The position numbers were made by a program, and so were the translations under genes. Under the pieces are notes generated by a model. It saw nothing but the letters and a program-made list of their open reading frames with translations. It was not told the DNA's origin and made no database searches. Of a stretch of 64,000 nt of DNA, positions 1 to 64,000 are shown in pieces. The stretch's first letter is position 1. The number at the start of each line of letters is the position of its first letter. Source of the DNA: Parcubacteria group bacterium. GTDB taxonomy: Bacteria > Patescibacteriota > Minisyncoccia > Moranbacterales > UBA9337. Where the stretch lies: positions 89,017 through 153,016 of the forward strand of contig JBAZSW010000002.1 of the NCBI GenBank assembly GCA_041662245.1, read 5' to 3'.

Positions 1-1901
1 GACGGGCCTACATTTTTTATAATGACGGCTCCATCCCGACTACGGCGGCCACGGCGGATGTGACTATTACAGGAGAAACCACTAGTAATTATTTCGGTCA
101 TGCGATGACCAGCGGAGATTTTGATGCTGATAGCAAAACCGATTTAGCCGTAGGCGCTTATGGTTATAGTACTAACACGGGGCGCGCCTATATTTTTTAT
201 TGCGATGGTTCTATCCCAACTACTGCCGCCACCGCCGACGTGATTATCACAGGTGAGGCTACTGGCAATTATTTCGGTGATTCTTTCAGCAGTGGAAATT
301 TTGACGGAGATAGTGATACGGATTTAGCTGTGGGGGCTAATTATTATTCATCTGCTACAGGGCGAGCTTATATTTTCTATAATGACGGATCCATTCCGAC
401 CACGGCGGCTACCGCGGATGTGATTATCACAGGGGAAACTACTAATAATTATTTTGCTAATGCGATGATAAGCGGAGATTTTGACGGAGATAGTGATACC
501 GATTTGGCGGTGACAGCTAGAGCCTATTCATCTACTTTGGGACGGACTTATATTTTCTATAATGACGGCTCCATTCCTACTACGGCAGCTACCGCTGATC
601 TTAATATTACGGGAGATGCTAGTGGTAATTATTTCGGACAATCTATGACGAGCGGGGATTTCAACTATGATGGCAAGATTGATTTGGTTGTGGGGGCTTA
701 TGGAATAGGGGTGAACACCGGCCGGATTTACATCTTTTATAATGATGGATCAATGCCCAATTCTATGGATACGGCGGACGTGATTATCACGGGGGAAGCG
801 ATTAATAATTATTTTGGACAGGCGTTAATTGGTGGAGATTTAAATTATGATGGCAAAACTGATTTAGTGGTGGGGGCATATGGCTATAATACTAATGTTG
901 GTCGGGCTTATATATTTTACAATGATGGTTCTTATCCTACCATGGCTTCTAGCGCCGACGTTAAAATTGATGGAGAAAACAGCGGAGATTATTTCGGGAA
1001 TTCTTTCTCTAGCGGAGATTTCAATACAGATAGTAGGGTGGACTTGGCAGCAGGCGCTTACAAATATTCTACCAATACAGGACGGGTTTATATTTTTTAT
1101 AATGATGGCTCCATCCCGATCACCGCGGCGACCGCGGATGTAACTATTACGGGTGGCACTACCAATAACTATTTTGGTTATTCAATGACCAGTGGAGATT
1201 TTGATTATGACGGGCGAATTGATTTGGCAGTAGGCGCTCATTATTATAGTAGTTACACTGGGCGGGCTTATATTTTTTATTGTGATGGCTCCATCCCGGC
1301 CTCGGCGACTTCGGCCGATGTGATTATTACGGGAGAATCCGGCTCTAATTATTTTGGTTACTCGATGACTAGTGGCGACTTTAATTCAGACAGCAGGACT
1401 GATTTAGCAGTCGGGGCTAATTACAATCTTACTAATCGTGGAGCGGCTTATATTTTCTACAATGATGGTTCTATTCCGACCACGGCCGCCACAGCGGATG
1501 TAAAAATATCAGGAGAAACGGCTAGCAATTTGGGATATTCTCTAACTAGTGGAGATTTCAATTCAGACAGCAGAACCGATTTGGCAGTTGGGGCTACGGG
1601 ATATAACAGCAATATCGGCAAAGCTTATATTTTTTATAATGACGGTACTTATCCATCAGCCGTGGCTGATGCAGATGTGATAATTTTTTCAAAAGTAATT
1701 GCAAGTAATACATATTTCGGTTGCGCTATGGTGAGTGGAGATTTTGATGGGAATAATCGGATTGATTTGAGCGTCGGATTGAAAGGTGTATCAAATTTAG
1801 GCGGATTTTATATCTATACGGTTGATGCCGAAGGGACCAAACCCAATTATGTGAAAATTAAAGAAAGTATCAGGATAAAGGGAGGAGTGAGGATAAAGTA
1901 A
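1..1901 (+). CDS. FG-GAP repeat (integrin-alpha-like beta-propeller) protein, 5' end outside the window
   Basis: The reading frame is open from position 3; the track ORF 60..1901 is an internal Met. There are about 10 tandem ~60-aa repeats of the form AYIFYNDGS...TADVIITGE..NYFG.SM.SGDFDGD..TDLAVGA, which is the FG-GAP consensus. Confidence 0.7.
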   Translation, partial: RAYIFYNDGSIPTTAATADVTITGETTSNYFGHAMTSGDFDADSKTDLAVGAYGYSTNTGRAYIFYCDGSIPTTAATADVIITGEATGNYFGDSFSSGNFDGDSDTDLAVGANYYSSATGRAYIFYNDGSIPTTAATADVIITGETTNNYFANAMISGDFDGDSDTDLAVTARAYSSTLGRTYIFYNDGSIPTTAATADLNITGDASGNYFGQSMTSGDFNYDGKIDLVVGAYGIGVNTGRIYIFYNDGSMPNSMDTADVIITGEAINNYFGQALIGGDLNYDGKTDLVVGAYGYNTNVGRAYIFYNDGSYPTMASSADVKIDGENSGDYFGNSFSSGDFNTDSRVDLAAGAYKYSTNTGRVYIFYNDGSIPITAATADVTITGGTTNNYFGYSMTSGDFDYDGRIDLAVGAHYYSSYTGRAYIFYCDGSIPASATSADVIITGESGSNYFGYSMTSGDFNSDSRTDLAVGANYNLTNRGAAYIFYNDGSIPTTAATADVKISGETASNLGYSLTSGDFNSDSRTDLAVGATGYNSNIGKAYIFYNDGTYPSAVADADVIIFSKVIASNTYFGCAMVSGDFDGNNRIDLSVGLKGVSNLGGFYIYTVDAEGTKPNYVKIKESIRIKGGVRIK

Positions 1902-1955
1902 TGTTTTTTAAAGAGAAAAAAACCGCCCCGTGGTATAATGGGGGAAGAGAGGAGA

Positions 1956-2257
1956 ATTTAAGATAAATTTTTAATTTTTATATTTTTAATTTTTAAATAA
2001 ATTTTAAAACAAAATTTTTAAACCAATAAAGTATGATCTTGATTGGAATTAAAACATTAAGATTTGAATCAAAATTTTAAATTTAAAGTTTAAAATGAAT
2101 ATAAAAATATTAAATGATTAAAACAGATACAAAATATAATAAGAAAAAGATTGAAATTAAAATTTATTCATTTAAAATTGATTTCAAATTTCAAATTTAG
2201 CCTTTAAAATTAGAGCTATATTTACAAAATTACAAAAATTATAAAATTAAAAATAGG
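1956..2257. repeat. Intergenic AT-rich repeat family A (about 300 bp), copy 1
   Basis: Near-identical copies at 3601-3905, 12823-13052, 14425-14621, 16166-16364, 26860-27096 and 41003-41215, with partials at 4880-5007, 14270-14333 and 25926-26040. Shared core: ...aaagtttaaaatgaatataaaaatattaaatgattaaaacagatacgaaatataataagaaaaagattgaaattaaaatttattcatttaaaattgatttcaaatttcaaatttagcctttaaaattagagctatatttacaaaa... Confidence 0.85.
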
Positions 2258-2279
2258 AAGTATGTCATTAGTCATCGTT

Positions 2280-2333
2280 TATACGATATTATCGTATATT
2301 ATGTTGACAAACTATACGATACTATCGTATAAT
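2280..2333 (+). promoter_or_regulatory. Sigma70-like promoter (TTGACA 2304-2309, 18-bp spacer, TATAAT 2328-2333) bracketed by two 19-bp perfect palindromes
   Basis: TATACGATATTATCGTATA at 2280-2298 and TATACGATACTATCGTATA at 2313-2331 are both perfect inverted repeats. They sit immediately upstream of the ATPase gene at 2360. Confidence 0.6.
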
Positions 2334-2359
2334 TAACGAATAACATATTAAAATTAATT

Positions 2360-3526
2360 ATGAAAGAATTATTGTATCGTTATAATCCATGGTGGGAGGG
2401 GGAGATTGACTTAAAAAATTCCATTTCACGCCCGATTTTTTTTCAAGAAATGCTTGATAATCTGAGAAAACGGCAGATAGTTATCTTGACCGGCCTTCGA
2501 AGAGTTGGTAAAACGACCTTGATGAAACAACTGATACGACACTTGCTTGATGAAAAAAATATCAAAGCCGAGCATATTTTTTATATCAGTCTAGATGATT
2601 ATTTATTAAAGGATAAAAGCATTCTCGAAATAGTTGAGGAATATCGAAAAATTCATCGACTTGCTCATGACAAAAAAGTATTTTTATTTCTGGACGAAAT
2701 AACTTATCAAAAAGACTTTGAAATTCAATTAAAAAATATCTATGATCAGGAAAATGCCAAGGTTTATGTTTCTTCATCCAGTGCTTCTGTTTTAAAAAGC
2801 AAGAAGTCTTTTTTGACCGGTCGAAACTCTCTAATTGAGATTATGCCTCTGAATTTTAAGGAGTATTTGCAATTCAAAAAAATAAAAATTAAAAAAGCTG
2901 ATAAGCATTTGCTGGAAGGCATTTTTGAAGAGTTTATGCAAACTGGCGGAATGCCGGAATATGTCTTGACTGGAGATGTGCAATATTTAAAAGAGTTGGT
3001 CGATGATATCATTCAAAAAGACATTGCGGCACATTATGGCATTAGAGATGTGCAAATTTTAAAAGATTATTTCCTTTTGTTGATGGAAAGATCGGGCAAA
3101 GTTTTGAGTATTAATAAAATTGCCAAAATATTGGATATTTCTCCGGATTCATCAAGACGATATTTAGATATGTTTGTCGATTCATATTTGATATTTTTGG
3201 TATCAAGACATGGCAAAGTAAATGAGCGTTTGCTATCTGCTAAAAAAATATATGCCGCCGATTTGGGAATAAAAACATATTTTTCTGGATTTAGGGATAA
3301 GGGCAGTTTGTTTGAAAATTATGTCTACTTACAAATTAAAAAAAATAATCCTGCTTATATTTATCAAGATGGCAATGAAATTGATTTTATGACTGACAAA
3401 AAAATCCTAATTGAAGTAAAATATAATGCCCAGATGAATGAAAAACAAAATAAACTTTTTGAGAAAATTGTTGCCAAGAAAAAGATTTTGATTAAAAATA
3501 TTTTCGATTTGGATAAATTAAAATAA
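2360..3526 (+). CDS. AAA+ ATPase with C-terminal DUF4143 / PD-(D/E)xK nuclease-like domain (COG1373-type)
   Basis: Walker A motif ILTGLRRVGKTTL; Walker B motif FLFLDEI; C-terminal motif NEIDFMTDKKILIEVKYN (D...E.K). Confidence 0.75.
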   Translation: MKELLYRYNPWWEGEIDLKNSISRPIFFQEMLDNLRKRQIVILTGLRRVGKTTLMKQLIRHLLDEKNIKAEHIFYISLDDYLLKDKSILEIVEEYRKIHRLAHDKKVFLFLDEITYQKDFEIQLKNIYDQENAKVYVSSSSASVLKSKKSFLTGRNSLIEIMPLNFKEYLQFKKIKIKKADKHLLEGIFEEFMQTGGMPEYVLTGDVQYLKELVDDIIQKDIAAHYGIRDVQILKDYFLLLMERSGKVLSINKIAKILDISPDSSRRYLDMFVDSYLIFLVSRHGKVNERLLSAKKIYAADLGIKTYFSGFRDKGSLFENYVYLQIKKNNPAYIYQDGNEIDFMTDKKILIEVKYNAQMNEKQNKLFEKIVAKKKILIKNIFDLDKLK

Positions 3527-3600
3527 ATTCCGACTTAGGGATCGGACCCTCCACAAGTTCATAATCTTTTTATGGTATAATGGAGAGAAGAGAGGAGGAT

Positions 3601-3905
3601 TTAAGATAAATTTTTAATTTTTATATTTTTAATTTTTAAATAAATTTTAAAACAAAATTTTTAAACCAATTAAAGTATGATCTTGATTGGAATTAAAACA
3701 TTAAGATTTGAATCAAAATTTTAAATTTTAAATTTAAAGTTTAAAATGAATATAAAAATATTAAATGATTAAAACAGATACGAAATATAATAAGAAAAAG
3801 ATTAAAATTAAAATTTATTCATTTAAAATTGATTTCAAATTTCAAATTTAGCCTTTAAAATTAGAGCTATATTTACAAAATTACAAAAATTACAAAATTA
3901 AAAAT
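3601..3905. repeat. Repeat family A, copy 2
   Basis: About 97% identical to 1956-2257. Confidence 0.85.
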
Positions 3906-4036
3906 TCTATAAACTGTGATTTAGAAGAGAGATACACAAAATTCGTAGAGACGAAACACTGCTTCGTCTGCATGCTACAAACTAATATTGACAATCTTTT
4001 GGCTCTGAAGATCTCTAAGTTAAATAAATTAAATCT

Positions 4037-4879
4037 ATGACCAATAAAAAAGAAACGATTTTATTCAAGAATGATCCGATTCGTAGGATTTGGGATGAAG
4101 ATAAAGAAAAATGGTATTTTAGCGTGGTGGATGTGATGCGGGTTTTGACAAGTCCGACTGATTTTCAAACAGCTAGAAAATATTGGAATAAACTAAAAGG
4201 ACGTTTGAAAAAAGAAGGAAGCGAGTCGGTGACAAATTGTCACCAACTGAAATTTATAGCTAAGGATGGTAAGTATTATGCTAGTGATGCCGCCGATACG
4301 GAAACATTATTCCGCATCATCCAATCTGTACCATCGCCAAAAGCTGAGCCATTTAAACTTTGGTTGGCCAAAGTCGGTTATGAACGCCTAAAGGAATCGG
4401 TTGATCCGGAGATTGCCCTCAATCGAGCCCGTGAAAATTGGGTTAAAATGGGCAGGTCAAAAAAGTGGATCGAGCAACGCATGCGTGGTCAAGAGATTCG
4501 AAACAAACTGACTGATTATTGGGGTGATCATAAGGTTAGTGAAGAAGAGGAATACGCCAGATTGACGGATATTATTCATAGGGAATGGAGTGGACTAACG
4601 ACTAAAGCTCATAAAAATTTAAAAAGTCTCAAAGGACATAATCTGCGCGATAACATGACCGAGGCGGAATTGGTTTTTACATCGTTGGCAGAATTAACGA
4701 CGAGAAACATTGCGGAAAAAGATAGAGCGGTTGGTTTTGATAAAAATGCTATTTCGGCGAAAAAAGGCGGGGCAGTGGCGGGTCGGGCGAAAGAAGATTT
4801 TGAGTTGCAAACAGGAAAGAAGGTTGTAAGCGGCGAGAATTTTTTAGCACCAACTAAAAAAAAGAAGAAAATAGTATAG
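4037..4879 (+). CDS. Bro-N domain protein (DinD / phage antirepressor-like)
   Basis: N-terminal motif IRRIWDEDKEKWYFSVVDVMRVLT...ARKYWNKLKGRL...SPKAEPFKLWLAKVGYERL is reminiscent of Bro-N / DinD family members. The family name is recalled from memory. Confidence 0.45.
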   Translation: MTNKKETILFKNDPIRRIWDEDKEKWYFSVVDVMRVLTSPTDFQTARKYWNKLKGRLKKEGSESVTNCHQLKFIAKDGKYYASDAADTETLFRIIQSVPSPKAEPFKLWLAKVGYERLKESVDPEIALNRARENWVKMGRSKKWIEQRMRGQEIRNKLTDYWGDHKVSEEEEYARLTDIIHREWSGLTTKAHKNLKSLKGHNLRDNMTEAELVFTSLAELTTRNIAEKDRAVGFDKNAISAKKGGAVAGRAKEDFELQTGKKVVSGENFLAPTKKKKKIV

Positions 4880-5007
4880 AAGAAAGAATGAATTGAAATG
4901 AATTTCGAATTTTGAATCAATTTCTAATTATCTAATGTTTCAAAATTAAAAAATTTAGATTTATTTACAAAATTACAAAAATTAAAAATTACAAAATTAA
5001 AGTTATA

Positions 5008-8000
5008 ATGTCCAAATTTCAAAAACTAATCTTAATATTTTTTTTCATATTAATCGGACTTTCTTCCGCAACTTTCGCGTCGGCCGCGGGGAATGTTTAT
5101 TATTCCGTCGGCCAATCCACCGCTAACCTCATGACGGGCGCGCCCAATGTGGCCATCACGAGTGGCGTGGCTACTTTTGACGTGGCGCAGACTGCCAACA
5201 TTGGCGTGGGGGATGTGATAGTGGCTAATGCCATTTCCTATTATATCGCCTCCAAAACTTCCACCACCGTTTGGAATGTAGTCACCAATACAGGAGCTAC
5301 GCCCACTGACATCACCTCCACTGCGGTCACTTCAGTGAAACACGTTTACACTTCTTTGAATTCGGCGGTGACAGGCGCGTCTACTCTTTTGGGCAGTTCT
5401 GACTTGACGACGGCCGACGTAGTTTTAAATATTCCTTGCTATTATGACTCCGCGGCTGACACGACCGCCGTGACTGTTAGTGGTTACACCACCGATGCGA
5501 CGCGGTATATCAAGATTTACACGCCAAGTAACACCACGACGGAAGCGAACAATTCGCAAAGGCATAGTGGGAAGTGGGATGCGACAAAATATCAATTGGC
5601 AGTATCTGGAAATTCCGCACTATATACGAGCGTCAGTTACACATATATTCAGGGATTGCAAGTGGCTCTTGATATAAGTGTATCTAGCACAAATATAGCG
5701 GGCATATTTTCTGTTAGTACATATGTGAAAATAACCGGAAATATTGTTAAGGCTAACAATACAGGCGTTCCTAGTTATTATAAACAGGGAATTAGAGTTA
5801 CTACCGTCGGAACGGGCGTTGGGGTTTGGAATAATATAATTTATGGATTTCAATATAGCGGGCTGACGTATTATGGTGGAATATCGGCGAACTCCGCTGG
5901 AGCTTATGTGTATAACAATACTGTATATAATAATGGGGGAGGTATCTACATTGCTGCAAATACTTTCGCCAAGAATAATATTTCCTACAATAACTCGTTG
6001 GATTATTATGTAGGTGCTGGTGCATTTGATGCTTCTTCTACTGGTAATCTTTCCAAAGATGCCTCCGCTCCGGCGCTCAACACATATTACAGAAATAAGA
6101 CATTGACTTTCGTCAGCACCATTTCCGGTGGTGAAGATTTTCATTTGGTTCCTGCTGATACGGATGCGATTAACAAAGGAGCGGATTTGAGTGGCGATGC
6201 CAATTTGCCATTCACCACCGACATCGATGGCGCGCCGAGGAATGCTTCGATTAATGCTTGGGACATCGGGGCGGACGAAGCGGCGACGCAGATTTTCCGC
6301 AGTGTCGCTCCGAGTGCCACGGCGGTTTTGGAAAGTGACACTTCGCACGCTCGCACTGTGACACTTACCAGCGGCGTGGCGACTTTTAGCAATGCTCTCT
6401 CTGACACCATCGGGGTGGGGGACGCGGTGCTGATCGACACGGGCGGCACGGATCAAGCGATTGATGCTTCAGACACATTATTATTCATCAGTGGTCGTAA
6501 TTCTTCTACCAGCTACAACCTACAAACTAATAATGGTTCTGTACCCAGTAACATTGCCAGCAACGATACTTATCAAATCTATCGCGCTTACACTTCCATC
6601 GCTAACGCCGAGGAGGGAACCAAAAACACCTCCATCCCTATCGCTTTCAATGGCGGCAATCGCAATATTTTCACCAACAATGAACAATGGAACATCGCGT
6701 GTTATGCCAATGGGACCACGGCGGATGCCAGGGCGGTAGTCAGCGGTTGGACAACGGGTACGAATAATTATATCAAAATCTATACTCCCGTGAATTTGAC
6801 CGAAGTGGGCACGAGCCAAAGGCATGCTGGCAAATGGGATGACAGTAAGTATAAGATGGAGATCAATGCTAATTTTTATATTTATGCAGCCAATACTAGA
6901 TTTGACGGAATCCAGATCAAGGGCAGTGGCAGTGAAGATGTCATCAGTTATGATAATTTCAATTCTTCCGGCGGAGAACAGGTCGTGTCCAATTCGATTA
7001 TCCGCGGAGGCACGCGCGGTATCGCTGGAGTGCGCGCTAATACAAAAATTAGGATTTACAACAATATCATCTATACGATGGCCAATGCTGGATTGTATCC
7101 TTGTCCTACCGATTCCTTTTGCTATATGTATAACAATACATTATACAATACAGGAACATATGGCATTTATACCAACGGTGGTACAGCCATTGCCAAGAAT
7201 AACATCGTCTATGGTGCTGGTAATTTTAACACCTATGCTGGGACTTTTTCGGTCGGGACGGATAACAACGCGACTGACAGCACGGATGCGATTGGACAAG
7301 GCTCCAATAACAGAATCAGCCAAACTTTCTCTTTCGTTTCCACCGTGAGTGGCTCGGAAGACTTCCATCTCCAGTCGACTGATGCCGGCGCGCGAAATTA
7401 TGGCGCGGATATGAGCGCGGATGTTAATTTTGCTTTTGCCACCGATATCGACGGCGCGTCGAGAAATGCGAGCATTAACGCGTGGGATATCGGGGCGGAT
7501 GAAACCGCTACCCAGATTTTCAGAAGTGTCGGACCCAGTGCTACGGCGGTGCTCGAAAGTGATACATCGCATGCTAGAACAGTGACTCTTACTAGTGGAG
7601 TGGCGACTTTTAGTAATGCTCTCTCTGACACCATCGGGGTGGGGGACGCTGTCATCATCGACACGGGTGGCACGGATCAAACCATTGATGCTAGTGATAC
7701 GATATTATTTATCAGCAGCAGAAATAGTGCTACCAGCTACCAGCTACAAGCTAACAACGGCTCCGTACCCAGTAACATTACTATCAATGACACTTACCAA
7801 ATTTACCGCGCCTACACCAGTTTGAGTTTGGCGGAAGCGGGGACGAAGAATGCGAGCATTCCGATGACTTTTAATGGTGGTGATCGCGATTTGGTGGCGA
7901 ATAATGAGCAGTGGAATCTAGCGTGTTATGCCAATGGAACGACGGCGGATACGACTGCAGTGACAGTGAGTGGCTGGATCACTGCACAACAGGATTTTAT

Positions 8001-11000
8001 TAAAATTTACACGCCAGTAACCACGACCGAAGTGGGAACGAGTCAAAGGCATAATGGTAAGTGGGATGATGGGAAGTATAGATTGGAATATACTGGCAGT
8101 TTCGCCACAACATTAGATTCTGCAGTGATGGATATTTGGGTGGACGGATTGCAAATAAAAAGAGTGACTACTCAAAATTATGGAAATATTATAGCCTTAC
8201 GCGTTATTTCCAGAAGTAAAGTTAGCAATAACATAGTTAATTTTGTTGATACTTATACCAATTCAACTAAAGCAATATCCAATGTGTCTTCAGATGGAAG
8301 TCCGAGTTATTTTTGGAATAATATAATGTATGGAACTAGTTTGGACTATGGATACTATCAGGCAGATGCTTATGGCTATGTGTATAATAATACTGTTTCT
8401 GGTGCTGGAGATGTTGGTTATTTTTCTGGTTTTCAATTGAGAATGTTTGTTAAAAATAATATTGCTCAAAATTGTGTGGATGGATTTTTGGCTTCAAGCG
8501 GAAATTTTGGTGTTGGTTCGGATTATAATATTTCTGATTTGAGTGCCGACGCTCCCGGAGCTAATTCCAAAAATTCTACCACCGTCGCTTTTGCTGACTC
8601 CGCCAACAAAGACTTTCACCTCGCCCCCACTGACACCGCCGCCAAAAATTCCGGCGTGGATTTGAGTACGGATGCTAATTTGCCAATCACCACCGATATT
8701 GATGGCCAAACTAGAAGTGCCACCCCCAGCTGGGATATCGGCGCGGATGAAGCGGCCAATGCTGTGTACTATAGTGTCGGTCAATCCACCGCGGACTTGA
8801 AAACTGGCACGCCTAATGTCGCCATCACCAGTGGCGTGGCCACTTTTGACGCGGCGCAGACTGGGAACATCGGGGTGGGGGACGTCATGATTGCTAATGC
8901 CATCTCATATTACATATCAAGCAAAACCTCCACCACCGTTTGGAATGTGGTGACCAATACGGGCGCCACTCCCGCCAACATCACTTCCACGGCCGTCACT
9001 TCCATCAAACATGTTTACACTTCTTTGAACTCCTCCGCCTCCGGTGCGGGCACGCTCTTGGGCACGACTGATTTATATACCAATAATTATCAAATTAATC
9101 TGCCTTGTTATTACGACTCCGCGGCGGACACGGCGGCCGTTACCGTGAGTGGTTACACGACTGCGGTGCCCAATTACATTAAGATTTACACGCCGAATAA
9201 TACTTCTACGGAAGCCAATAATTCGCAACGGCATGGGGAAAAATATGACATTACAAAATATCGACTTGAAGTAACTGACGCGAACGGATTGGCATTGACA
9301 GGAGTTGATACTAAAATAATTGGCCTCCAGATTAAATTGACTGCAACAACTAGCTGGAGATCGGCAATTGCCCATGGTATTAATTATAGAGGCAACATTG
9401 AAATAGCAAATAATATCATAAAAGGTGTTTTAACAGGTAATATAACAGATTTTGGTCTATGGATAAAAAGAAACAATGTAAATACGAAAATATATAACAA
9501 TGTTATTTATGGTTTCAAGAGTGATTTGACTGCCTCTTGCGCTGGAATGTGGTTTGGTTTTGAAGGAGGAGTCGGGTCGTCAATTAAGAATGTTTTTAAC
9601 AATACATTTTATGGAAATTATTATGGTTTGAACTCCATGGATGGCGGTGTTACTGTAGTGGCGAAGAATAATATTTCTTATAATAATCCATATAAAGACT
9701 ATAATGGTACTTTTGATGCTTCCTCCACCAACAACATTTCCAAAGATACCACGGCGCCGCCCTATAACACCTATTACACCAACAAAACCTTGTCTTTTGT
9801 CAGTACCATTTCCGGTGCAGAAGATTTTCATTTGGCCTTCACGGATACGGACGCCCTCAACAAGGGAGTAGATCTGTCGGCTGACACTAGTTTCGCTTTC
9901 ACCACCGACATCGACGGCCAAACCAGAAATCAAAACAGTCTCGGGTGGGACATTGGGGTCGACGAAGCAGCCACCCAGATTTTCTATTCCGTCGGACAAA
10001 ACACATCTGATCACAAAACTGGTTTGCCAACCGTGACAGTCAGCGGTACGACCGCCACTTTCAGTGTGGCACAAACAGCGACCAATATGGGCGTGGGGGA
10101 TCTGGTGACTTATACAGGTGGAATATGTTACCTGAGCGCCAAAACTTCCACCACTGTTTGGAGTTGTATATCTGCGACGGGTGGAACGCCGACCGCCGCC
10201 ACCAACGCCACTGTCACCAGCATCGCGCATGCGTTTGCGTCATTGAGTGCGGCAATGTCTGGGTCAGGTCCCGGAGCCAGCAATTCATCTCATCTTAATA
10301 CTACTAACTTAGTAACAAATAATTATCAACTCAACATTCCTTGCTATTATGACAGTGGGGCAGATACTACAAGAGGCAATGTATATGGCTTTACTACTGG
10401 TGCCAATAATTATATTCGCCTTTATACTCCGAATAATGTGGCAGCAGAAGTGAATCTTAGCCAACGGCATCAAGGCAAATGGGATGATGCAAAGTATCGT
10501 TTTGAATATACTGCCACAGGCAGTTCTGATTATGCCCTATATATACAAGAACCATATATCAAGATTGACGGATTACAAATCAAAAGTTCAGATGGTGGAT
10601 ATGGCTATAGCGCTGGCATTGGTATAAATAGCGTATATAGCATTACTAGCAGCAATTTAGAAATATCAAACAACATTATTAAGGCCGGAACGCTTACAAA
10701 CGCCACCGTTGCCGCTGCGGGCATTGGCAACTATTCTGGTGGAAAAAGTTTGATTTATAATAATGTCATTTACGGTTTTAATGTTGATGGATCAAGTACG
10801 AAGGGAAGGGGGTTGCATATTCGAGGAAGTGCCTATGTTTATAATAATACTTTTTATGATTGTTATCATGGTATTTATAATTATGATGGAACTGCTTATG
10901 CTAAAAATAACATCGTACAAAGTGCTACCGATGGCTATGCAGGATCATTCACTTCTTCCGATTACAACATTTCCAACCTTGCGGCTGATGCTCCGTCAGC

Positions 11001-12540
11001 TTCATATCGAAGTGGCCTTGCGACAACTGCTGCTTTTGCGGATGTGGGCAACAAAGATTTTCATCTCGCCAATTCCGACACCGCCGCGCAAGGCAAGGGG
11101 GTGAATCTGACAACTGACACCAATTTACCTTTCAACGTTGACATTGATAGCGAGCAGCGCGGAACCTATTGGTCGATCGGGGCGGACGAGCCAATCGGAG
11201 TCAACGTGCAAACACCACCAGCAACTAGTCCTAACCTCGGCATCAATTCTGGCCTCGTCGGTTATTGGTCGATGGATGGTCAGACAATCTCCGGCACGAC
11301 CGTGAAAGATTTATCCGGCAACAATAATAACGGCACCAACAATGGTGCGGCGCAAGCGGTCGGCAAAAGAGGACAAGCGTTATCGTTCAATGGGACGAGT
11401 GATTATTTGGATGTGGGGAGTATTGCTATGGCAGACAATACTTCTTGGGCGGTTTCTACATGGTTTTATCCCACAGGTTCGAGCTATCAAGCCCTAGTCG
11501 GGAATACATATACTAGTAGTAGCTATGGAAGAATTCAGATAAGATACAACGATTTGTACATGTTTTATAATGATGCCAATGGTGGCATAAATTGGAATGT
11601 TGGAAGCGGAATGCCTTCAAATACTTGGCATCATGCAATTATAATTTGCAATGGAACAGATTCGAATAATCTAGAATTATATTTGGATGGTGTTTCTCTG
11701 GGCTATAAGACTTTGGCAGATTCTGGTTGGACTGCTAAATATTTGGGAAAATCAGGAAGTAGTAGCTATTGGAGCGGAGCTATGGACGAAGTTCGCGTCT
11801 ATAACCGCGCAATTTCAGCGGATGAAGTCGGACAGCTTTATCGGACGGGAGAAGAAAAATTGCAAACTTCGCAGACAGACAAAATGACCAATGGCTTGGT
11901 GGGGATGTGGAGTTTTGATGGGGCGGACATTTCCGGTACGACCGCCTATGACCGCAGCGGACAAGGCAACAATGGAACGATCAATGGTGTCACGCCGGCG
12001 ATTGGAAAGCGTGGCCAGGCTTTGAATTTCAATGGGACAAGTGATTATGTCAATATTAGTAGCACCCCGACTATCCTCGAAGGGAAAACGGCCTTTACGA
12101 TAAACTTTTGGGCCAAGAGCAGTGTGGCCTTGCCGGTATCGAAAGGAATATTTTCTAACATGGTAAATACTAATCAGCTTGTATCCGATTGTTCTGTTCT
12201 GGCAAATGATAATTATTTATTTAGAGTTTATGACGACACGGGAGTATCAAGTAGTTTTCAATTAGATGGGAGTGATATTTTTCCGGATACCAATTGGCAT
12301 TACATTTCTAATGTTTTTAGCAATGGATTAGCTTCTGTCTATGTCGATGGAGTGTATAAAGGCATATCTTCAACGACTATCGGAGCCAGTCGGAGTGGCG
12401 GTGTTACAAAAGCTTTTCGTTTAGGGAATGGCCAAGGTTATTGGAACGGAGCGCTTGATGAATTTCGCATCTATGACCGCGCGCTTTCTGCAGATGAAAT
12501 TAAAAATTTGTATGATATGGGACAGGCGGCGGTGAAATAG
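5008..12540 (+). CDS. Giant secreted modular protein (2510 aa): signal peptide, 5 beta-sandwich/beta-helix modules, 2 C-terminal LamG-like lectin domains
   Basis: Signal peptide MSKFQKLILIFFFILIGLSSATFASAAG. Modules end in EDFHL...DLS.D.N..F.TDIDG..R...WDIGADE and contain N-ladder beta-helix turns (NNIIYG, YNNTxYN, AKNNI). C-terminal LamG hallmarks are LVGYWSMDG...FNGTSDY...DEVRVYNRAIS..EV.QLY and a second copy. Confidence 0.85.
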   Translation: MSKFQKLILIFFFILIGLSSATFASAAGNVYYSVGQSTANLMTGAPNVAITSGVATFDVAQTANIGVGDVIVANAISYYIASKTSTTVWNVVTNTGATPTDITSTAVTSVKHVYTSLNSAVTGASTLLGSSDLTTADVVLNIPCYYDSAADTTAVTVSGYTTDATRYIKIYTPSNTTTEANNSQRHSGKWDATKYQLAVSGNSALYTSVSYTYIQGLQVALDISVSSTNIAGIFSVSTYVKITGNIVKANNTGVPSYYKQGIRVTTVGTGVGVWNNIIYGFQYSGLTYYGGISANSAGAYVYNNTVYNNGGGIYIAANTFAKNNISYNNSLDYYVGAGAFDASSTGNLSKDASAPALNTYYRNKTLTFVSTISGGEDFHLVPADTDAINKGADLSGDANLPFTTDIDGAPRNASINAWDIGADEAATQIFRSVAPSATAVLESDTSHARTVTLTSGVATFSNALSDTIGVGDAVLIDTGGTDQAIDASDTLLFISGRNSSTSYNLQTNNGSVPSNIASNDTYQIYRAYTSIANAEEGTKNTSIPIAFNGGNRNIFTNNEQWNIACYANGTTADARAVVSGWTTGTNNYIKIYTPVNLTEVGTSQRHAGKWDDSKYKMEINANFYIYAANTRFDGIQIKGSGSEDVISYDNFNSSGGEQVVSNSIIRGGTRGIAGVRANTKIRIYNNIIYTMANAGLYPCPTDSFCYMYNNTLYNTGTYGIYTNGGTAIAKNNIVYGAGNFNTYAGTFSVGTDNNATDSTDAIGQGSNNRISQTFSFVSTVSGSEDFHLQSTDAGARNYGADMSADVNFAFATDIDGASRNASINAWDIGADETATQIFRSVGPSATAVLESDTSHARTVTLTSGVATFSNALSDTIGVGDAVIIDTGGTDQTIDASDTILFISSRNSATSYQLQANNGSVPSNITINDTYQIYRAYTSLSLAEAGTKNASIPMTFNGGDRDLVANNEQWNLACYANGTTADTTAVTVSGWITAQQDFIKIYTPVTTTEVGTSQRHNGKWDDGKYRLEYTGSFATTLDSAVMDIWVDGLQIKRVTTQNYGNIIALRVISRSKVSNNIVNFVDTYTNSTKAISNVSSDGSPSYFWNNIMYGTSLDYGYYQADAYGYVYNNTVSGAGDVGYFSGFQLRMFVKNNIAQNCVDGFLASSGNFGVGSDYNISDLSADAPGANSKNSTTVAFADSANKDFHLAPTDTAAKNSGVDLSTDANLPITTDIDGQTRSATPSWDIGADEAANAVYYSVGQSTADLKTGTPNVAITSGVATFDAAQTGNIGVGDVMIANAISYYISSKTSTTVWNVVTNTGATPANITSTAVTSIKHVYTSLNSSASGAGTLLGTTDLYTNNYQINLPCYYDSAADTAAVTVSGYTTAVPNYIKIYTPNNTSTEANNSQRHGEKYDITKYRLEVTDANGLALTGVDTKIIGLQIKLTATTSWRSAIAHGINYRGNIEIANNIIKGVLTGNITDFGLWIKRNNVNTKIYNNVIYGFKSDLTASCAGMWFGFEGGVGSSIKNVFNNTFYGNYYGLNSMDGGVTVVAKNNISYNNPYKDYNGTFDASSTNNISKDTTAPPYNTYYTNKTLSFVSTISGAEDFHLAFTDTDALNKGVDLSADTSFAFTTDIDGQTRNQNSLGWDIGVDEAATQIFYSVGQNTSDHKTGLPTVTVSGTTATFSVAQTATNMGVGDLVTYTGGICYLSAKTSTTVWSCISATGGTPTAATNATVTSIAHAFASLSAAMSGSGPGASNSSHLNTTNLVTNNYQLNIPCYYDSGADTTRGNVYGFTTGANNYIRLYTPNNVAAEVNLSQRHQGKWDDAKYRFEYTATGSSDYALYIQEPYIKIDGLQIKSSDGGYGYSAGIGINSVYSITSSNLEISNNIIKAGTLTNATVAAAGIGNYSGGKSLIYNNVIYGFNVDGSSTKGRGLHIRGSAYVYNNTFYDCYHGIYNYDGTAYAKNNIVQSATDGYAGSFTSSDYNISNLAADAPSASYRSGLATTAAFADVGNKDFHLANSDTAAQGKGVNLTTDTNLPFNVDIDSEQRGTYWSIGADEPIGVNVQTPPATSPNLGINSGLVGYWSMDGQTISGTTVKDLSGNNNNGTNNGAAQAVGKRGQALSFNGTSDYLDVGSIAMADNTSWAVSTWFYPTGSSYQALVGNTYTSSSYGRIQIRYNDLYMFYNDANGGINWNVGSGMPSNTWHHAIIICNGTDSNNLELYLDGVSLGYKTLADSGWTAKYLGKSGSSSYWSGAMDEVRVYNRAISADEVGQLYRTGEEKLQTSQTDKMTNGLVGMWSFDGADISGTTAYDRSGQGNNGTINGVTPAIGKRGQALNFNGTSDYVNISSTPTILEGKTAFTINFWAKSSVALPVSKGIFSNMVNTNQLVSDCSVLANDNYLFRVYDDTGVSSSFQLDGSDIFPDTNWHYISNVFSNGLASVYVDGVYKGISSTTIGASRSGGVTKAFRLGNGQGYWNGALDEFRIYDRALSADEIKNLYDMGQAAVK

Positions 12541-12675
12541 AATGGACATTCGATGTCGAAAATCTTTTTATGGTATAATGGGGGAAGAGAGGAGGATTTG
12601 AAATAAATTTCGAATTTTGAATTTCGAATTTTGAATCAATTTCGAATGAATAAATGATAAGAAATGTTTCCTCTT

Positions 12676-12750
12676 GTCATTTCGACCGAATAAATATTTG
12701 TACTCAAATATTTAGAAGTGGAGACCTGCCTGCCGGCAGACAGGAATCTT
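12676..12750. repeat. Intergenic repeat family B (long form with GC palindrome CCTGCCTGCCGGCAGACAGG)
   Basis: The unit gtcatttcgaccgaataaatatttgtactcaaatatttagaagtggagacctgcctgccggcagacaggaatctt recurs at 16074-16148. Short forms lacking the GC hairpin are at 14343-14400 and 41224-41280. A partial copy is at 40931-40990. The unit contains a perfect AT hairpin AAATATTTG-TACT-CAAATATTT. Confidence 0.8.
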
Positions 12751-12822
12751 AGATGAATCAGAGATATAAGATGAATTTCGAATTTTGAATTTTGAATTTC
12801 GAATCAATTTCTAATTATCTAA

Positions 12823-13052
12823 TGTTTCAAAATTAAAACATTAAGATTTGAATCAAAATTTTAAATTTCAAATTTAAAGTTTAAAATGAATAAAAAAATA
12901 TTAAATGATTAAAACAGATACGAAATATAATAAGAAAAAGATTGAAATTAAAATTTATTCATTTAAAATTGATTTCAAATTTCAAATTTAGCCTTTAAAA
13001 TTAGAGCTATATTTACAAAAATTAAAAATTCTAAAAATTACAAAATTAAAGT
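12823..13052. repeat. Repeat family A, copy 3
   Basis: Sequence identity to the other A copies. Confidence 0.8.
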
Positions 13053-13097
13053 TATGAAGATGTTGCTATTGACTAATGTCATAATTTAGTATAAAAT

Positions 13098-13113
13098 TGA
13101 TATTATAATATCA
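13098..13113. promoter_or_regulatory. 16-bp perfect palindrome TGATATTATAATATCA (contains a TATAAT hexamer) 16 bp upstream of the ATPase start
   Basis: Perfect inverted repeat seen directly in the sequence. Confidence 0.5.
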
Positions 13114-13128
13114 TAATTAAATAAAAAT

Positions 13129-14262
13129 ATGTCATTTTATCCGAGAATAATTAAAGAAAGTATTGAAAAAAGCCTTTTTAAGGGTAAGGTTATTATTATT
13201 TATGGTGCTAGGCAAGTCGGAAAAACTACATTATCCAAGGAAATCCTGAAAAAATATGAAGGCAAAAGCACTTTTTTTAACTGTGAACTTTTGTCAGTCA
13301 AACAAAGTTTGGAAGTCCAAGAAGCCGCATCCTTAAAAGATTTTTTGGGAGATAATAGGCTGATCGTTTTGGATGAAGCGCAAAATGTTGCAAATGTAGG
13401 TCGGATTCTAAAAATAATGGTTGACACTTATCCCGAAATTCAAATAATCGCGACAGGATCTTCAAGCTTTGATCTGGCCAATAAAACCAGTGAACCTTTG
13501 ACCGGTAGAGCCATTCGTTTCACGCTCAGCCCATTGTCATTGGAAGAAATAAAAAACAAGACTAACGCAGTAGAATTGAATGCCCAGTTGGAAAACATTA
13601 TGCGATTTGGGACATATCCGGAGGTCTTTTTTTCGGCGGAAGAAAGTGCCAAGGATAAGCTGGATGAAATTGTTTCCAATTATCTGTATAAAGATGTCTT
13701 GATGCTGGATGGCATAAAAAAACCGGCAATTATCATAAAACTTCTCCAATTGTTGGCACTACAACTTGGCAATGAAGTTTCCTACAATGAATTGGCAACT
13801 TCGCTAGGGATAAATAGGCTCACCGTGGAAAAATATATCGATTTATTGGAAAAATGTTTTGTTATTTTTACCTTGAGAGCTTTGAGTCGCAATATGAGAA
13901 AAGAAATTTCGAAATCCGTGAAAATATATTTTTATGATTTGGGCATTAGGAACAGCTTGATACAGAATTATAATCTGTTGGAGATGCGCAATGATATCGG
14001 TGCTCTGTGGGAAAATTTGATGATTGTGGAAAAAATAAAGAAGAATAGTTATCATAAGATCTATGCTAATCTTTATTTCTGGCGCACTTATGACCAGAAA
14101 GAAATAGATTTAATAGAGGAACGGGACGGAAAATTTTTTGCCTATGAATTTAAGTGGAAAAAAGATAAGACTAAAGAGCCAAGGGACTTTTTGAGCAATT
14201 ATGCTAATTCTGAATTTGAAGTTGTTAACAGAGAAAATTATGGGAAGTTTTTGTTTGAGTGA
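13129..14262 (+). CDS. AAA+ ATPase with C-terminal PD-(D/E)xK-like domain (paralog 2)
   Basis: Walker A motif IIYGARQVGKTTL; Walker B motif VLDEAQ; C-terminal motif KEIDLIEERDGKFFAYEFKWKKD. Confidence 0.75.
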   Translation: MSFYPRIIKESIEKSLFKGKVIIIYGARQVGKTTLSKEILKKYEGKSTFFNCELLSVKQSLEVQEAASLKDFLGDNRLIVLDEAQNVANVGRILKIMVDTYPEIQIIATGSSSFDLANKTSEPLTGRAIRFTLSPLSLEEIKNKTNAVELNAQLENIMRFGTYPEVFFSAEESAKDKLDEIVSNYLYKDVLMLDGIKKPAIIIKLLQLLALQLGNEVSYNELATSLGINRLTVEKYIDLLEKCFVIFTLRALSRNMRKEISKSVKIYFYDLGIRNSLIQNYNLLEMRNDIGALWENLMIVEKIKKNSYHKIYANLYFWRTYDQKEIDLIEERDGKFFAYEFKWKKDKTKEPRDFLSNYANSEFEVVNRENYGKFLFE

Positions 14263-14621
14263 TGAGATAAGTTTTAAATTTAAAGTTTAAAATGAATATA
14301 AAAATATTAAATGATTAAAACAGATACAAAATATTTCCCCATGTCATTTCGACCGAATAAATATTTGTACTCAAATATTTAGAAGTGGAGAAATCTCAGA
14401 TGAATGATAAAATCTTAAGATAATTTTAAATTTCAAATTTAAAGTTTAAAATGAATATAAAAATATTAAATGATTAAAACAGATACGAAATATAATAAAA
14501 AAAAGATTGAAATTAAAATTTATTTATTTAAAATTGATTTCAAATTTCAAATTTAGTCTTTAAAACTAGAGCTATATTTACAAAAATTAAAAATTCTAAA
14601 AATTACAAAATTAAAGTTATA

Positions 14622-14714
14622 ATGTCCAAATTTCAAAAACTATTATTAATCCTAGTATTTACGATAATCGGACTTTCTTCCGCAACTTTCGCGTCGGCAG
14701 CATCTAATGTATAA
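14622..14714 (+). pseudogene. Orphan 30-codon stub of a giant-gene 5' end (promoter-proximal repeat plus signal peptide MSKFQKLLLILVFTIIGLSSATFASAASNV, then a stop)
   Basis: The upstream A repeat and the first 84 nt are near-identical to the starts of the genes at 16365 and 27097. The reading frame ends at TAA 14712-14714. Confidence 0.7.
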
Positions 14715-14761
14715 TATATATGATACCCAAAGCAAGTTTGATTTTACAACTAAGCTGATAA

Positions 14762-14797
14762 GTACAGATTGACTTTTTTTTATTAAATCTGTACTAT
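14762..14797 (+). promoter_or_regulatory. Promoter TTGACT (14769-14774), 17-bp spacer, TACTAT (14792-14797), embedded in the inverted repeat GTACAGAT...ATCTGTAC
   Basis: The inverted repeat 14762-14769 / 14787-14794 overlaps both promoter hexamers. The ATG of the next gene is at 14824. Confidence 0.5.
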
Positions 14798-14823
14798 AAA
14801 GACATAATCAATAAAAATACCGT

Positions 14824-15999
14824 ATGTATATAAAAAGACAAGCTGAAGATACAATTTTGAAACTATTGAAGAAATATCCCGCAGTCGCTCTTGTTGGTCC
14901 GCGACAATCTGGTAAATCAACTATTGCCAAAAATATATTGAAAAATTATCCTTATTACTCGCTAGAGGACTTGGATGAGCGTGAATTTGCTACTTCTGAT
15001 CCACGTGGCTTTCTGGAGCGTTTTAAAAATGGCGGAATAATAGATGAAATTCAAAAAGTGCCAGAATTAATCTCGTATCTGCAATCATTTTTGGATAATA
15101 AAAAAAATAAAAGTCCTATTATTTTGACTGGATCAGCCCAATTGACATTGTTGTCCAATATCAGTCAAACTTTGTCTGGCAGGGTGGCTATAATTGAATT
15201 GTTGCCTTTGGCTTATGTTGAAATAAAAAAAATGTCAGTGGCTCCGAAGTCATTAGAAAAATTATTTCATACAGGCTTATATCCAAAATTATATAAAGAA
15301 AAGATTAATCCTAATGATTGGTATTACGATTATGTTAAAACATACCTGGAAAGAGATGTCAGAGATATTTTGAAAGTGCATAATCTTGGAACATTTCAAA
15401 AATTTCTTAAAATGTGCGCTTCACGTGCCGGACAAATTTTGAATTTTTCATCACTGGCCAATGATTGTGGCATATCTCATTCTACTGCTGAGTCGTGGTT
15501 CAATATTCTTGAAGCGACATATATTGTAATTCGCATCCAACCGCATCATCAAAATTTTTCCAAGAGATTAATCAAATCGCCTAAACTGTATTTTTATGAT
15601 ACCGGTCTTTTGTGTTTTCTTTTGGGGATCAGTTCGGCTGATGACTTAAAAACTCATTCTTTTCGTGGAGCGATAATGGAGAATTGGGTGGCGAATGAAA
15701 TTGTAAAATCGAAATGTAACGCTCACAAACCAAATGGCATATATTTTTGGCGTGACAATAAGGGTATTGAGATTGATTTTGTAATGGAGCAAGGAACGAA
15801 ATTATATCCAATTGAAGTCAAATCAGGCAAAACTATAAATACGGATTATTTCAAAAATATTTTATACTGGTCGAAATTGGCTGGAAACAAGGCCAAGAAT
15901 GGAGCAGTGGTTTATGCGGGAAATGAAAATCAAACCAGAACAGATTTTGAGATTTATGGATGGAAATCTATAGATAACTTAATTGAGAGGATGATTTAG
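14824..15999 (+). CDS. AAA+ ATPase with C-terminal PD-(D/E)xK-like domain (paralog 3)
   Basis: Walker A motif ALVGPRQSGKSTI; Walker B motif IIDEIQ; C-terminal motif GIEIDFVMEQGTKLYPIEVKSGKT. Confidence 0.75.
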   Translation: MYIKRQAEDTILKLLKKYPAVALVGPRQSGKSTIAKNILKNYPYYSLEDLDEREFATSDPRGFLERFKNGGIIDEIQKVPELISYLQSFLDNKKNKSPIILTGSAQLTLLSNISQTLSGRVAIIELLPLAYVEIKKMSVAPKSLEKLFHTGLYPKLYKEKINPNDWYYDYVKTYLERDVRDILKVHNLGTFQKFLKMCASRAGQILNFSSLANDCGISHSTAESWFNILEATYIVIRIQPHHQNFSKRLIKSPKLYFYDTGLLCFLLGISSADDLKTHSFRGAIMENWVANEIVKSKCNAHKPNGIYFWRDNKGIEIDFVMEQGTKLYPIEVKSGKTINTDYFKNILYWSKLAGNKAKNGAVVYAGNENQTRTDFEIYGWKSIDNLIERMI

Positions 16000-16073
16000 G
16001 ATGAATTTCGAATTTTGAATTTCGAATTTTGAATCAATTTCAAATGAATAAATGATAAGAAATGTTTCCTCTT

Positions 16074-16148
16074 GTCATTTCGACCGAATAAATATTTGTA
16101 CTCAAATATTTAGAAGTGGAGACCTGCCTGCCGGCAGACAGGAATCTC
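16074..16148. repeat. Repeat family B (long form)
   Basis: Identical to 12676-12750. Confidence 0.8.
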
Positions 16149-16165
16149 AGATGAATGATAAAATC

Positions 16166-16364
16166 TTAAGATAAATTTTGAATTTTAAATTTAAAGTTTA
16201 AAATGAATATAAAAATATTAAATGATTAAAACAGATACGAAATATAATAAAAAAAAGATTGAAATTAAAATTTATTCATTTAAAATTGATTTCAAATTTC
16301 AAATTTAGCCTTTAAAATTAGAGCTATATTTACAAAAATTAAAAATTACAAAATTAAATTCATA
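16166..16364. repeat. Repeat family A, copy 5
   Basis: Sequence identity to the other A copies. Confidence 0.8.
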
Positions 16365-19300
16365 ATGTCCAAATTTCAAAAACTATTATTAATCCTAGTA
16401 TTCACGATAATCGGACTTTCTTCCGCAACTTTCGCGTCGGCAGCTAGTAATGTTTATTACAGTGTCGGGCAATCCACGGCTGACCTCAAAAACGGCACGC
16501 CTAATGTTTCCATCACTTCTGGCGTGGCGACTTTGAGCGTGGCGCAGACGGGCAATATCGGAGTCGGGGATGTCATCGTAGCTAATGCGATCTCGTATTA
16601 CATTTCCAGCAGAAGTTCGCAAAGTGTTTGGAATGTGGTTACCAATACGGGAGCTACGCCGACCAACATCACTTCCACGGCGGTCACTTCCATCAAACAC
16701 GTCTATCCCTCGCTCAGTGCGGCGGTGACGGGGGCGAGCACTCTCTTGGGCAGTTCTAATTTGACGACGGCTGACGTAGTCTTAAACATTCTTTGCTATT
16801 ACGATTCCGGTGCCGACACGACCGCGGTCACCGTTAGCGGTTACACCACCGATGCGACAAGATATATCAAGATTTACACACCGAGTAACACTTCAACGGA
16901 AGCGAACAATTCGCAGCGGCATAGTGGGAAGTGGGATGCGAGCAAATATAGGTTGGAAGTTAGTGCAGCCACGGCACTGTCTAATAGTAATTTGTATACG
17001 GTTATTGAAGGTTTGCAGATATATGAAACTCCAAATGCTCACGATCAATCGGCGATATATTCCACGACCAGCAGTACGATCAAAGGCAATATTTGTAAAG
17101 GAGATGCGACTAACTCGACTTATCGACAACATGGGATAAACATACTTTCCACTAATGGAAATACCATATATATCGAAAATAATGTTGTGTATAATTTTTC
17201 AAGGATTTATTCTAGCGGGATACTGATGAACTCAGGGTATCCAATTTTTTATGCTTTGAATAATACGGTTTATAACAATTATAACGGTATATATAATAGT
17301 GGAGTAGATACGGCAAAATATATCAAGAACAATATCTCGATGGGAAGCAGCGGGTTCAATTTTGCGGGTACATTCGATTCGAATGCGAGCAATAATGTTT
17401 CATACGATGCCACAGCTCCCGGCACGGGTTCTCTGACCAATCAATCGTTGGCACAAGTCGCATTCATTTCAACCGTTTCTGGGAATGAAGATTTTCATCT
17501 CCAACCTAGTTCGGTAGCGAAGAATATTGGCGTGGATCTGTCGAGTTATTTCACCACTGACATTGATGGCGCTACCAGAAATACCGCCATCAATGCGTGG
17601 GACATCGGGGCGGATGAGGCGGCTACGCAGATTTTCCGTAGCGTCGGACCATCGGCTACGGCGGTTTTGGAAAGTGACACATCGCACGCTCGTACTGTAA
17701 CACTTACCAGCGGCGTGGCCACTTTCAGTGCGGCACTGGCCGACAACATCGGCGTAGGGGATGCTGTTTTGATTGACACCGGTGGCACAGATCAAACCAT
17801 TGATGCGTCAGACACGATATTATTCATCAGCAGCAGAAATAGTGCTACCAGTTACACCCTACAAGCTAATAATGGCTCTGTACCCAGCGACATCGCTGTT
17901 AATGATACATACAGCATTTATCGCGCTTACACTAGTTTAAGTTTAGCCGAAGCGGGGACGAAAAATACTTCTATTCCGATAACTTTCAATGGGGGCAATC
18001 GTGATTTAGCTACCAACAATGAGCAATGGAATTTGGCTTGTTATGCCAATGGAACGACGGCCGATACAACCGCAGCTAGGATTGACAGTTGGACGACCGA
18101 CACTACGCGTTTCATCAAAATTTATACTCCCGTAACCACCGCTGAAGTGGGTATTTCCCAACGGCACAGCGGGAAATGGGATACGAGCAAATATCGCTTA
18201 GAAACGGGAACGGGCGCTTCATCTCTTAGAGTAACTCAAAATTATACCGTGGTTCAAGGACTGCAGGTATATAATTCTAGCACGGTTAATGAAGAAAATG
18301 GGATATCCCTAGATGCCTATCGCAATCATATGACGGCTAGAGATAATATTGTAAAGGGTGGATATACAGGAATAAGTACTGGTTCACAATCTTCGTCAGA
18401 CGGAAATAATTATATCATAAATAATATTGTATATGGGGCATATAGAACAGGTATAAATGCAAATAATCCTGTTTCTACCAATCCTAATTTTGTTTATAAC
18501 AATTCAGTTTCGGGGTGCAATGTGGGAGTGGTTGAGTATGGGTATGGAATAACGGCTTCAGCGGAAGGTATAGTTGAAAATAACATCAGTATCAATCTTG
18601 GCGGTTATGGTACTTATAAAAAAGATTTTGCCGCTACAATACAAAGCTATAACATTTCCCAAGACACTTCCGCGACGGGCACAGGATCTTTGACCGGCAA
18701 GACCAACACAGATGTAAAATTTGTGAGCATCATCTCTGGTGCAGAAGAGTTGCATTTGCAAGCCGGTTCGGTAGCAAAAAACGTCGGTGCCGACCTGTCC
18801 GGCACTTTCACCACCGACATCGACGGTCAGACTAGAAGTGCGAGCCTGGGGTGGGACATCGGGGCGGATGAAGCGGCCAATGCGGTGTATTATAGTGTCG
18901 GACAATCCACGGCCAACCTTATGACAGGGACGCCGAACGTCGCCATCACTGCAGGCGTCGCCACTTTTGATGTGGCGCAAACTGGAAACATCGGGGTGGG
19001 GGACGTGATTGTGGCTAATGCGATCTCCTATTACATCGCCTCCAAAACTTCGACCACTGTTTGGAATGTGGTGACGGTGACAGGCGCCACGCCGACTGAC
19101 ATCACTTCCACCGCCGTCACTTCCATTAAACATGTTTACACTTCACTTAACTCGGCGGCTGCAGGCGCAGGCACGCTTTTGGGCACAACTGATTTATATA
19201 CCAATAATTATCAAATTAACATCCCGTGCTATTACGACTCTGCCGCCGACACGACCGCCGTGACTATTAGCGGTTATACCACCGCTATGCCCAATTATAT

Positions 19301-22300
19301 TAAAATATATACGCCGAATAATACGACGACAGAGAGTAATAATTTGCAACGGCATAGTGGAAAGTGGGATGATGGAAAATATAAATTATCTTTACCAGGA
19401 ACTCTTAGTGGAATTACGATAAACATTGGATATATAAAAATAGACGGCATACAGCTCAAATATACCAACTCTACGGTTACAGCTCGCAGAGGAATATCTG
19501 TCAATGGTGAAAAAGGAACATCGGTGTGGATATCAAATTGTATTTTACAAGGCGTGATATCCGGAGCTATTACCAACGTAGAAGGTGTTATGTTTGAATA
19601 TAGTACTACTGGAAATAGAACAGCCTATTTTTGGAATAATATCATTTACGGTTTTATAAATGATAGTAACGATATATACGGTATTTATTCTAGAGCTCCT
19701 TGGAAAGTTTATGCCTATAATAACACTTTGTATAATAATTATAAGGGACTCTATGCCGAAGTGAGCAATCTTGTTTTGGCGAAAAATAATACTGTCTATA
19801 ACAATACTTCCTATGATTATTCCGGCACATTTGATGCATCCTCAACCAATAATATTTCTAAAGATGCCACCTCACCCAATGCCGGTGCCACTGATTGCGG
19901 TGGCCATAGTTGCAGGAGTCAAACTGTAGCTTTCATTTCCACTACCTCTGGCGCGGAAGATTTTCATCTAGCTTCCACTGACACGGCCGCCAGAAATTCT
20001 GGGGCGGATCTGAGTACTGATGCCAATCTGTTAGTTGCGACTGATATTGATGGCAATGCGCGTCCGGCATCCGCTGGGTTTGACATTGGCGCGGATGAAG
20101 CGGCCGCCCAGATTTTCTATTCCGTCGGTCAAAACACTACTGATCACAAAACTGGTTCGCCGACCGTGACAGTCAGCGGTACGACCGCCACTTTTTCGGT
20201 TGCGCAAACCGCGACCAATATGGGTGTAGGGGATTTGGTGACTTATACGGGTGGCACGTGTTATATTTCTGCTAAAACTTCTACCACCGTTTGGTCCTGT
20301 CTTAGTGTGACGGGTGGCGCGCCGACCGCTGCCACTAATGCAAGTGTCACCAGCATCGCACATGCCTTTGCATCACTGGAAGGCACGGTAGATGCCGGCA
20401 CTGCTTCGGGCGCTTTTGATGCAACGCATTTGAATACTAAAGATTTGGTGGCGGGAAATTATCAGCTCAATGTTCCTTGCTATTATGACAGCGGAGCGGA
20501 CACTACGGCTGTCACCGTGCAATCTTGGACCACCGGATTTTATAATTATCTTAGGATTTATACGCCCGTAAGTACGACCAGCGAAGTTAACCAATCACAG
20601 AGGCATGGAGGGAAGTGGGATGATGGGAAATATAGCTTACAGCCACCTTTAGGCACCAATACTGTGTTAAATTTATCTACAAGCAATGTTGATATAGATG
20701 GAATTCAAATAAAACATTCAAAAAGTGATGGAAGCGGTGCTACTACCATAAAAACATATTATGGAGAAATAAAAAATAACATTATAGTTGAAGTCGGAAC
20801 TTCTGTTGGATATGCCATAGGTAATTGGAGGGCCAATACATTAATTTATAACAATATAATTTATGGAATAAGTGGTTCTCCGAGAGTCGGTATTAGTGCT
20901 CAAAACGGACAACTTTTTTATGCTTATAATAATACTATTTATGGTTTATCTGTAGGCTTGGGTATATCCTGGGGTCATATAATTGCCAAAAACAACGTCG
21001 CCTACAATAATGTTACAGATTATTCAGGTACTTTCGAAGTATCTTCCACCAACAATCTTTCCAAAGATGGTACAGCCCCGCCATTTAATACATATTACAC
21101 CAATAAAACTTTGGCTTTCACCAATGTCACTTCCGGCGCCGAAGATTTTCATTTAGTCACTACTGATACGGATTCGATCAATAAAGGTGCGGATTTATCC
21201 GCTGATACCAGTTTATCTTTTACTACCGACATCGACGGCGCGCCGAGGAATGCCGCCATCAACGCGTGGGACATCGGGGCGGATGAAACTGCTACCCAAA
21301 TTTTCCGTAGCGTCGCTCCCAGTGCCACGGCGGTTTTGGAAAGTGACACATCACATGCTCGCACGGTAACGCTTACCAGCGGAGTCGCCACTTTTAGTAA
21401 TGCTCTCTCTGACACTATCGGCGTAGGGGATGCTGTTTTGATTGACACCGGTGGCACGGATCAAACCATTGATGCGTCAGACACGATATTATTCATTAGT
21501 AGCAGAAATAGTGCTACCAGCTACACCCTACAAGCTAACAATGGCTCCGTACCCAGCGACATCGCTATCAATGATACTTATAGCATTTATCGCGCCTACA
21601 CCAGTTTGAGCTTGGCCGAAGCGGGGACGAAGAATGCGAGCATTCCGATGACTTTCAACGGTGGGGACAGAAATCTTTTCACCAATAATGAGCAATGGAA
21701 CATTGCGGCTTATGCTAATGGTACGACGGCAGATACGACAGCGGTGGCAGTCAGTGGATGGACGACTGCGCAACAGGATTTTATTAAAGTTTATACTCCT
21801 GTAAGTACTACTGAAGTAGGGACCAGTCAAAGGCACGCAGGGAAATGGGACAGCGGGAAATATAGGTTGGAAGTTGACGCTACTTATGTAACCATTCTTG
21901 ATTCTATTGATAATAATGTTGTAATAGATGGTTTACAGATAAAGTTCATTGCGACTAATTATAGTCAGGCTGGTCTTCGAATAAGAGGAAAGAATAATTA
22001 TATTTCAAATAACATTATTCAAGGGGCTATATCCGGTTCGGCCAGCAATAATTATGCAATATATCCGTATTATGTTTCCAACCCAAGCAATATGTACATA
22101 TGGAACAATATTGTTTATGGATTCAATTCTTCAGGTGGTGCCGGAATTTCCTTGGCTTATACGAATAATATTTATTTATATAATAATACTCTATATGGCA
22201 ATGCATCTGGTATAAAGGTTCCCATTAGCAGTAGCGCTATTGCAAAAAATAATATTGCTTACAACAATGGTACGGATTATGTAACAAGCGGTACCGGATA

Positions 22301-25300
22301 TTTCAATTCTGCTTCCACCAATAATCTTTCCAAGGATGCCACGGCGCCGGCGTATAATACTTATTATGTAAATAAGACGTTGGATTTCATCGACACTGCC
22401 AACAAAGATTTTCACCTATCTCAAACTGATACAGCGGCGCGAGGTGTGGGTGCCAATTTAAGTGATGATGCCGCGTTCAGTGTAGAGACGCGATTAATCG
22501 CGTCTTTACGGCAGGATATTGACGGACAAATGCGAAATCCTGCGGGTGCGGGTTGGGACATCGGGGCCGACGAAGGCACGGTGGAATTTGCGCCAACCGT
22601 GATGCAAACAGGCGGGGATTATTCGTCGCTCAATTCTTGGAATGTGGGCGTGGCGTCCAATCTCACCGCTGCCACGACTCGAGTTTTCGCGCACGGCGGC
22701 AAAACAGGCACCATCGCTGACAACGCCAGTGTGACGGGCCTCACCAGCAATGCCACAGCGACTGTGGTGCATGCCAGTGCTACGCAAATTCTTCTGGAAA
22801 ATATCAGTGGCACTTTTCAAACGGGTGAAACCGTCCAAGTCACGGCCGGTAACAGCGTGGTCATCGCCGACAACGGCAATCCCGCTTCGGCCGTGGCCAA
22901 GATTGATGGAGCGTGGACGAGTGCGGATACGACAGCGGTAACGATTAATGGTTTCACCACCGGCGCTGATGATTATGTTAGGATATACACGACACCAATA
23001 GCGCGGCATCAGGGAAAGTGGGATGATGGAAAATATAGATTGGAAATATCCAATGCAAATATTATTTATAGTTACATGAGCTATGTAAGAATAGACGGCT
23101 TACAAATTGAAGCTACGCGTGATGGCTCTACTGCAATAGGAATACGACTAAGTACATCTGCTGGAGCAGGTGACTTTAATGTTTCAGGTTGTATTTTTAA
23201 GGGCATAAATAATTCAACCGGAACTCATTATGGATTATACATAACCAATAGTTTAGTAAATTTATATATTTGGAATAACATCATTTATGGTTTTCAAAGT
23301 ATAGGAATGTTTTTAAATGCTTCCAACGCATTTGTTTATAATAATTCTGTCAATAATAATGTTACGGGAATATATAGAAATAATGGAAGAGTAGTTTCTA
23401 AGAACAATATTTCATATAGTAATACTACCAAGGATTATGATGGCAGTTTTGATGCGTCTTCTACTAATAATCTTTCTTCCGACGCCACCTCCCCCAACTC
23501 CGGCGCCACCGATTGCGGTGGACATAGTTGTCGTAATCAAACTGTAGCTTTTATTTCCACCACTTCCGGTTCCGAAGACTTTCATCTCTCATCGAGTGAT
23601 ACGGCGGCCAAAGACAGCGGAATAGACTTAAGCGGCGACGCTAATTTGAGATTCACCACTGACATTGATGTTGCCTCGCGCCAAGCCAACAAGTGGGACA
23701 TCGGGGCGGATGAATTTTGGGAGGCGCAAACGGGTGGATCGGTTGGCGGCGCGTCAGCCATCACCACGCCGGCCGTGGCGGATTATGATTTCAATGAAGG
23801 CTTTGGCAGCTTGGCACACAACGCCGGCTCGGGCGGGGCGACTTTGAACGGCACGCTGAATGCCGGCGGGATTGGTACTAATCCAACCACCACGGCCATG
23901 TGGGACAAAGGCGGGAAATTCGGCGGGGCGATAGAGTTTGATGGAACGGATGATTATGTGAGCGCGACACAAAATGGGACAGCCTTAACGCAACTGTCTG
24001 TTTCTTTTTGGCTGAAATCCAATTCAACGCCGACTTCTGACAAAGGGGTTTTTCAATGGGTCAATATCTTGTCCGCTCCAAACCCATTCATAGCAATATC
24101 TAGAACGGCCAATACAAATAATTACAGATTTTTTATTGACGGCAATGATAGAGTGACAACAGCTATGGTCAATAATTCTTGGTATTTCGTTTCTCTTGTT
24201 CTTAATTCCAGCAATTTGTGGACAGTCTATATAAATGGGACATCTGTTGGCACATATCAAGATGATGCCACCCATGCCTATCAAGCATCGGCAAATAGTG
24301 TATATTTTGGTAATGATTTTTTTGGATACCTAGATGGTTTAATGGACGATGCCAAGATTTTCAACTACGCTCTCTCGGATTCGCAGATTAAAACTCTCTA
24401 CAACAACAACTCCGCCTTGAGCGCGGGCAATGATGCCAGTCGCAATAACAACGGCACAACTGTGACGGGAACGGCCAAAGATTATTGCATCCCAGGAGAC
24501 ACCGCGCAGTGCGACAAACCTGTCGGGGAATGGAAGATGGATGAAAAAGTGGCGGGTGATGCCAAAACGATTTATGACACGAGCGGCAACGGCAATGACG
24601 GCACGACACACTGGGGTGCGAATGCGAGCGGGATGGATTGCTCTGTGCCCGGCAAATTTGGTTCGGGTTGTGGATTTGATGGGGTGGATGATTATGTCTC
24701 AGTGGCCAATAATAGTGTCTTGGATATTGCAGATAATGGTAATTTTAGTTTCGGAGGATGGTTTAAAATATCTTCTAACACCGGAGACGCCGAACAACCT
24801 ATTATTTCTAAAAGAAATTCTAATACCGGTCCAAATTATCAAGGTTATGAATTATTTATTAAGTCAGATAATACGATTGATTGCCTGATTCAGCAAAATG
24901 GCTCTAATTCTTCAGATATTTGGTCGACAACTACTTATAATGATGGTAAATGGCATTATGCCGAATGTGTTCTCACTTCTGGCGTTTCAAATAAATTATT
25001 TGTAGATGGGATTAATGTTGCTTCAGATGTTACGAGTATACCATCGACAGGGTTTTCTAATAGTCAACCATTAACATTCGGCATATCCTCCAATTATAGT
25101 CCGTGGAATTTTTCTGGTTCAATCGACCAAGTCCAAATCTTTAACTACGCCCGCACGCCGGCGCAGATCGCGTGGGATTTCAACAAAGGCGGACCAATCG
25201 CCGAGTGGCGCCTCAATGAATGTACGGGTGCGACGGTGCATGACGAAACAACCAATGGCAACAACGGCACCATCAATTTGGGCACGAGTGGCACGCAAAC

Positions 25301-25925
25301 GACTGCGATTGGTAATGGTACTTGCTCAGCCTCTGCCAGTACTCCTTGGTACAACGGCCGCACCGGCAAATATAACGCTTCTTTGAATTTTGATGGAACG
25401 GATGATTATGTTAGTGCCAATAGCACTATTTCTTCTGGCACGGCTGGTAGTACGGTGGTGTGGATAAAGCCATCTGGCTCATATACTAATTCGCAGTGTC
25501 CCGTAGGGGGGATAGGTGCTGGGGGTGCCAGCTATCAATCACGCTATTTGATTTGCGCGATTTATAATGCTGTTTGTGGAGACAGTAGTTGGAGTGCGTG
25601 GATTGGCAATGGGACCACCTATCAATATGCTTGTTCGACGCAAGTTTATAATTCGACTAATTTTCCGGCTGGGGTTTGGACACAGTTGATTGCAACCTAT
25701 GATGGTACGAATATAAAATTATATAAAGATGGTATTTTGGTAAAAACAGTGGCACAGACAGTCAGTGGGGCCGGTGACGCTCAACCATTTTCCATCGGTC
25801 GCTTAGGTGGTTACAATGGCGGACGTTTCAATGGTCAAATCGACAACGTTAAAATTTTCAACTACGCGCTGACCCCGTTACAAGTTCAGGCTGAATATAA
25901 TAACGGCGCTAGTGTGGGATTTTGA
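16365..25925 (+). CDS. Giant secreted modular protein (3186 aa): signal peptide, 6 modules, 4 C-terminal LamG-like domains
   Basis: Same signal peptide and module grammar as the 5008 gene. The sixth module is divergent (TVEFAPTVMQTGGDYSSLNSW...). C-terminal LamG signatures are DDAKIFNYALSDSQIKTLY, DQVQIFNYARTPAQIAW and DNVKIFNYALTPLQVQAEY. Confidence 0.85.
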   Translation: MSKFQKLLLILVFTIIGLSSATFASAASNVYYSVGQSTADLKNGTPNVSITSGVATLSVAQTGNIGVGDVIVANAISYYISSRSSQSVWNVVTNTGATPTNITSTAVTSIKHVYPSLSAAVTGASTLLGSSNLTTADVVLNILCYYDSGADTTAVTVSGYTTDATRYIKIYTPSNTSTEANNSQRHSGKWDASKYRLEVSAATALSNSNLYTVIEGLQIYETPNAHDQSAIYSTTSSTIKGNICKGDATNSTYRQHGINILSTNGNTIYIENNVVYNFSRIYSSGILMNSGYPIFYALNNTVYNNYNGIYNSGVDTAKYIKNNISMGSSGFNFAGTFDSNASNNVSYDATAPGTGSLTNQSLAQVAFISTVSGNEDFHLQPSSVAKNIGVDLSSYFTTDIDGATRNTAINAWDIGADEAATQIFRSVGPSATAVLESDTSHARTVTLTSGVATFSAALADNIGVGDAVLIDTGGTDQTIDASDTILFISSRNSATSYTLQANNGSVPSDIAVNDTYSIYRAYTSLSLAEAGTKNTSIPITFNGGNRDLATNNEQWNLACYANGTTADTTAARIDSWTTDTTRFIKIYTPVTTAEVGISQRHSGKWDTSKYRLETGTGASSLRVTQNYTVVQGLQVYNSSTVNEENGISLDAYRNHMTARDNIVKGGYTGISTGSQSSSDGNNYIINNIVYGAYRTGINANNPVSTNPNFVYNNSVSGCNVGVVEYGYGITASAEGIVENNISINLGGYGTYKKDFAATIQSYNISQDTSATGTGSLTGKTNTDVKFVSIISGAEELHLQAGSVAKNVGADLSGTFTTDIDGQTRSASLGWDIGADEAANAVYYSVGQSTANLMTGTPNVAITAGVATFDVAQTGNIGVGDVIVANAISYYIASKTSTTVWNVVTVTGATPTDITSTAVTSIKHVYTSLNSAAAGAGTLLGTTDLYTNNYQINIPCYYDSAADTTAVTISGYTTAMPNYIKIYTPNNTTTESNNLQRHSGKWDDGKYKLSLPGTLSGITINIGYIKIDGIQLKYTNSTVTARRGISVNGEKGTSVWISNCILQGVISGAITNVEGVMFEYSTTGNRTAYFWNNIIYGFINDSNDIYGIYSRAPWKVYAYNNTLYNNYKGLYAEVSNLVLAKNNTVYNNTSYDYSGTFDASSTNNISKDATSPNAGATDCGGHSCRSQTVAFISTTSGAEDFHLASTDTAARNSGADLSTDANLLVATDIDGNARPASAGFDIGADEAAAQIFYSVGQNTTDHKTGSPTVTVSGTTATFSVAQTATNMGVGDLVTYTGGTCYISAKTSTTVWSCLSVTGGAPTAATNASVTSIAHAFASLEGTVDAGTASGAFDATHLNTKDLVAGNYQLNVPCYYDSGADTTAVTVQSWTTGFYNYLRIYTPVSTTSEVNQSQRHGGKWDDGKYSLQPPLGTNTVLNLSTSNVDIDGIQIKHSKSDGSGATTIKTYYGEIKNNIIVEVGTSVGYAIGNWRANTLIYNNIIYGISGSPRVGISAQNGQLFYAYNNTIYGLSVGLGISWGHIIAKNNVAYNNVTDYSGTFEVSSTNNLSKDGTAPPFNTYYTNKTLAFTNVTSGAEDFHLVTTDTDSINKGADLSADTSLSFTTDIDGAPRNAAINAWDIGADETATQIFRSVAPSATAVLESDTSHARTVTLTSGVATFSNALSDTIGVGDAVLIDTGGTDQTIDASDTILFISSRNSATSYTLQANNGSVPSDIAINDTYSIYRAYTSLSLAEAGTKNASIPMTFNGGDRNLFTNNEQWNIAAYANGTTADTTAVAVSGWTTAQQDFIKVYTPVSTTEVGTSQRHAGKWDSGKYRLEVDATYVTILDSIDNNVVIDGLQIKFIATNYSQAGLRIRGKNNYISNNIIQGAISGSASNNYAIYPYYVSNPSNMYIWNNIVYGFNSSGGAGISLAYTNNIYLYNNTLYGNASGIKVPISSSAIAKNNIAYNNGTDYVTSGTGYFNSASTNNLSKDATAPAYNTYYVNKTLDFIDTANKDFHLSQTDTAARGVGANLSDDAAFSVETRLIASLRQDIDGQMRNPAGAGWDIGADEGTVEFAPTVMQTGGDYSSLNSWNVGVASNLTAATTRVFAHGGKTGTIADNASVTGLTSNATATVVHASATQILLENISGTFQTGETVQVTAGNSVVIADNGNPASAVAKIDGAWTSADTTAVTINGFTTGADDYVRIYTTPIARHQGKWDDGKYRLEISNANIIYSYMSYVRIDGLQIEATRDGSTAIGIRLSTSAGAGDFNVSGCIFKGINNSTGTHYGLYITNSLVNLYIWNNIIYGFQSIGMFLNASNAFVYNNSVNNNVTGIYRNNGRVVSKNNISYSNTTKDYDGSFDASSTNNLSSDATSPNSGATDCGGHSCRNQTVAFISTTSGSEDFHLSSSDTAAKDSGIDLSGDANLRFTTDIDVASRQANKWDIGADEFWEAQTGGSVGGASAITTPAVADYDFNEGFGSLAHNAGSGGATLNGTLNAGGIGTNPTTTAMWDKGGKFGGAIEFDGTDDYVSATQNGTALTQLSVSFWLKSNSTPTSDKGVFQWVNILSAPNPFIAISRTANTNNYRFFIDGNDRVTTAMVNNSWYFVSLVLNSSNLWTVYINGTSVGTYQDDATHAYQASANSVYFGNDFFGYLDGLMDDAKIFNYALSDSQIKTLYNNNSALSAGNDASRNNNGTTVTGTAKDYCIPGDTAQCDKPVGEWKMDEKVAGDAKTIYDTSGNGNDGTTHWGANASGMDCSVPGKFGSGCGFDGVDDYVSVANNSVLDIADNGNFSFGGWFKISSNTGDAEQPIISKRNSNTGPNYQGYELFIKSDNTIDCLIQQNGSNSSDIWSTTTYNDGKWHYAECVLTSGVSNKLFVDGINVASDVTSIPSTGFSNSQPLTFGISSNYSPWNFSGSIDQVQIFNYARTPAQIAWDFNKGGPIAEWRLNECTGATVHDETTNGNNGTINLGTSGTQTTAIGNGTCSASASTPWYNGRTGKYNASLNFDGTDDYVSANSTISSGTAGSTVVWIKPSGSYTNSQCPVGGIGAGGASYQSRYLICAIYNAVCGDSSWSAWIGNGTTYQYACSTQVYNSTNFPAGVWTQLIATYDGTNIKLYKDGILVKTVAQTVSGAGDAQPFSIGRLGGYNGGRFNGQIDNVKIFNYALTPLQVQAEYNNGASVGF

Positions 25926-26167
25926 GGATGAATTTTTAATTTTTACATTTTTAATTTTTAAATAATGCTCAAATTTCTAATTTTTCAAAATTAAAACATT
26001 TAGATTTATTTATAAAATTACAAAAATTACAAAATTAAAAATTCTACAAGCTGTGATTTAAAAGAGAGATGCGCAAAGTAGCCGATGACTGTTGATTGAT
26101 GATGAATTACTCATCTTTTATGATATAATGAAATAGTAAATCAATAATAATTTAACTTAAAAAATCT

Positions 26168-26731
26168 ATGAAAATACTAAGAAAAATCGCTCAAGCTTGG
26201 AGACTAATCTTGTTTATCATCGGGGTCATTATCCTCGTGGCTGGACTGCTTTGGGGCATCTTTTGGGGAGTAAATAAACTATTCTTCCACGGCAAACTAG
26301 GCAATAACGGAGAGATTAAAACCTATCAAGTCTTGGTTTCCATCCATGACAATACTATGCCCGATCCCGCCGAAGACAAAAAAACTTCTATTAAAAAAGG
26401 CTATGCTCTCGGACTCTATCCCGAAGACCACCAGTGGTCCGATACCGAAAAAGTCAGCTTTTTAATCTTAAAGATGAAACTCAATGAAACGGAGGCAACC
26501 GATCTGATGGCTCCTGTTGAAAAAGATATCAACATCAAAACCTTGCCTAAAGAAGAACAAGACCGATTGAAAAAGGAAAAAGACGCTCCACCACAAAAAG
26601 AAACCCTCGCCGCCAGAAAGTATAAGATTAATCTAGAAAAAATCAATTTCTCCGACCCCAACTCACTTCTTAAAGGTCAACCGTTTACGGACAAGGTTTT
26701 CGGGTGGGAGATTGTGGAGAAGATAAAATAA
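26168..26731 (+). CDS. Hypothetical membrane-anchored protein (187 aa)
   Basis: N-terminal transmembrane helix LILFIIGVIILVAGLLWGIFWGV. No recognisable domain. Confidence 0.45.
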   Translation: MKILRKIAQAWRLILFIIGVIILVAGLLWGIFWGVNKLFFHGKLGNNGEIKTYQVLVSIHDNTMPDPAEDKKTSIKKGYALGLYPEDHQWSDTEKVSFLILKMKLNETEATDLMAPVEKDINIKTLPKEEQDRLKKEKDAPPQKETLAARKYKINLEKINFSDPNSLLKGQPFTDKVFGWEIVEKIK

Positions 26732-26736
26732 TAATC

Positions 26737-26835
26737 AACACTCAATAACCAATACTCATTCAATATCCGATAAATTAACATTCAATTGAACATTTTGATA
26801 GTGATTATTGAATGAATATTGAGTATTTAATATAA
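26737..26835. repeat. Palindromic AT-rich element, family C
   Basis: Large imperfect inverted repeat (...aatactcattcaata... / ...tattgaatgaatattgagtatt...). Related copies are at 57508-57625, 58845-58950, 60349-60410 and 60790-60850. Confidence 0.65.
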
Positions 26836-27096
26836 CAATGAAGCAGTGGGATTCTGATAATAATTTTTAATTTTTATATTTTTAATTTTTAAATAATGCT
26901 CAAATTTCTAATTTTTAAAAATTAAGAATTCAGATTTATTTATAAAATTACAAAAATTACAAAATTAAAAATTCTATAAACTGTGATTTAGAAGAGAGAT
27001 GCACAAAATTTGTAGAGTCTGCATATTGCAAAATTAAAAAATTCAGATTTATTTACAAAAATTAAAAATTCTAAAAATTACAAAATTAAATTCATA

Positions 27097-30000
27097 ATGT
27101 CCAAATTTCAAAAACTATTATTAATCCTAGTATTCACGATAATCGGACTTTCTTCCGCCTCTTTGGCGTCGGCCGCCACTCAGATTTACCGCTCGGTCGC
27201 TTCCGGTGTCACGGCAACTTTGGCGACAGATAGTTCGCACGCCAACACGGTGACAGTTACTTCTGGCACCGCTACTTTTTCAGCTGCACTTCCTGACAAT
27301 ATCGGAGTTGGAGATGCAGTTCTCATAGATACAGGAGGGACAGATCAAACTATCGACGCTTCGGACACTTTGTTATTCATCCACGCCCGTGCCAGTTCTA
27401 CCAGTTATACGCTCAAAACTCATACAGGTGCTACTCCATCGGATATTTCTATCAACGACACTTATAGTATTTATCGCGCTTACACTTCTCTTTCCAATGC
27501 CGAAGCGGGGACAAAAAACACCAATATTCCGATTACGTTTAATGGTGGCGATAGAAATCTGGTGACCAATGATGAAGTTTGGAACTTCGCTTGTTATGCG
27601 GCTGGGACGACGGCGGATACGGCGATGACTACTATCGATAGTTGGACGACGGACTCGACGCGGTATATGAGAATTTACACTCCTGTAAGCACGACTGAAG
27701 TAGGGACGAGTCAACGGCACAGTGGGAAGTGGGATGAGAGTAAATACTATATAAGTATTGGGAATAATTCAGCAGGAATATATTACAATATAAAATATTT
27801 AGTAATTGATGGAATACAAATTAAAGTTACTTCTTCTGACAGTTCTGGTTCCGTAGGAATCCAAGCTTATAACAGCTCGATAGTGGCGGGGGGAGAAATA
27901 ACTATAAAAAATAATATTGTTCGAGGTCAACTCAGCGGGACTGATCCTGGGAGCGCCGGTATCGCAACCAGTGGCTATTCTCCTAATAGCGGAGTGATTA
28001 AAATTTTCAATAATATAGTGTATGATTTTGCCAGAGTAACCGGTACTCCTCAAGCTATTTTTTTTGGAGCTGGCGATCACTATATCTATAACAATACAAT
28101 CATTAATTGTTATGGTGGTCTTTATAAAAATGGAGGAAGCTCCGCTGCTGTGGCAAAAAATAATATTGTCAAAGGAGCCACCGATGCTTATTATGGAACT
28201 TTTACTACGGGAACAGATTATAATGCTACTGATGGGACAGATGATATCGGCACAGGATCAAATAATAAAATTTCTCAAACTTTTTCTTTCATTGACGAAA
28301 CTAATGATGATTTTCATCTTTCCTCCACTGACACGGCCGCGCGAAATTCTGGTATTGATTTAGCAACCGATACTTATTCGCCTTTTGCCACTGATATCGA
28401 CGGCGCGGGCCGAAGTGCGACGGTGAATGCGTGGGACATCGGGGCGGATGAAACCGCTACGCAAATATTCCGCTCGGTCGGACCAAGCGCCACAGCAGTT
28501 TTGGAAAGTGACACATCGCACGCTCGCACAGTGACGCTCACTAGTGGCGTGGCGACTTTCAGTGTGGCTCTGGCTGACGATATTGGAGTGGGGGATGCAG
28601 TTTTGATTGACACAGGCGGAACAAGTAACGCCATTGATGCATCCGATACAATATTATTTATCAGTGCCCGCAATTCTTCTACCAGCTACAATCTACAAAC
28701 TCACACAGGAGCTGCTCCCAGCGACATTACTATCAATGATACATACAGTATTTATCGTGCCTATACCAGTTTGAGTTTGGCCGAAGCGGGGACGAAAAAT
28801 ACTTCCATTCCGATAACTTTCAATGGTGGTAATCGCGATTTAGTGACCAACAATGAAGAGTGGAATCTAGCTTGTTATGCTAATGGAGTGACAGCGGATA
28901 CGACCAGTGTAACAGTGGCTGGTTGGACCACTGCACAACAGGATTTTATTAAAATTTATACTCCCGTAACCACAACCGAAGTGGGGACGAGTCAACGGCA
29001 CGGGGGGAAGTGGGATATGGGAAAATATAACTTAACTGTAGATAGCGGTAGTTGGAGAGCAATAACCAACGAAGTTTCATATATGACTATAAATGGTCTG
29101 CAAATATCTAAGGATTGCCAAAATAATAATGATAGCAATGCCGTTCGTGATCAGGGTGTAGGTGGACTTGTAAATATTTCCAATAATATAATTAAAGAAA
29201 CTTCAACTAATTCACTTACTGCCTCGCAGGGAGTTCGAAAACATTGGGGATCGGGAACAGTTTTGATTTGGAATAATATTATTTACGGATGGCATGGCAC
29301 GGGTAATTACGTATCAGGAATAGTTAATGCTAGTGCTTCTGCTGCTTATCTATATGGATACAACAACACTATTTATGACTGCAATATAGGCATTAGAAGA
29401 GATACGGGAACAATTATTGCTAAAAACAATATTACCCAAAATTGCACTGATGGTTATAGTGGGACTTTTGATTCTTCTTCCGACTATAACATTTCCGACC
29501 TCGCCTCTGATAACACGGGTGGGGCGCATGACAAACAAGCTACCGTGGCTTTCGCTGACACGGCCAACAAAGATTTCCACCTCGCTCCCACCGACACGCA
29601 AGCTAAAAATTCCGGTGCGGATTTGAGCGCGGATGCTAATTTGCCTTTTACCACTGATATTGATGGCCAGACCAGAAGCGCCACTCCTGGGTGGGACATC
29701 GGCGCAGACGAAGCGGCCAACGCGGTCTATTATTCTGTTGGCCAATCCACCGCGGATTTGAAAACAGGCTCGCCTAATGTCGCCATCACTGCTGGCGTGG
29801 CCACTTTTGACGTGGCGCAAACAGGGAACATTGGCGTGGGGGATGTGGTGGTGGCGAATGCCATTTCTTATTATATATCGAGTAAAACCTCCACTACCGT
29901 GTGGAATGTGGTCACAGTCACGGGAGCCACGCCCACCAACATCACTTCCACGGCGGTTACTTCGATAAAACATGTTTACACTTCTTTGAATTCTGCTGTT

Positions 30001-33000
30001 TCTGGTGCGTCCACTTTGCTGGGCACGACTGATTTATATACTAACAATTATCAGATTAACATCCCGTGCTATTATGACAGTGCCGCCGATACGACTGCCG
30101 TGACAGTTTCTGGTTACACCACGGCGGTGCCCAATTACATCAAAATCTATACGCCGTATAATACGACGACGGAGAGTAATAATTCGCAAAGGCATAGCGG
30201 GAAGTGGGACGCCACGAAATATCGTCTCGTCACAACTTTGGGTAATATTTCTGTCAGTTATGTTAATAATGTGAAAATAGACGGACTGCAATTGGAATCG
30301 CAAGCCACAGTGGCGAGAAGAGTTATTATAATGATTGGCTCTAATATGGCAATTTCCAATAATATTTTGCGATATTCAGGTGCAGCGCCTGTTGAAGCGA
30401 TTTTTTGTAATTCTACCCAAACCAATATTGATGTTTGGAACAATATTGTTTATGGTTTTGCTAATGGCGGTGATGGAATATATATAACAAATAATAATAA
30501 TGGTAGCGCAAGGGTTTATAATAATATTGTATATGGCGGTACATACGGGATTACTACTGGTAATACTGATATTATTGCTAAAAATAATATTTCTTATAAC
30601 AATACTACTTATGATTTCTCTTCCGGCACTTTCCATTCCACCTCCACCAACAATCTTTCTAAAGATGCCACCGCTCCGCCACTCAACACTTATTACACTA
30701 GTAAAACTTTGGCTTTTACTAGCACCACTGCCGGCGCCGAAGATTTTCATTTGGTGGCCGCTGATACGGATGCAATTAACAAAGGGGCGGATCTCTCCGC
30801 CGACACCAATTTGGCTTTTTCCACCGACATCGATTCTCAAACCCGCAATCTACGCAGTGAGGGCTGGGACATCGGCGCCGACGAGGCCGCCACACAAATA
30901 TTTTACAGTGTCGGACAAAACACATCTGACCACAAAACCGGTTCGCCATTGGTCACAGTCAGTGGTACGACGGCGACTTTTGACACCGCCCAAACAGCTA
31001 CCAATATGGGCGTGGGGGATTTGGTCACGTACACGGGTGGCACGTGTTATATCTCCGCTAAAACTTCTACCACCGTTTGGTCCTGTCTTAGTGTGACGGG
31101 TGGCGCGCCGACCGCTGCCACTAATGCAAGTGTTACGAGCATCGCGCATGCCTTTGCATCTCTCGAAGGCGCCGTGGATGCCGACATGGCTACGGGCGCT
31201 TTTGATGCAACGCATTTGAATACTAAAGATTTAGTGGCGGGCAACTATCAGCTCAATGTGCCGTGTTATTATGATAGTGGAGCGGATACTACTGCGGTGG
31301 TGGTGCGATCTTGGACGACGGGAGCGCAGGATTATATTCGGATTTATACACCGGTGAGTACGACCACTGAAGTCAATCAGACGCAGAGGCACAGTGGGAA
31401 GTGGGATAGTGGGAAATATAATATGCTAATCAGCTCTGGTGCGAGCGGGAAAGCCATATATGTTGCTAATCAATATATTCGCATAGATGGATTACAGATA
31501 AAAACAGTCGGTTATGGAGGAATTTGGTCAAATGTTATATACGGTGCTAAAGGTCAAATTATCAGTAATAATATTATTTGGGGAAGTGGAACTTTCACTG
31601 CTGCTGGACAAGGAATTGGTTGGTTTGGTAATGTAGCTAGCGTATCAGCTTACAATAACATCATTTACGGGTTTACTTATGCCGGTTCGTATGGTATTAG
31701 GTTAGACCAATATACTCAAGATAAGACGCCGGTGGTTTATAATAACACTGTTTATGGTTGTGACACGGGAATTTTACAAGACGCCGATGCCTATTATTCC
31801 AACAACATCGCCTACAACAACGGCGTGGATTTTAGCGGTACGTCCAGAGCCGGTTCGACCAACAATCTTTCCAAGGACGGTACGGCAACAGGAACGAACG
31901 CTAAAATAAATCAAACAGTGGCATTTACTTCCACCGCTTCTGGTAGTGAAGATTTTCATCTCGCCTCCACTGATACGGCGGCCAAAAATTCTGGGGCGGA
32001 TTTGTCAGCGGACGCTAATCTACCATTTGCTACCGATATCGACGGCGCTTCGAGAAATGCGAGCATCAATGCTTGGGACATCGGCGCGGATGAAACAGCC
32101 ACGCAGATATTCTACAGCGTCGGTCAAAATACTTCTGATCACAAAACCGGTTCCCCAACGGTCACCGTTAGTGGCACGACCGCCACATTTGACACCGCTC
32201 AAACAGCTACCAATATGGGCGTGGGGGATTTGGTCACTTACACTGGTGGGACTTGTTATATTTCTGCTAAAACTTCTACTAGCGTTTGGTCTTGTGTTAG
32301 TGCAACTGGTGGTACACCAACGGTGGCCAGCGGTGCAAATGTCACGTCCATCGCGCACGCTTTTTCAGCTTTGAGCACAGCCCTTGATGCGGACTCTATT
32401 TCTACTTCAGCCGGTAATTCATCGCATCTCAATACGAATAATCTGGTGACGGGCAATTATCAACTTAATGTGCCCTGCTACTATGATAGTGGTCCGGATG
32501 TCGGGGCGTATGTCCGAAGCTGGACAACAGGTGCACAAAACCATATTAAGATTTACACGCCGGTGAGCACGACAAGTGAAGCTAATCAGACGCAACGGCA
32601 TAGTGGGAAGTGGGACAACACGAAATATTCCATAAACGCCACGGGTCTAGGTCAGAATATAAATTCATGGAATATCGATTTAGTAATCGAGGGTCTTCAG
32701 ATTTACAAATATGCCGCAGATGGTTATACCTCTATAATAACTGTTAACCCAGCTGCATTTTCCAGGATATCTGCCAACATATTCAAGGGTGACAATAACT
32801 TTGGCTCTGCTTATGGAATAAGTGGTGGAAGTGCCAGTTTGAATGTAAATATATACGATAATGTTTTTCAAGATTTTAGATCGCCCTCCAGTTATTTTTG
32901 GACGATAAATCCGGCGGCGGGCAATTGGTATGTCTACAACAACACTTTCTATAATTGTCACATCGCTCTTCGGGGAATCTCTGGCATGGTGGCCAAAAAT

Positions 33001-36000
33001 AATATCGTTCAAAACTGTGTCGATGGGTATGACGGCACATTCAATTCCGCTTCCGACTATAATATTTCCGATCTCGCTTCAGACAACACTGGTGGGGCGC
33101 ATGACAAACAAGCCACCGTGGCTTTCGCTGACACTGCCAACAAAGATTTTCACCTCGCCCCCACTGACACGGCCGCCAAAAATTCCGGCGCGGATTTATC
33201 AGCGGACGCATATCTGCCATTTGCCACCGACATCGACGGCCAGACCAGAAGTGCTACCCCCAGCTGGGACATCGGCGCCGATGAAGCGGCTAATGCTGTC
33301 TACTATTCTGTCGGGCAATCCACGGCGGATTTGAAAACCGGTACGCCCAATGTCGCCATCACCTCGGGCGTGGCTACTTTTGACGTTGCGCAGACTGGGA
33401 ACATCGGGGTTGGGGATGTTATGATCGCTAACGCTATCTCATATTACATATCAAGCAAAACTTCCACCACTGTTTGGAATGTGGTTACCAATACGGGTGC
33501 TACGCCAACTGACATCACGTCCACGGCCGTGACTTCCATCAAGCATGTTTACACTTCACTTAACTCTGCCTCTTCCGGTGCCGGCACACTCCTTGGCACA
33601 ACTGATCTATACACTAACAATTACCAAATCAACATCCCTTGCTATTATGACGGTGCAGCCGACACGACATCTGTGACAGTCTCTGGCTACACCACGGCTG
33701 TGCCCAATTACATCAAGATTTATACGCCATATAATACGACGACCGAGAGTAACAATTCGCAAAGGCATAGCGGGAAGTGGGACGATGCAAAATATCGTTT
33801 AGTATCGGCCAGTCCTACAACCGTCCAACTCAATAGCTCCTATATCATGCTTGAAGGTATTCAACTAAAAAATACCAATACAACATCGGGTGCTGATACC
33901 GCCATAATATATACCAGTTTAAATAACGCTAATTCTTTGTTGACAATCAATAAGAATATTGTTGTGGCTCAAGTGTCCGGAGTTGGCACGATGTATGCTT
34001 TTAAGGATATCTATCAGACGACCAAGAACGCTATATTCAGTAATAATTCTTTTTATAACATAACCGGCGGGACGGCGGAAGATAGAGCTATTATTATGGA
34101 TGGAGGAAACTTTTATATATATAACAACACTATTTATAATGCCGAGGCTGGACTTAAAATAACTTATTCTTCCACGGTTATCGCTAAAAATAATATAGTG
34201 CAAGGCGCTACGGATGGATATTATGGTACTTTTGATTCCTCTTCTGATTACAACATTTCCAATCTATCCAGCGACACGACGGGTGGCGCGCATGACAAAC
34301 AAGCCACGGTGGTTTTTATTTCTACTACGGCCGGCGTTGAAGATTTTCATCTAGCTTTGACTGACACCGCTGCACGAAATTCCGGAGTGGATTTGAGCGC
34401 CGACACCAGTTTCGCTTTCACCACCGACATTGACTCTCAAACCAGAAATCAAAACGCTCTCGGTTGGGACATCGGCGCCGACGAGGCCGCCACACAAATA
34501 TTTTACAGTGTCGGGCAAAACACCACTGACCACAAAACCGGTACGCCGTTGGTCACGGTAGCGGGTACGATGGCGACTTTTGACACCGCCCAAACCGCCA
34601 CCAATATGGGCGTGGGGGATCTGGTCACGTACACGGGTGGCACTTGTTACATTTCGGCTAAAACTTCCTCTACCATTTGGAGTTGTATATCTGCGACGGG
34701 TGGCACGCCAACGGCCGTCATCAACGCGAGCGTCACTTCCATCGCGCATGCCTTTGCATCTCTCGAAGGCGCCGTGGATGCCGGCACTGCTTCGGGGGCG
34801 TTTGATGCGTCGCATCTCAACACCAAAGATATAATGGCGGGCAACTTTCAACTCAACATTCCTTGCTATTATGACAGCGGAGCGGACACTACGGCTGTCA
34901 CCGTGCAATCTTGGACGACGGGAGCACAGAATTATCTTAAGATTTATACGCCCAACAACACGACCAGTGAAGTCAATCAGACCCAAAGACATGCTGGGAA
35001 ATGGGATGATACTAAATATGATCTTAAAATATCAACTAATGCCCACAATATGCAAATTTCAATTAGTTACATTCATATTGATGGATTACAAATATACCAA
35101 TATGCTGATAATTCAGCCAAGGTCAGTTTATATGTCTACTCTCCTAATACAGGCATAGAAATATCAAATAATATTATTCGGGGTAGGGGTAGTTATACAA
35201 CAGGGACACATTTGGGGATAAATATCGCCACTTCTAATAAAATATGGAACAATATTATTTATAATTTTAATGTAACTGGCTCAGTCGGAATCAATTCAAC
35301 GGGCAGTTATACGAATCAATACATATACAATAATACTATCTATAATTGCGCTGTAGGTATTGCTCGATCAAATGCTACGGTAATTCTCAAAAACAACATT
35401 GCCTACAATAATGGAACTGACTATTCTGGCACTTTCGATGCTTCTTCCACCAATAATCTTTCCAAAGATGCTACGGCTCCGCCTCTCAACACTTATTACA
35501 TCAATAAAACATTGGCTTTCACCAATGTTACTTCCGGCGCCGAAGATTTTCATTTGGCCACTACTGATACGGATGCCATCAATAAAGGTGCGGATCTCTC
35601 TGCCGACACCAGTCTATCTTTCACTACCGACATCGACGGTGCGGGTCGAATCGCGGCGGTGAACGCGTGGGACATCGGAGCCGATGAAACCGCCACCCAG
35701 ATTTATCGCTCGGTCGCTCCGAGCGCCACAGCAGTTTTGGAAAGTGATACTTCCCACGCTAGAACTGTGACAATCACCAGTGGAGTGGCCACTTTTAGCA
35801 ATGCTCTCTCTGACACTATTGGAGTCGGGGACGCTGTCCTCATCGATACAGGTGGTACGGATCAAACCATTGATGCTAGTGATACTATATTATTCATCAG
35901 CAGCAGAAATAGTGCTACCAGCTACAACCTACAAACTCATACAGGAGCTACTCCCAGCGACATTACTATCAATGATACATACAGTATTTATCGAGCTTAT

Positions 36001-39000
36001 ACCAGTGTAAGTTTAGCGGAAGCGGGCACCAAAAATACGAGTATCCCGATAACTTTTAACGGAGGCAATCGTGATTTAGTTACCAACAATGAACAGTGGA
36101 ACTTGGCTTGTTATGCTAATGGAGTGACAGCGGATACGACATCAGTAATAATTACTGGTTGGACCACTGCGCAACAGGACTTTATTAAAATTTATACCCC
36201 TGTATCGACAACTGAAGTAGGGACGAGTCAAAGGCACGGGGGGAAGTGGGACAGCGGATTTTTTAGAATGGAGAACATTTCATACAGTCTGTATATATCA
36301 GTTGACAATATTGTCATTGATGGAATTCAATTCTACAATAGTAATAATGTTGGAAACTCGTCAGGCATTTATCTTACTGGTGCGGGAGGGATAGAAAACA
36401 TAACGTTTAGTGGAAATATTTTTAGGGGTTTGGGATCATATAGCGACGGCAATTTACATAGTGGTATTTCTGCTACGGGACTAACTCCGACAGCAGGTTC
36501 AGTAGTTAAAATTTATAATAACATTGTTTATGATTTTTCCGGTTCATCGCTAAGTGGAATAGGCATAAACGCTGTAAAAGGAACTCGAACATATTATATT
36601 TATAACAATACTGTGTATAATATTGTGGGTTATGGAATCAATAATTATAGTGCTGCGGCAGTGGTAGCTAAGAATAATATTGTGCAAAATTGTACCGATG
36701 GATATGTTGGAACTTTTACTAGCTCCGACTACAACATCTCCGACATCGCTGCCGACAACACTGGTGGGGCGCATGACAAACAAGCCACCGTGGCTTTCGC
36801 CGACACTGCCAACAAAGATTTTCACCTCGCTCCCACCGACACCGCCGCCAAAAATTCCGGCGTGGATTTGAGCGCGGATGCTAATTTGCCAATCACCACC
36901 GACATCGACGGCCAGACTAGAATCGCCACTCCCGGTTTTGACATCGGCGCGGATGAAGCGGCTAATGCCGTCTATTATTCCGTCGGCCAATCCACCGCGG
37001 ACTTGAAGACCGGCACACCGAATGTTTCCATTGCCAGCGGTACGGCCACTTTTGATGTGGGGCAAACTGCTAATATCGGGGTTGGGGATGTGATGATCGC
37101 TAACGCCATTTCATATTACATATCAAGCAAAACTTCCACCACCGTTTGGAATGTGGTTACGGTGACAGGCACCACTCCCACCAACATCACTTCCACGGCT
37201 GTCACTTCGATCAAGCACGTCTATTCTTCTTTGAATTCCGCCTCCTCCGGTGCGGGCACACTTCTTGGTACGAGTGATTTGTATACTAACAATTACCAAA
37301 TCAATATCCCATGTTATTATGACAGTGCCGCCGACACGACGGCGGTGACTGTGCAAAATTACACTACCGCTGTGCCCAATTATATTAAAATTTATACGCC
37401 GAATAATACGGTGACGGAGAGTAATAATTCGCAGAGGCATAGCGGGAAATGGGACACGGGGAAGTATAGCCTCTCTAACAGTGCAGTAGCAGATGCTTTA
37501 AGAATTAATAATAACAATGTTGTTATTGCTGGTTTACAGATTAATCAGCAGTATAATGCTGATTATTATGATGCAATCGCAGTGGGAGCTGATAATCGCA
37601 ATGCGATGATCTTGCAAAATATTCTAAAAGATTCTGGTGCGACCAATTCGGGGAACGCCGTTTATGTAGGCAATAGTACCAATACGTCAATTCCGAGTAT
37701 GATTTATATTGTGAATAATGTCGCTTATGGCTGGAAATCAGATGCTATAAATGTTGGTGGCGTTGGAGATAATGGGGCATTTGTGTACAATAATACATTA
37801 TATGGAAACGGCACCTGTGGCATAAATCAAAATAGTTATTATGATGTTGTCGCTAAAAATAATGTTGTAAATTCTAGTGGTACTTATGGTTATTGTACTT
37901 CTCATCTTTCAACGCCTTTAAATTACGCTACCTCTTCCACTAACAATATTTCCTCTGATGCCACCGCTCTGGGATCAAATTCCAAAATCAATGCTACCGT
38001 TAAATTTATTTCTACCACCAGTGGTAGTGAAGATTTACATTTATCTCCCGAAGATAAAATGGCTAGAGATTTCGGAGCAGATTTGAGTGTGGATGCCAAT
38101 TTTGCCTTTAGCACTGACGTTGACGGTTCTGTTCGGACAGTTTCTTGGGATGCAGGAGCCGATGAAACGGCGACACAAATCTTCTACAGTGTCGGACAGA
38201 ACACCACTGATCACAGCATCGGCAGTGGTGGTGCCACTTGTTCTACTACGGGGGCTTGCACCATCACTATTGCCGGTGGCATGGCTACTTTCAATTATGC
38301 CCAAACCGCCACCAATCTCGGAGTGGGTGATAAGGTGACTTACAATACCACGAGTGTGGCTTATATTACCCAAAAAATTTCTCAAACCCAATGGAAATTA
38401 ATGACAGCCACAGGTGGAGTGCCAGCCGACGTCGGCACGGCCCAGACTTTGAATTCCATTACGCATGCCTTTGCCTCATTGGAAGGTGCGGTGGATGCTG
38501 ATAATGCCAATGGTGCCTTTGATTCAACCCATCTCAACACCAAAGATTTGGTGATTGGAAATTACCAACTCAATGTTCCTTGTTATTATGACACAGGCGC
38601 GGATACGATGAATGTAATATTGAGATCTTGGAAGACAAGCACGCAGAATTATATCAAGATGTACACGCCCAATAATACTACTAGCGAAGTCAATCAGTCT
38701 CAGAGACACAACGGTAAATGGGACGCGACGAAATATTCCTTATCCAGTACGGGCCTTGGCTCAAATCTTTATACCGCGGATAATAGTACGGGCAATGGCA
38801 ATGTCATAATTGAGGGCATTCAATTCTACAGATATAGCGCTAGCAATTTTACATCTGTATTATCTCTGCCCTCGACTAAGAATTCATTCAAAAGAATATC
38901 TTCTAATATATTCAAAGGGGAAGTAAATTATTTATCCAGCACTTATGTCATTTCCGGAGGGGTAGCCGGAGCAGATGTTTATATCTATAATAATATTTTT

Positions 39001-39498
39001 CAAGATTTTAAGCCCGCCAGCGGATATGTCTGGGGATTTAATCCGAGTGCTGGCAATTGGTATGTTTACAACAATACTTTTTATAATTGTGACGTGGCGA
39101 TTAGACGCGGGGCATCGAATAATATGTATGTCAAAAACAACATCACCCAAAATTGTACTGACGGATATTATGGAACTTTTGACGCATCTTCCGATTATAA
39201 TATCTCTGACCTCGCTGCTGACACTGCGGGTGGCGTGCACGACAAACAAGCCACTGTGGCTTTTATTGACGCTACCAATAAAGATTTCTGTTTGAAGACA
39301 AGCGATACGGCGGCCAGATATGCAGGAATAAATCTTTCTACTGATAGTTATTTACCTTTTACAAATGACATTCGAGGCAAAGCTCGTCCCAAATCTCCCG
39401 ATGCTTGGAGTATCGGCGCTTGCGAAAATCTCGATTCTACAAAAGTAAAAATGGAAGGCACGCAGATAAAATTGGAAGGAGATGTGAAATTTGAGTAA
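27097..39498 (+). CDS. Giant secreted modular protein (4133 aa): signal peptide, 10 modules, no LamG tail
   Basis: Same signal peptide. Ten modules each end in the DFHL...TDIDG..R...WDIGADE motif. The last ends ...DAWSIGACENLDSTKVKMEGTQIKLEGDVKFE. Confidence 0.85.
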   Translation: MSKFQKLLLILVFTIIGLSSASLASAATQIYRSVASGVTATLATDSSHANTVTVTSGTATFSAALPDNIGVGDAVLIDTGGTDQTIDASDTLLFIHARASSTSYTLKTHTGATPSDISINDTYSIYRAYTSLSNAEAGTKNTNIPITFNGGDRNLVTNDEVWNFACYAAGTTADTAMTTIDSWTTDSTRYMRIYTPVSTTEVGTSQRHSGKWDESKYYISIGNNSAGIYYNIKYLVIDGIQIKVTSSDSSGSVGIQAYNSSIVAGGEITIKNNIVRGQLSGTDPGSAGIATSGYSPNSGVIKIFNNIVYDFARVTGTPQAIFFGAGDHYIYNNTIINCYGGLYKNGGSSAAVAKNNIVKGATDAYYGTFTTGTDYNATDGTDDIGTGSNNKISQTFSFIDETNDDFHLSSTDTAARNSGIDLATDTYSPFATDIDGAGRSATVNAWDIGADETATQIFRSVGPSATAVLESDTSHARTVTLTSGVATFSVALADDIGVGDAVLIDTGGTSNAIDASDTILFISARNSSTSYNLQTHTGAAPSDITINDTYSIYRAYTSLSLAEAGTKNTSIPITFNGGNRDLVTNNEEWNLACYANGVTADTTSVTVAGWTTAQQDFIKIYTPVTTTEVGTSQRHGGKWDMGKYNLTVDSGSWRAITNEVSYMTINGLQISKDCQNNNDSNAVRDQGVGGLVNISNNIIKETSTNSLTASQGVRKHWGSGTVLIWNNIIYGWHGTGNYVSGIVNASASAAYLYGYNNTIYDCNIGIRRDTGTIIAKNNITQNCTDGYSGTFDSSSDYNISDLASDNTGGAHDKQATVAFADTANKDFHLAPTDTQAKNSGADLSADANLPFTTDIDGQTRSATPGWDIGADEAANAVYYSVGQSTADLKTGSPNVAITAGVATFDVAQTGNIGVGDVVVANAISYYISSKTSTTVWNVVTVTGATPTNITSTAVTSIKHVYTSLNSAVSGASTLLGTTDLYTNNYQINIPCYYDSAADTTAVTVSGYTTAVPNYIKIYTPYNTTTESNNSQRHSGKWDATKYRLVTTLGNISVSYVNNVKIDGLQLESQATVARRVIIMIGSNMAISNNILRYSGAAPVEAIFCNSTQTNIDVWNNIVYGFANGGDGIYITNNNNGSARVYNNIVYGGTYGITTGNTDIIAKNNISYNNTTYDFSSGTFHSTSTNNLSKDATAPPLNTYYTSKTLAFTSTTAGAEDFHLVAADTDAINKGADLSADTNLAFSTDIDSQTRNLRSEGWDIGADEAATQIFYSVGQNTSDHKTGSPLVTVSGTTATFDTAQTATNMGVGDLVTYTGGTCYISAKTSTTVWSCLSVTGGAPTAATNASVTSIAHAFASLEGAVDADMATGAFDATHLNTKDLVAGNYQLNVPCYYDSGADTTAVVVRSWTTGAQDYIRIYTPVSTTTEVNQTQRHSGKWDSGKYNMLISSGASGKAIYVANQYIRIDGLQIKTVGYGGIWSNVIYGAKGQIISNNIIWGSGTFTAAGQGIGWFGNVASVSAYNNIIYGFTYAGSYGIRLDQYTQDKTPVVYNNTVYGCDTGILQDADAYYSNNIAYNNGVDFSGTSRAGSTNNLSKDGTATGTNAKINQTVAFTSTASGSEDFHLASTDTAAKNSGADLSADANLPFATDIDGASRNASINAWDIGADETATQIFYSVGQNTSDHKTGSPTVTVSGTTATFDTAQTATNMGVGDLVTYTGGTCYISAKTSTSVWSCVSATGGTPTVASGANVTSIAHAFSALSTALDADSISTSAGNSSHLNTNNLVTGNYQLNVPCYYDSGPDVGAYVRSWTTGAQNHIKIYTPVSTTSEANQTQRHSGKWDNTKYSINATGLGQNINSWNIDLVIEGLQIYKYAADGYTSIITVNPAAFSRISANIFKGDNNFGSAYGISGGSASLNVNIYDNVFQDFRSPSSYFWTINPAAGNWYVYNNTFYNCHIALRGISGMVAKNNIVQNCVDGYDGTFNSASDYNISDLASDNTGGAHDKQATVAFADTANKDFHLAPTDTAAKNSGADLSADAYLPFATDIDGQTRSATPSWDIGADEAANAVYYSVGQSTADLKTGTPNVAITSGVATFDVAQTGNIGVGDVMIANAISYYISSKTSTTVWNVVTNTGATPTDITSTAVTSIKHVYTSLNSASSGAGTLLGTTDLYTNNYQINIPCYYDGAADTTSVTVSGYTTAVPNYIKIYTPYNTTTESNNSQRHSGKWDDAKYRLVSASPTTVQLNSSYIMLEGIQLKNTNTTSGADTAIIYTSLNNANSLLTINKNIVVAQVSGVGTMYAFKDIYQTTKNAIFSNNSFYNITGGTAEDRAIIMDGGNFYIYNNTIYNAEAGLKITYSSTVIAKNNIVQGATDGYYGTFDSSSDYNISNLSSDTTGGAHDKQATVVFISTTAGVEDFHLALTDTAARNSGVDLSADTSFAFTTDIDSQTRNQNALGWDIGADEAATQIFYSVGQNTTDHKTGTPLVTVAGTMATFDTAQTATNMGVGDLVTYTGGTCYISAKTSSTIWSCISATGGTPTAVINASVTSIAHAFASLEGAVDAGTASGAFDASHLNTKDIMAGNFQLNIPCYYDSGADTTAVTVQSWTTGAQNYLKIYTPNNTTSEVNQTQRHAGKWDDTKYDLKISTNAHNMQISISYIHIDGLQIYQYADNSAKVSLYVYSPNTGIEISNNIIRGRGSYTTGTHLGINIATSNKIWNNIIYNFNVTGSVGINSTGSYTNQYIYNNTIYNCAVGIARSNATVILKNNIAYNNGTDYSGTFDASSTNNLSKDATAPPLNTYYINKTLAFTNVTSGAEDFHLATTDTDAINKGADLSADTSLSFTTDIDGAGRIAAVNAWDIGADETATQIYRSVAPSATAVLESDTSHARTVTITSGVATFSNALSDTIGVGDAVLIDTGGTDQTIDASDTILFISSRNSATSYNLQTHTGATPSDITINDTYSIYRAYTSVSLAEAGTKNTSIPITFNGGNRDLVTNNEQWNLACYANGVTADTTSVIITGWTTAQQDFIKIYTPVSTTEVGTSQRHGGKWDSGFFRMENISYSLYISVDNIVIDGIQFYNSNNVGNSSGIYLTGAGGIENITFSGNIFRGLGSYSDGNLHSGISATGLTPTAGSVVKIYNNIVYDFSGSSLSGIGINAVKGTRTYYIYNNTVYNIVGYGINNYSAAAVVAKNNIVQNCTDGYVGTFTSSDYNISDIAADNTGGAHDKQATVAFADTANKDFHLAPTDTAAKNSGVDLSADANLPITTDIDGQTRIATPGFDIGADEAANAVYYSVGQSTADLKTGTPNVSIASGTATFDVGQTANIGVGDVMIANAISYYISSKTSTTVWNVVTVTGTTPTNITSTAVTSIKHVYSSLNSASSGAGTLLGTSDLYTNNYQINIPCYYDSAADTTAVTVQNYTTAVPNYIKIYTPNNTVTESNNSQRHSGKWDTGKYSLSNSAVADALRINNNNVVIAGLQINQQYNADYYDAIAVGADNRNAMILQNILKDSGATNSGNAVYVGNSTNTSIPSMIYIVNNVAYGWKSDAINVGGVGDNGAFVYNNTLYGNGTCGINQNSYYDVVAKNNVVNSSGTYGYCTSHLSTPLNYATSSTNNISSDATALGSNSKINATVKFISTTSGSEDLHLSPEDKMARDFGADLSVDANFAFSTDVDGSVRTVSWDAGADETATQIFYSVGQNTTDHSIGSGGATCSTTGACTITIAGGMATFNYAQTATNLGVGDKVTYNTTSVAYITQKISQTQWKLMTATGGVPADVGTAQTLNSITHAFASLEGAVDADNANGAFDSTHLNTKDLVIGNYQLNVPCYYDTGADTMNVILRSWKTSTQNYIKMYTPNNTTSEVNQSQRHNGKWDATKYSLSSTGLGSNLYTADNSTGNGNVIIEGIQFYRYSASNFTSVLSLPSTKNSFKRISSNIFKGEVNYLSSTYVISGGVAGADVYIYNNIFQDFKPASGYVWGFNPSAGNWYVYNNTFYNCDVAIRRGASNNMYVKNNITQNCTDGYYGTFDASSDYNISDLAADTAGGVHDKQATVAFIDATNKDFCLKTSDTAARYAGINLSTDSYLPFTNDIRGKARPKSPDAWSIGACENLDSTKVKMEGTQIKLEGDVKFE

Positions 39499-39572
39499 TG
39501 GCCTTTGATGGGGAAAGTGTGTTGGGATGTAATTATAGTAAATAACGCTATTTTAGGGGATTTGGGGAACTA

Positions 39573-39601
39573 TTGACATTTTTTATTAAAAACAGTACAA
39601 T
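39573..39601 (+). promoter_or_regulatory. Promoter TTGACA (39573-39578), 17-bp spacer, TACAAT (39596-39601)
   Basis: Canonical hexamers and spacing. The track ORF begins at the TTG of the -35 hexamer, so the true start is more likely the ATG at 39636. Confidence 0.55.
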
Positions 39602-39635
39602 AAGGGCAGAAATTAATATTAAATTCATACATTAT

Positions 39636-40913
39636 ATGAGTGAAATTTATAAAAGAAGGTTAGTAGACAATATTAAAAAATGGTTAAATAGGCCAGAAAT
39701 CATCGTTATTACGGGTTCTCGTCAGATAGGCAAAACATTTTTAACCAGAAAAATATTGCCGACTATAACAAAAAAGCCGATAAAATATTTTAATTTTGAG
39801 GATTTGGAGCTTCGTTCGTTGTTTCAAGAAAACCCAAAAGGTTTTATGGAAAGCATTAAAGACGAGGAAAATATTTATGTTTTTGATGAATTTCAGAAAG
39901 TTCCTAATCTGACTAGCTTTTTAAAAGTACTTTATGATCAAGACAAAGAAAAAATTCCAAAAATATTTTTAACTGGTTCTTCATCGCTTGAAATTCAAGA
40001 AAAAATTTCGCAAAGCCTAGTGGGTCAATGTGTTGTTTTTGATTTTTTTTCACTGTCTTTTTCTGAGAGATATTTTTTAGAGAAAAATAATCTTTTGGGA
40101 GAAATTTTATCACTTGAGAGCAGTTTAGATATAAAAAAACTACAACAGGGAGTTTTTTTTGAAAAAGATGATTTGGCGAGAAAATTTGATGAATATATGT
40201 TACGAGGTGGATACCCAGAACTGGGAGAGCTGGAGGGCGAGCAAATTTGGCAAAAATTAAAATCAATTATTGAGTTGATTCTAGAAAAAGATATGCGAGG
40301 ACTGGTGAAAGATGAACATCTTTTTTCTTCCAAAAAACTTTTAGAAATTTTGGCTTTTCGCATTGGCAATATTATTTCCTTTGAAAATCTGGCTGCGGAA
40401 ATGCAACTTAATATCAAAACAGTGCGCAACTTGATAGCCGTTTTTAAAGGATTATTTTTTATCGAATTTATCTATCCCAAAGCAAGTTTTGCGCATGAAT
40501 ATAAAAAAGCGCCAAAGGTGTATTTCAATGATTTGGGTATGCGAAATGAATTGATAAAAATGCATAAACTTCCAGTTGATCGATCGCAACTCGGAGCGAT
40601 GGTGGAGAACTTTGTTTTTTGCCAGCTTAAACGATATAGTGCTTATAAAAAAGATTTTAAGATAAACTATTGGCAAGATTATAATAAAAATGAAGTGGAC
40701 TTTGTTTTGGATGTTGAAGGTCGGATTATTTCAATAGAAGTTAAATATCGCAAAGGTCAGAAAGATAGATTAACTGTCGGTGTTGCGAACTTTATTAAAA
40801 AATATAATTCACAAACCCATATTACAATTACCTATGATTATTTTGGAACTTCTAAAATTGGCAATTGTACAGTTTACTTCATTCCTGCTTATATGTTTGG
40901 ATTGATAATATAA
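39636..40913 (+). CDS. AAA+ ATPase with C-terminal PD-(D/E)xK-like domain (paralog 4)
   Basis: Walker A motif VITGSRQIGKTFL; Walker B motif VFDEFQ; C-terminal motif NEVDFVLDVEGRIISIEVKYRKG. Confidence 0.7.
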   Translation: MSEIYKRRLVDNIKKWLNRPEIIVITGSRQIGKTFLTRKILPTITKKPIKYFNFEDLELRSLFQENPKGFMESIKDEENIYVFDEFQKVPNLTSFLKVLYDQDKEKIPKIFLTGSSSLEIQEKISQSLVGQCVVFDFFSLSFSERYFLEKNNLLGEILSLESSLDIKKLQQGVFFEKDDLARKFDEYMLRGGYPELGELEGEQIWQKLKSIIELILEKDMRGLVKDEHLFSSKKLLEILAFRIGNIISFENLAAEMQLNIKTVRNLIAVFKGLFFIEFIYPKASFAHEYKKAPKVYFNDLGMRNELIKMHKLPVDRSQLGAMVENFVFCQLKRYSAYKKDFKINYWQDYNKNEVDFVLDVEGRIISIEVKYRKGQKDRLTVGVANFIKKYNSQTHITITYDYFGTSKIGNCTVYFIPAYMFGLII

Positions 40914-41002
40914 GAATCGTAATTTCTAAATAAATATTTGTACTCAAATATTTAGAAGTGGAGACCTGCCTGCCGACAGGAATCTTAGATGAATGATAAA
41001 TC

Positions 41003-41215
41003 CTTAAGATAATTTTAAATTTCAAATTTAAAGTTTAAAATGAATATAAAAATATTAAATGATTAAAACAGATACGAAATATAATAAGAAAAAGATTGAA
41101 ATTAAAATTTATTCATTTAAAATTGATTTCAAATTTCAAATTTAGCCTTTAAAATTAGAATATTAAGATTTGAATCAAAATTCAAAATTTTAAATTAAAG
41201 TTTAAAAAGAAATAT
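41003..41215. repeat. Repeat family A (copy 8), followed by a short-form B element at 41224-41280
   Basis: Sequence identity to the other copies. Confidence 0.75.
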
Positions 41216-41623
41216 TTCTTCATGTCATTTCGACCGAATAAATATTTGTACTCAAATATTTAGAAGTGGAGAAATCTCAAATCAAGATCTCTGTGCCACC
41301 GCTAAAGCTTTAGCGACACGCGGTCCATGCCTAAATTTCTGAGTACCCCAGTTATGATAACGGGGCAGGCATAAATTCATTTAGTCGAGATGACAGGCCT
41401 CGATTATTTTGTCCTAAGGCCGTCTTAGTGACCGTTAGTGAAATTTTTGCTTGACAATTATCCAATATCTGATAATATAAACACTGACACGTAGCATGAG
41501 TTAAAATTAAATAGAAAATGTATCAGAGGCTTTCATTTTTCCCCCTTTATTCAAGCATTAGGAATGAAATATTAATTATAAAATTAACTCCTCTATTTTT
41601 GTGTTGGTACAAATAACTACATT

Positions 41624-41842
41624 ATGACTCAAAAGAAAGAATTAATAACCGTAGAAGGTGTGGTGATGGAAACGCTTCCAAGCACAACCTTTAAAGTTAA
41701 ATTGGAAAATGGGCATGAAATTTTAGCTCATATTTCAGGCAGAATGCGAGTAAACTATATTAAACTTCTTCCGGGAGATAAGGTGATATTGGAAATGAGC
41801 CCCTATGATTTAACCCGCGGGAGGATAACGAAGAGACTATAG
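41624..41842 (+). CDS. infA: Translation initiation factor IF-1
   Basis: [15 protein letters not shown]...[20 protein letters not shown]...[20 protein letters not shown] is the S1-like IF-1 signature. Confidence 0.9.
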
Positions 41843-41865
41843 CAAATTAATTTTAAATTTAGAAT

Positions 41866-41913
41866 TTCGAATTCCCGCCTGCAAACGCTGTAGCACTGCG
41901 GGCAGGTTAAATG
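41866..41913. repeat. About 45-bp element; an inverted copy lies at 48505-48548
   Basis: gaattcccgcctgcaaacgctgtagcactgcgggcaggttaaatg. Its reverse complement matches 48505-48548 at about 43 of 45 positions. Confidence 0.7.
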
Positions 41914-42002
41914 AATTTCAAATGTATTAATTCAAAAATTAGAAAATTAAGATTTGATTCAAAATTGGAAATTGGAAATTCAAAATTTTTTATAAAATAT
42001 AT

Positions 42003-42116
42003 ATGAAAGTAAGAGCATCAGTTAAAAAAATATGTGCTAATTGTAAAACCGTCAGACGCCGAGGGAAAGTTTATGTTATTTGTACTAATCCTAAGCACAA
42101 GCAAAGACAAGGATAG
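42003..42116 (+). CDS. rpmJ: Ribosomal protein L36 (37 aa; absent from the ORF track)
   Basis: [37 protein letters not shown] with a C-x2-C...C-x4-H zinc ribbon. Confidence 0.9.
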
Positions 42117-42261
42117 GATGTAGTTTTGTAGCTTGTAGTTTTTAGCTTTTTAGCAAAAAATAAAAAAGCTATTTTTTAAGAAGCTAATAACCTAAAAAGC
42201 TAAATATAAATCTAATACATCTAAGAAGCCAAGAAGCTAATAACCTAAAAAGCTAAATATT

Positions 42262-42711
42262 ATGTCAGAAGAAAAGAAAATTGAAGAAATTAAAGATGCG
42301 CCTATTGCCACAGAAGATGTCAAAGTTGAAAATGATGGGGCTCCTGTTAAAAAAGGAAAGCGGACTGTTTTTAAAGGTCAGGCGCATATTCAATGTACTT
42401 ATAATAATACAATTGTGACTATTTCTGATATGAATGGAGCAGTTTTGGGTTGGTCAAGCTCGGGAATGTTGGGATTTAAAGGAGCCAAAAAATCCACTCC
42501 TTTTGCCGCTACCAAAGTGGCTGCTGACGTTTCAGAAAAAGTTAAGAAGTTTGGTTTAAAAGAATTAATGATTTTTATAAAAGGTGTAGGAGGTGGACGA
42601 GAGTCAGCTGTACGAGGTTTGTCTGGTGCTGGATTTGAAGTGCTTTCTATTAAAGATATCACTCCTGCCCCACACAACGGTTGCAGAAGGAGAAAACCGA
42701 GGAGAGTCTAA
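42262..42711 (+). CDS. rpsK: Ribosomal protein S11
   Basis: AHIQCTYNNTIVTISD..G..LGWSS.G..GFKGAKKSTPFAA...ITPAPHNGCRRRKPRRV. Confidence 0.9.
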   Translation: MSEEKKIEEIKDAPIATEDVKVENDGAPVKKGKRTVFKGQAHIQCTYNNTIVTISDMNGAVLGWSSSGMLGFKGAKKSTPFAATKVAADVSEKVKKFGLKELMIFIKGVGGGRESAVRGLSGAGFEVLSIKDITPAPHNGCRRRKPRRV

Positions 42712-42856
42712 TCAGTTAAAAGTTCAAAATTAAAAATTAAAAGTTACAATTTAAAGTTAAAAATTGACAATAAAAACTTTGAAATGATAACTGCAACTTT
42801 TAACTTTGCGCTTTGAATTTTGAATTAACACATATAATATTTAAAAGTTAAATAAT

Positions 42857-42892
42857 TTACTAGTTACTAATTACTAGTTCCTAGTTACTAAA
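42857..42892. promoter_or_regulatory. Tandem TTACTAGTT(AC) direct-repeat motif upstream of rpsM; similar arrays at 43421-43470 upstream of rpsD and 45604-45640 upstream of rplM
   Basis: ttactagttactaattactagttcctagttacta; ttaccaatcac...ctagttaccaatcactagttaccagttacta; ttactgattactagttactgattactagttacta. Confidence 0.45.
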
Positions 42893-42897
42893 TAATT

Positions 42898-43284
42898 ATG
42901 GCAAGAATAGCAGGAGTAAATATACCCGATAATAAAAGAATAGAGATTGCTCTAACTTATATTTTTGGTATTGGAAAATCCATTAGTGGAGTTATTTTAG
43001 ATGAATTAAAAATTGATAAAAATATTAGGGCTAAGGATCTTACTTCTGAGCAGGTTAATAGTTTGAAAAATTGTATTGAGGATAAATATAAGATTGAAGG
43101 AGAGTTAAAACATGAGATTCGAATGAATATTCGAAGATTGAAAGAAATTGGTTGTTATAGAGGGATGAGACACCAAAAAGGTCTTCCAAGTCGCGGACAA
43201 AGAACTAAAACCAATAACCGAACGTTAAGAGGGAATGTTCGTCAGACGATGGGAAGCGGTAGAAGATCAGTGGAAAAGACATAA
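42898..43284 (+). CDS. rpsM: Ribosomal protein S13
   Basis: MARIAGVNIPDNKRIEIALTYIFGIGK...GCYRGMRHQKGLPSRGQRTKTNNRT. Confidence 0.9.
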   Translation: MARIAGVNIPDNKRIEIALTYIFGIGKSISGVILDELKIDKNIRAKDLTSEQVNSLKNCIEDKYKIEGELKHEIRMNIRRLKEIGCYRGMRHQKGLPSRGQRTKTNNRTLRGNVRQTMGSGRRSVEKT

Positions 43285-43477
43285 GACAATTAAAAGTTTA
43301 AAATTAAAAATTAAAAGTTACAATTTAAAGTTAAAAATTGACAACGAAAACTTTAAACTGATAACTGCAACTTTTAACTTTGTACTTTGAATTTTTAACT
43401 AATAAAGTTTAATCACAAAATTACCAATCACTGTTTTCTAGTTACCAATCACTAGTTACCAGTTACTAAATTAATAT

Positions 43478-44110
43478 ATGGCAAGAGATTTAAATTCAAG
43501 ATGTAAAAAATGTCGAAGAGCTGGAGAAAAGCTTTTTCTTAAAGGTGATCGTTGCACCTCAGTTAAATGCGCGATGATAAAAAAAGCTTATGCTCCGGGA
43601 GTGCATGGTAAAAAAATGGGCAGAGGGCTAAGCGAATATGGAAAGCAATTAGCTATGAAACAAAGAATTAAAAGGATTTACGGAGTTATGGAAAAACAAT
43701 TCCGAAAACATTTTCAAGATATTCAAAGAAAAGAAGGTATTACTGGAAATTTGTTAATGATAAGATTGGAAATGAGATTAGACAATGTCGTCTATCGGAT
43801 GGGTCTAGCTAGCTCTAGAAACGCCGCTCGTCAATTGGTTAACCATGGATTAATCAAAGTTAACGGGAGAAAATTGTCTGTGCCATCTGCTTTGGTAAAG
43901 GTAGGAGATAGTGTTATGGTAAGCGAGACCAAAAAAGAAAAAACTTATTTTAAAAACATCGCTAGCGCGCTAAAGAATAAAAAAGATGTTCCTTCTTGGA
44001 TAAGTATGGATGCTGTTAACTTTGAAGGAAAAATTTTGTCTACTCCGGATATAGCTAGCATTGGAATAAATGCTGATCCTCAATTGGTAGTTGAATATTA
44101 TTCTCGATAA
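43478..44110 (+). CDS. rpsD: Ribosomal protein S4
   Basis: N-terminal C-x2-C...C zinc motif and the S4 domain LDNVVYRMGLASSRNAARQLVNHGLIKVNGRK. Confidence 0.9.
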   Translation: MARDLNSRCKKCRRAGEKLFLKGDRCTSVKCAMIKKAYAPGVHGKKMGRGLSEYGKQLAMKQRIKRIYGVMEKQFRKHFQDIQRKEGITGNLLMIRLEMRLDNVVYRMGLASSRNAARQLVNHGLIKVNGRKLSVPSALVKVGDSVMVSETKKEKTYFKNIASALKNKKDVPSWISMDAVNFEGKILSTPDIASIGINADPQLVVEYYSR

Positions 44111-44162
44111 TAATTAGATTTTTAGATAATAAATTAATTCGTCTTTAATTAAAATTAAAAAT

Positions 44163-45158
44163 ATGCAATCAATAACATTGCCAAAAAAATCAAAATTTAT
44201 TGAAACTGGAGAAAACAGTGGAAAATTTATTATTGAGGATTGTTTTCCGGGATATGGCACAACATTGGGTAATTCTTTGCGTCGAGTACTGTTATCTTCC
44301 TTAGATGGAGCAGCGGCTACTGCGATTAAAATTAAGGGTGTTTCTCACGAGTTTTCTACGGTAGAAGGAATTCTTGAAGATGTAGTACAAATAATTTTAA
44401 ATGTTAAAAAACTTCGTTTTAAATCTTTTAGTGATGAGCCCGTAAGATTAAGTTTGAAATTTACTGGCAAGGGAGTGATTACAGGCAAAGATATTAAAAA
44501 AACTGCCGAAGTGGAAGTGATTAATACGGATCAAGTGATTGCCAATTCTACAAGTTTAAAAACTAATTTAGAATTAGAGATAGAAGTAAATAAAGGAATC
44601 GGCTATATTCCTGTAGAATTACAAGAAAAAAGAGACGAGGTTGATTGGATTTCTATTGATGCTATTTATACTCCGATGAAAAGAGTTAATTACGCTGTAG
44701 AAAATATGCGAGTAGGAAAAAGAACTGATTTCGAAAGAATTGTTTTGGAAATTTTTACCGATGGAACCGTTACTCCGACAGATGCTTTTAACAAAGCTGT
44801 AGGAATATTGGTAAATCAATTCTCCGTTTTATCTGAAGGTGTAGATCAAACAACTTCTAGCCAAAAGAAAAAAATTGAGGACTCAGGAAAGCCAGAAAGC
44901 TATGAGGCTGTCTTGGACAAGGAAGAAGAAAGTGTAGAAAAAGAAGTTAATGAAAATGAAAGTTTAAGTATCGATGATTTGAAAGGACTTTCTACTAGAA
45001 CAATTAATGCGCTTAAAGATAATAAGATAACCAAAGTTAAAGGTATTATCAAACTGACAACTGAAGAATTGGGTGCTTTAAGTGGAATGGGAGAAAAAGG
45101 TGTTAAAGAAATAAAGAAAGCTATCGGGATATTGGGATTGATATTGAAAAATAACTAG
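44163..45158 (+). CDS. rpoA: DNA-directed RNA polymerase alpha subunit
   Basis: N-terminal domain GYGTTLGNSLRRVLLSSLDGAAATAIKIKGVSHEFST and a C-terminal helix-hairpin-helix domain. Confidence 0.9.
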   Translation: MQSITLPKKSKFIETGENSGKFIIEDCFPGYGTTLGNSLRRVLLSSLDGAAATAIKIKGVSHEFSTVEGILEDVVQIILNVKKLRFKSFSDEPVRLSLKFTGKGVITGKDIKKTAEVEVINTDQVIANSTSLKTNLELEIEVNKGIGYIPVELQEKRDEVDWISIDAIYTPMKRVNYAVENMRVGKRTDFERIVLEIFTDGTVTPTDAFNKAVGILVNQFSVLSEGVDQTTSSQKKKIEDSGKPESYEAVLDKEEESVEKEVNENESLSIDDLKGLSTRTINALKDNKITKVKGIIKLTTEELGALSGMGEKGVKEIKKAIGILGLILKNN

Positions 45159-45178
45159 GCATATAACTATAAAGAAAT

Positions 45179-45544
45179 ATGAGACATTTAGTAAAAGGAA
45201 GAACACTCGGAAGAGAAAAGGCACAACGCGAGGCATTGATGCACGGTTTGGTTGCTAATTTAGTATTGAGTGAAAAAATTACTACTACTGAAGCTAAAGC
45301 TAAAGAATTGAAGCCTCTTATGGATAAGATTATTACCAAAGTTAAAAAAGCTGGAACTGATTCACAAAAGAAAGTTACTGTAATAAGAGAGTTAAGAAAG
45401 GATTTAAATGTTGCTTGTGTGAAGAAACTTTCGGGTGAATTTTTTAAAAAATTTGAAGGAAGAAATAGCGGTTATACTAGAATAATTAAATTGACTGAAA
45501 GAAAAAGTGATAGTGCCAAGATGGCAGTGATTGAATTTGTTTAA
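45179..45544 (+). CDS. rplQ: Ribosomal protein L17
   Basis: MRHLVKGRTLGREKAQREALM..L...L....I.TT.AKAKEL. Confidence 0.85.
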   Translation: MRHLVKGRTLGREKAQREALMHGLVANLVLSEKITTTEAKAKELKPLMDKIITKVKKAGTDSQKKVTVIRELRKDLNVACVKKLSGEFFKKFEGRNSGYTRIIKLTERKSDSAKMAVIEFV

Positions 45545-45649
45545 TATTTGCATCGAATAGTTAACGAATTAACGAATTGTAAATTACAAAAGTTTAAATT
45601 ATAATTACTGATTACTAGTTACTGATTACTAGTTACTACTAATAAATTT

Positions 45650-46039
45650 ATGGAAGAAAGAAAATATTATCAAATTAGCGCCCAGGGAAAAGTTTTAGGG
45701 AGATTAGCTACTGAAATAGTAAAATTTTTGAGTGGGAAAAATAAAGTTAGTTTTACTCCTAATATTGATGGAGGAGATTTTGTGGTGGTAACCAATTCTG
45801 ATGGGGTTATCGTTACAGGTAATAAAGCTAAAGATAAAAAATATTATAAATTTTCTGGCTATCCAGGGGGAATCAAAGAAATTAGTTTTGAAAAACAATT
45901 AGCTAGAGATTCTAGAAAATTAATTGAAGCCGCTGTTAAAGGAATGCTTCCTAAAAATAAATTAAGTAGCGCAATGATGACTAGGCTTTTGATATACAAA
46001 GATGAAGCGCAGGAACATAATATAGATTTTAAAATTTAG
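45650..46039 (+). CDS. rplM: Ribosomal protein L13
   Basis: YYQISAQGKVLGRLATEIVKFLSGK...PNIDGGDFVVVTN. Confidence 0.85.
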   Translation: MEERKYYQISAQGKVLGRLATEIVKFLSGKNKVSFTPNIDGGDFVVVTNSDGVIVTGNKAKDKKYYKFSGYPGGIKEISFEKQLARDSRKLIEAAVKGMLPKNKLSSAMMTRLLIYKDEAQEHNIDFKI

Positions 46040-46067
46040 TACCGCTTAGGTTTAATGAAAATTATTT

Positions 46068-46568
46068 ATGAATAAAGAAAAAACAACTGTAAAAAAATCT
46101 CCAGAGAAAAAAGAAATAAAGGCTAAAAAGCCAACTACGGGGAAAAAGATTGCCAAGATTTCTAAAAAGAATGATTATTTTTATGCTGTCGGAAGAAGAA
46201 AGACTTCTGTGGCTCAGGTTAGAATTTTCCCAAGCAATAAAGCAGGAGAAGAGGATTGCCAAGTAAATAATCGTGCTATGACTGAATATTTTTTAGGTAC
46301 AATCGCGCAAGCCACTTTTCTTTCTCCTTTTAAAGAAACGGGAACGACAGATAAATTTAAGGTGACTGTTTTGGTGCGAGGAGGAGGAATTAGCAGCCAA
46401 GTGGAAGCGGTTAGATTGGGAATTGCTAGAGCACTTGTGAAATTTGATGAAACTTTAAGACCAGTTTTAAAAGCTAATAAATTCTTGATGAGAGATTCTC
46501 GAAAGGTAGAAAGAAAGAAACCAGGACTTAAAAAAGCCAGACGTGCTCCACAGTGGGCGAAAAGATAA
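46068..46568 (+). CDS. rpsI: Ribosomal protein S9 (with a Lys-rich N-terminal extension)
   Basis: YFYAVGRRKTSVAQVRI...GGGISSQVEAVRLGIARAL...KKPGLKKARRAPQWAKR. Confidence 0.9.
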   Translation: MNKEKTTVKKSPEKKEIKAKKPTTGKKIAKISKKNDYFYAVGRRKTSVAQVRIFPSNKAGEEDCQVNNRAMTEYFLGTIAQATFLSPFKETGTTDKFKVTVLVRGGGISSQVEAVRLGIARALVKFDETLRPVLKANKFLMRDSRKVERKKPGLKKARRAPQWAKR

Positions 46569-46593
46569 GCGTTTAAAAAATTTACTTCTAAAA

Positions 46594-46622
46594 AACATTC
46601 GTATTCATGCGAGTGTTTTTTG
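46594..46622 (+). terminator. Rho-independent terminator after rpsI
   Basis: 8-bp stem AACATTCG / CGAGTGTT (one G-U pair), 8-nt loop, followed by a T-run. Confidence 0.55.
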
Positions 46623-46864
46623 ATGTTGTTATTAATTTCGAATTTAAAATTTTGAATTTCGAGTCAATTATGAATATTTGAATAATATATTGTGGAGGGC
46701 TTATTGGAAAAACTATTATTTAAGAATTAAAGAATTGGGATTTGATTCAAAATTTTAAATTCAAAATTCAAAATTATAAAAAATGTTATTTTTTATTATA
46801 TTTGCTAAATATACAGTATATGTTTATACTAAGAAATGGAATAATTAAACTTTATTAAAAAAAT

Positions 46865-48322
46865 ATGCGAGAAGATATTCTAAAAGCTAAGCTAGAGAAA
46901 CTGGCAAATCTGAGAAATGCCAATGTTGATCCTTACCCAGAAAAATCCCAAAGAACGCATTTTAACAAAGAGGTTCTGGATAATTTTGATAGTATTAAAG
47001 GAGAGGTTTTCTTAGTGGGAAGAGTAAAGTCTGTGCGACCGATGGGTGGATCATCTTTTGTGCATATCGAAGATGAAAGTGGCAAGATGCAATTATTCTT
47101 GAATAAAAATAATATCGGAGCTGATGAATATAAATTATTTACTAAAAATATTGAACTGGGAGATTTTATTCAAGTAAATGGAGATCTTTTTAAAACTAAA
47201 ACAGAAGAGAAAACTTTAGCCGTAAAGAGCTGGAAAATTTTGACCAAAAATATTCGTCCTATTCCTACGGAATATTATGGATTAAAAGATGTTGAGAAGC
47301 TTTTGAGAAAAAGGTATTTAGATTTGATGGGCAATGAGGAAACCCGAGAATTATTTCGAAAAAAATCTTTGTTTTGGCAGACAGTGAGAAAAGTTTTAAC
47401 TGATAACGGATTTTTGGAAGTGCAAACTCCTGTACTGGAGAGTGTCCCAGGGGGAGCAGACGCGGAGCCTTTTATTACTCATTATAATGCCCTAAACCAA
47501 GATTTTTATTTAAGAATTTCTCTAGAGTTGCATTTGAAGAGACTTTTAGTAGGAGGTTATGAAAAAGTTTTTGAGATTGGAAGAGTTTTTCGCAATGAAG
47601 GAATTTCTAGAGAACATTTGCAAGAGTTTGATCATATTGAATTTTATTGGGCTTATGCAGATATGGAAAATGGAATGGAGCTAACAGAAAAACTATACAA
47701 AGCTATCGCCAAGGAAATGTTGGGAGAAAAAATGATTTCCAATTGGGAGGATAATGAAATTAACTGGGGCGAATCTTGGCCTCGAGTAGATTATTTTACA
47801 GAGTTTAAAAAAGAAACAGAGATAGATTTGAGTGCAGATGTGACTGTAGCTGAGCTTAGAAAGAAGGCAGATGAACTAGGAATAAAGTATGATAAAACAG
47901 ATGGTAAAGGAAGAATGATTGACACCATTTATAAAAAGACAGTTCGCCAGAAATTGATTCAGCCTTGTTTTTTGGTGGGGCATCCGATTGAAGTTTCGCC
48001 CTTGGCTAAAAAAGATCCCACTACTCCTAACCGAGTTTTACGTTTTCAACCCATCGCTTGTAAAAGTGAATTAGGCAATGGCTTTTCGGAATTAAATGAT
48101 CCGATTGATCAAAGGGAAAGGTTTGAGGAGCAAATGAAATTAAGAGAGGCGGGCGATAGTGAAGCGCAAATGTTAGATGAAGATTTTATTGAAGCTTTGG
48201 AATATGGAATGCCACCAGCTTTTGGATTTGGAATGAGTGAGCGATTATTTGCAGTGATGATGGGTCGTTCAGTCAGAGAAACTGTTATTTTCCCATCAGT
48301 AAGAACGATAGAGGAGAAGTAA
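46865..48322 (+). CDS. lysS: Lysyl-tRNA synthetase (class II)
   Basis: N-terminal OB-fold anticodon-binding region followed by class II motifs FRNEGISREHLQEFDHIEFYWAY and GMPPAFGFGMSERL. Confidence 0.85.
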   Translation: MREDILKAKLEKLANLRNANVDPYPEKSQRTHFNKEVLDNFDSIKGEVFLVGRVKSVRPMGGSSFVHIEDESGKMQLFLNKNNIGADEYKLFTKNIELGDFIQVNGDLFKTKTEEKTLAVKSWKILTKNIRPIPTEYYGLKDVEKLLRKRYLDLMGNEETRELFRKKSLFWQTVRKVLTDNGFLEVQTPVLESVPGGADAEPFITHYNALNQDFYLRISLELHLKRLLVGGYEKVFEIGRVFRNEGISREHLQEFDHIEFYWAYADMENGMELTEKLYKAIAKEMLGEKMISNWEDNEINWGESWPRVDYFTEFKKETEIDLSADVTVAELRKKADELGIKYDKTDGKGRMIDTIYKKTVRQKLIQPCFLVGHPIEVSPLAKKDPTTPNRVLRFQPIACKSELGNGFSELNDPIDQRERFEEQMKLREAGDSEAQMLDEDFIEALEYGMPPAFGFGMSERLFAVMMGRSVRETVIFPSVRTIEEK

Positions 48323-48378
48323 TTTTAAATTATAAATTTCAAGTTTAAAATGAATAACAAATGATTAAATGACAAAAT

Positions 48379-48464
48379 GTAGAGACGTAATTCATTACGT
48401 CTAGATGTAGTAGAGACGCAATTCATTACGTCTAGAAGAAGAGACGCGATAAATCGGCGTCTCT
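48379..48464. repeat. Three tandem REP hairpins (GTAG-type)
   Basis: gtagagacgtaattcattacgtctag (48379-48404); tagagacgcaattcattacgtcta (48411-48434); agagacgcgataaatcggcgtctct (48440-48464). Confidence 0.75.
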
Positions 48465-48504
48465 GCGAATGTTTAAAAATTAAAAATTTGAGAATTAAGA
48501 TTTG

Positions 48505-48548
48505 ATTTAACCTGCCCGCAGTTGCTACAGTGTTGCAGGCGGGAATTC
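48505..48548. repeat. Inverted copy of the 41866-41913 element
   Basis: gatttaacctgcccgcagttgctacagtgttgcaggcgggaattc. Confidence 0.7.
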
Positions 48549-48574
48549 AAAATTTAAAATTCAAAATTATTGGG

Positions 48575-49537
48575 ATGTTGATAGATGATGTTACAATTAA
48601 AGTCAAAGCAGGCAAAGGCGGAGATGGAATGGTGGCTTTTGCTAAAACTCTGATGAATCAGGGACCAACCGGAGGAGATGGTGGAAGGGGCGGGAATATT
48701 ATTATTAGAGGAGTAAATGATTTGGGGGCATTGCGACCTTTTAAAACTAAAAAATTAGTAGCTGCTAAAAATGGTGGACAAGGCGAACAAAATATGAGAA
48801 CCGGAGCCAATGGAGCAGACGGAATAGTAGTTGTGCCGGTGGGAACATTGGTGCATGATTTGACTCATAAAAAAGATTATGAAATTAGTAAAATTGGAGA
48901 AGAAATTGTAATTTTAAAAGGGGGCAATGGCGGTTTTGGAAATTTTTATTTTCGTTCTAGCACTAACACCACTCCCGAGCAAGCCAACCCCGGTCAAATT
49001 GGAGAAGAGGCTCAGATAAGATTAGAATTAAAATTAATTGCCGACATTGGATTTGTGGGTTATCCCAATGTAGGGAAATCAAGTCTGCTTAACGAACTTA
49101 CTAATGCGTCAAGCAAAGTGGCTAATTATAAATTTACTACGTTAGAACCGCACTTGGGAGTTTATTATGAATTAATTTTAGCGGATATCCCAGGGATAAT
49201 TGAAGGAGCTTCGGAAGGGAAAGGTCTTGGACATAAGTTTCTCAAACACATCGAACGCACCAAAATATTATTTCATTTTATTTCAGCCGATAGTGAAAAT
49301 CCCTTGGAGGATTATAAAATAATCAGAGAAGAATTGGGAAAATTTAATAAAAAGCTTTTAAAAAAAGAAGAATGGGTGATCGTGAGTAAATCTGATGAAA
49401 AAAGTCCTGAGGAAGTTAAAAAAATTGTAAACAAGTTAAAGAAGAAAAACCCTCAAATAATTGCGTTATCTTTATTGGATGACAAAAGTATCGAGGGGGT
49501 AAGGAAGATTTTAAATGAAATAAAAAAGAATAAATAA
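48575..49537 (+). CDS. obg: GTPase Obg/CgtA
   Basis: Obg fold KAGKGGDGMVAF...GG.GG.GG; G-domain GFVGYPNVGKSSLLN, DIPGIIEGAS and VSKSD. The track ORF starts at an upstream TTG; the ATG is at 48575. Confidence 0.85.
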   Translation: MLIDDVTIKVKAGKGGDGMVAFAKTLMNQGPTGGDGGRGGNIIIRGVNDLGALRPFKTKKLVAAKNGGQGEQNMRTGANGADGIVVVPVGTLVHDLTHKKDYEISKIGEEIVILKGGNGGFGNFYFRSSTNTTPEQANPGQIGEEAQIRLELKLIADIGFVGYPNVGKSSLLNELTNASSKVANYKFTTLEPHLGVYYELILADIPGIIEGASEGKGLGHKFLKHIERTKILFHFISADSENPLEDYKIIREELGKFNKKLLKKEEWVIVSKSDEKSPEEVKKIVNKLKKKNPQIIALSLLDDKSIEGVRKILNEIKKNK

Positions 49538-49601
49538 TTTTGAATTTTAAATTTTGAATTTTAAATCAATTTTTAATGATTGAATGAAAAAATGGCGAAA
49601 T

Positions 49602-49630
49602 GTAGAGATGTGGCACTGCCACGTCTGTGC
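49602..49630. repeat. REP hairpin
   Basis: gtagagatgtggcactgccacgtctgtgc. Confidence 0.6.
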
Positions 49631-49766
49631 ATAATTTAATAATTAAGATATTTTTAATTAATTTTAAATTTAAAATTTAGCCTTTAAAATTAAGCAATCG
49701 TAAAAATAACAGGTTGCAATTTATTGAAGTATATTAAAATAATTTTAAAATTTAAAACGTAAATCT

Positions 49767-51083
49767 ATGTTAGATATAAAATATATTAGAGAGAACAAGG
49801 AGGCTATTGCAGAAGCAATTAAAAATAAAAATATTAAATTGGATTTAGATAAGCTCTTGGAGTTGGATAGAGAAAGAGTGGAGCTATTACAAAAAGTAGA
49901 AAAATTGCAAGCCGAAAAAAACGATTTAAATAATGAAATGGCCAAGGCTCAAAATAAAGAAGCGACAATCGAAAAAGGGGCTGAAATTAAAAAAGAATTA
50001 GCCGAGCTAGAGCCTAGATTTAAAGAAGTAAAAGAGGCTTTTGAAAATTTAATGGTAAAAGTTCCCAATATTGTTTCCTCTGATACCCCTTTGGGAAAAG
50101 ATGAAAGTGATAATAAAGAAGTCCTTGTTTGGGGAGAAATTCCTAAATTTGATTTTCCGATTAAAAATCACATTGAGATAGGAAAAAATTTGGATATTTT
50201 AGATTTGGAAAAAGGAACAAAAACAGCGGGTTATCGAGGATATTATCTTAAAAATGAAGGAGCTTCTTTAGTTATGGCTTTAATGATGTATGCTATAAAT
50301 AAAATGATTGAAAAGGGTTACACGCCCATGATTCCTCCTACTTTAGTAAAAGGAAACGCACTTTTTGGAACAGGATATTTCAGTGGCAAAGAATATGATT
50401 CCAAGGAAGATAATATTTATCAGTTAGCATCTGCCGATGAAGAGGTAGATGGAAAAACCAAAAAAGAAAAAAAATTCTTAGTGGGAACAGCTGAGCCATC
50501 GCTATTGGCTTATTATGCTGGCGATGTTTTAAAAGAAGAAGATTTGCCGATAAAAGTAGCGGGTTACTCGCAATGCTATCGGAGTGAAATTGGCAGTTAT
50601 GGCAAGGACACTAAGGGGTTTTATCGTGTGCATGAATTTATGAAAGTAGAGCAAGTGGTTTTAATGAAAGCGGATGAGGAGGCTTCAGTAAGAATGCACG
50701 AAGATATGTTTGCTATTTCTAAAGAAATACATGAAGAATTGGGATTACCTTATCGGGTACTTCAAATTTGTACGGGTGATATGAGTGCAGGAAAATATCG
50801 AGCTTACGATATTGAAGCTTGGATGCCGGGACTTAATCGTTGGGGAGAAACGGGGAGTGCTTCTAATTTTACTGATTGGCAAGCTCGTCGACTTAATACT
50901 AAATACGTAGATAAAGAGGGAAACAAAAAATTTGTTTATATGCTCAATAATACTGTACTTCCAAGTGTGCGACCTTTTATCGCTATTTTAGAAAACTTTC
51001 AGCAAGCGGATGGTAGTGTGATTATTCCCGAAGTTTTGCGCAAATGGATGTCAGGAAATATCGAAAGAATTTTGAAAAAATAA
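49767..51083 (+). CDS. serS: Seryl-tRNA synthetase
   Basis: N-terminal coiled-coil arm, then class II core GYSQCYRSEIGSYGKDTKGFYRVHEF. Confidence 0.85.
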   Translation: MLDIKYIRENKEAIAEAIKNKNIKLDLDKLLELDRERVELLQKVEKLQAEKNDLNNEMAKAQNKEATIEKGAEIKKELAELEPRFKEVKEAFENLMVKVPNIVSSDTPLGKDESDNKEVLVWGEIPKFDFPIKNHIEIGKNLDILDLEKGTKTAGYRGYYLKNEGASLVMALMMYAINKMIEKGYTPMIPPTLVKGNALFGTGYFSGKEYDSKEDNIYQLASADEEVDGKTKKEKKFLVGTAEPSLLAYYAGDVLKEEDLPIKVAGYSQCYRSEIGSYGKDTKGFYRVHEFMKVEQVVLMKADEEASVRMHEDMFAISKEIHEELGLPYRVLQICTGDMSAGKYRAYDIEAWMPGLNRWGETGSASNFTDWQARRLNTKYVDKEGNKKFVYMLNNTVLPSVRPFIAILENFQQADGSVIIPEVLRKWMSGNIERILKK

Positions 51084-51156
51084 ATTGTAGAGGCGTGATT
51101 CATCGCGACTAAAGACAATATTGTAGAAACGCGACAAATTTCGTCGTTCACGAGCG

Positions 51157-51226
51157 ATAGAATAAATCGGCATCTCTACATGATGTTTGATAAATATGTT
51201 GTAGAGACGCAATTTATTGCGTCTAA
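51157..51226. repeat. REP pair in inverted orientation flanking the RAYT 5' end
   Basis: cgatagaataaatcggcatctctaca (reverse) and tgtagagacgcaatttattgcgtctaaaa (forward). Confidence 0.7.
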
Positions 51227-51233
51227 AATAAAA

Positions 51234-51899
51234 ATGACAGACAAGTTCAAAAATAAATATAAAATAGATTCTACTCGTTTAAAAAATTATGATTATTCTC
51301 AAAATGGAATGTATTTTGTTACCATTTGCACTAAAGATCATAAGCATTTTTTTGGTGAGGTGATTGATGGAAAAATGATTTTAAATGATGTCGGTAAAAT
51401 TGTAGATAAATTATGGCAAGAAATTCCTAGATATTTCCCATTTGTAAAATTAGATATTTATCAGATTATGTCTAACCATATTCATGGGAATTTGGAAATA
51501 ATTCGAGACGATAATGTAGAGACGCGATTTATCGCGTCTAAAACTAACCATATTCATGGGAATTTGGAAATAATTCGAGACGATAATGTAGAGACGCGAT
51601 TTATCACGTCTCAAACAAACGGAGGTGTTGCTGGTGGAAGTAATCCGATGCTAAATCCAGATTCATTATCAAGTATTATTCGTTGGTATAAAGGTAGATG
51701 TTCATTTGAAATCAGAAAAAATATGAAGGGTGTAACTTTTGCTTGGCAACCTCGATTTTATGATCATATAATTCGCGATAATGAATCTTTGAATAAAATT
51801 CGTGAATATATAATTGAAAATCCTGAAGTGTGGGAAAAAGAAGGAGATAAGATAGAGAATAATTTTAATGTAGAGACACGATTTGTCGTGTCTAATTAA
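51234..51899 (+). CDS. REP-associated tyrosine transposase (RAYT, IS200-like Y1 HuH transposase) with a 72-bp in-frame REP-containing tandem duplication at 51474-51617
   Basis: HuH motif SNHIHGNLEI and C-terminal RAYT signature WQPRFYDHIIRDNESLNKIREYIIENPEVW. The gene is flanked and internally punctuated by GTAGAGACG...CGTCTCTAC hairpins. Confidence 0.8.
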   Translation: MTDKFKNKYKIDSTRLKNYDYSQNGMYFVTICTKDHKHFFGEVIDGKMILNDVGKIVDKLWQEIPRYFPFVKLDIYQIMSNHIHGNLEIIRDDNVETRFIASKTNHIHGNLEIIRDDNVETRFITSQTNGGVAGGSNPMLNPDSLSSIIRWYKGRCSFEIRKNMKGVTFAWQPRFYDHIIRDNESLNKIREYIIENPEVWEKEGDKIENNFNVETRFVVSN

Positions 51900-51925
51900 G
51901 ACGCGATGAATCGCGTCTCTACGGG
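51869..51925. repeat. REP pair (forward plus inverted) at the RAYT 3' end
   Basis: tgtagagacacgatttgtcgtgtcta and aagacgcgatgaatcgcgtctctacggg. Confidence 0.7.
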
Positions 51926-51935
51926 TGTAAAAAAT

Positions 51936-53165
51936 ATGCAAAAAGAAACAAAAAAAAATTTAAAATTTCCTAAAGACTTCATGTGGGGGGTAGCCACCGC
52001 TTCTTATCAAATTGAAGGTAATAATTCTAATTCGGATTGGTGGCAATGGGAAGAAAAAGGAGAAACAATTGATAAGTCAGGTTTAGCTTGTGATTATTGG
52101 AATAGATTTAAAAATGACCATGACTTTTTAGATGAATTGGGAGTAAATTCTTTTCGTCTGTCGCTAGAGTGGAGCAGGATTGAAAATAAAGAAGGAGAAT
52201 TTTCGCAAGAAACCATTTCGCATTATCGGGAAATTTTAGAAGATTTAAAAAAGAGAAATATCAAAACTACTGTAACTCTTTGGCACTGGACCAGTCCCAT
52301 TTGGTTTCAAAGAAATTATGGATTCCATAATAAAAAATCTGTCGAAATTTTTACCAGATATTGTCAAAAAGTAGTATCGGAATTGGGGGATTTGGTTGAC
52401 ATTTATGTCGTGGTTAATGAACCGATGGTGCCTTTGGGAATGGGATTTCTAGGAGGAGTTTTTCCTCCCGGTTTTAAAAATCCTTTTAAATTTTATCGAG
52501 CCTTAAATAATGTTGCTAGCGCTTATAAGAATATTTATAAAATAATCCATGAAAAATATCCGACAGCTCAGGTGGGAACTAGCTATCTCTATAATTGGTA
52601 TGAAAGATCTGATTCTAAGATGGTGAATGTTATAAATAAGATAAGTCAATGGTATCGGATAGATTTATTGGGTAATAAAATTAAGGATTATCAAGATTAC
52701 TTAGGAATTGATTATTATCGAATTGGAAAAATAAAATTTAATTGGAGAAAAATAAAATTAGACACTAAAAATCAAATTTATTTTGGTTTTACCATTGAGG
52801 AAAATAAAGAAAATTTGATGAAATGGATTGCTTATCCGGAAGGAATTTATAAAGTTTTAAAAGAGGCTCAAAAAAAATATAATCTTCCAATTTATATTTT
52901 AGAAAATGGTTTGCCGACAACTGAAGGAACAGAAGATGTCGAAAGAGTAAAATTTATTCAAGATCATTTGTTTTATGTGAAAAAAGCCATGGCTGAAGGG
53001 GTGGACGTGAGGGGATATTATCATTGGTCACTTTTAGACAATTATGAATGGCTTTATGGTTATGCGCCACGTTTTGGTTTGATTGAAATGAATTATGAAA
53101 CTTTAGAAAGAACGCCACGCAAGAGTTTTTATGCGTATAAAAAAATAATTGAAAAGACGCGATAA
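51936..53165 (+). CDS. Glycoside hydrolase family 1 beta-glucosidase
   Basis: FMWGVATASYQIEGN, acid/base motif VVNEP, nucleophile motif YILENG and C-terminal YHWSLLDNYEW. Confidence 0.85.
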   Translation: MQKETKKNLKFPKDFMWGVATASYQIEGNNSNSDWWQWEEKGETIDKSGLACDYWNRFKNDHDFLDELGVNSFRLSLEWSRIENKEGEFSQETISHYREILEDLKKRNIKTTVTLWHWTSPIWFQRNYGFHNKKSVEIFTRYCQKVVSELGDLVDIYVVVNEPMVPLGMGFLGGVFPPGFKNPFKFYRALNNVASAYKNIYKIIHEKYPTAQVGTSYLYNWYERSDSKMVNVINKISQWYRIDLLGNKIKDYQDYLGIDYYRIGKIKFNWRKIKLDTKNQIYFGFTIEENKENLMKWIAYPEGIYKVLKEAQKKYNLPIYILENGLPTTEGTEDVERVKFIQDHLFYVKKAMAEGVDVRGYYHWSLLDNYEWLYGYAPRFGLIEMNYETLERTPRKSFYAYKKIIEKTR

Positions 53166-53229
53166 ATCGGCGTCTCTACAATGTATTTGATAGGAATCTA
53201 GAATGTAGAGACGTGATTTATCACGTCTA
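53154..53229. repeat. REP pair (inverted plus forward)
   Basis: aagacgcgataaatcggcgtctctaca ... tgtagagacgtgatttatcacgtcta. Confidence 0.7.
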
Positions 53230-53400
53230 AATAGAATATAGAAACATGATCTATCACGTCTAAATAGAATATAGAAACATGATCTATCACGTCTAAATAG
53301 AATATAGAAACATGATCTATCACGTCTAAATAGAATATAGAAACATGATTTATCACGTCTAAATAGAATTTAGAAACATGATTTATCACGTCTAAAAATT
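53198..53400. repeat. Tandem array of at least 5 33-bp REP-derived units (tagaatatagaaacatgatctatcacgtctaaa)
   Basis: Exact 33-bp periodicity with no spacers. The units derive from the adjacent REP with a decayed left arm. Confidence 0.8.
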
Positions 53401-53491
53401 GTTAGCTTGTTTTTATGCTAAAATGTTAACGTGCCAATATGTTTTTGTGTTATAATGTATTCATTGAACATTGCTTATAAAAAAAACAAAA

Positions 53492-54808
53492 ATGGAAGAG
53501 GAGCCTTTGATAAAATTAAAAAATGTTCAGCTGACATACAATGAAGGTAAGCCCAACGCCTATAAAGCTTTGCATGATATTAATCTTCAGATAAAAGATA
53601 ATGCTTTTGTGATTATTTTCGGGCCCAGTGGATGCGGTAAATCCAGTTTGCTAAACACTATTTCCGGCCTAGAAGTTCCTGACAGTGGAGAAGTTTTTGT
53701 GGCGGGAAATGATTTGATTAATATTAGTAATAAAAATCACGTTAATTTTCATCGAAATATTATTGGAATGGTTTTTCAATCATATAATTTAATTCCTACC
53801 TTGAGTGTTTTGGATAATGTAGCTATCCCGCAAATATTTGTTTCTAATAATAAAAAGAAGAGAGAAGAAAAGGCGATGAAACTTTTGGATAGATTTGGGA
53901 TTATGCCTCAAGCGCATAAATTACCGTCAGAACTTTCTGGAGGGCAACAACAAAGGATAGGAATTGCCAGAGCGATTATTAATGATCAGCCGATAATATT
54001 GGCAGATGAACCTGTTGGAAACTTGGATTCCAAGTCAGCCAATAATGTAATGCAGATACTGAGCGAATTGAATAGGGAAGAGAAAAAAACGATAATCATG
54101 GTTTCCCATAATCCGGAGAACATAATTTGGGGCAATCATATTATCTACATGAAAGATGGAAAAATTGTCAAAGAAGATATCAAAAATGCTCTTGGCGAAA
54201 CAACTCAAGTTAAGAAGGAGGAAGATGATGAGTTTACCAAAATTGAAGCGATGCTCAGAAATTTCCAAGGATTGACCAAAGAACAAATCAAGATATTAAT
54301 TACTCCGATGAAATCAGAAATTTTGACTAGGTCAGTTTTGGTGGATATGGACGAGAAGCAGATGGGTATCTTGGAAGAAGGAATTAGAAGAAGGATTTTA
54401 GATACCATAACTCCCGAAGAATTTTTTGAGAGAATTGATAAATCAGATAAATTGGGTGGAGTAGATATGGATATCCGAACTGCTCATCGAGTGGCCAAAA
54501 AAGTAGAGGATGTAATTGCTTTGGCTCATATTGTAAATAATCCCGATAATGATGATCATGAATACAAGGCTAACTCTATAGTCAAATATTTATTAACTCA
54601 GGACAATGTGAAGATTGATCCTAATCAAATAAATAAATTAAAAGAATTGATTAAGCATAGGATAATGAATAGAATCGATAGAGGAGTTTTCAAACAATTA
54701 TTAGATTCGCCTATCCAAAATAACGGAGCTGGTTTTAACAGCCGAACAGCTAAAAAAGTATCAAAAACTATGGATATGATTTTAATGGTAGGCTATGGTA
54801 TGGCTTAA
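53492..54808 (+). CDS. ABC transporter ATP-binding protein (MacB/LolD-like) with a long C-terminal extension
   Basis: Walker A motif GPSGCGKSSLLN; signature LSGGQQQRIGIARA; Walker B motif ILADEPVGNLD. Confidence 0.8.
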   Translation: MEEEPLIKLKNVQLTYNEGKPNAYKALHDINLQIKDNAFVIIFGPSGCGKSSLLNTISGLEVPDSGEVFVAGNDLINISNKNHVNFHRNIIGMVFQSYNLIPTLSVLDNVAIPQIFVSNNKKKREEKAMKLLDRFGIMPQAHKLPSELSGGQQQRIGIARAIINDQPIILADEPVGNLDSKSANNVMQILSELNREEKKTIIMVSHNPENIIWGNHIIYMKDGKIVKEDIKNALGETTQVKKEEDDEFTKIEAMLRNFQGLTKEQIKILITPMKSEILTRSVLVDMDEKQMGILEEGIRRRILDTITPEEFFERIDKSDKLGGVDMDIRTAHRVAKKVEDVIALAHIVNNPDNDDHEYKANSIVKYLLTQDNVKIDPNQINKLKELIKHRIMNRIDRGVFKQLLDSPIQNNGAGFNSRTAKKVSKTMDMILMVGYGMA

Positions 54809-54889
54809 CCGCACTATAATATATAATTGGGAATTTGATAATTTAGAATGGAATAAGCTTGTGATATTAATCAAAAAATAATTTAAATT

Positions 54890-56095
54890 ATGTTGGTATT
54901 GGATACAATCAGAATATCATCTAGATCGTTTAAAAATAATCGATTGCGAACATTTTTAACGATAATGGGTATTAGTATAGGAATCGCTTCTATCTTTTTT
55001 TTGGTTTCTTTGGGATATGGTTTTCAGAAAGTTGTTTTGGAAAGGATTGCTACAAGCGACTCCTTGCTTTCCATCGATGTGTTTCCCAAAGCGAGTGGAG
55101 GTAAAGAAATAAATGTTATATCCGACAAAGACATCCCTGAAATAGAGAAGGTAGACGGAGTCTTAAAGATTGCTCCTATTATTACTCAAAAATTTAAAGT
55201 GCATAGTGGCGGGTTTATCACTGAGGCTAAGGTAAATATTGTTAGTGATGATTTTTTTAAGTTGGAGGGATTGGCTATTCAAAAAGGAAGTTCTCTTTCT
55301 GACGGGAGTAAGGATGAAATAATAGTAACTACCTCCGTCTTAGATTTATTGCATATCGATAGCAGTAATTTTAAAAATAAAGAAATAGTTATCGATATTT
55401 CAACTCTAACGGAGCAAGAAAGAGAATCTTCCACTAATGATGAAACTACTCAAAAGAAATATAAAATTGTGGGGATGATAAATGATAAATCAAAAGCCAA
55501 TGTTTATATTTCCAATGTTTCAGTGGCGGAATTGGGATTTAATTATTTTAACAGGATAAAGATAAGGGTTTCTGCTGAAAACAAAATAGGTTCCGTGCGA
55601 AATGAGATAAGCAGTAAGGGCTATATCGTTTCAGCTATTTCCGATACAGTTGATCAAACTCGAAAAATTTTTAATATAATTCAAATTGTTTTAATTTCTT
55701 TTGGAATGTTGGCTCTAGTAGTTAGCGCTATCGGAATGTTTAATACTATGACCATCTCTCTATTGGAAAGAACGCAAGAGATTGCTATAATGAAATCGTT
55801 AGGTGCCAGCGCGCGAGATATCTGGAGTATGTTTTTGACAGAGTCAATTTTAATTGGTTTTCTGGGCGGAACAATGGGAATTTTAATTGGATTTTCTGGA
55901 ACGGAAACAGCTAATTTTCTTCTAAATTTAATAGCTAAAAATTTTGGAGGAATAAGTGTGGACATATTTTATATTCCTTTATGGTTTGTGCTTTTTATAA
56001 TAATTTTTTCCACAGTTGTAGGATTGATAACCGGATTTTATCCAGCCAAAAGAGCAGCCGCTTTGGACACCTTGGAAGCGTTGAGATATAAATAG
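54890..56095 (+). CDS. ABC transporter permease, FtsX/MacB-like
   Basis: N-terminal TM helix, periplasmic domain, and the C-terminal FtsX motif ERTQEIAIMKSLGASARDI with 3 further TM helices. Confidence 0.75.
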   Translation: MLVLDTIRISSRSFKNNRLRTFLTIMGISIGIASIFFLVSLGYGFQKVVLERIATSDSLLSIDVFPKASGGKEINVISDKDIPEIEKVDGVLKIAPIITQKFKVHSGGFITEAKVNIVSDDFFKLEGLAIQKGSSLSDGSKDEIIVTTSVLDLLHIDSSNFKNKEIVIDISTLTEQERESSTNDETTQKKYKIVGMINDKSKANVYISNVSVAELGFNYFNRIKIRVSAENKIGSVRNEISSKGYIVSAISDTVDQTRKIFNIIQIVLISFGMLALVVSAIGMFNTMTISLLERTQEIAIMKSLGASARDIWSMFLTESILIGFLGGTMGILIGFSGTETANFLLNLIAKNFGGISVDIFYIPLWFVLFIIIFSTVVGLITGFYPAKRAAALDTLEALRYK

Positions 56096-56235
56096 TAAAA
56101 ATATCAAATGCCAAATTTCAAATTCCCAATAAATGTTTTAATGACTAGATTTTGAATTATTAAATATTATATCTCTAATTTTTGAGTCATTTGAGTTTTT
56201 ATTCGTAAATTAAATTTGTATTAATTTTAAAAATA

Positions 56236-56808
56236 ATGAAATTCAACAAAGAAACTTTTGAAATAATATTTTTTGCCAGAGCTGGTCAAGGCGCTAAAAG
56301 TATTGCCGAATCATTAGCACAGGCAGCGGTAAGTGAGGGAAAATTCGTTCAAGCTTTTTCTTTTTATGGACCGCAACGGAGTGGTGCTCCTACTAAAGCT
56401 TTTGTAAAAATTTCTGCAAGTCCTATTCGCAATCATGAACCCATTATTGATCCTGATGTAGTAGTGGTTTTAGATGATACGTTAGTGACCAGTGAAGATG
56501 TGGGTAAAAACATTACCGAAAATGAATCTGTGATAGTCAACACTAGAAAAACTGAGGAGGAAATTAGAAAGAGTATTAAAGATTTTAAAGGAAACATTAA
56601 AGCTGTGGACGCTAGTGGAATTTCTCTAGATGTAATCGGACAAATTCAGCCCAATGGAGTGATTTTGGGAAAATTAATCGCAATTACCGAAATTGTAAAA
56701 TTGGAAAGTGTCATCAACCAATTTCGAGAAATTTTTGAAAAAAAGATTGGAGCAGAATTGACCCAGAAAAATGTGTTGGCAATTGAGAAAGGATATGATT
56801 CTTTTTAG
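56236..56808 (+). CDS. porG: Pyruvate:ferredoxin oxidoreductase gamma subunit
   Basis: ARAGQGAKSIAESLAQAAVSEGKFVQAFSFYGPQRSGAP. Confidence 0.8.
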   Translation: MKFNKETFEIIFFARAGQGAKSIAESLAQAAVSEGKFVQAFSFYGPQRSGAPTKAFVKISASPIRNHEPIIDPDVVVVLDDTLVTSEDVGKNITENESVIVNTRKTEEEIRKSIKDFKGNIKAVDASGISLDVIGQIQPNGVILGKLIAITEIVKLESVINQFREIFEKKIGAELTQKNVLAIEKGYDSF

Positions 56809-56852
56809 CTTGTAGTGTTTTAGTTTGTAGCTTTTTAGATATAAATCATTTT

Positions 56853-57113
56853 ATGAAAAATAATTTAAATTCATACAGAGATTTAATAGTATGGCAAAAA
56901 GCTATGGAGCTAGTGACAGAAATTTATAAATTAACTGACAAATTTCCAAAAGAAGAAATTTATGGAATTGTATCTCAAATGAGAAGATGTGCAATATCGA
57001 TACCTTCAAATATTGCAGAGGGAAGAAGACGGGATGGAAAAAAAGATTTTAGAAGGTTTTTAATTATCGCTTATGGATCGGGAGCAGAATTAGAAACCCA
57101 AATTGAAATTTAA
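56853..57113 (+). CDS. Four-helix-bundle protein (TIGR02436 / '23S rRNA intervening sequence protein' family), C-terminally short
   Basis: YRDLIVWQKAMELVTEIYKLTDKFPKEEIYGIVSQMRRCAISIPSNIAEG. Confidence 0.65.
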   Translation: MKNNLNSYRDLIVWQKAMELVTEIYKLTDKFPKEEIYGIVSQMRRCAISIPSNIAEGRRRDGKKDFRRFLIIAYGSGAELETQIEI

Positions 57114-57243
57114 AAAAGATTAAAATTTTCAAAAGAAATAGAATTTATTGAAGTTGAGAAAATATTGCTGGAAATTATGAAGATGTTAAACAAATTGGTA
57201 TCGATACTAAAAAGCTAATAACTAAAATCTAAAAAGCTAAAAT

Positions 57244-57504
57244 ATGGAAAAAGGAGCTATCATAAAACATAATATAAAAAATGCCTCTCCGACGGGAAGC
57301 TGGAGAAATTATGCCCCAAGGGTGGATAGTGATAAATGTATTGGATGCAATACCTGTGTTAAATATTGTCCAGATGCGTGTATTGTTTTAAAAAATAGAA
57401 AAGATACAAAGCCGACTAAGCTAGCTGAGATTGATTTAGAATTTTGTAAGGGCTGTGGAGTATGCGCACAAGTTTGTCCAGCAAAGGCAATTGAAATGAA
57501 ATAA
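57244..57504 (+). CDS. porD: Pyruvate:ferredoxin oxidoreductase delta subunit (2x[4Fe-4S])
   Basis: CIGCNTCVKYCP...CKGCGVCAQVCP. Confidence 0.8.
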   Translation: MEKGAIIKHNIKNASPTGSWRNYAPRVDSDKCIGCNTCVKYCPDACIVLKNRKDTKPTKLAEIDLEFCKGCGVCAQVCPAKAIEMK

Positions 57505-57507
57505 ATA

Positions 57508-57625
57508 CCCAATGCTCAATAGACAATACTCATTTAATAATCAATAAATTAATATTCAATTGAATGTTGGATATTAAATATTGAATGAATATTGGATATT
57601 GTTTATTGAATATTAAGAAACAAAA
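57508..57625. repeat. Palindromic element, family C
   Basis: aatactcatttaataatcaataaattaatattcaattgaatgttggatattaaatattgaatgaatattggatattgtttattgaatatt. Confidence 0.7.
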
Positions 57626-57654
57626 TAAGTGATTATCTATTAATATAATTTCAA

Positions 57655-58830
57655 ATGACAAGAAAAATATCCAATCGTAAATATAACGTCGCCTTAACTG
57701 GTGGAGCAGCTTCAGCTGAGGCTCTTCGTCAAATTAATCCTTTAGTAATGCCCGTTTATCCGATTACTCCTCAGACCCCGATAATTGAATCTTTTGCAAA
57801 AATTTGCGCGGATGGAAAAGCAGATACTGAAATTATCACAGTGGAATCGGAGCATAGCGCTATTTCAGCTGCGATTGGTTCGCAAGCAGCTGGCGGACGA
57901 ACAGTAACCGCAACCAGTTCTCAAGGCTTAGCGTTGATGAACGAAATTCTTTATATTGCTAGCGGAATGAGGCTGCCAATTGTAATGTTGATTTCAGCTC
58001 GAGCATTGAGTGCTCCGATAAATATTCATGGAGATCATAGCGATGTAATGGGTGCGCGCGATACAGGCTGGATTCAATTATTTGCTGAAAATGTTCAAGA
58101 GGTTTATGACAATACGATTATTGGAACGAGATTGGCAGAAAAATCTGAACTTCCTATTATGGTGATAATGGATGGTTTTACGACTTCTCATAATGTAGAA
58201 AATTTGGAATTGTTATCAGATGAAACAGTCAAAGAATTTGTCGGAGAATATATAAATGAAAATTCGTTATTGAATGTAGGTAATCCAGTAACTTATGGTC
58301 CTGTAGCGCTTTCTAGTTCATATTTTGATTTTAAAATCGATCAAGAAAAAGCAATGGATAAAGTAGGGGGCAACTGTAAAAAAATAATGAAAGATTTTAA
58401 AAAAATATCTCAAAGAGAATATGATTTAGTTGAGGCCTATGAAATGGAAGATGCAGAGGATGTGGTAATCGTGATGGGGGCGACAGCTGGCACGGCTAAG
58501 GATGCAGTAGATATTTTACGAAAAGCAGGTAAAAAAGTAGGGCTTATAAAAATAAAATTGTTTAGACCTTTCCCTTATGTTGAAGTTGCTAAAGCTTTAA
58601 AAAATGTAAAAAATATAGCCGTTATGGATAGGGCGATTTCTTCTGGTTCAATGCCAGCACTTTACAGTGAAATAAATAATACACTCAGATTTGGAGATTT
58701 GGATAAAGCAAAAGTCAAAAGTTACGTTTACGGTTTAGGCGGAAGAGACATTTTTATTAAAGATATTGAGGGGATTTTCGAGGAATTATTAAATGAGAAA
58801 ATTGTTAAGGGAATTAAGTATATTAAATAG
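57655..58830 (+). CDS. porA: Pyruvate:ferredoxin oxidoreductase alpha subunit
   Basis: NVALTGGAASAEALRQINPLVMPVYPITPQT...; length matches PorA. Confidence 0.8.
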   Translation: MTRKISNRKYNVALTGGAASAEALRQINPLVMPVYPITPQTPIIESFAKICADGKADTEIITVESEHSAISAAIGSQAAGGRTVTATSSQGLALMNEILYIASGMRLPIVMLISARALSAPINIHGDHSDVMGARDTGWIQLFAENVQEVYDNTIIGTRLAEKSELPIMVIMDGFTTSHNVENLELLSDETVKEFVGEYINENSLLNVGNPVTYGPVALSSSYFDFKIDQEKAMDKVGGNCKKIMKDFKKISQREYDLVEAYEMEDAEDVVIVMGATAGTAKDAVDILRKAGKKVGLIKIKLFRPFPYVEVAKALKNVKNIAVMDRAISSGSMPALYSEINNTLRFGDLDKAKVKSYVYGLGGRDIFIKDIEGIFEELLNEKIVKGIKYIK

Positions 58831-58844
58831 AAATATCATATTTT

Positions 58845-58950
58845 AATACTCAATAAACAATGTTCATTAAATAATCAATAAATTAATATTCAATTGAATG
58901 TTGGATATTAAATATTGAATGAATATTGAATATTGTTTATTGAGTATTAA
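58845..58950. repeat. Palindromic element, family C (near-perfect ~100-bp palindrome)
   Basis: aatactcaataaacaatgttcatt...attcaattgaat...attgtttattgagtatt. The termini AATACTCAATAAACAAT / ATTGTTTATTGAGTATT are exact reverse complements. Confidence 0.8.
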
Positions 58951-59026
58951 GTAAAAGACTTTGTTAATGAATGCAGTAAAATAAAACTCAGAAAATTAAA
59001 ATATGAAATAGTTAATAATAAATATT

Positions 59027-59323
59027 ATGGAAATAAAAGAATTATTAGAAAAATCAAAAAGCATTTGGGGTGAAGATAAATTAAATTTATCTCAAATAAT
59101 TGTGAGAACGGGTAAGGTTTTTGGCGACATCTGTCGTTGGGAAAGAAATTCCCAAAAAGATAAAGAAACTCACAATGACTATGAGTTAAAAAAAGAATTA
59201 GGTAACATGATTTTTTGTAATATTCGATGGTGTGATGATTTAGGTTATGATCCACAGGAATGCATCGAGCTAGCAATTAAAGCTCAAGAAAAATTTGTCC
59301 AAGAAAACAATAAAAATAGTTAA
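59027..59323 (+). CDS. Small MazG-like nucleotide pyrophosphohydrolase (putative)
   Basis: 98 aa, all-helical. The motif ELKKELGNMIFCNIRWCDDLGYD resembles the MazG/NTP-PPase EExGD-type motif. Weak call. Confidence 0.35.
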   Translation: MEIKELLEKSKSIWGEDKLNLSQIIVRTGKVFGDICRWERNSQKDKETHNDYELKKELGNMIFCNIRWCDDLGYDPQECIELAIKAQEKFVQENNKNS

Positions 59324-59445
59324 AAATTCAAAGTGCAAAATTCAAAGTTGCAATTAAAAATTAAAAGTTTTTATTTTTAGAATAAATTTTGAACTTTGGA
59401 CTGTAATTTTTAACTTTGCATTTTTAACTTTTAACTTGAATTATT

Positions 59446-60348
59446 ATGAATAATGATTTAATCAAAAACTATGCTTCGGGAGGCGACACTTGTGCCGGTT
59501 GTGGAATTCCTGTGATTGTGAGGAATATTTTAGATGTTGCCACTGATCCGATAGTGATTATCAATGCCACGGGATGTCTGGAGGTCACTTCCACTATTTA
59601 TCCTTATACTGCATGGAAAGTCCCTTATATTCATAACGCTTTTGAAAATGCGGCGGCGACTGCTGCTGGAATAGAAACTGCTTATCAGGCGATGAAAAAA
59701 AGAGGACTGATGGATAAAAAAATAAAGTTTGTTGTTTTCGGCGGAGATGGAGGAACTTTTGATATTGGGTTGCAATCACTTTCGGGGATGCTTGAGCGAG
59801 GACATGATGTGCTTTATGTGGCTTATGATAATGAAGGCTATATGAATACAGGAGGGCAACGTTCAGGAGCTACTCCAATTGGAGCTAGTATGGAAACTAC
59901 TCCTTCGGGAAAAAAATCTTATGGCAATAAAAATTCTCGTAAAAATATGATGCAAATTGTGGCAGGGCACGAAGTGGGTTATCTGGCTCAAGCTAATGTG
60001 GCTTATGTAGAGGATTTGCGAAAAAAAGCTAAGAAAGCTTTGGAAACAGAAGGAGCATCTTTTCTTTTGGTTTTTCAGCCTTGTACCAATGTTTGGAAAT
60101 TTCCCACTTCTGATTATGTGAAAGTGGCGAAATTAGCCACGGAAACTAATTATTGGCCACTTTATGAAATTGAAAATGGGGAACATAAATTAAATTTAAA
60201 AAATGACAATCCTAAAAAAATAGAAGAATATCTAAAAACTCAAAAAAGATTTAAACATCTATTTGCACCAGGGAATGAAGAAGTTTTAAAGAGCATTCAG
60301 GAAAAGGTAAATGGAGAGTGGGAAAGATTGTTAAAAAAAGTTATTTAA
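59446..60348 (+). CDS. porB: Pyruvate:ferredoxin oxidoreductase beta subunit (TPP-binding)
   Basis: CAGCGIPVIVRNIL..., VVFGGDGGTFDIGLQSLSGMLERGHDVLYVAYDNEGYMNTGGQRS. Confidence 0.85.
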   Translation: MNNDLIKNYASGGDTCAGCGIPVIVRNILDVATDPIVIINATGCLEVTSTIYPYTAWKVPYIHNAFENAAATAAGIETAYQAMKKRGLMDKKIKFVVFGGDGGTFDIGLQSLSGMLERGHDVLYVAYDNEGYMNTGGQRSGATPIGASMETTPSGKKSYGNKNSRKNMMQIVAGHEVGYLAQANVAYVEDLRKKAKKALETEGASFLLVFQPCTNVWKFPTSDYVKVAKLATETNYWPLYEIENGEHKLNLKNDNPKKIEEYLKTQKRFKHLFAPGNEEVLKSIQEKVNGEWERLLKKVI

Positions 60349-60424
60349 TATCTAATATCCAATAATCAATATTCATTCAATATTTAATAATCCAATATTC
60401 ATTATTTAATTAAATTTTATTTTT

Positions 60425-60778
60425 ATGAATAATTTTGATCTTGAAGAAAGAACTGCAAAATTTGCAGAAGAAATCATAGAATTGTGTAAAGAGCTAGAAA
60501 TAAATTCATTAAATAGAAGAATAATTGATCAATTAATAGGTTCAAGCGGTTCAATTGGAGCTAACTATTGTGAAGCTTGCGAATCTGAAAGCAAAAAAGA
60601 TTTTAGACACAAAATGGGTATTGCAAAAAAAGAAATAAAAGAAACAAAGCATTGGCTGAGATTATTAGTAAAAGTTCATAATGACAAAAAAGATAAATGC
60701 AGAGTTTTATGGAAGGAAGCTCATGAATTATTGTTGATTTTTTCTAAATCTATAAAGACTAGCAAAAATGGAAAATAG
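60425..60778 (+). CDS. Four-helix-bundle protein (TIGR02436 family), full length
   Basis: Same family as 56853: ...IIDQLIGSSGSIGANYCEACESESKKDFRHKMGIAKKEIKETKHWLRLL. Confidence 0.65.
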   Translation: MNNFDLEERTAKFAEEIIELCKELEINSLNRRIIDQLIGSSGSIGANYCEACESESKKDFRHKMGIAKKEIKETKHWLRLLVKVHNDKKDKCRVLWKEAHELLLIFSKSIKTSKNGK

Positions 60779-60847
60779 TGGTTGGTATCTAATTGAATAT
60801 TAATTTATTGGTTATTGAATGTATATTGTTTATTGGATATTGAACAT

Positions 60848-60868
60848 TAAAAACGAGCCACCTGCTCG
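60848..60868 (-). terminator. Rho-independent terminator for the minus-strand tRNA cluster
   Basis: The minus strand reads CGAGC-AGGTG-GCTCG followed by TTTTT. Confidence 0.5.
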
Positions 60869-61009
60869 CCTCGCTGAAGCTACTGCGAAGCGGGTCGGAA
60901 ACGAACCGACGACCTACACGTTACCTGCCCGAAATGCTTTGAGCCGTCTATCGGGATTGAACCGATGACCTACGCGTTACGAGTGCGTCGCTCCGCCTGC
61001 CTACGCCTG
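60856..61009 (-). other. Two degenerate tRNA 3'-half-like segments downstream of tRNA-Thr (anticodon-loop-like CTCGTAA, T arms ATCGG-TTCAATC-CCGAT and GTCGG-TTCGTTT-CCGAC). Neither has a matching 5' acceptor strand
   Basis: The minus-strand segments align to the 3' half of the tRNA-Thr (GAGCGACGCACTCGTAACGCGTAGGTCATCGGTTCAATCCCGATAGACGGC and ...GTAACGTGTAGGTCGTCGGTTCGTTTCCGACCCGCTTCG). No sequence complementary to AGACGGC or CCGCTTC is found 5' of them. Confidence 0.5.
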
Positions 61010-61082
61010 AGCCTACAATCGGACTTGAACCGATAACCTACGGTTTACGATACCGTTGCTCTACCAATTGAGCTATGTAGGC
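61010..61082 (-). tRNA. tRNA-Thr (anticodon CGU), no encoded CCA
   Basis: The minus strand reads GCCTACATAGCTCAATTGGTAGAGCAACGGTATCGTAAACCGTAGGTTATCGGTTCAAGTCCGATTGTAGGCT. Acceptor stem is GCCTACA / TGTAGGC, D arm GCTC..GAGC, anticodon stem ACGGT / ACCGT with loop ATCGTAA, T arm ATCGG-TTCAAGT-CCGAT. Confidence 0.8.
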
Positions 61083-61084
61083 TT

Positions 61085-61125
61085 AGGCGATGGCGGGCAG
61101 GTCTACCAACTGAGCTAAGGTGGCA
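61085..61125 (-). other. tRNA 5'-fragment-like sequence (GCCACCTTAGCTCAGTTGGTAGAC) truncated after the D arm and followed by CCTGCCCGCC
   Basis: Acceptor-like GCCACCT plus D arm GCTCAGTTGGTAGA, then no anticodon arm or T arm. Confidence 0.4.
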
Positions 61126-61239
61126 CTAATACAAATATCATTGTAATACAATTAGCAATAAATTTCAAATAAACTCTTTGACATTTATTTTTTTGTGGTA
61201 TAATAAAATTGATAAATTAAAACTTTAAAAAATAAAAAA

Positions 61240-61659
61240 ATGGAAAAAAAATATGTTGTTATAATTGCTGTTATTTTAGTGGCAACTTTGGGTGTGATTA
61301 TTTTTGTTACTCAATCTCGTTTTGGGAAAAAAGATATTGTTACTAGTGAGCTTAATGCAAACAAAATAGTTAAAGAAGCTAAACTTATTCTTCCGGAAAA
61401 AGAGGAATGTAGTTATGCAAATGGAGCAGAGGCTGTTAGCCTTGCGTTGGAAAGAGGCGATATTACTATTTGTGATTGTATAAAAAATGATGATAAGATT
61501 AAGGAATCTTGTAACAATGTTGTAAATGAAGCGGATATCTATAAGAGAGCTACTCGAGAAAAAAATATTGATATTTGTCAAGAGATAGAAAGCGAAGATG
61601 GACAAAAAAATTGCAAAGAAAATGTTTTGGCCAAGATAGAATATTTGAATAATAAATAA
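61240..61659 (+). CDS. Hypothetical membrane-anchored Cys-containing protein (139 aa)
   Basis: N-terminal TM helix VVIIAVILVATLGVIIFV. No known domain. Confidence 0.45.
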   Translation: MEKKYVVIIAVILVATLGVIIFVTQSRFGKKDIVTSELNANKIVKEAKLILPEKEECSYANGAEAVSLALERGDITICDCIKNDDKIKESCNNVVNEADIYKRATREKNIDICQEIESEDGQKNCKENVLAKIEYLNNK

Positions 61660-61682
61660 AAATAAATATTAAAAACAAAAAA

Positions 61683-62882
61683 ATGAATAAGAAGTACTTA
61701 GTTATAATCGGTGTCATTTTTCTGATAACAATTGGTGTTTTTATTTTTAATTTAGAAAAAAGAAAAAATGTTTCGCCAATAGATAAAATTGATGGAGTCG
61801 CTGTAGCAGAAAATAGCGCAACTTTAATTTCTCAAAAAAATAATAATTTTAAGATAAGGCTTAACTTTAAAGGCGAGGAAAATGTGGCTAAATCTATCAC
61901 GAGATATTATGTTTCTTTATACCCAGCCGATGATAACGGAGATGCTCTTGGACTTTCTCCTGTTGACGTGGCTAAATATGATGATGAGATATTTTTGGGA
62001 AATGGAAATAATAGTGCAAAAAGAGAAATTCTTTATATCGCTCCCAGTTTTTTAAAGGGAAAGTATGCTATAACCGTTAATTATGTTAATGAAGTGGGAA
62101 TAAGCAAAAAAAATATAAAATTAGGAGGTTATGATTTAAATGGTAGTAACAGGAATTTTGTGGAAGTTTTTTCAGGAACATGCAAATTTAATATAGTTGG
62201 AGAGACTGACAATAAGAAATATACCCTTTCTCAGGGTGTGGATGTCAAAAATAGTGAAGATCTAAGGGTTACCTGTTCAGTGATGAGTCACTTTGCTGAA
62301 GATGTTTCAGTTATGCCTAGTTTTGCTAATCTCAGAAGAAAGAATCTTTATCCACGAGAGGAAGTAGCACAAGAAGATAAAAACTTAGAATTTATTACTC
62401 TTAAGCCCAATGAATTGAAGGATGTGTCTTTCTCTGTCCCCAAAGCTTTAGCTCCTCAAGCTTATGATGCTGTTTTATTTTTTTTAGATGAACAAAGACA
62501 TATTATTTCCACTAAAGCATTTTTGCATTATGTTTTGGCGGGAGAAAGTGCCAATATTGAAAGATTGACTTTGGATAAAAATGATTATAAGTTAGGAGAT
62601 CATGCCAATGTAAATTTGTCTTATTTTGGTTCAGCAGATGGCTTTGCCGACTCTAGGTTAGGTGGAACAAAAAACACAAAGTTAATTTTTGAATTAGACT
62701 TGCGAGATAATAATGATGTAAGTTGTCTTTCCATGACGAAGTTTTTCGAAGTTAATCCTTCAGATAGTAATGTGAGTAATTTTGTTTTGGATGTAGAAAA
62801 GGAATGCAAAAATCCTTTTGTAAGAGCTGTTATTAGGGGAGAAAATGGAAATATATTAGAGGAAGAAACATTTTTACGTTAA
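61683..62882 (+). CDS. Hypothetical membrane-anchored protein (399 aa)
   Basis: N-terminal TM helix LVIIGVIFLITIGVFIF and an apparently beta-rich ectodomain. Confidence 0.45.
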   Translation: MNKKYLVIIGVIFLITIGVFIFNLEKRKNVSPIDKIDGVAVAENSATLISQKNNNFKIRLNFKGEENVAKSITRYYVSLYPADDNGDALGLSPVDVAKYDDEIFLGNGNNSAKREILYIAPSFLKGKYAITVNYVNEVGISKKNIKLGGYDLNGSNRNFVEVFSGTCKFNIVGETDNKKYTLSQGVDVKNSEDLRVTCSVMSHFAEDVSVMPSFANLRRKNLYPREEVAQEDKNLEFITLKPNELKDVSFSVPKALAPQAYDAVLFFLDEQRHIISTKAFLHYVLAGESANIERLTLDKNDYKLGDHANVNLSYFGSADGFADSRLGGTKNTKLIFELDLRDNNDVSCLSMTKFFEVNPSDSNVSNFVLDVEKECKNPFVRAVIRGENGNILEEETFLR

Positions 62883-62913
62883 AAAATATTTATTTATACT
62901 TAAAAATAAAATT

Positions 62914-64000
62914 ATGAGTATCAGTTTGCAATTATTCAAAAAAAGAAATGTAACTAAAAAAACAGAGGTTTTGATTTCAGTTTCATTTTTTCTGTTATTA
63001 TCTGGTGGATTTTTCTTGGGATGGAATGTTCCTGAAATTAAAGCTGGATGTAGTGGTCAATGTGTTGGAGATTTTGGTAAGATTGGTAATAATGTTGATA
63101 GTGGTAATAGTACAGCTACTAAGGAGTGTTGTGTGTGTAGTACATCTTCTTGTAAAAACGAACATTGCACATGTAAAGCTACTTCTTGCGCCGCTTCTAC
63201 TTGCCAAGGTAGTACTTGTCAGTATACCAAGAGCGATTGTAGCACAGGCACTGAATCTGGAACACAATGCTGTCCTACTTGCAATTATATAAGTTCTTAC
63301 AGCTCTTGGGATGCCTGTCATTATGACACAGGTTTAAAAACTTATGTTCAACGAGGGACTCATCCAAATTTTAGTCATGATTGTGGTAGTGGCTGTCCCG
63401 CAGATGCTCAAAGTGTTAGACTTTGTGGAGTATGCAATGGTGCTGTTCCTGCTTCCAGTGTTGCTCCTTTTGCTTTAACTCCTTGTCTGGGAGGTGGTGT
63501 GGCTGCTATGAACTTAGTAAGTCCCAACTGGAAATGGAATTGTTTGGGCGGCGGCGGGGGTAGTGCTGCTATAGGTTGTAGCTCTTCTTACATCCCTGTT
63601 CCAACTGTTAGTTTAACTGTTAATCCTGCATCAGTTAATTTAAATGGTGGGACGTCAACGATATCCCCCAAAAATGTTAATTTAACTTGGAGTATAACGA
63701 ATTCCGCTACTGCTTGCCCAAATGGATGCACTTGCTCTGCGTCCAATGCTTGGGCTGGAGTTAAGACTTCTTCAGGTACAGAAACAGTTACGATTTCCTC
63801 CGGAGCTGATCCTACTTATACTTTGACTTGCAGTAATACATTTAGTGGAGTAAGTGCCCCTGTTTCAAGAACAGTCGTTTCTTCTTGTACCCCGTTAACT
63901 TATTATGATACTTGTAATGTTACTTGTGACAGTGGCACGCAAGCTTGTCATCATATTAATTCTAATTGTGTAGTTTCTGCTTGTGCAGATAAAACCTGCA
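62914..64000 (+). CDS. Cys-rich secreted/anchored protein, 3' end outside the window (not in the ORF track)
   Basis: Frame 1 is open from the ATG at 62914 to the window end, checked codon by codon. N-terminal TM/signal segment VLISVSFFLLLSGGFFLGW, then repeated C-x-C / CxxC-rich segments (GCSGQCVG...CCVCSTSSCKNEHCTCKATSCAASTCQGSTCQY...). Confidence 0.6.
   Translation, partial: MSISLQLFKKRNVTKKTEVLISVSFFLLLSGGFFLGWNVPEIKAGCSGQCVGDFGKIGNNVDSGNSTATKECCVCSTSSCKNEHCTCKATSCAASTCQGSTCQYTKSDCSTGTESGTQCCPTCNYISSYSSWDACHYDTGLKTYVQRGTHPNFSHDCGSGCPADAQSVRLCGVCNGAVPASSVAPFALTPCLGGGVAAMNLVSPNWKWNCLGGGGGSAAIGCSSSYIPVPTVSLTVNPASVNLNGGTSTISPKNVNLTWSITNSATACPNGCTCSASNAWAGVKTSSGTETVTISSGADPTYTLTCSNTFSGVSAPVSRTVVSSCTPLTYYDTCNVTCDSGTQACHHINSNCVVSACADKTC

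Follow-up and report, generated by a model that had tools for sequence, protein, structure and literature searches.

The window analysed here is a 64-kb stretch of a Moranbacteria genome (W), and the loci of other genomes compared with it carry L-numbers (L002, L008, etc.). It contains the genes for the four subunits of a pyruvate/2-oxoacid:ferredoxin oxidoreductase, all of which are full length and intact based on Pfam and NCBIfam profile searches (Table 1). Profile searches and repeat alignment confirmed that these por genes are split by AT-rich palindromes (C elements and related families) and by three small genes, located where the original prediction had placed them: two four-helix-bundle genes (4HB1 and 4HB2) and a 98-aa reading frame (orf98).

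Table 1. Features of the por operon and the related element upstream in the window.
Feature	Positions	Strand	Evidence
C element, ORF-less, decayed	26729..26842	.	nhmmer E=6e-23; z=-1.5
porG/porC, gamma subunit of pyruvate/2-oxoacid:ferredoxin oxidoreductase	56236..56808	+	PF01558 3.9e-31; TIGR02175 5.5e-48
Left arm, 4HB1 cassette	56803..56838	.	36-nt inverted repeat, 81% complementary to 57207-57242; TTTTAG CTTGTAG TGTTTTAG TTTGTAG CTTTTTAG
4HB1, classical PF05635/TIGR02436 four-helix-bundle gene, interrupted	56853..57215	+	PF05635 9e-34; TIGR02436 3.1e-31
Right arm, 4HB1 cassette	57207..57242	.	CTAAAAAG CTAATAA CTAAAAT CTAAAAAG CTAAAA
porD, delta (2x[4Fe-4S] ferredoxin-like) subunit	57244..57504	+	TIGR02179 2.8e-25
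C element, ORF-less	57504..57625	.	MFE -29.7 kcal/mol, z=-5.7
porA, alpha subunit	57655..58830	+	PF01855 (POR_N) 1.8e-71; PF17147 (PFOR_II) 2.8e-29; PorA_Arch 7.8e-135
C element, ORF-less, best-preserved copy	58838..58956	.	MFE -43.5 kcal/mol, z=-11.6
orf98, conserved small CPR protein (98 aa), predicted four-helix MazG-like fold	59027..59323	+	886 homologues, 65-85% identity
Palindrome, third family (TTAAAAG-type units), between orf98 and porB	59309..59445	.	62-nt arms 73% complementary; z=-3.3
porB, beta (TPP-binding) subunit	59446..60348	+	NF008819 1.7e-107
Left arm, 4HB2 cassette (left half of C element)	60344..60404	.	AATATCT AATATCC AATAATC AATATTC ...; 58 nt 81% complementary to 60794-60851
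4HB2, full-length four-helix-bundle protein, CPR-rich PF05635 subfamily	60425..60778	+	TIGR02436 9.6e-25
Right arm, 4HB2 cassette (right half of C element)	60791..60853	.	Inverted repeat with left arm (60344-60401/60794-60851)

The expectation that porG, porD, porA and porB are normally contiguous holds for distant Moranbacteria relatives, with gaps of ~5–100 nt in most of those with 60–68% PorA identity. In many relatives the por operon lacks 4HB genes altogether, compact operons possess no hairpin at all, and the presence of small genes and palindromes differs from relative to relative, the repeat family in an orthologous spacer changing from genome to genome. These comparisons support the view that the small genes and palindromes are later additions to an operon that was ancestrally compact. 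Across genomes, four different por spacers hold 4HB genes of different lineages, and thus the part of the original prediction that invoked repeated insertion tolerated by the operon stands, while recent MITE hops do not (see below).

The gene in the porG-porD spacer, 4HB1, had been described as truncated at 57113. It does end early, as the PF05635/TIGR02436 match of 56853–57113 reaches profile position 78 of 106 and an in-frame TAA lies at 57111–57113, but the frame continues undisturbed to a TAA at 57213–57215, so that the interruption is a premature stop and not a deletion. An intact orthologue at the same site in L007 (74% identity) has a TCG serine codon in place of the inner stop, and dN/dS is 0.10 upstream and 0.18 downstream of that stop. 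The gene is enclosed by an inverted repeat (56803–56838 / 57207–57242) that was absent from the original prediction. Its left arm, built from tandem 7–8-nt units with TAG ends, starts inside the last porG codons, and its right arm covers the three final 4HB1 codons and stops 1 nt short of the porD ATG. The long-range stem between the arms is closed in both the MFE and the centroid fold (z = −3.5), and the arms belong to a sequence family unrelated to the C-element arms around 4HB2. In L008, the same spacer holds 4HB1-type arms without an ORF, and no ORF remnant is recognisable in the loop between them.

The second four-helix-bundle gene, 4HB2 (at least 7987 homologues), lies 3′ of porB and, as predicted, matches TIGR02436 over its full length. 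The stretches 60349–60410 and 60790–60850, which had been counted as separate C elements, form opposite arms of a single hairpin around this gene, the left one matching a C element's left half only and the right one its right half only. The left arm begins at the porB stop codon and is kept in L002, L006 and L008, and the right arm ends at the 3′ end of a tRNA-like shell on the minus strand. In folds of the whole element the arm–arm stem closes in W, L002, L006 and L008 (z = −4.1 in W). The right side of L002 and L161 carries extra left-type arrays and a full palindrome, so the simple picture of one stem and one ORF fails at times. Compared with its orthologues in L002, L006 and L008, 4HB2 has a dN/dS of 0.05–0.07 (porB, 0.05–0.06) and a dS of the same order as porB, about half in the two pairs compared (0.61–0.64 versus 1.00–1.16). 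A comparison of por structure among relatives, in which conserved insertions would speak for ancient rather than mobile elements, gave a mixed outcome: W, L002, L006 and L008 share a conserved 4HB2, and the spacers vary elsewhere. The distribution on the PorA tree, together with dN/dS, indicates strong purifying selection on 4HB2 and vertical inheritance punctuated by losses.

The C elements consist of CAATANN arrays that enclose no ORF. In the copy at 57504–57625, a left (CAATANN)n and a right (NNTATTG)n array form a hairpin of ~45 bp; its aligned part (57511–57620) is 93% identical over 110 nt to the copy at 58838–58956, and a homologous element occupies the same spacer in L002 and L008. The copy at 26729–26842, more diverged than the two full copies of the por operon, sits between a 187-aa gene (26168–26731) and a 4133-aa gene. 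At the orthologous site, L161–L166 carry P0129, a 4HB2-type gene 82% identical to 4HB2, between a 66%-identical 187-aa gene and a homologous giant gene. ORF-less and ORF-bearing forms therefore occur at orthologous sites both here and in the porG-porD spacer (L008 versus 4HB1). Over the 64 kb there are four C-element copies (71–93% identical), and nearly all window spacers of at least 100 nt contain a lag-7 array and a self-complementary stretch; the palindromes are genome-wide and not specific to por. Covariation in the C stems is weak, and slippage of the tandem units out of register confounds it. A third palindrome type, at 59309–59445, was not part of the original prediction; a related element is found in the porA-porB spacer of L006. 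The palindromes and 4HB genes, originally considered separate insertions, belong on this comparison to a single kind of element: inverted arrays of heptamers whose loop may or may not hold an ORF.

The remaining small gene, orf98, had been called MazG-like and counted among the mobile insertions. No significant family match was found in Pfam or NCBIfam, but weak matches to MazG profiles (PF12643, E = 0.05; a PDB profile, E = 0.03) and an AF2 model (pLDDT 91) for which all top Foldseek matches are MazG-type enzymes (E 0.07–0.3) are consistent with such a fold. Homologues of orf98 adjoin NUDIX, HIT, Ham1 and HD genes in unrelated contexts, and the gene lies between porA and porB in L003, L004, L005 and L011 as well. 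These distributions indicate a CPR-wide, highly conserved core gene that was relocated and is not mobile cargo; as a housekeeping MazG-fold gene it would have entered the porA-porB spacer in an ancestor, a matter apart from the cassettes.

Flanking heptamer arrays extend to the wider 4HB family. Among Moranbacteria loci, all eight scorable 4HB genes have inverted-repeat flank scores of 15.5–30.5 (control of 653 ORFs: p95 = 13, p99 = 18), and all nine have such flanks by eye. Among diverse metagenomic 4HB loci (GC 30–64%), 50 of the 70 scorable reach the control p95, and a clear flanking repeat is missing in about a quarter. The best repeat period was 7 or 8 in 55/70 upstream and 58/70 downstream flanks, compared to flat controls, with YAG present in 32/42 units upstream and CTR in 32/37 downstream. 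The tandem 7–8-nt units differ by subfamily, YAGNNNN accompanying classical 4HB genes and CAAYNNN the 4HB2 type; W carries both cassette types, and in different CPR lineages every 4HB2-type gene, whether its context is por, nifU-nifS, T4SS or a giant gene, has CAAT-type arms. The arm unit type tracks protein subfamily and not locus; protein identity and unit sequence correlate significantly, though weakly (rho −0.17). Such arrays also flank the 4HB genes of Nostoc punctiforme plasmid pNPUN01, (CAGGAGT)n/(ACTCCTG)n, and Riemerella, (CAAGGTT)n/(AACCTTG)n. 4HB genes on plasmids are found mainly in heterocystous cyanobacteria, the group in which STRRs were described. Neighbouring genes belong to ordinary multi-gene operons and are mostly co-oriented (upstream, 49/57; downstream, 41/57; median gaps, 55–59 nt), and rRNA was found at none of 80 4HB loci, nor in the 64-kb window.

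The closest known counterpart is the 23S rRNA IVS of Leptospira and Coxiella burnetii, in which a PF05635 ORF (‘S23p’) lies between terminal inverted repeats that pair into a long stem (PMC4990558). In Coxiella, the terminal repeats form a 28-bp stem that RNase III cuts at the first heptamer of a tandem GACAGAT series, and the authors judged the ORF dispensable and its protein probably not made (PMC4990558). 23S_rRNA_IVP ORFs have also been found in CPR rRNA insertions (10.1101/2024.02.27.582315). Both the rRNA and the por elements have tandem heptamers in the arm (as in Coxiella), reside in an operon that is strongly transcribed (probably so for por) and occur in shorter ORF-less versions. 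They differ in that the IVS occupies 23S helix 25 or 45 and the por cassettes lie in spacers between cistrons, in that RNase III would only by analogy excise the latter, and in the strong constraint on 4HB2 as opposed to the dispensable Coxiella ORF. Inverted heptamer arrays are also known from Xanthomonas (GGGAATC convergent pairs), cyanobacteria (STRR/GGGGAYT) and Beggiatoaceae (TAACTGA); like the por arrays these are tandem 7-nt and intergenic, they are transcribed, as the por arrays probably are, and they often occur as two convergent arrays able to form a stem-loop, but they have been treated as G-quadruplex or translational signals with no PF05635 link drawn (PMC4692102; PMC4679880), whereas the por arrays are AT-rich (CAATANN, GAATTTN, TAGCTTT) and tied to a gene family. 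Avd, the accessory protein of diversity-generating retroelements, shares a homologous four-helix-bundle fold and family (PMC10053308), with weak matches to PF22296 and NF033474. The score lies far below the Avd model cut-off (23 versus 80 bits), and neither a reverse transcriptase nor a template/variable repeat is nearby.

On balance, we favour reading the por elements as ancient IVS-type cassettes that sit in an mRNA operon and turn over, and not as recent MITE hops. A single element family would consist of two inverted arrays of tandem 7–8-nt units that fill the spacer between the stop codon of one gene and the start codon of the next, with a loop holding either a PF05635 gene (4HB1, 4HB2) or nothing (C elements, other palindrome families), an architecture equivalent to that of the ORF-bearing 23S rRNA IVS but in an operon of protein-coding genes. 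Within a polycistronic por transcript, pairing of the arms would give a stem of 35–55 bp, which RNase III may cut as in Coxiella; cleavage would free the 4HB message and part the cistrons of the por operon, and as each cistron keeps its own start codon, insertion would be nearly neutral for it. The 4HB protein would be a working, host-maintained product that probably binds nucleic acid of its own heptamer repeat, which would explain why unit type tracks subfamily. Over time, and under old vertical inheritance, the por elements would be lost, stripped of their ORF or replaced by other array families.

The strongest competing explanation, though unlikely, takes the hairpins for host elements with a regulatory or structural role in RNA or DNA (for example, mRNA stabilisers of the REP type, attenuators or processing sites), one needed per spacer. 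The 4HB genes would then be unrelated passengers, surviving in hairpin loops alone because insertion into a loop leaves the hairpin intact. The near-ubiquity of arrays in the longer window spacers fits this explanation, as do the hairpins of different families in orthologous spacers, which suggest that structure and not sequence is kept, and the common nested loop insertions (GC-rich mini-palindromes; a DUF559 gene inside C arms in L005). Passive passengers, however, would not predict that unit type tracks 4HB subfamily across unrelated loci and lineages, high-GC organisms without genome-wide hairpins have 4HB genes that keep their own arrays, the compact por operons of relatives work hairpin-free, and terminator-like sites showed no excess over shuffled sequence in a consensus scan.

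A MITE-like nature of the C elements, as originally proposed, with the small genes as independent mobile insertions in recent, repeated hops, is less probable still. The elements are palindromic, ~110 nt long and present in several window copies (two 93% identical), and both their variable presence among relatives and the different repeat families per spacer would be expected of mobile elements. As in MITE/REP-type repeats (Correia/nemis, ERIC, REP/BIME, RPE), ~100-nt palindromes lie in intra-operon spacers, which in por are probably co-transcribed; some hairpin-forming repeats of that type serve as substrates of RNase III or RNase E, and IS1397 targets REP loops for insertion. Against this, no target-site duplications were seen by eye at the boundaries set by paralogue alignment, the copy number is low (four per 64 kb), and the arms are tandem heptamers over their whole length, not terminal repeats flanking a unique core. 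The same elements occupy the same sites in genomes with 75–85% PorA identity. No transposase occurs in the operon or among the commonest families of 105 4HB-gene neighbours, no cognate transposase or RAYT was seen, and the full-length form carries a 4HB gene instead. Further, 4HB2 evolves like a host gene and orf98 is a core CPR gene.

That 4HB proteins function with their host operons, for example in iron-sulfur enzyme biogenesis, as recruited members and not selfish or neutral cassettes, is very improbable. In its favour, eight of nine 4HB genes (four of five independent positions) at the sampled Moranbacteria loci are within por operons, Fe-S related neighbours occur in L167–L172 and L160, with examples in nifU-nifS of Falkowbacteria and an Fe-S assembly accessory gene of Riemerella, and 4HB2 is under strong purifying selection, but the Moranbacteria sampling was por-centred, the neighbours of 70 other 4HB genes (mainly rml/epimerase, MacB/FtsX, PrgI, cytochrome b and sdh/frd) have no common theme, other 4HB2-type genes lie in T4SS and giant-gene contexts, and many relatives have por operons without a 4HB gene.

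As IVS-type cassettes, the por elements place the IVS design, a hairpin of inverted 7-base repeats around a 4HB gene, in a protein-coding operon and not in 23S rRNA genes, and this design outside rRNA is apparently typical of the 4HB gene family.

Each of the two four-helix-bundle genes (4HB; PF05635/TIGR02436) in the por operon was found to lie in the loop of a pair of inverted arrays, or arms, which together with the gene form a cassette. The arms of 4HB2, a gene of the CPR-rich subfamily, contain only 'CAATA'-type units on the left and only 'TATTG'-type units on the right (81% complementary over 58 nt). The palindromes of the original prediction are present at their predicted positions, though these two, listed as separate elements, together make up one C element (heptamer arrays, CAATANN/NNTATTG, elsewhere without an ORF), one its left half and the other its right half, with 4HB2 in its loop. 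The ORF-less palindromes fold much more stably than shuffled sequence, at z = -5.7 and -11.6, the copy at 26 kb being decayed (z = -1.5). The arms of 4HB1, a gene of the classical subfamily, are unrelated in sequence to those of 4HB2 (36 nt, 81% complementary), extend from the stop of porG to a point 1 nt short of the porD ATG and cover the final three codons of the 4HB1 reading frame. The long-range stems of both cassettes close in MFE and centroid folds (z = -4.1 for 4HB2, -3.5 for 4HB1), and whole-element folding also closes the stems of the 4HB2 orthologues in three relatives (L002, L006 and L008). Double changes occur in 5/24 pairs of the C stem with a covariation term of ~0, a count that register slippage confounds and that therefore carries no weight as evidence.

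Features of the por region, the remainder of the window and the loci of relatives
Locus	Feature	Coordinates	Remarks
Window	porG (porC/G)	56236-56808	
Window	4HB1 arms	56803-56838 / 57207-57242	
Window	4HB1	56853-57113	frame clean on to 57215
Window	porD	57244-57504	
Window	C element	57504-57625	
Window	porA	57655-58830	
Window	C element	58838-58956	
Window	orf98	59027-59323	98 aa
Window	porB	59446-60348	
Window	4HB2 arms	60344-60404 / 60791-60853	
Window	4HB2	60425-60778	
Window	C element	26729-26842	
Window	nested tRNA genes	60855-61135	minus strand
Window	tRNA-Thr(CGT)	61009-61082	
Window	giant ORFs	5008-12540; 16365-25925; 27097-39498	2510, 3186, 4133 aa
Window	GC-rich palindrome	60862-60891	
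L002	GC-rich palindrome	8880-8980	
L004	GC-rich palindromes	4880-4930; 5790-5950; 6300-6360	
L005	GC-rich palindromes	9500-9560; 9940-10030	
L007	GC-rich palindrome	7185-7340	
L004	DUF559 gene	5956-6300	
L005	DUF559 gene	9550-9927	
L038	DUF559 gene	8480-8839	
L047	DUF559 gene	9632-9991	
L003	N runs	8032-8093; 8942-9150	
L005	N runs	~5536; ~8630	
L008	N run	2324-2422	
L061	porA	6001-7295	Moraniibacteriota MAG

Both genes matched the family profiles (TIGR02436, 3.1e-31 for 4HB1 and 9.6e-25 for 4HB2; PF05635, 9e-34 and 9.7e-18), and 4HB2 is the complete gene it was predicted to be. The match of 4HB1 to both profiles ends at profile position 78/106, at an in-frame TAA where the orthologue in L007 has TCG; because the frame runs cleanly beyond it, this stop is a recent nonsense change. 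An Rfam gathering scan of the window returned one tRNA only and no known RNA family for any hairpin, while a promoter and terminator consensus scan gave no excess over shuffled sequence (24 vs 24.6 and 3 vs 2.7 sites) and called no hairpin as an intrinsic terminator. PADLOC gave no defence-system match for 4HB1, 4HB2 or orf98.

The anatomy recurs in most of the sampled genes of the family. In ~650 kb of Moranbacteria sequence there are nine 4HB genes, all nine with inverted-repeat flanks, which fall into five sequence families (scores 15.5–30.5, with the L005 case seen by eye; control of 653 ORFs, p95 = 13, p99 = 18). A metagenome scan recovered 80 loci (30–64% GC), all 4HB1-type since the alignment used was that of the classical subfamily. 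The control p95 was reached by 50 of the 70 scorable genes, and the best repeat period was 7 or 8 in 55/70 upstream and 58/70 downstream flanks, compared to a flat distribution in 194 control flanks. The consensus unit contained YAG in 32/42 upstream arrays and CTR in 32/37 downstream arrays, so the unit of the classical subfamily is written (YAGNNNN)n/(NNNNCTR)n, with four N positions that vary from element to element. A YRR trinucleotide (YAG, CAA, YGA) is retained, with the remaining four positions drifting in step on both arms. Further afield, four-helix-bundle genes are flanked by (CAGGAGT)n/(ACTCCTG)n on Nostoc punctiforme pNPUN01 and by (CAAGGTT)n/(AACCTTG)n in Riemerella anatipestifer. 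None of the 80 metagenomic loci carried rRNA (blastn against E. coli rrs and rrl; Rfam on 20 loci); the genes sit tightly within co-directional gene strings (median gaps, 55–59 nt) among ordinary operon genes, including rml/epimerase, MacB/FtsX, PrgI, cytochrome b and sdh/frd. A functional link to Fe-S proteins was considered and dropped, as the neighbour census gave it no support.

The 4HB2 subfamily is very large in CPR (at least 7987 homologues), and its contexts are represented here by three look-ups: one between a 187-aa gene and a giant gene (the relative's gene P0129), one in Falkowbacteria between nifU and a nifS-like gene, and one within a PrgI/TraC-like cluster. In each of the three, CAAT-type arms occupy the whole spacer between the stop codon of the preceding gene and the ATG of the next and, because these contexts are unrelated, the unit type tracks the protein subfamily and not the locus or host. 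The window genome (W) has one cassette of each type, YAG and CAAT. The C elements are members of the family that includes the 4HB cassettes. The 187-aa gene 5′ of the C element at 26 kb is 66% identical to that upstream of P0129, and the giant gene 3′ of it is homologous to the giant gene beside P0129; this C element occupies the orthologous site of an ORF-bearing cassette. Similarly, L008 has 4HB1-type arms around a 35-nt loop where W and L007 carry the gene, and no convincing homology to a 4HB ORF remnant was found in that loop.

Palindromes are a genome-wide phenomenon in which por is not special. A census by inverted-repeat and lag-7 scans showed self-complementary sequence and lag-7 arrays (scores, 0.68–0.82) in almost every window spacer of ≥100 nt, and the commonest palindrome family of the window, built of GAATTTN units, is similar to the arms around the L036 4HB gene. 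Overall GC content of the window is 38%, and all of its long ORFs lie on the plus strand; three ORFs are giant, with a GC content of 41–48% compared to ~30–34% for the rest of the window; long spacers crowded with heptamer-array palindromes precede each of the three.

The seven ORFs of the por region are as originally described, and they include the gamma, delta, alpha and beta subunits (PorC/G, PorD, PorA, PorB) of a four-subunit pyruvate/2-oxoacid:ferredoxin oxidoreductase (PorCDAB), all encoded at full length (Pfam, NCBIfam); all equivalog scores are under their cut-offs, and the substrate may be pyruvate or another 2-oxoacid. By its PorA relatives the window belongs to Candidatus Moranbacteria/Moraniibacteriota (Parcubacteria, CPR). 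Among the relatives sampled (72 genome loci, of which ~50 are Moranbacteria por loci with a PorA identity of 61–85%), operon content varies. As the original prediction held, the por genes are normally contiguous: the gaps are ~5–100 nt in most of the more distant relatives (61–68% PorA identity), and because the four genes are contiguous in these compact operons, that of W is an expanded form. A Shine-Dalgarno-like motif is absent before every por operon gene (56100–60430, upstream of each start codon), start codons lie 1–35 nt from the ends of hairpin arms, and TATAAT-like boxes occur 5–7 nt 5′ of the porA ATG. The lack of such motifs raises the question of non-SD or leaderless translation initiation. 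The PorA of L061 is 81% identical to that of the window over residues 5–143 and 43% over residues 133–390, possibly a recombinant or chimeric gene or a chimeric assembly.

The PorA tree joins L003 with L004, then adds L005, L007 and L006 in turn, unites this group with the pair W and L002, and places the pair L008 and L009, then L010, L011 and L012, outside. The 4HB2 gene 3′ of porB is present in W, L002, L006 and L008 and absent from L004, L007 and L009; at its site L005 has C arms around a DUF559 gene together with GC-rich mini-palindromes. The dN/dS of 4HB2 (0.05–0.07) is comparable to that of porB (0.05–0.06). Its dS is 0.6–1.2 (six pairs) compared to 1.0–1.4 for porB (three pairs) and, on the pairs common to both genes (W-L002 and W-L006), 0.61–0.64, about half of the 1.0–1.16 of porB, for which RNA-structure constraint on synonymous sites, codon bias or within-clade cassette exchange are possible causes. 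Judged from these comparisons, 4HB2 appears to be old, vertically inherited, functional and several times lost. W and L007 carry the 4HB1 gene; L008, and probably L005 as well, have its arms alone, the decisive point in L005 being covered by an NN gap. Further lineages of 4HB genes occupy the porD-porA spacer in L032 and the position between orf98 and porB in L005, and the porA-porB spacer of other relatives holds sigma-factor, BrnT/BrnA, MazG, DUF559, radical-SAM or coiled-coil genes. Because of these presences, absences and spacer contents, the por operon is a long-standing site of gain, loss and replacement; that part of the predicted repeated mobile insertion stands, and no evidence of recent transposition was found (no target duplications, no transposase, low copy number). 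Presence and absence calls at palindromic spacers need care, because hairpin arrays break or collapse short-read assemblies; N runs in public MAGs coincide exactly with por palindromic spacers in L003, L005 and L008. DUF559 (Vsr-like endonuclease domain) genes recur beside or inside Moranbacteria por operons.

The 98-aa gene orf98, which occupies the porA-porB spacer in W, L003, L004, L005 and the outgroup L011, has no significant family match, though several weak results concur on the MazG-like fold that its original label implied. In a Foldseek search with its AF2 model (pLDDT 91), the top 3 and most of the top 30 matches were MazG-type all-alpha NTP pyrophosphohydrolases (TM up to 0.65, probability up to 1.0, E only 0.07–0.3), and profile matches were weak (Pfam, E = 0.05; PDB profile, E = 0.03). 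In the alignment, by eye, helix 2 reads VRxGKxFGD and not EExGE of the MazG metal-binding motif (EExxE...ExxD), with the conserved residues D34, E39, E57 and D70/D71 still present. The family counts >880 proteins across CPR (65–85% identity), with homologues elsewhere adjoining NUDIX, HIT, Ham1 and HD genes.

Downstream of por, tRNA genes are nested in W, which was compared here with L002 and L004–L009. GC-rich inverted repeats flank the only called tRNA of the window nest, tRNA-Thr(CGT), and outside them are the 5′ and 3′ parts of a second tRNA-Thr(CGT), a gene that L004 and L006 have in intact form. This shell also encloses a 30-nt GC-rich hairpin, in its T-arm region, and the 3′ two-thirds of one more copy, of which L002, L005 and L008 have the intact version. 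In the fold of the 285-nt nest the outer acceptor stem closes (z = -5.5). W shares the nesting with L007 and L009, and L002 has a complete tRNA within the anticodon loop of the outer one; the nest may be a landing pad formed by a pseudogene or an instance of excision at the RNA level. Small GC-rich palindromes of several families (CTCGCCTCGCTGAAGC..GCGAAGCGGG, CTGCCTGCCGGCAGGCAG, CCCCTCCTCCCCTT..GGGGAGG, GTCTTTGCGAGGAGG..CGACGTGGCAATC) occur in AT-rich hairpin loops, around DUF559 genes and inside tRNA-like sequences, and have the look of a distinct class of tiny mobile repeats aimed at hairpin loops.

Of known systems, the ORF-bearing intervening sequences (IVS) of 23S rRNA genes share with the cassettes a PF05635/TIGR02436 ORF in the loop of a terminal-repeat stem (PMC4990558), though they reside in helix 25 or 45 of the 23S rRNA and the window elements between por cistrons. 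Inverted heptamer simple-sequence arrays (STRR/GGGAATC type), among them the convergent arrays of Xanthomonas (PMC4692102), fit the window elements in formal description, as tandem 7-nt units in two convergent intergenic arrays, and the text of that paper makes no mention of PF05635 or IVS (no match for 'S23' or 'intervening'). The palindromes resemble MITEs in form, as originally proposed, and REP repeats likewise, but differ in target duplication and transposase: the four copies in 64 kb are 71–93% identical, and the 25 commonest of 125 families in 105 neighbours of 4HB genes include no transposase. At boundaries taken from aligned paralogues no direct repeat was shared by eye (ATACCC/AAACAA, ATTTT/TAAAAG, TAATC/TATAAC), a weak negative because AT-rich tandem arrays give element boundaries that are hard to place. 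Where a MITE master would carry a transposase, the ORF-bearing form has a 4HB gene. Integron attC sites are likewise hairpins, though here core genes lie between the hairpins and no tyrosine recombinase is among the 25 most frequent neighbour families. The score for the DGR accessory protein Avd is far under the model cut-off (NF033474, 23.1 bits vs 80), and the ORFs at 53.4–62.9 kb, all accounted for, include no reverse transcriptase.

In Coxiella, RNase III cuts the 23S IVS stem at the first heptamer (PMC4990558). By analogy, RNase III would cut the stems in the por transcript, which would free the 4HB message and separate the por cistrons harmlessly. The 4HB protein would bind its own repeat. 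The observations establish the anatomy and how general it is, the association of unit type with subfamily, and the constraint under which the protein evolves. Beyond these, we tentatively propose a joint reading that, taken with all of its parts, we consider rather unlikely: PF05635 genes and inverted arrays of subfamily-specific 7-nt units would form one widespread, so far unrecognised class of intra-operon element, of which the classical 23S rRNA IVS would be a special case landed in rRNA. Many AT-rich palindromes and 'orphan' heptamer repeats (CPR intergenic hairpins, Xanthomonas GGGAATC pairs, cyanobacterial STRRs) would be derivatives of it that lack the ORF, and the protein, a pentamer, would recognise the repeat unit of its own element and help maintain or spread the arrays. 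No paper stating a link between PF05635 genes in general and inverted heptamer arrays was found in an incomplete literature search, and an earlier description is possible.

To our knowledge, the function and origin of 23S rRNA IVSs and of 'S23p'/four-helix-bundle ORFs have been open since about 1990, and those of bacterial heptamer repeats likewise. The window and about 100 related loci suggest that these two puzzles are one: the inverted heptamer arrays accompany the ORF, mostly in ordinary operons and not in rRNA, and a four-helix-bundle protein can match a core metabolic enzyme in constraint. CPR spacer palindromes, and the assembly breaks that result from them, become recognisable in annotation as a defined element class. 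The finding bears on how polycistronic transcripts are organised and processed in streamlined CPR genomes, where spare DNA is very scarce.

Follow-up and report, generated by a model that had tools for sequence, protein, structure and literature searches.

Nested tRNA-Thr(CGU) sequences beside the por operon of a Parcubacteria bacterium: probable serial insertion of tRNA-bearing mini-cassettes

Beside a por operon in the 64,000-nucleotide stretch of DNA analyzed here (the window), an intact tRNA-Thr(CGU) gene lies among further pieces of tRNA sequence, which raises the question of how these pieces came to surround it. The original prediction described two successive tRNA halves immediately 3' of the gene and a short tRNA 5' fragment immediately 5' of it, and it interpreted the locus as the scars of repeated integration at a tRNA attachment site or, alternatively, as pieces of a split or permuted tRNA. 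The results described below are, in our judgment, probably best explained by the serial, self-complementing insertion of tRNA-bearing REP/MITE-like mini-cassettes, of which only the innermost tRNA would still be alive.

ARAGORN and Rfam agree on exactly one tRNA in the 64-kb window, the predicted tRNA-Thr(CGT) on the minus strand (61009/61010-61082), so that one intact gene, and not two or three, is present. When ARAGORN was run in intron mode (-i0,400, relaxed score) on the window region and on that of L034 (labels from L003 to L048 denote the related loci or lineages compared), no further credible tRNA was detected, and a search at -ps90 yielded only a spurious low-score tRNA-Leu. The tRNA-derived segments on both sides of the gene were also recovered as predicted: pieces B and C, both with a T arm, directly follow its 3' end, while the 23-nt acceptor and D-arm fragment directly precedes its 5' end and is followed by CCTGCCCG at 61101-61094 (Table 1).

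Two claims did not hold, namely the lack of a matching 5' acceptor strand for both 3' pieces and the tandem arrangement of the copies. The sequence GCCACCT of the 5' fragment is exactly complementary to AGGTGGC at 60863-60857, which lies 30 nt past the T arm of piece C. The 5' fragment and piece C thus belong to one gene together with this far 3' end, and the layout is nested. Read along the minus strand from 61124 to 60855, the order is ancestral positions 1-23, a 110-nt cassette, positions 23-76 of a second gene, a 16-nt spacer, ancestral positions 35-65, a 30-nt hairpin, and ancestral positions 66-73. The inner cassette in turn consists of a 19-nt GC-rich left flank, the intact tRNA-Thr(CGU), hereafter tRNA A, and a 17-nt right flank. 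The minimum free energy fold is likewise nested and forms one structure, with a stability (-116.4 kcal/mol, z = -5.4) that was reached by 0 of 200 shuffles, and the cluster forms a GC island of about 270 nt, with 49-55% GC in 200-nt windows vs about 24-34% just outside.

Table 1. Features of the nested tRNA-Thr(CGU) locus and of the related hairpins in the window
Feature	Position	Strand	Remarks
'Empty' hairpin 1, CCTGCCCGC-AGTGCTACAGCGTTT-GCAGGCGGG	41873..41906	-	AT-rich intergenic DNA
'Empty' hairpin 2, CCTGCCCGC-AGTTGCTACAGTGTT-GCAGGCGGG	48511..48543	+	Same TTAA/AATTC flanks as 'empty' hairpin 1
Outer block 3, ancestral positions 66-73 (AGGTGGC + U) + C, then T run	60855..60863	-	Identical to L020, L025, L034, L041
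GC-rich hairpin insert of 30 nt, CCGCTTCGCAGTAGCTTCAGCGAGGCGAGC	60864..60893	-	At 65/66, between T stem and acceptor 3' strand
Piece C (outer block 2), ancestral positions 35-65, GTAACGTGTAGGTCGTCGGTTCGTTTCCGAC	60894..60924	-	31/31 to intact L020; 30/31 to L025, L034
Right flank of older B cassette, AAAGCATTTCGGGCAG	60925..60940	-	16/16 identical to L034/L036/L019; decayed copy in L043
Piece B (middle shell), positions 23-76 of second tRNA-Thr(CGU), first ~22 nt missing	60941..60992	-	
Right flank of inner cassette, CAGGCGTAGGCAGGCGG	60993..61009	-	Identical in L039; 1 mismatch in L041
tRNA A, intact inner tRNA-Thr(CGU), presumed live gene	61010..61082	-	ARAGORN, Rfam, 70.8 bits
Left flank of inner cassette, CCTGCCCGCCATCGCCTAA	61083..61101	-	Identical in L039; 2 mismatches in L041
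Outer shell block 1, ancestral tRNA-Thr(CGU) positions 1-23, GCCACCTTAGCTCAGTTGGTAGA	61102..61124	-	0 mismatches to intact tRNA of L020, L025, L041
Promoter-like site, TTGAAA-17 nt-TACAAT	61140..61168	-	10/12 consensus matches; just 5' of outermost tRNA block

Outer block 1 comprises the acceptor 5' strand, the D stem and the D loop of the ancestral resident gene, and piece C extends from the middle of its anticodon to the T arm GTCGG-TTCGTTT-CCGAC, the T loop TTCGTTT being typical of the lineage. Piece B retains an anticodon arm (ACGCA-CTCGTAA-CGCGT) and a T arm (ATCGG-TTCAATC-CCGAT) and scores 19.7 bits (E = 0.21) against the Rfam tRNA model, which is below the threshold; it differs by 1 mismatch from a complete, ARAGORN-called tRNA that is nested in L034, L036 and L019 and also occurs in L040. 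The spacer behind it, AAAGCATTTCGGGCAG, includes CGGGCAG(G), the complement of CCTGCCCG. The site listed in Table 1 is the sole promoter-like site directly upstream of the cluster; another match (61229-61200) lies about 75 nt further upstream, and no such site was found between the outer block and the inner tRNA. A TATTACAAT-type box also precedes the tRNA locus in L019, L034, L040 and L025. The whole of about 280 nt is probably transcribed from this single site, and RNase P together with 3' processing would release tRNA A, the shell pieces being discarded as a structured leader and trailer.

Related loci were reached by synteny, for which porB proved more useful than a 399-aa neighbor; in L003-L008, the relatives reached via this neighbor, no tRNA was present at that position. 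Genome- and metagenome-wide pattern scans were performed with the T arm of the outer gene as the query, and the independent cassette-bearing lineages sampled number only about five. Intact GCCACCT...AGGTGGC tRNA-Thr(CGT) genes follow porB in Moranbacteria and in L020, the closest relative found (84.7% nucleotide identity over porB and the 4HB gene), where the ancestral tRNA is intact at the same locus. The outer blocks of the window show 0 mismatches to L020, and the homology with L020 sets in again precisely at the outer 3' acceptor (block 3). A complete tRNA B lies inside the outer anticodon loop in L034, L036 and L019, together with the spacer and the 30-nt hairpin of the window, and piece B, spacer and hairpin differ from those of L034 by 0-1 nt. 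The hairpin is identical (30/30) and occupies the same site in L034 and L036, and it is absent from the intact genes of L020 and L025.

The inner cassette was found in other lineages as well. L039 carries an identical copy (110/110) at the same D-arm site within a different, decayed shell, although its porB DNA is only 78.9% identical, and diverged cassettes occupy the site in L041 and L048. The junction GTAGA/CCTG...GGCGG/RGC (slashes marking the cassette borders) is the same in five lineages with different shells. The acceptor stems of the shells vary among lineages and are complementary within each locus (GCCACCT/AGGTGGC in L041 and L048, GCCGTCT/AGACGGC in L043), and both types are also known as intact genes, which argues for independent insertions. 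The shells themselves range from complete to badly decayed: that of L039 is heavily mutated, L048 has a hairpin in place of the shell anticodon, and a 3' deletion is seen in L019. In L043 the inner gene is a chimera that joins 5' sequence of an A-type tRNA to 3' sequence from another tRNA, and the locus has no callable tRNA. Orthologous loci in at least 7 other lineages hold different inserts, namely hairpins, cassettes, a MITE-like insert or 23S-IVP/four-helix-bundle genes, in agreement with the predicted insertion hotspot beside the por operon.

From these comparisons, the following history can be proposed. The resident tRNA-Thr(CGU) would initially have been intact, as in the closest relative found. 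A cassette of about 110 nt with a complete tRNA B would then have split its anticodon loop at 34/35 or 35/36, and a 30-nt hairpin would have entered at 65/66, both as seen in one related lineage. In the window, the 3' edge of the D loop/D stem (21-23/24) is occupied by a second cassette of like design, built from a left end CCTGCCCGCCAT and spacer, the complete tRNA A, and a spacer and right end GGCAGGCGG. Resident positions 24-34 and B positions 1-22 are missing in the window, and they may have been lost when the stretch between the 16-nt D-arm repeats TAGCTCAGTTGGTAGA, identical in both genes, was deleted; we infer that the insertion of A preceded this deletion. Each insertion would kill the resident tRNA and replace it in one step, which would render the insertion nearly neutral and difficult to lose. 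The cassette ends would correspond to dispersed GC-rich imperfect palindromes of REP/MITE-like type that repeatedly land in tRNA loops, and the cassettes were presumably spread by mobilization in trans or by homologous recombination with the conserved tRNA shell as homology arms.

The pattern of substitutions points to tRNA A as the gene under selection. It forms a full cloverleaf with 70.8 bits in Rfam vs a threshold of 29, and across the cassettes three stem pairs are changed on both sides, all of them in stems of the inner tRNA; the compensatory changes in the acceptor and anticodon stems of tRNA A are seen relative to the inner tRNAs of L041 and L048. In the flanking helices, covariation is absent, and all changes either break pairs or produce wobbles. 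The innermost tRNA A would accordingly be the sole functional copy, while the nested loci as a whole would offer a natural series for studying the turnover and decay of tRNA genes in reduced genomes.

A dedicated mobile cassette might be dispensable if tandem tRNA-Thr(CGU) paralogues had undergone local duplication, gene conversion and deletion, with the nesting arising as a side effect when near-identical tRNA sequences at one unstable locus recombined illegitimately and homologously. The chimera in L043 clearly arose in this manner, all copies belong to the same isoacceptor at one locus, and in the window the outer positions 1-23 are fused towards B positions 23-76, which is consistent with a deletion between the identical D-arm repeats. 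However, as an account of the whole locus we consider this unlikely: it leaves unexplained the GC-rich non-tRNA flanks with conserved termini that are dispersed as hairpins elsewhere, the identical junction in the five lineages with different shells, and a 110/110 identical cassette despite a porB DNA identity of 79%.

Archaea such as Nanoarchaeum equitans, Caldivirga maquilingensis and the Thermoproteales have split, tri-split, multi-intron and permuted tRNAs, and a functional interrupted or split tRNA would be a further explanation for the nesting. In this case, the outer blocks would be rejoined by a bacterial excision-ligation pathway after release of the inner tRNA, or assembled non-covalently. 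The outer blocks are free of mutations in the window, L034 and L041, and joining those of the window in silico gives an ARAGORN-valid tRNA-Thr(CGT); judged by sequence, this is also what a functional interrupted gene would look like. As in the archaeal split tRNAs, the pieces are colinear and broken near positions ~25 and ~35-37, and the strongly nested fold, with GC-rich complementary segments beside the breakpoints, recalls the leaders of the Nanoarchaeum split tRNAs. Unlike these, the pieces occur in a bacterial host (RpoA with a C-terminal domain, Obg), derive from different ancestral genes, surround an intact and redundant tRNA, and are decaying in relatives. The window block 24-34 comes from gene B and not from the outer gene, for which A29/U41 would be expected from L020. 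The shells are decayed or without an anticodon in L039, L043, L048 and L019, the flanking helices lack covariation, and the product would duplicate the role of tRNA A. A bulge-helix-bulge motif (a 4-bp helix between two 3-nt bulges) was not seen when the junctions were inspected by hand: at the anticodon loop, a 4x3 internal loop precedes an 8-bp helix, and the D-arm junction directly abuts a 6-bp helix.

Patescibacteria do tolerate introns in their tRNAs; group I introns of 184-894 bp interrupt anticodon loops, including at 35/36, and such genes are missed by tRNA finders (PMC13011429). The present locus shares with them the phylum, the interrupted anticodon loop and the overlooked genes. Unlike these introns with their catalytic core, the inserts found here measure 16, 30 or about 110 nt, contain a cloverleaf tRNA in one form, and are also found at D-arm, T-loop and 65/66 sites. 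A search of 60700-61300 against Rfam at E <= 10 gave no Intron_gpI, ribozyme or other family beyond tRNA. The predicted alternative of split or permuted tRNA pieces is thus not supported, and an interrupted tRNA seems to us very unlikely; rejoining of the outer gene at the RNA level is unlikely in itself. It is likewise very improbable that two tRNAs arise from the nested precursor, with the inner one released via RNase P and 3' processing and the outer one reconstituted by bacterial excision-ligation or by non-covalent assembly in which the GC-rich complementary segments hold the pieces. If true, bacteria would possess tRNA splicing or split tRNAs independently of group I introns.

With classic duplication at integrase att sites, a large element comes to be bordered by tandem 3' copies, all with one and the same 5' boundary. 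If genomic islands or prophages had successively integrated at the 3' end of tRNA-Thr and been lost again, this would account for partial 3' copies beside an intact tRNA, as known from attL/attR duplications of integrated elements, for example in Thermococcaceae (PMC9897764), and for a locus that varies among relatives. The resemblance includes partial dead copies at a recurrent target and incoming DNA that restores the gene, so that integration is tolerated; integrating islands that restore the tRNA 3' end are conceptually close to the cassette. Unlike att-type elements, which bring a 3' segment, the unit described here carries an entire tRNA in about 110 nt and is inserted in the D arm or anticodon loop, leaving 5' as well as 3' shells. 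Pairing with GCCTACA of the intact tRNA, expected of attR remnants, is not possible for the acceptor strands of the pieces (AGACGGC and AGGTGGC). No integrase was found among 36 window ORFs scanned against Pfam and NCBIfam, a set that left out three giant ORFs, or in the gene tables of the related loci. Given the nested layout with its 5' piece, breakpoints within the tRNA body (23/24 and 34-36) next to specific non-tRNA flanks, units of only 16-110 nt and no integrase among the genes scanned, the att mechanism is unsupported and scarcely probable. Of the predicted scars of repeated integration, the repeated insertion therefore stands, while the integrase-based mechanism does not.

A chimeric join of reads from the tRNA-Thr genes of several strains is barely credible: short-read contigs of the same run do break inside the cluster and the tRNA arms are repeated, but two independent Logan contigs of this run match 58899-61062 and 61046-64000 with 100% identity and overlap within tRNA A, which argues against a mis-assembled MAG, and comparable nesting occurs in unrelated samples and assemblers (JGI, ENA, NCBI, Logan).

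If serial insertion of tRNA-bearing mini-cassettes is the right reading, these CPR bacteria harbor a minimal selfish DNA element, about 110 bp in length, that consists of palindromic ends and a complete tRNA gene and inserts into a resident copy of its own tRNA gene, killing and replacing it together. A literature search on nested tRNA genes and on the 20-nt palindrome returned nothing relevant, and no description of such an element was found in it. Such units would explain the odd fragments that tRNA finders report, or a tRNA-Thr(CGU) that they miss, in Moranbacteria/Parcubacteria MAGs, including L043-type loci without a callable gene.

The ends of the proposed cassette belong to a dispersed family. 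The left-flank terminus CCTGCCCGC is common to dispersed hairpin repeats, the 9-mer also being found at 41906(-) and 48511(+) in the window, and the right-flank terminus GCAGGCGG is common to the window hairpins and to an 'empty' copy in L039. The CCTGCCCGC...GCAGGCGG(G) palindrome thus occurs at both window positions and around tRNA A, the further L039 copy lying between por genes. The termini CCTGCC/GGCAGG are inverted repeats, and a 2-bp duplication (GA) is possible at the window cassette, the corresponding sites of L039, L041 and L048 reading GA/GG. REPINs, Rickettsia palindromic elements and the GC clusters of yeast mitochondria are small palindromic invaders of AT-rich genomes. Like REP/RAYT-type elements, the members of the family are GC-rich imperfect palindromes that have conserved termini and are scattered over an AT-rich genome, some of them inside structural RNA genes, and the window contains a RAYT-like gene; unlike such elements, one form holds a complete tRNA gene between its arms, and the insertions cluster in the loops of tRNA-Thr(CGU).

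Apart from the RAYT-like ORF (51180-51899; NF047646 with E = 1.2e-13, below the cutoff; HUH and Tyr motifs), the window has no transposase-like gene, and a different REP family, GTAG-AGACGCGATTTATCGCGTCT, both flanks and invades this ORF. As a mobilizer of the cassette it is plausible in kind, but its own REPs belong to this other family. A target of the integron attC or IS200/IS605 type was considered and rejected as unsupported: TTAC, on the complementary strand of the anticodon loop, fits the 34/35 site but is absent from the D-arm site. No 'free' cassette was found outside a tRNA shell. Neither of tRNAs A and B nor either cassette end had a match in scans of viral contigs, and blastn against phage records revealed only generic tRNA-Thr similarity covering 26% of the query. 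Other GC palindromes lie in the D, anticodon and T loops of the shells of L026, L034, L040, L041, L048 and L025, and one exact 20-mer recurs within tRNA genes of unrelated viral contigs. On the proposed reading, the GC-rich palindrome family has a marked preference for tRNA loops.

Consistent with the original prediction of a lone intact gene, ARAGORN and Rfam return only one tRNA in the 64-kb window, a tRNA-Thr(CGT) on the minus strand (61009/61010-61082, 70.8 bits; tRNA A). It sits within a ~270-nt GC island, with 49-55% GC in 200-nt windows vs. about 24-34% just outside. The partial tRNA pieces predicted around it are real, but they are nested and not tandem: the MFE fold is one nested structure enclosing the tRNA A cloverleaf (-116.4 kcal/mol, z = -5.4), the extreme 5' GCCACCT of the cluster is the exact complement of its extreme 3' AGGTGGC, and CCTGCCCG is complementary to CGGGCAGG. 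Both pairings had been overlooked when the 3' pieces were said to have no matching 5' strand. The same run yielded two independent Logan contigs that match 58899-61062 and 61046-64000 with 100% identity, which rules out an assembly artefact. No promoter-like site other than TTGAAA-17-TACAAT (61168-61140) lies immediately upstream of the outer block; the cluster would be transcribed from this site, with only tRNA A maturing.

Pieces of the tRNA-Thr(CGU) cluster and "empty" hairpins formed by the cassette termini
Feature	Coordinates	Strand	Locus	Sequence
tRNA positions 1-23	61124-61102	-	window	GCCACCTTAGCTCAGTTGGTAGA
Segment between positions 1-23 and tRNA A	61101-61083	-	window	CCTGCCCGCCATCGCCTAA
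Intact tRNA A	61082-61010	-	window	
Segment 3' of tRNA A	61009-60993	-	window	CAGGCGTAGGCAGGCGG
Piece B, positions 23-76 of another tRNA-Thr(CGU)	60992-60941	-	window	AGCGACGCACTCGTAACGCGTAGGTCATCGGTTCAATCCCGATAGACGGCTC
Segment 3' of piece B	60940-60925	-	window	AAAGCATTTCGGGCAG
Positions 35-65	60924-60894	-	window	GTAACGTGTAGGTCGTCGGTTCGTTTCCGAC
30-nt hairpin	60893-60864	-	window	
Positions 66-73 plus C	60863-60855	-	window	AGGTGGCTC
"Empty" hairpin	41906-41873	-	window	
"Empty" hairpin	48511-48543	+	window	
"Empty" hairpin	between por genes		L039	

The window encodes RpoA with a bacterial C-terminal domain, Obg, bacterial ribosomal proteins and porCDAB, together with giant ORFs of 2,510-4,133 aa, and NCBI lists a flanking 399-aa protein under "Parcubacteria group bacterium", with relatives extending to Candidatus Moranbacteria. 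Judged by these genes and this annotation, the host is a CPR/Patescibacteria bacterium, so that archaeal splicing machinery is not to be presumed.

Orthologous loci in relatives were gathered via neighbouring genes and pattern scans. In Moranbacteria GW2011 genomes porB is immediately followed, on the other strand, by one intact gene, GCCACCTTAGCTCAGTTGGTAGAGCAACGCACTCGTAACGCGTAGGTCGTCGGTTCGTTTCCGACAGGTGGCTC. The closest relative, L020 (Moraniibacteriota BF4_177; 84.7% nucleotide identity across porB plus the four-helix-bundle gene), keeps the outer tRNA gene intact; the outer 3' acceptor strand is the exact point at which homology to the window restarts, and the three outer blocks of the window show 0 mismatches to the L020 gene. 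In three Rifle aquifer loci (L034, L036, L019) three insertions break up the outer gene: a 16-nt palindrome in the D loop, an anticodon-loop cassette composed of CCCGCCCGCCATGAATAT, a tRNA B that is complete and called by ARAGORN (GCCGTCT...AGACGGC) and AAAGCATTTCGGGCAG, and, at the 65/66 site, the same 30-nt hairpin as in the window; piece B, spacer and hairpin of the window differ from these by 0-1 nt. The por-adjacent locus L039 contains a 110-nt unit (left flank, tRNA A, right flank) identical to that of the window at the same D-arm junction; its porB DNA is 78.9% identical, and the shell of outer tRNA around its cassette is different and obviously decayed. Diverged cassette versions occupy this junction in L041/L042 and L048, and L040 holds a further nested series whose base is an acceptor of a third type. 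The L043 arrangement, found in >20 contigs from many samples, shows multi-level nesting with a chimeric inner gene. Among the nested, chimeric tRNA-Thr(CGU) pieces of the porB-adjacent locus of L043-L047 (about 3409-3700, minus strand), no tRNA was callable by ARAGORN, and the gene may have been lost or relocated in this lineage. The window cluster is, on this comparison, a three-part mosaic, in which the native gene resembles that of L020, an older B cassette with hairpin resembles L034, and a younger A cassette resembles L039. Outer positions 24-34 and B positions 1-22 would have been lost from the window by deletion between identical 16-nt D-arm repeats.

The cassette termini CCTGCCCGC / GCAGGCGG(G) also turn up in AT-rich intergenic DNA, where they form short "empty" hairpins (table), and kindred GC-rich palindromes lie in the tRNA shells of L026, L034, L040, L041, L048 and L025, at the D loop, anticodon loop, T loop or 65/66 junction. 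Among them is the perfect 20-mer CCTGCCTGCCGGCAGGCAGG: the window contains near-copies at 12725-12744 and 16123-16142, and exact copies occur in 35 IMG/VR stretches of GC 0.38-0.68 (viral loci L049-L083), including sites inside tRNA-Met in L073 and L050, one tRNA-Met being hit at the variable-loop position, and, in L080, the tRNA D-arm site GGTA|pal|GAGC, adjoining the cassette site used in the window. Direct repeats flank some copies.

Comparison of the loci shows that the pieces are nested and colinear with an intact orthologue, that one junction is common to several lineages with different shells, that an identical cassette occurs across genomes otherwise about 21% diverged at porB, and that cassette ends are akin to dispersed hairpins. 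We infer that the cassettes move, or are exchanged horizontally, as units; they would be mobilised in trans or would spread through homologous recombination in which the strongly conserved tRNA shell provides the homology arms. Insertion would be tolerated as the cassette replaces the gene that it disrupts with a functional copy. Local recombination alone, acting without a mobile unit, would account for the chimeras, but leaves the conserved non-tRNA flanks with their dispersed copies, and the identity of the cassette across diverged genomes, unexplained.

In a low-power alignment of four cassette loci, all three compensatory pairs (two acceptor, one anticodon) fall within inner tRNA stems, while the two cassette-flank helices show pair-breaking or wobble changes only, indicating that structural selection acts on the inner tRNA only. 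The shell is complete in L041 and L034, truncated in the window and L019, and heavily mutated or anticodon-less in L039, L048 and L043, a gradient that fits pseudogene remnants of differing ages, unlike conserved exons. It is very improbable that the outer tRNA functions though interrupted or split, as the original prediction had offered for the pieces: its blocks, joined in silico, do give a valid tRNA-Thr(CGT) and are pristine in some lineages, but no BHB motif, group I core or flank-helix covariation was found, the middle block is taken from gene B, and shells are decayed in relatives. While a hotspot of repeated insertion was correctly foreseen, classic integrase att scars are disfavoured, given that no integrase was found among 36 scanned window ORFs or in related loci, that breakpoints lie within the tRNA body of nested pieces, and that the inserts are tiny.

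The locus is best described as of the small mobile palindromic element and tRNA-gene scar type, in a previously undescribed form. REP/RAYT, Rickettsia palindromic elements and mitochondrial GC clusters are small GC-rich palindromic invaders, a character that the cassette shares; none of them is known to deliver a whole tRNA to the gene of its own isoacceptor. A literature search on nested tRNA genes and on the palindrome found nothing relevant. Patescibacteria tRNAs host group I introns at 35/36 (PMC13011429), which agree with the window inserts in site and phylum but differ in size and catalytic core, while tRNA fragments from integrating elements (PMC9897764) follow a similar "restore what you disrupt" logic with a different architecture.

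A RAYT-like HUH transposase ORF (51180-51899, plus strand, 239 aa) contains HUH (NHIH) and Tyr (REYIIENP) motifs and an internal tandem duplication; its NCBIfam NF047646 match is below cutoff (E = 1.2e-13), and its best PDB match is TnpA-REP 4ER8 (E = 0.068). The GTAG-AGACGCGATTTATCGCGTCT palindrome, of a different family from the cassette ends, flanks and invades this ORF at both ends, with about 10 REP copies in the window (22485, 22506, 48413, 48441, 51204, 51519, 51591, 51873, 51919, 53208). Going by its motifs, such enzymology is present in the genome; the gene does not pinpoint the cassette mobiliser.

Four paralogous AAA_14 + DUF4143 ATPase genes (2360-3526, 13129-14262, 14824-15999, 39573-40913; plus strand) alternate with the three giant ORFs (2,510, 3,186 and 4,133 aa; shared internal repeats) and are surrounded by clustered GC-rich hairpin repeats. 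Beside them lies the near-perfect 20-nt palindrome CCTGCCTGCCGGCAGACAGG (12725-12744, 16123-16142, 40965-40986), in intergenic segments that are duplicated over about 85 nt or more. Moranbacteria GW2011 loci (L012 250-700, L025, L031, L033; minus strand) contain a ~300-nt insert of MITE-like look between a promoter-like box and the intact tRNA-Thr, ending in ~40-nt inverted repeats (GTCTCTGCGAGTAATTTCTGTACTCGGAATTTGCGTGGCAGTC); a tRNA remnant with a hairpin in the anticodon loop follows the tRNA-Thr in loci of this group. In L026 (Parcubacteria SO_2017_GW1_67; about 3400-3470, plus strand), the 5' tRNA fragment GCCGCTTTAGCTCAGTT and then the perfect 30-nt palindrome TCGGCCATAGGCCGATCGGCCTATGGCCGA, of another family and at a D-loop site, precede an intact tRNA-Thr(CGT). 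Two genes for 23S-rRNA-IVP / four-helix-bundle (Avd-like) proteins lie in and after the por operon (56853-57113 and 60425-60778, plus strand). In L039 one such gene sits between porD and porA, while the Moranbacteria GW2011 loci lack one after porB, and these differing positions suggest that the genes are themselves mobile. A 98-aa ORF between porA and porB (59027-59323, plus strand), with no Pfam or NCBIfam match, may encode an uncharacterised por-associated small protein; similar-sized genes are called at this position in the related loci L001, L039, L041 and L048.
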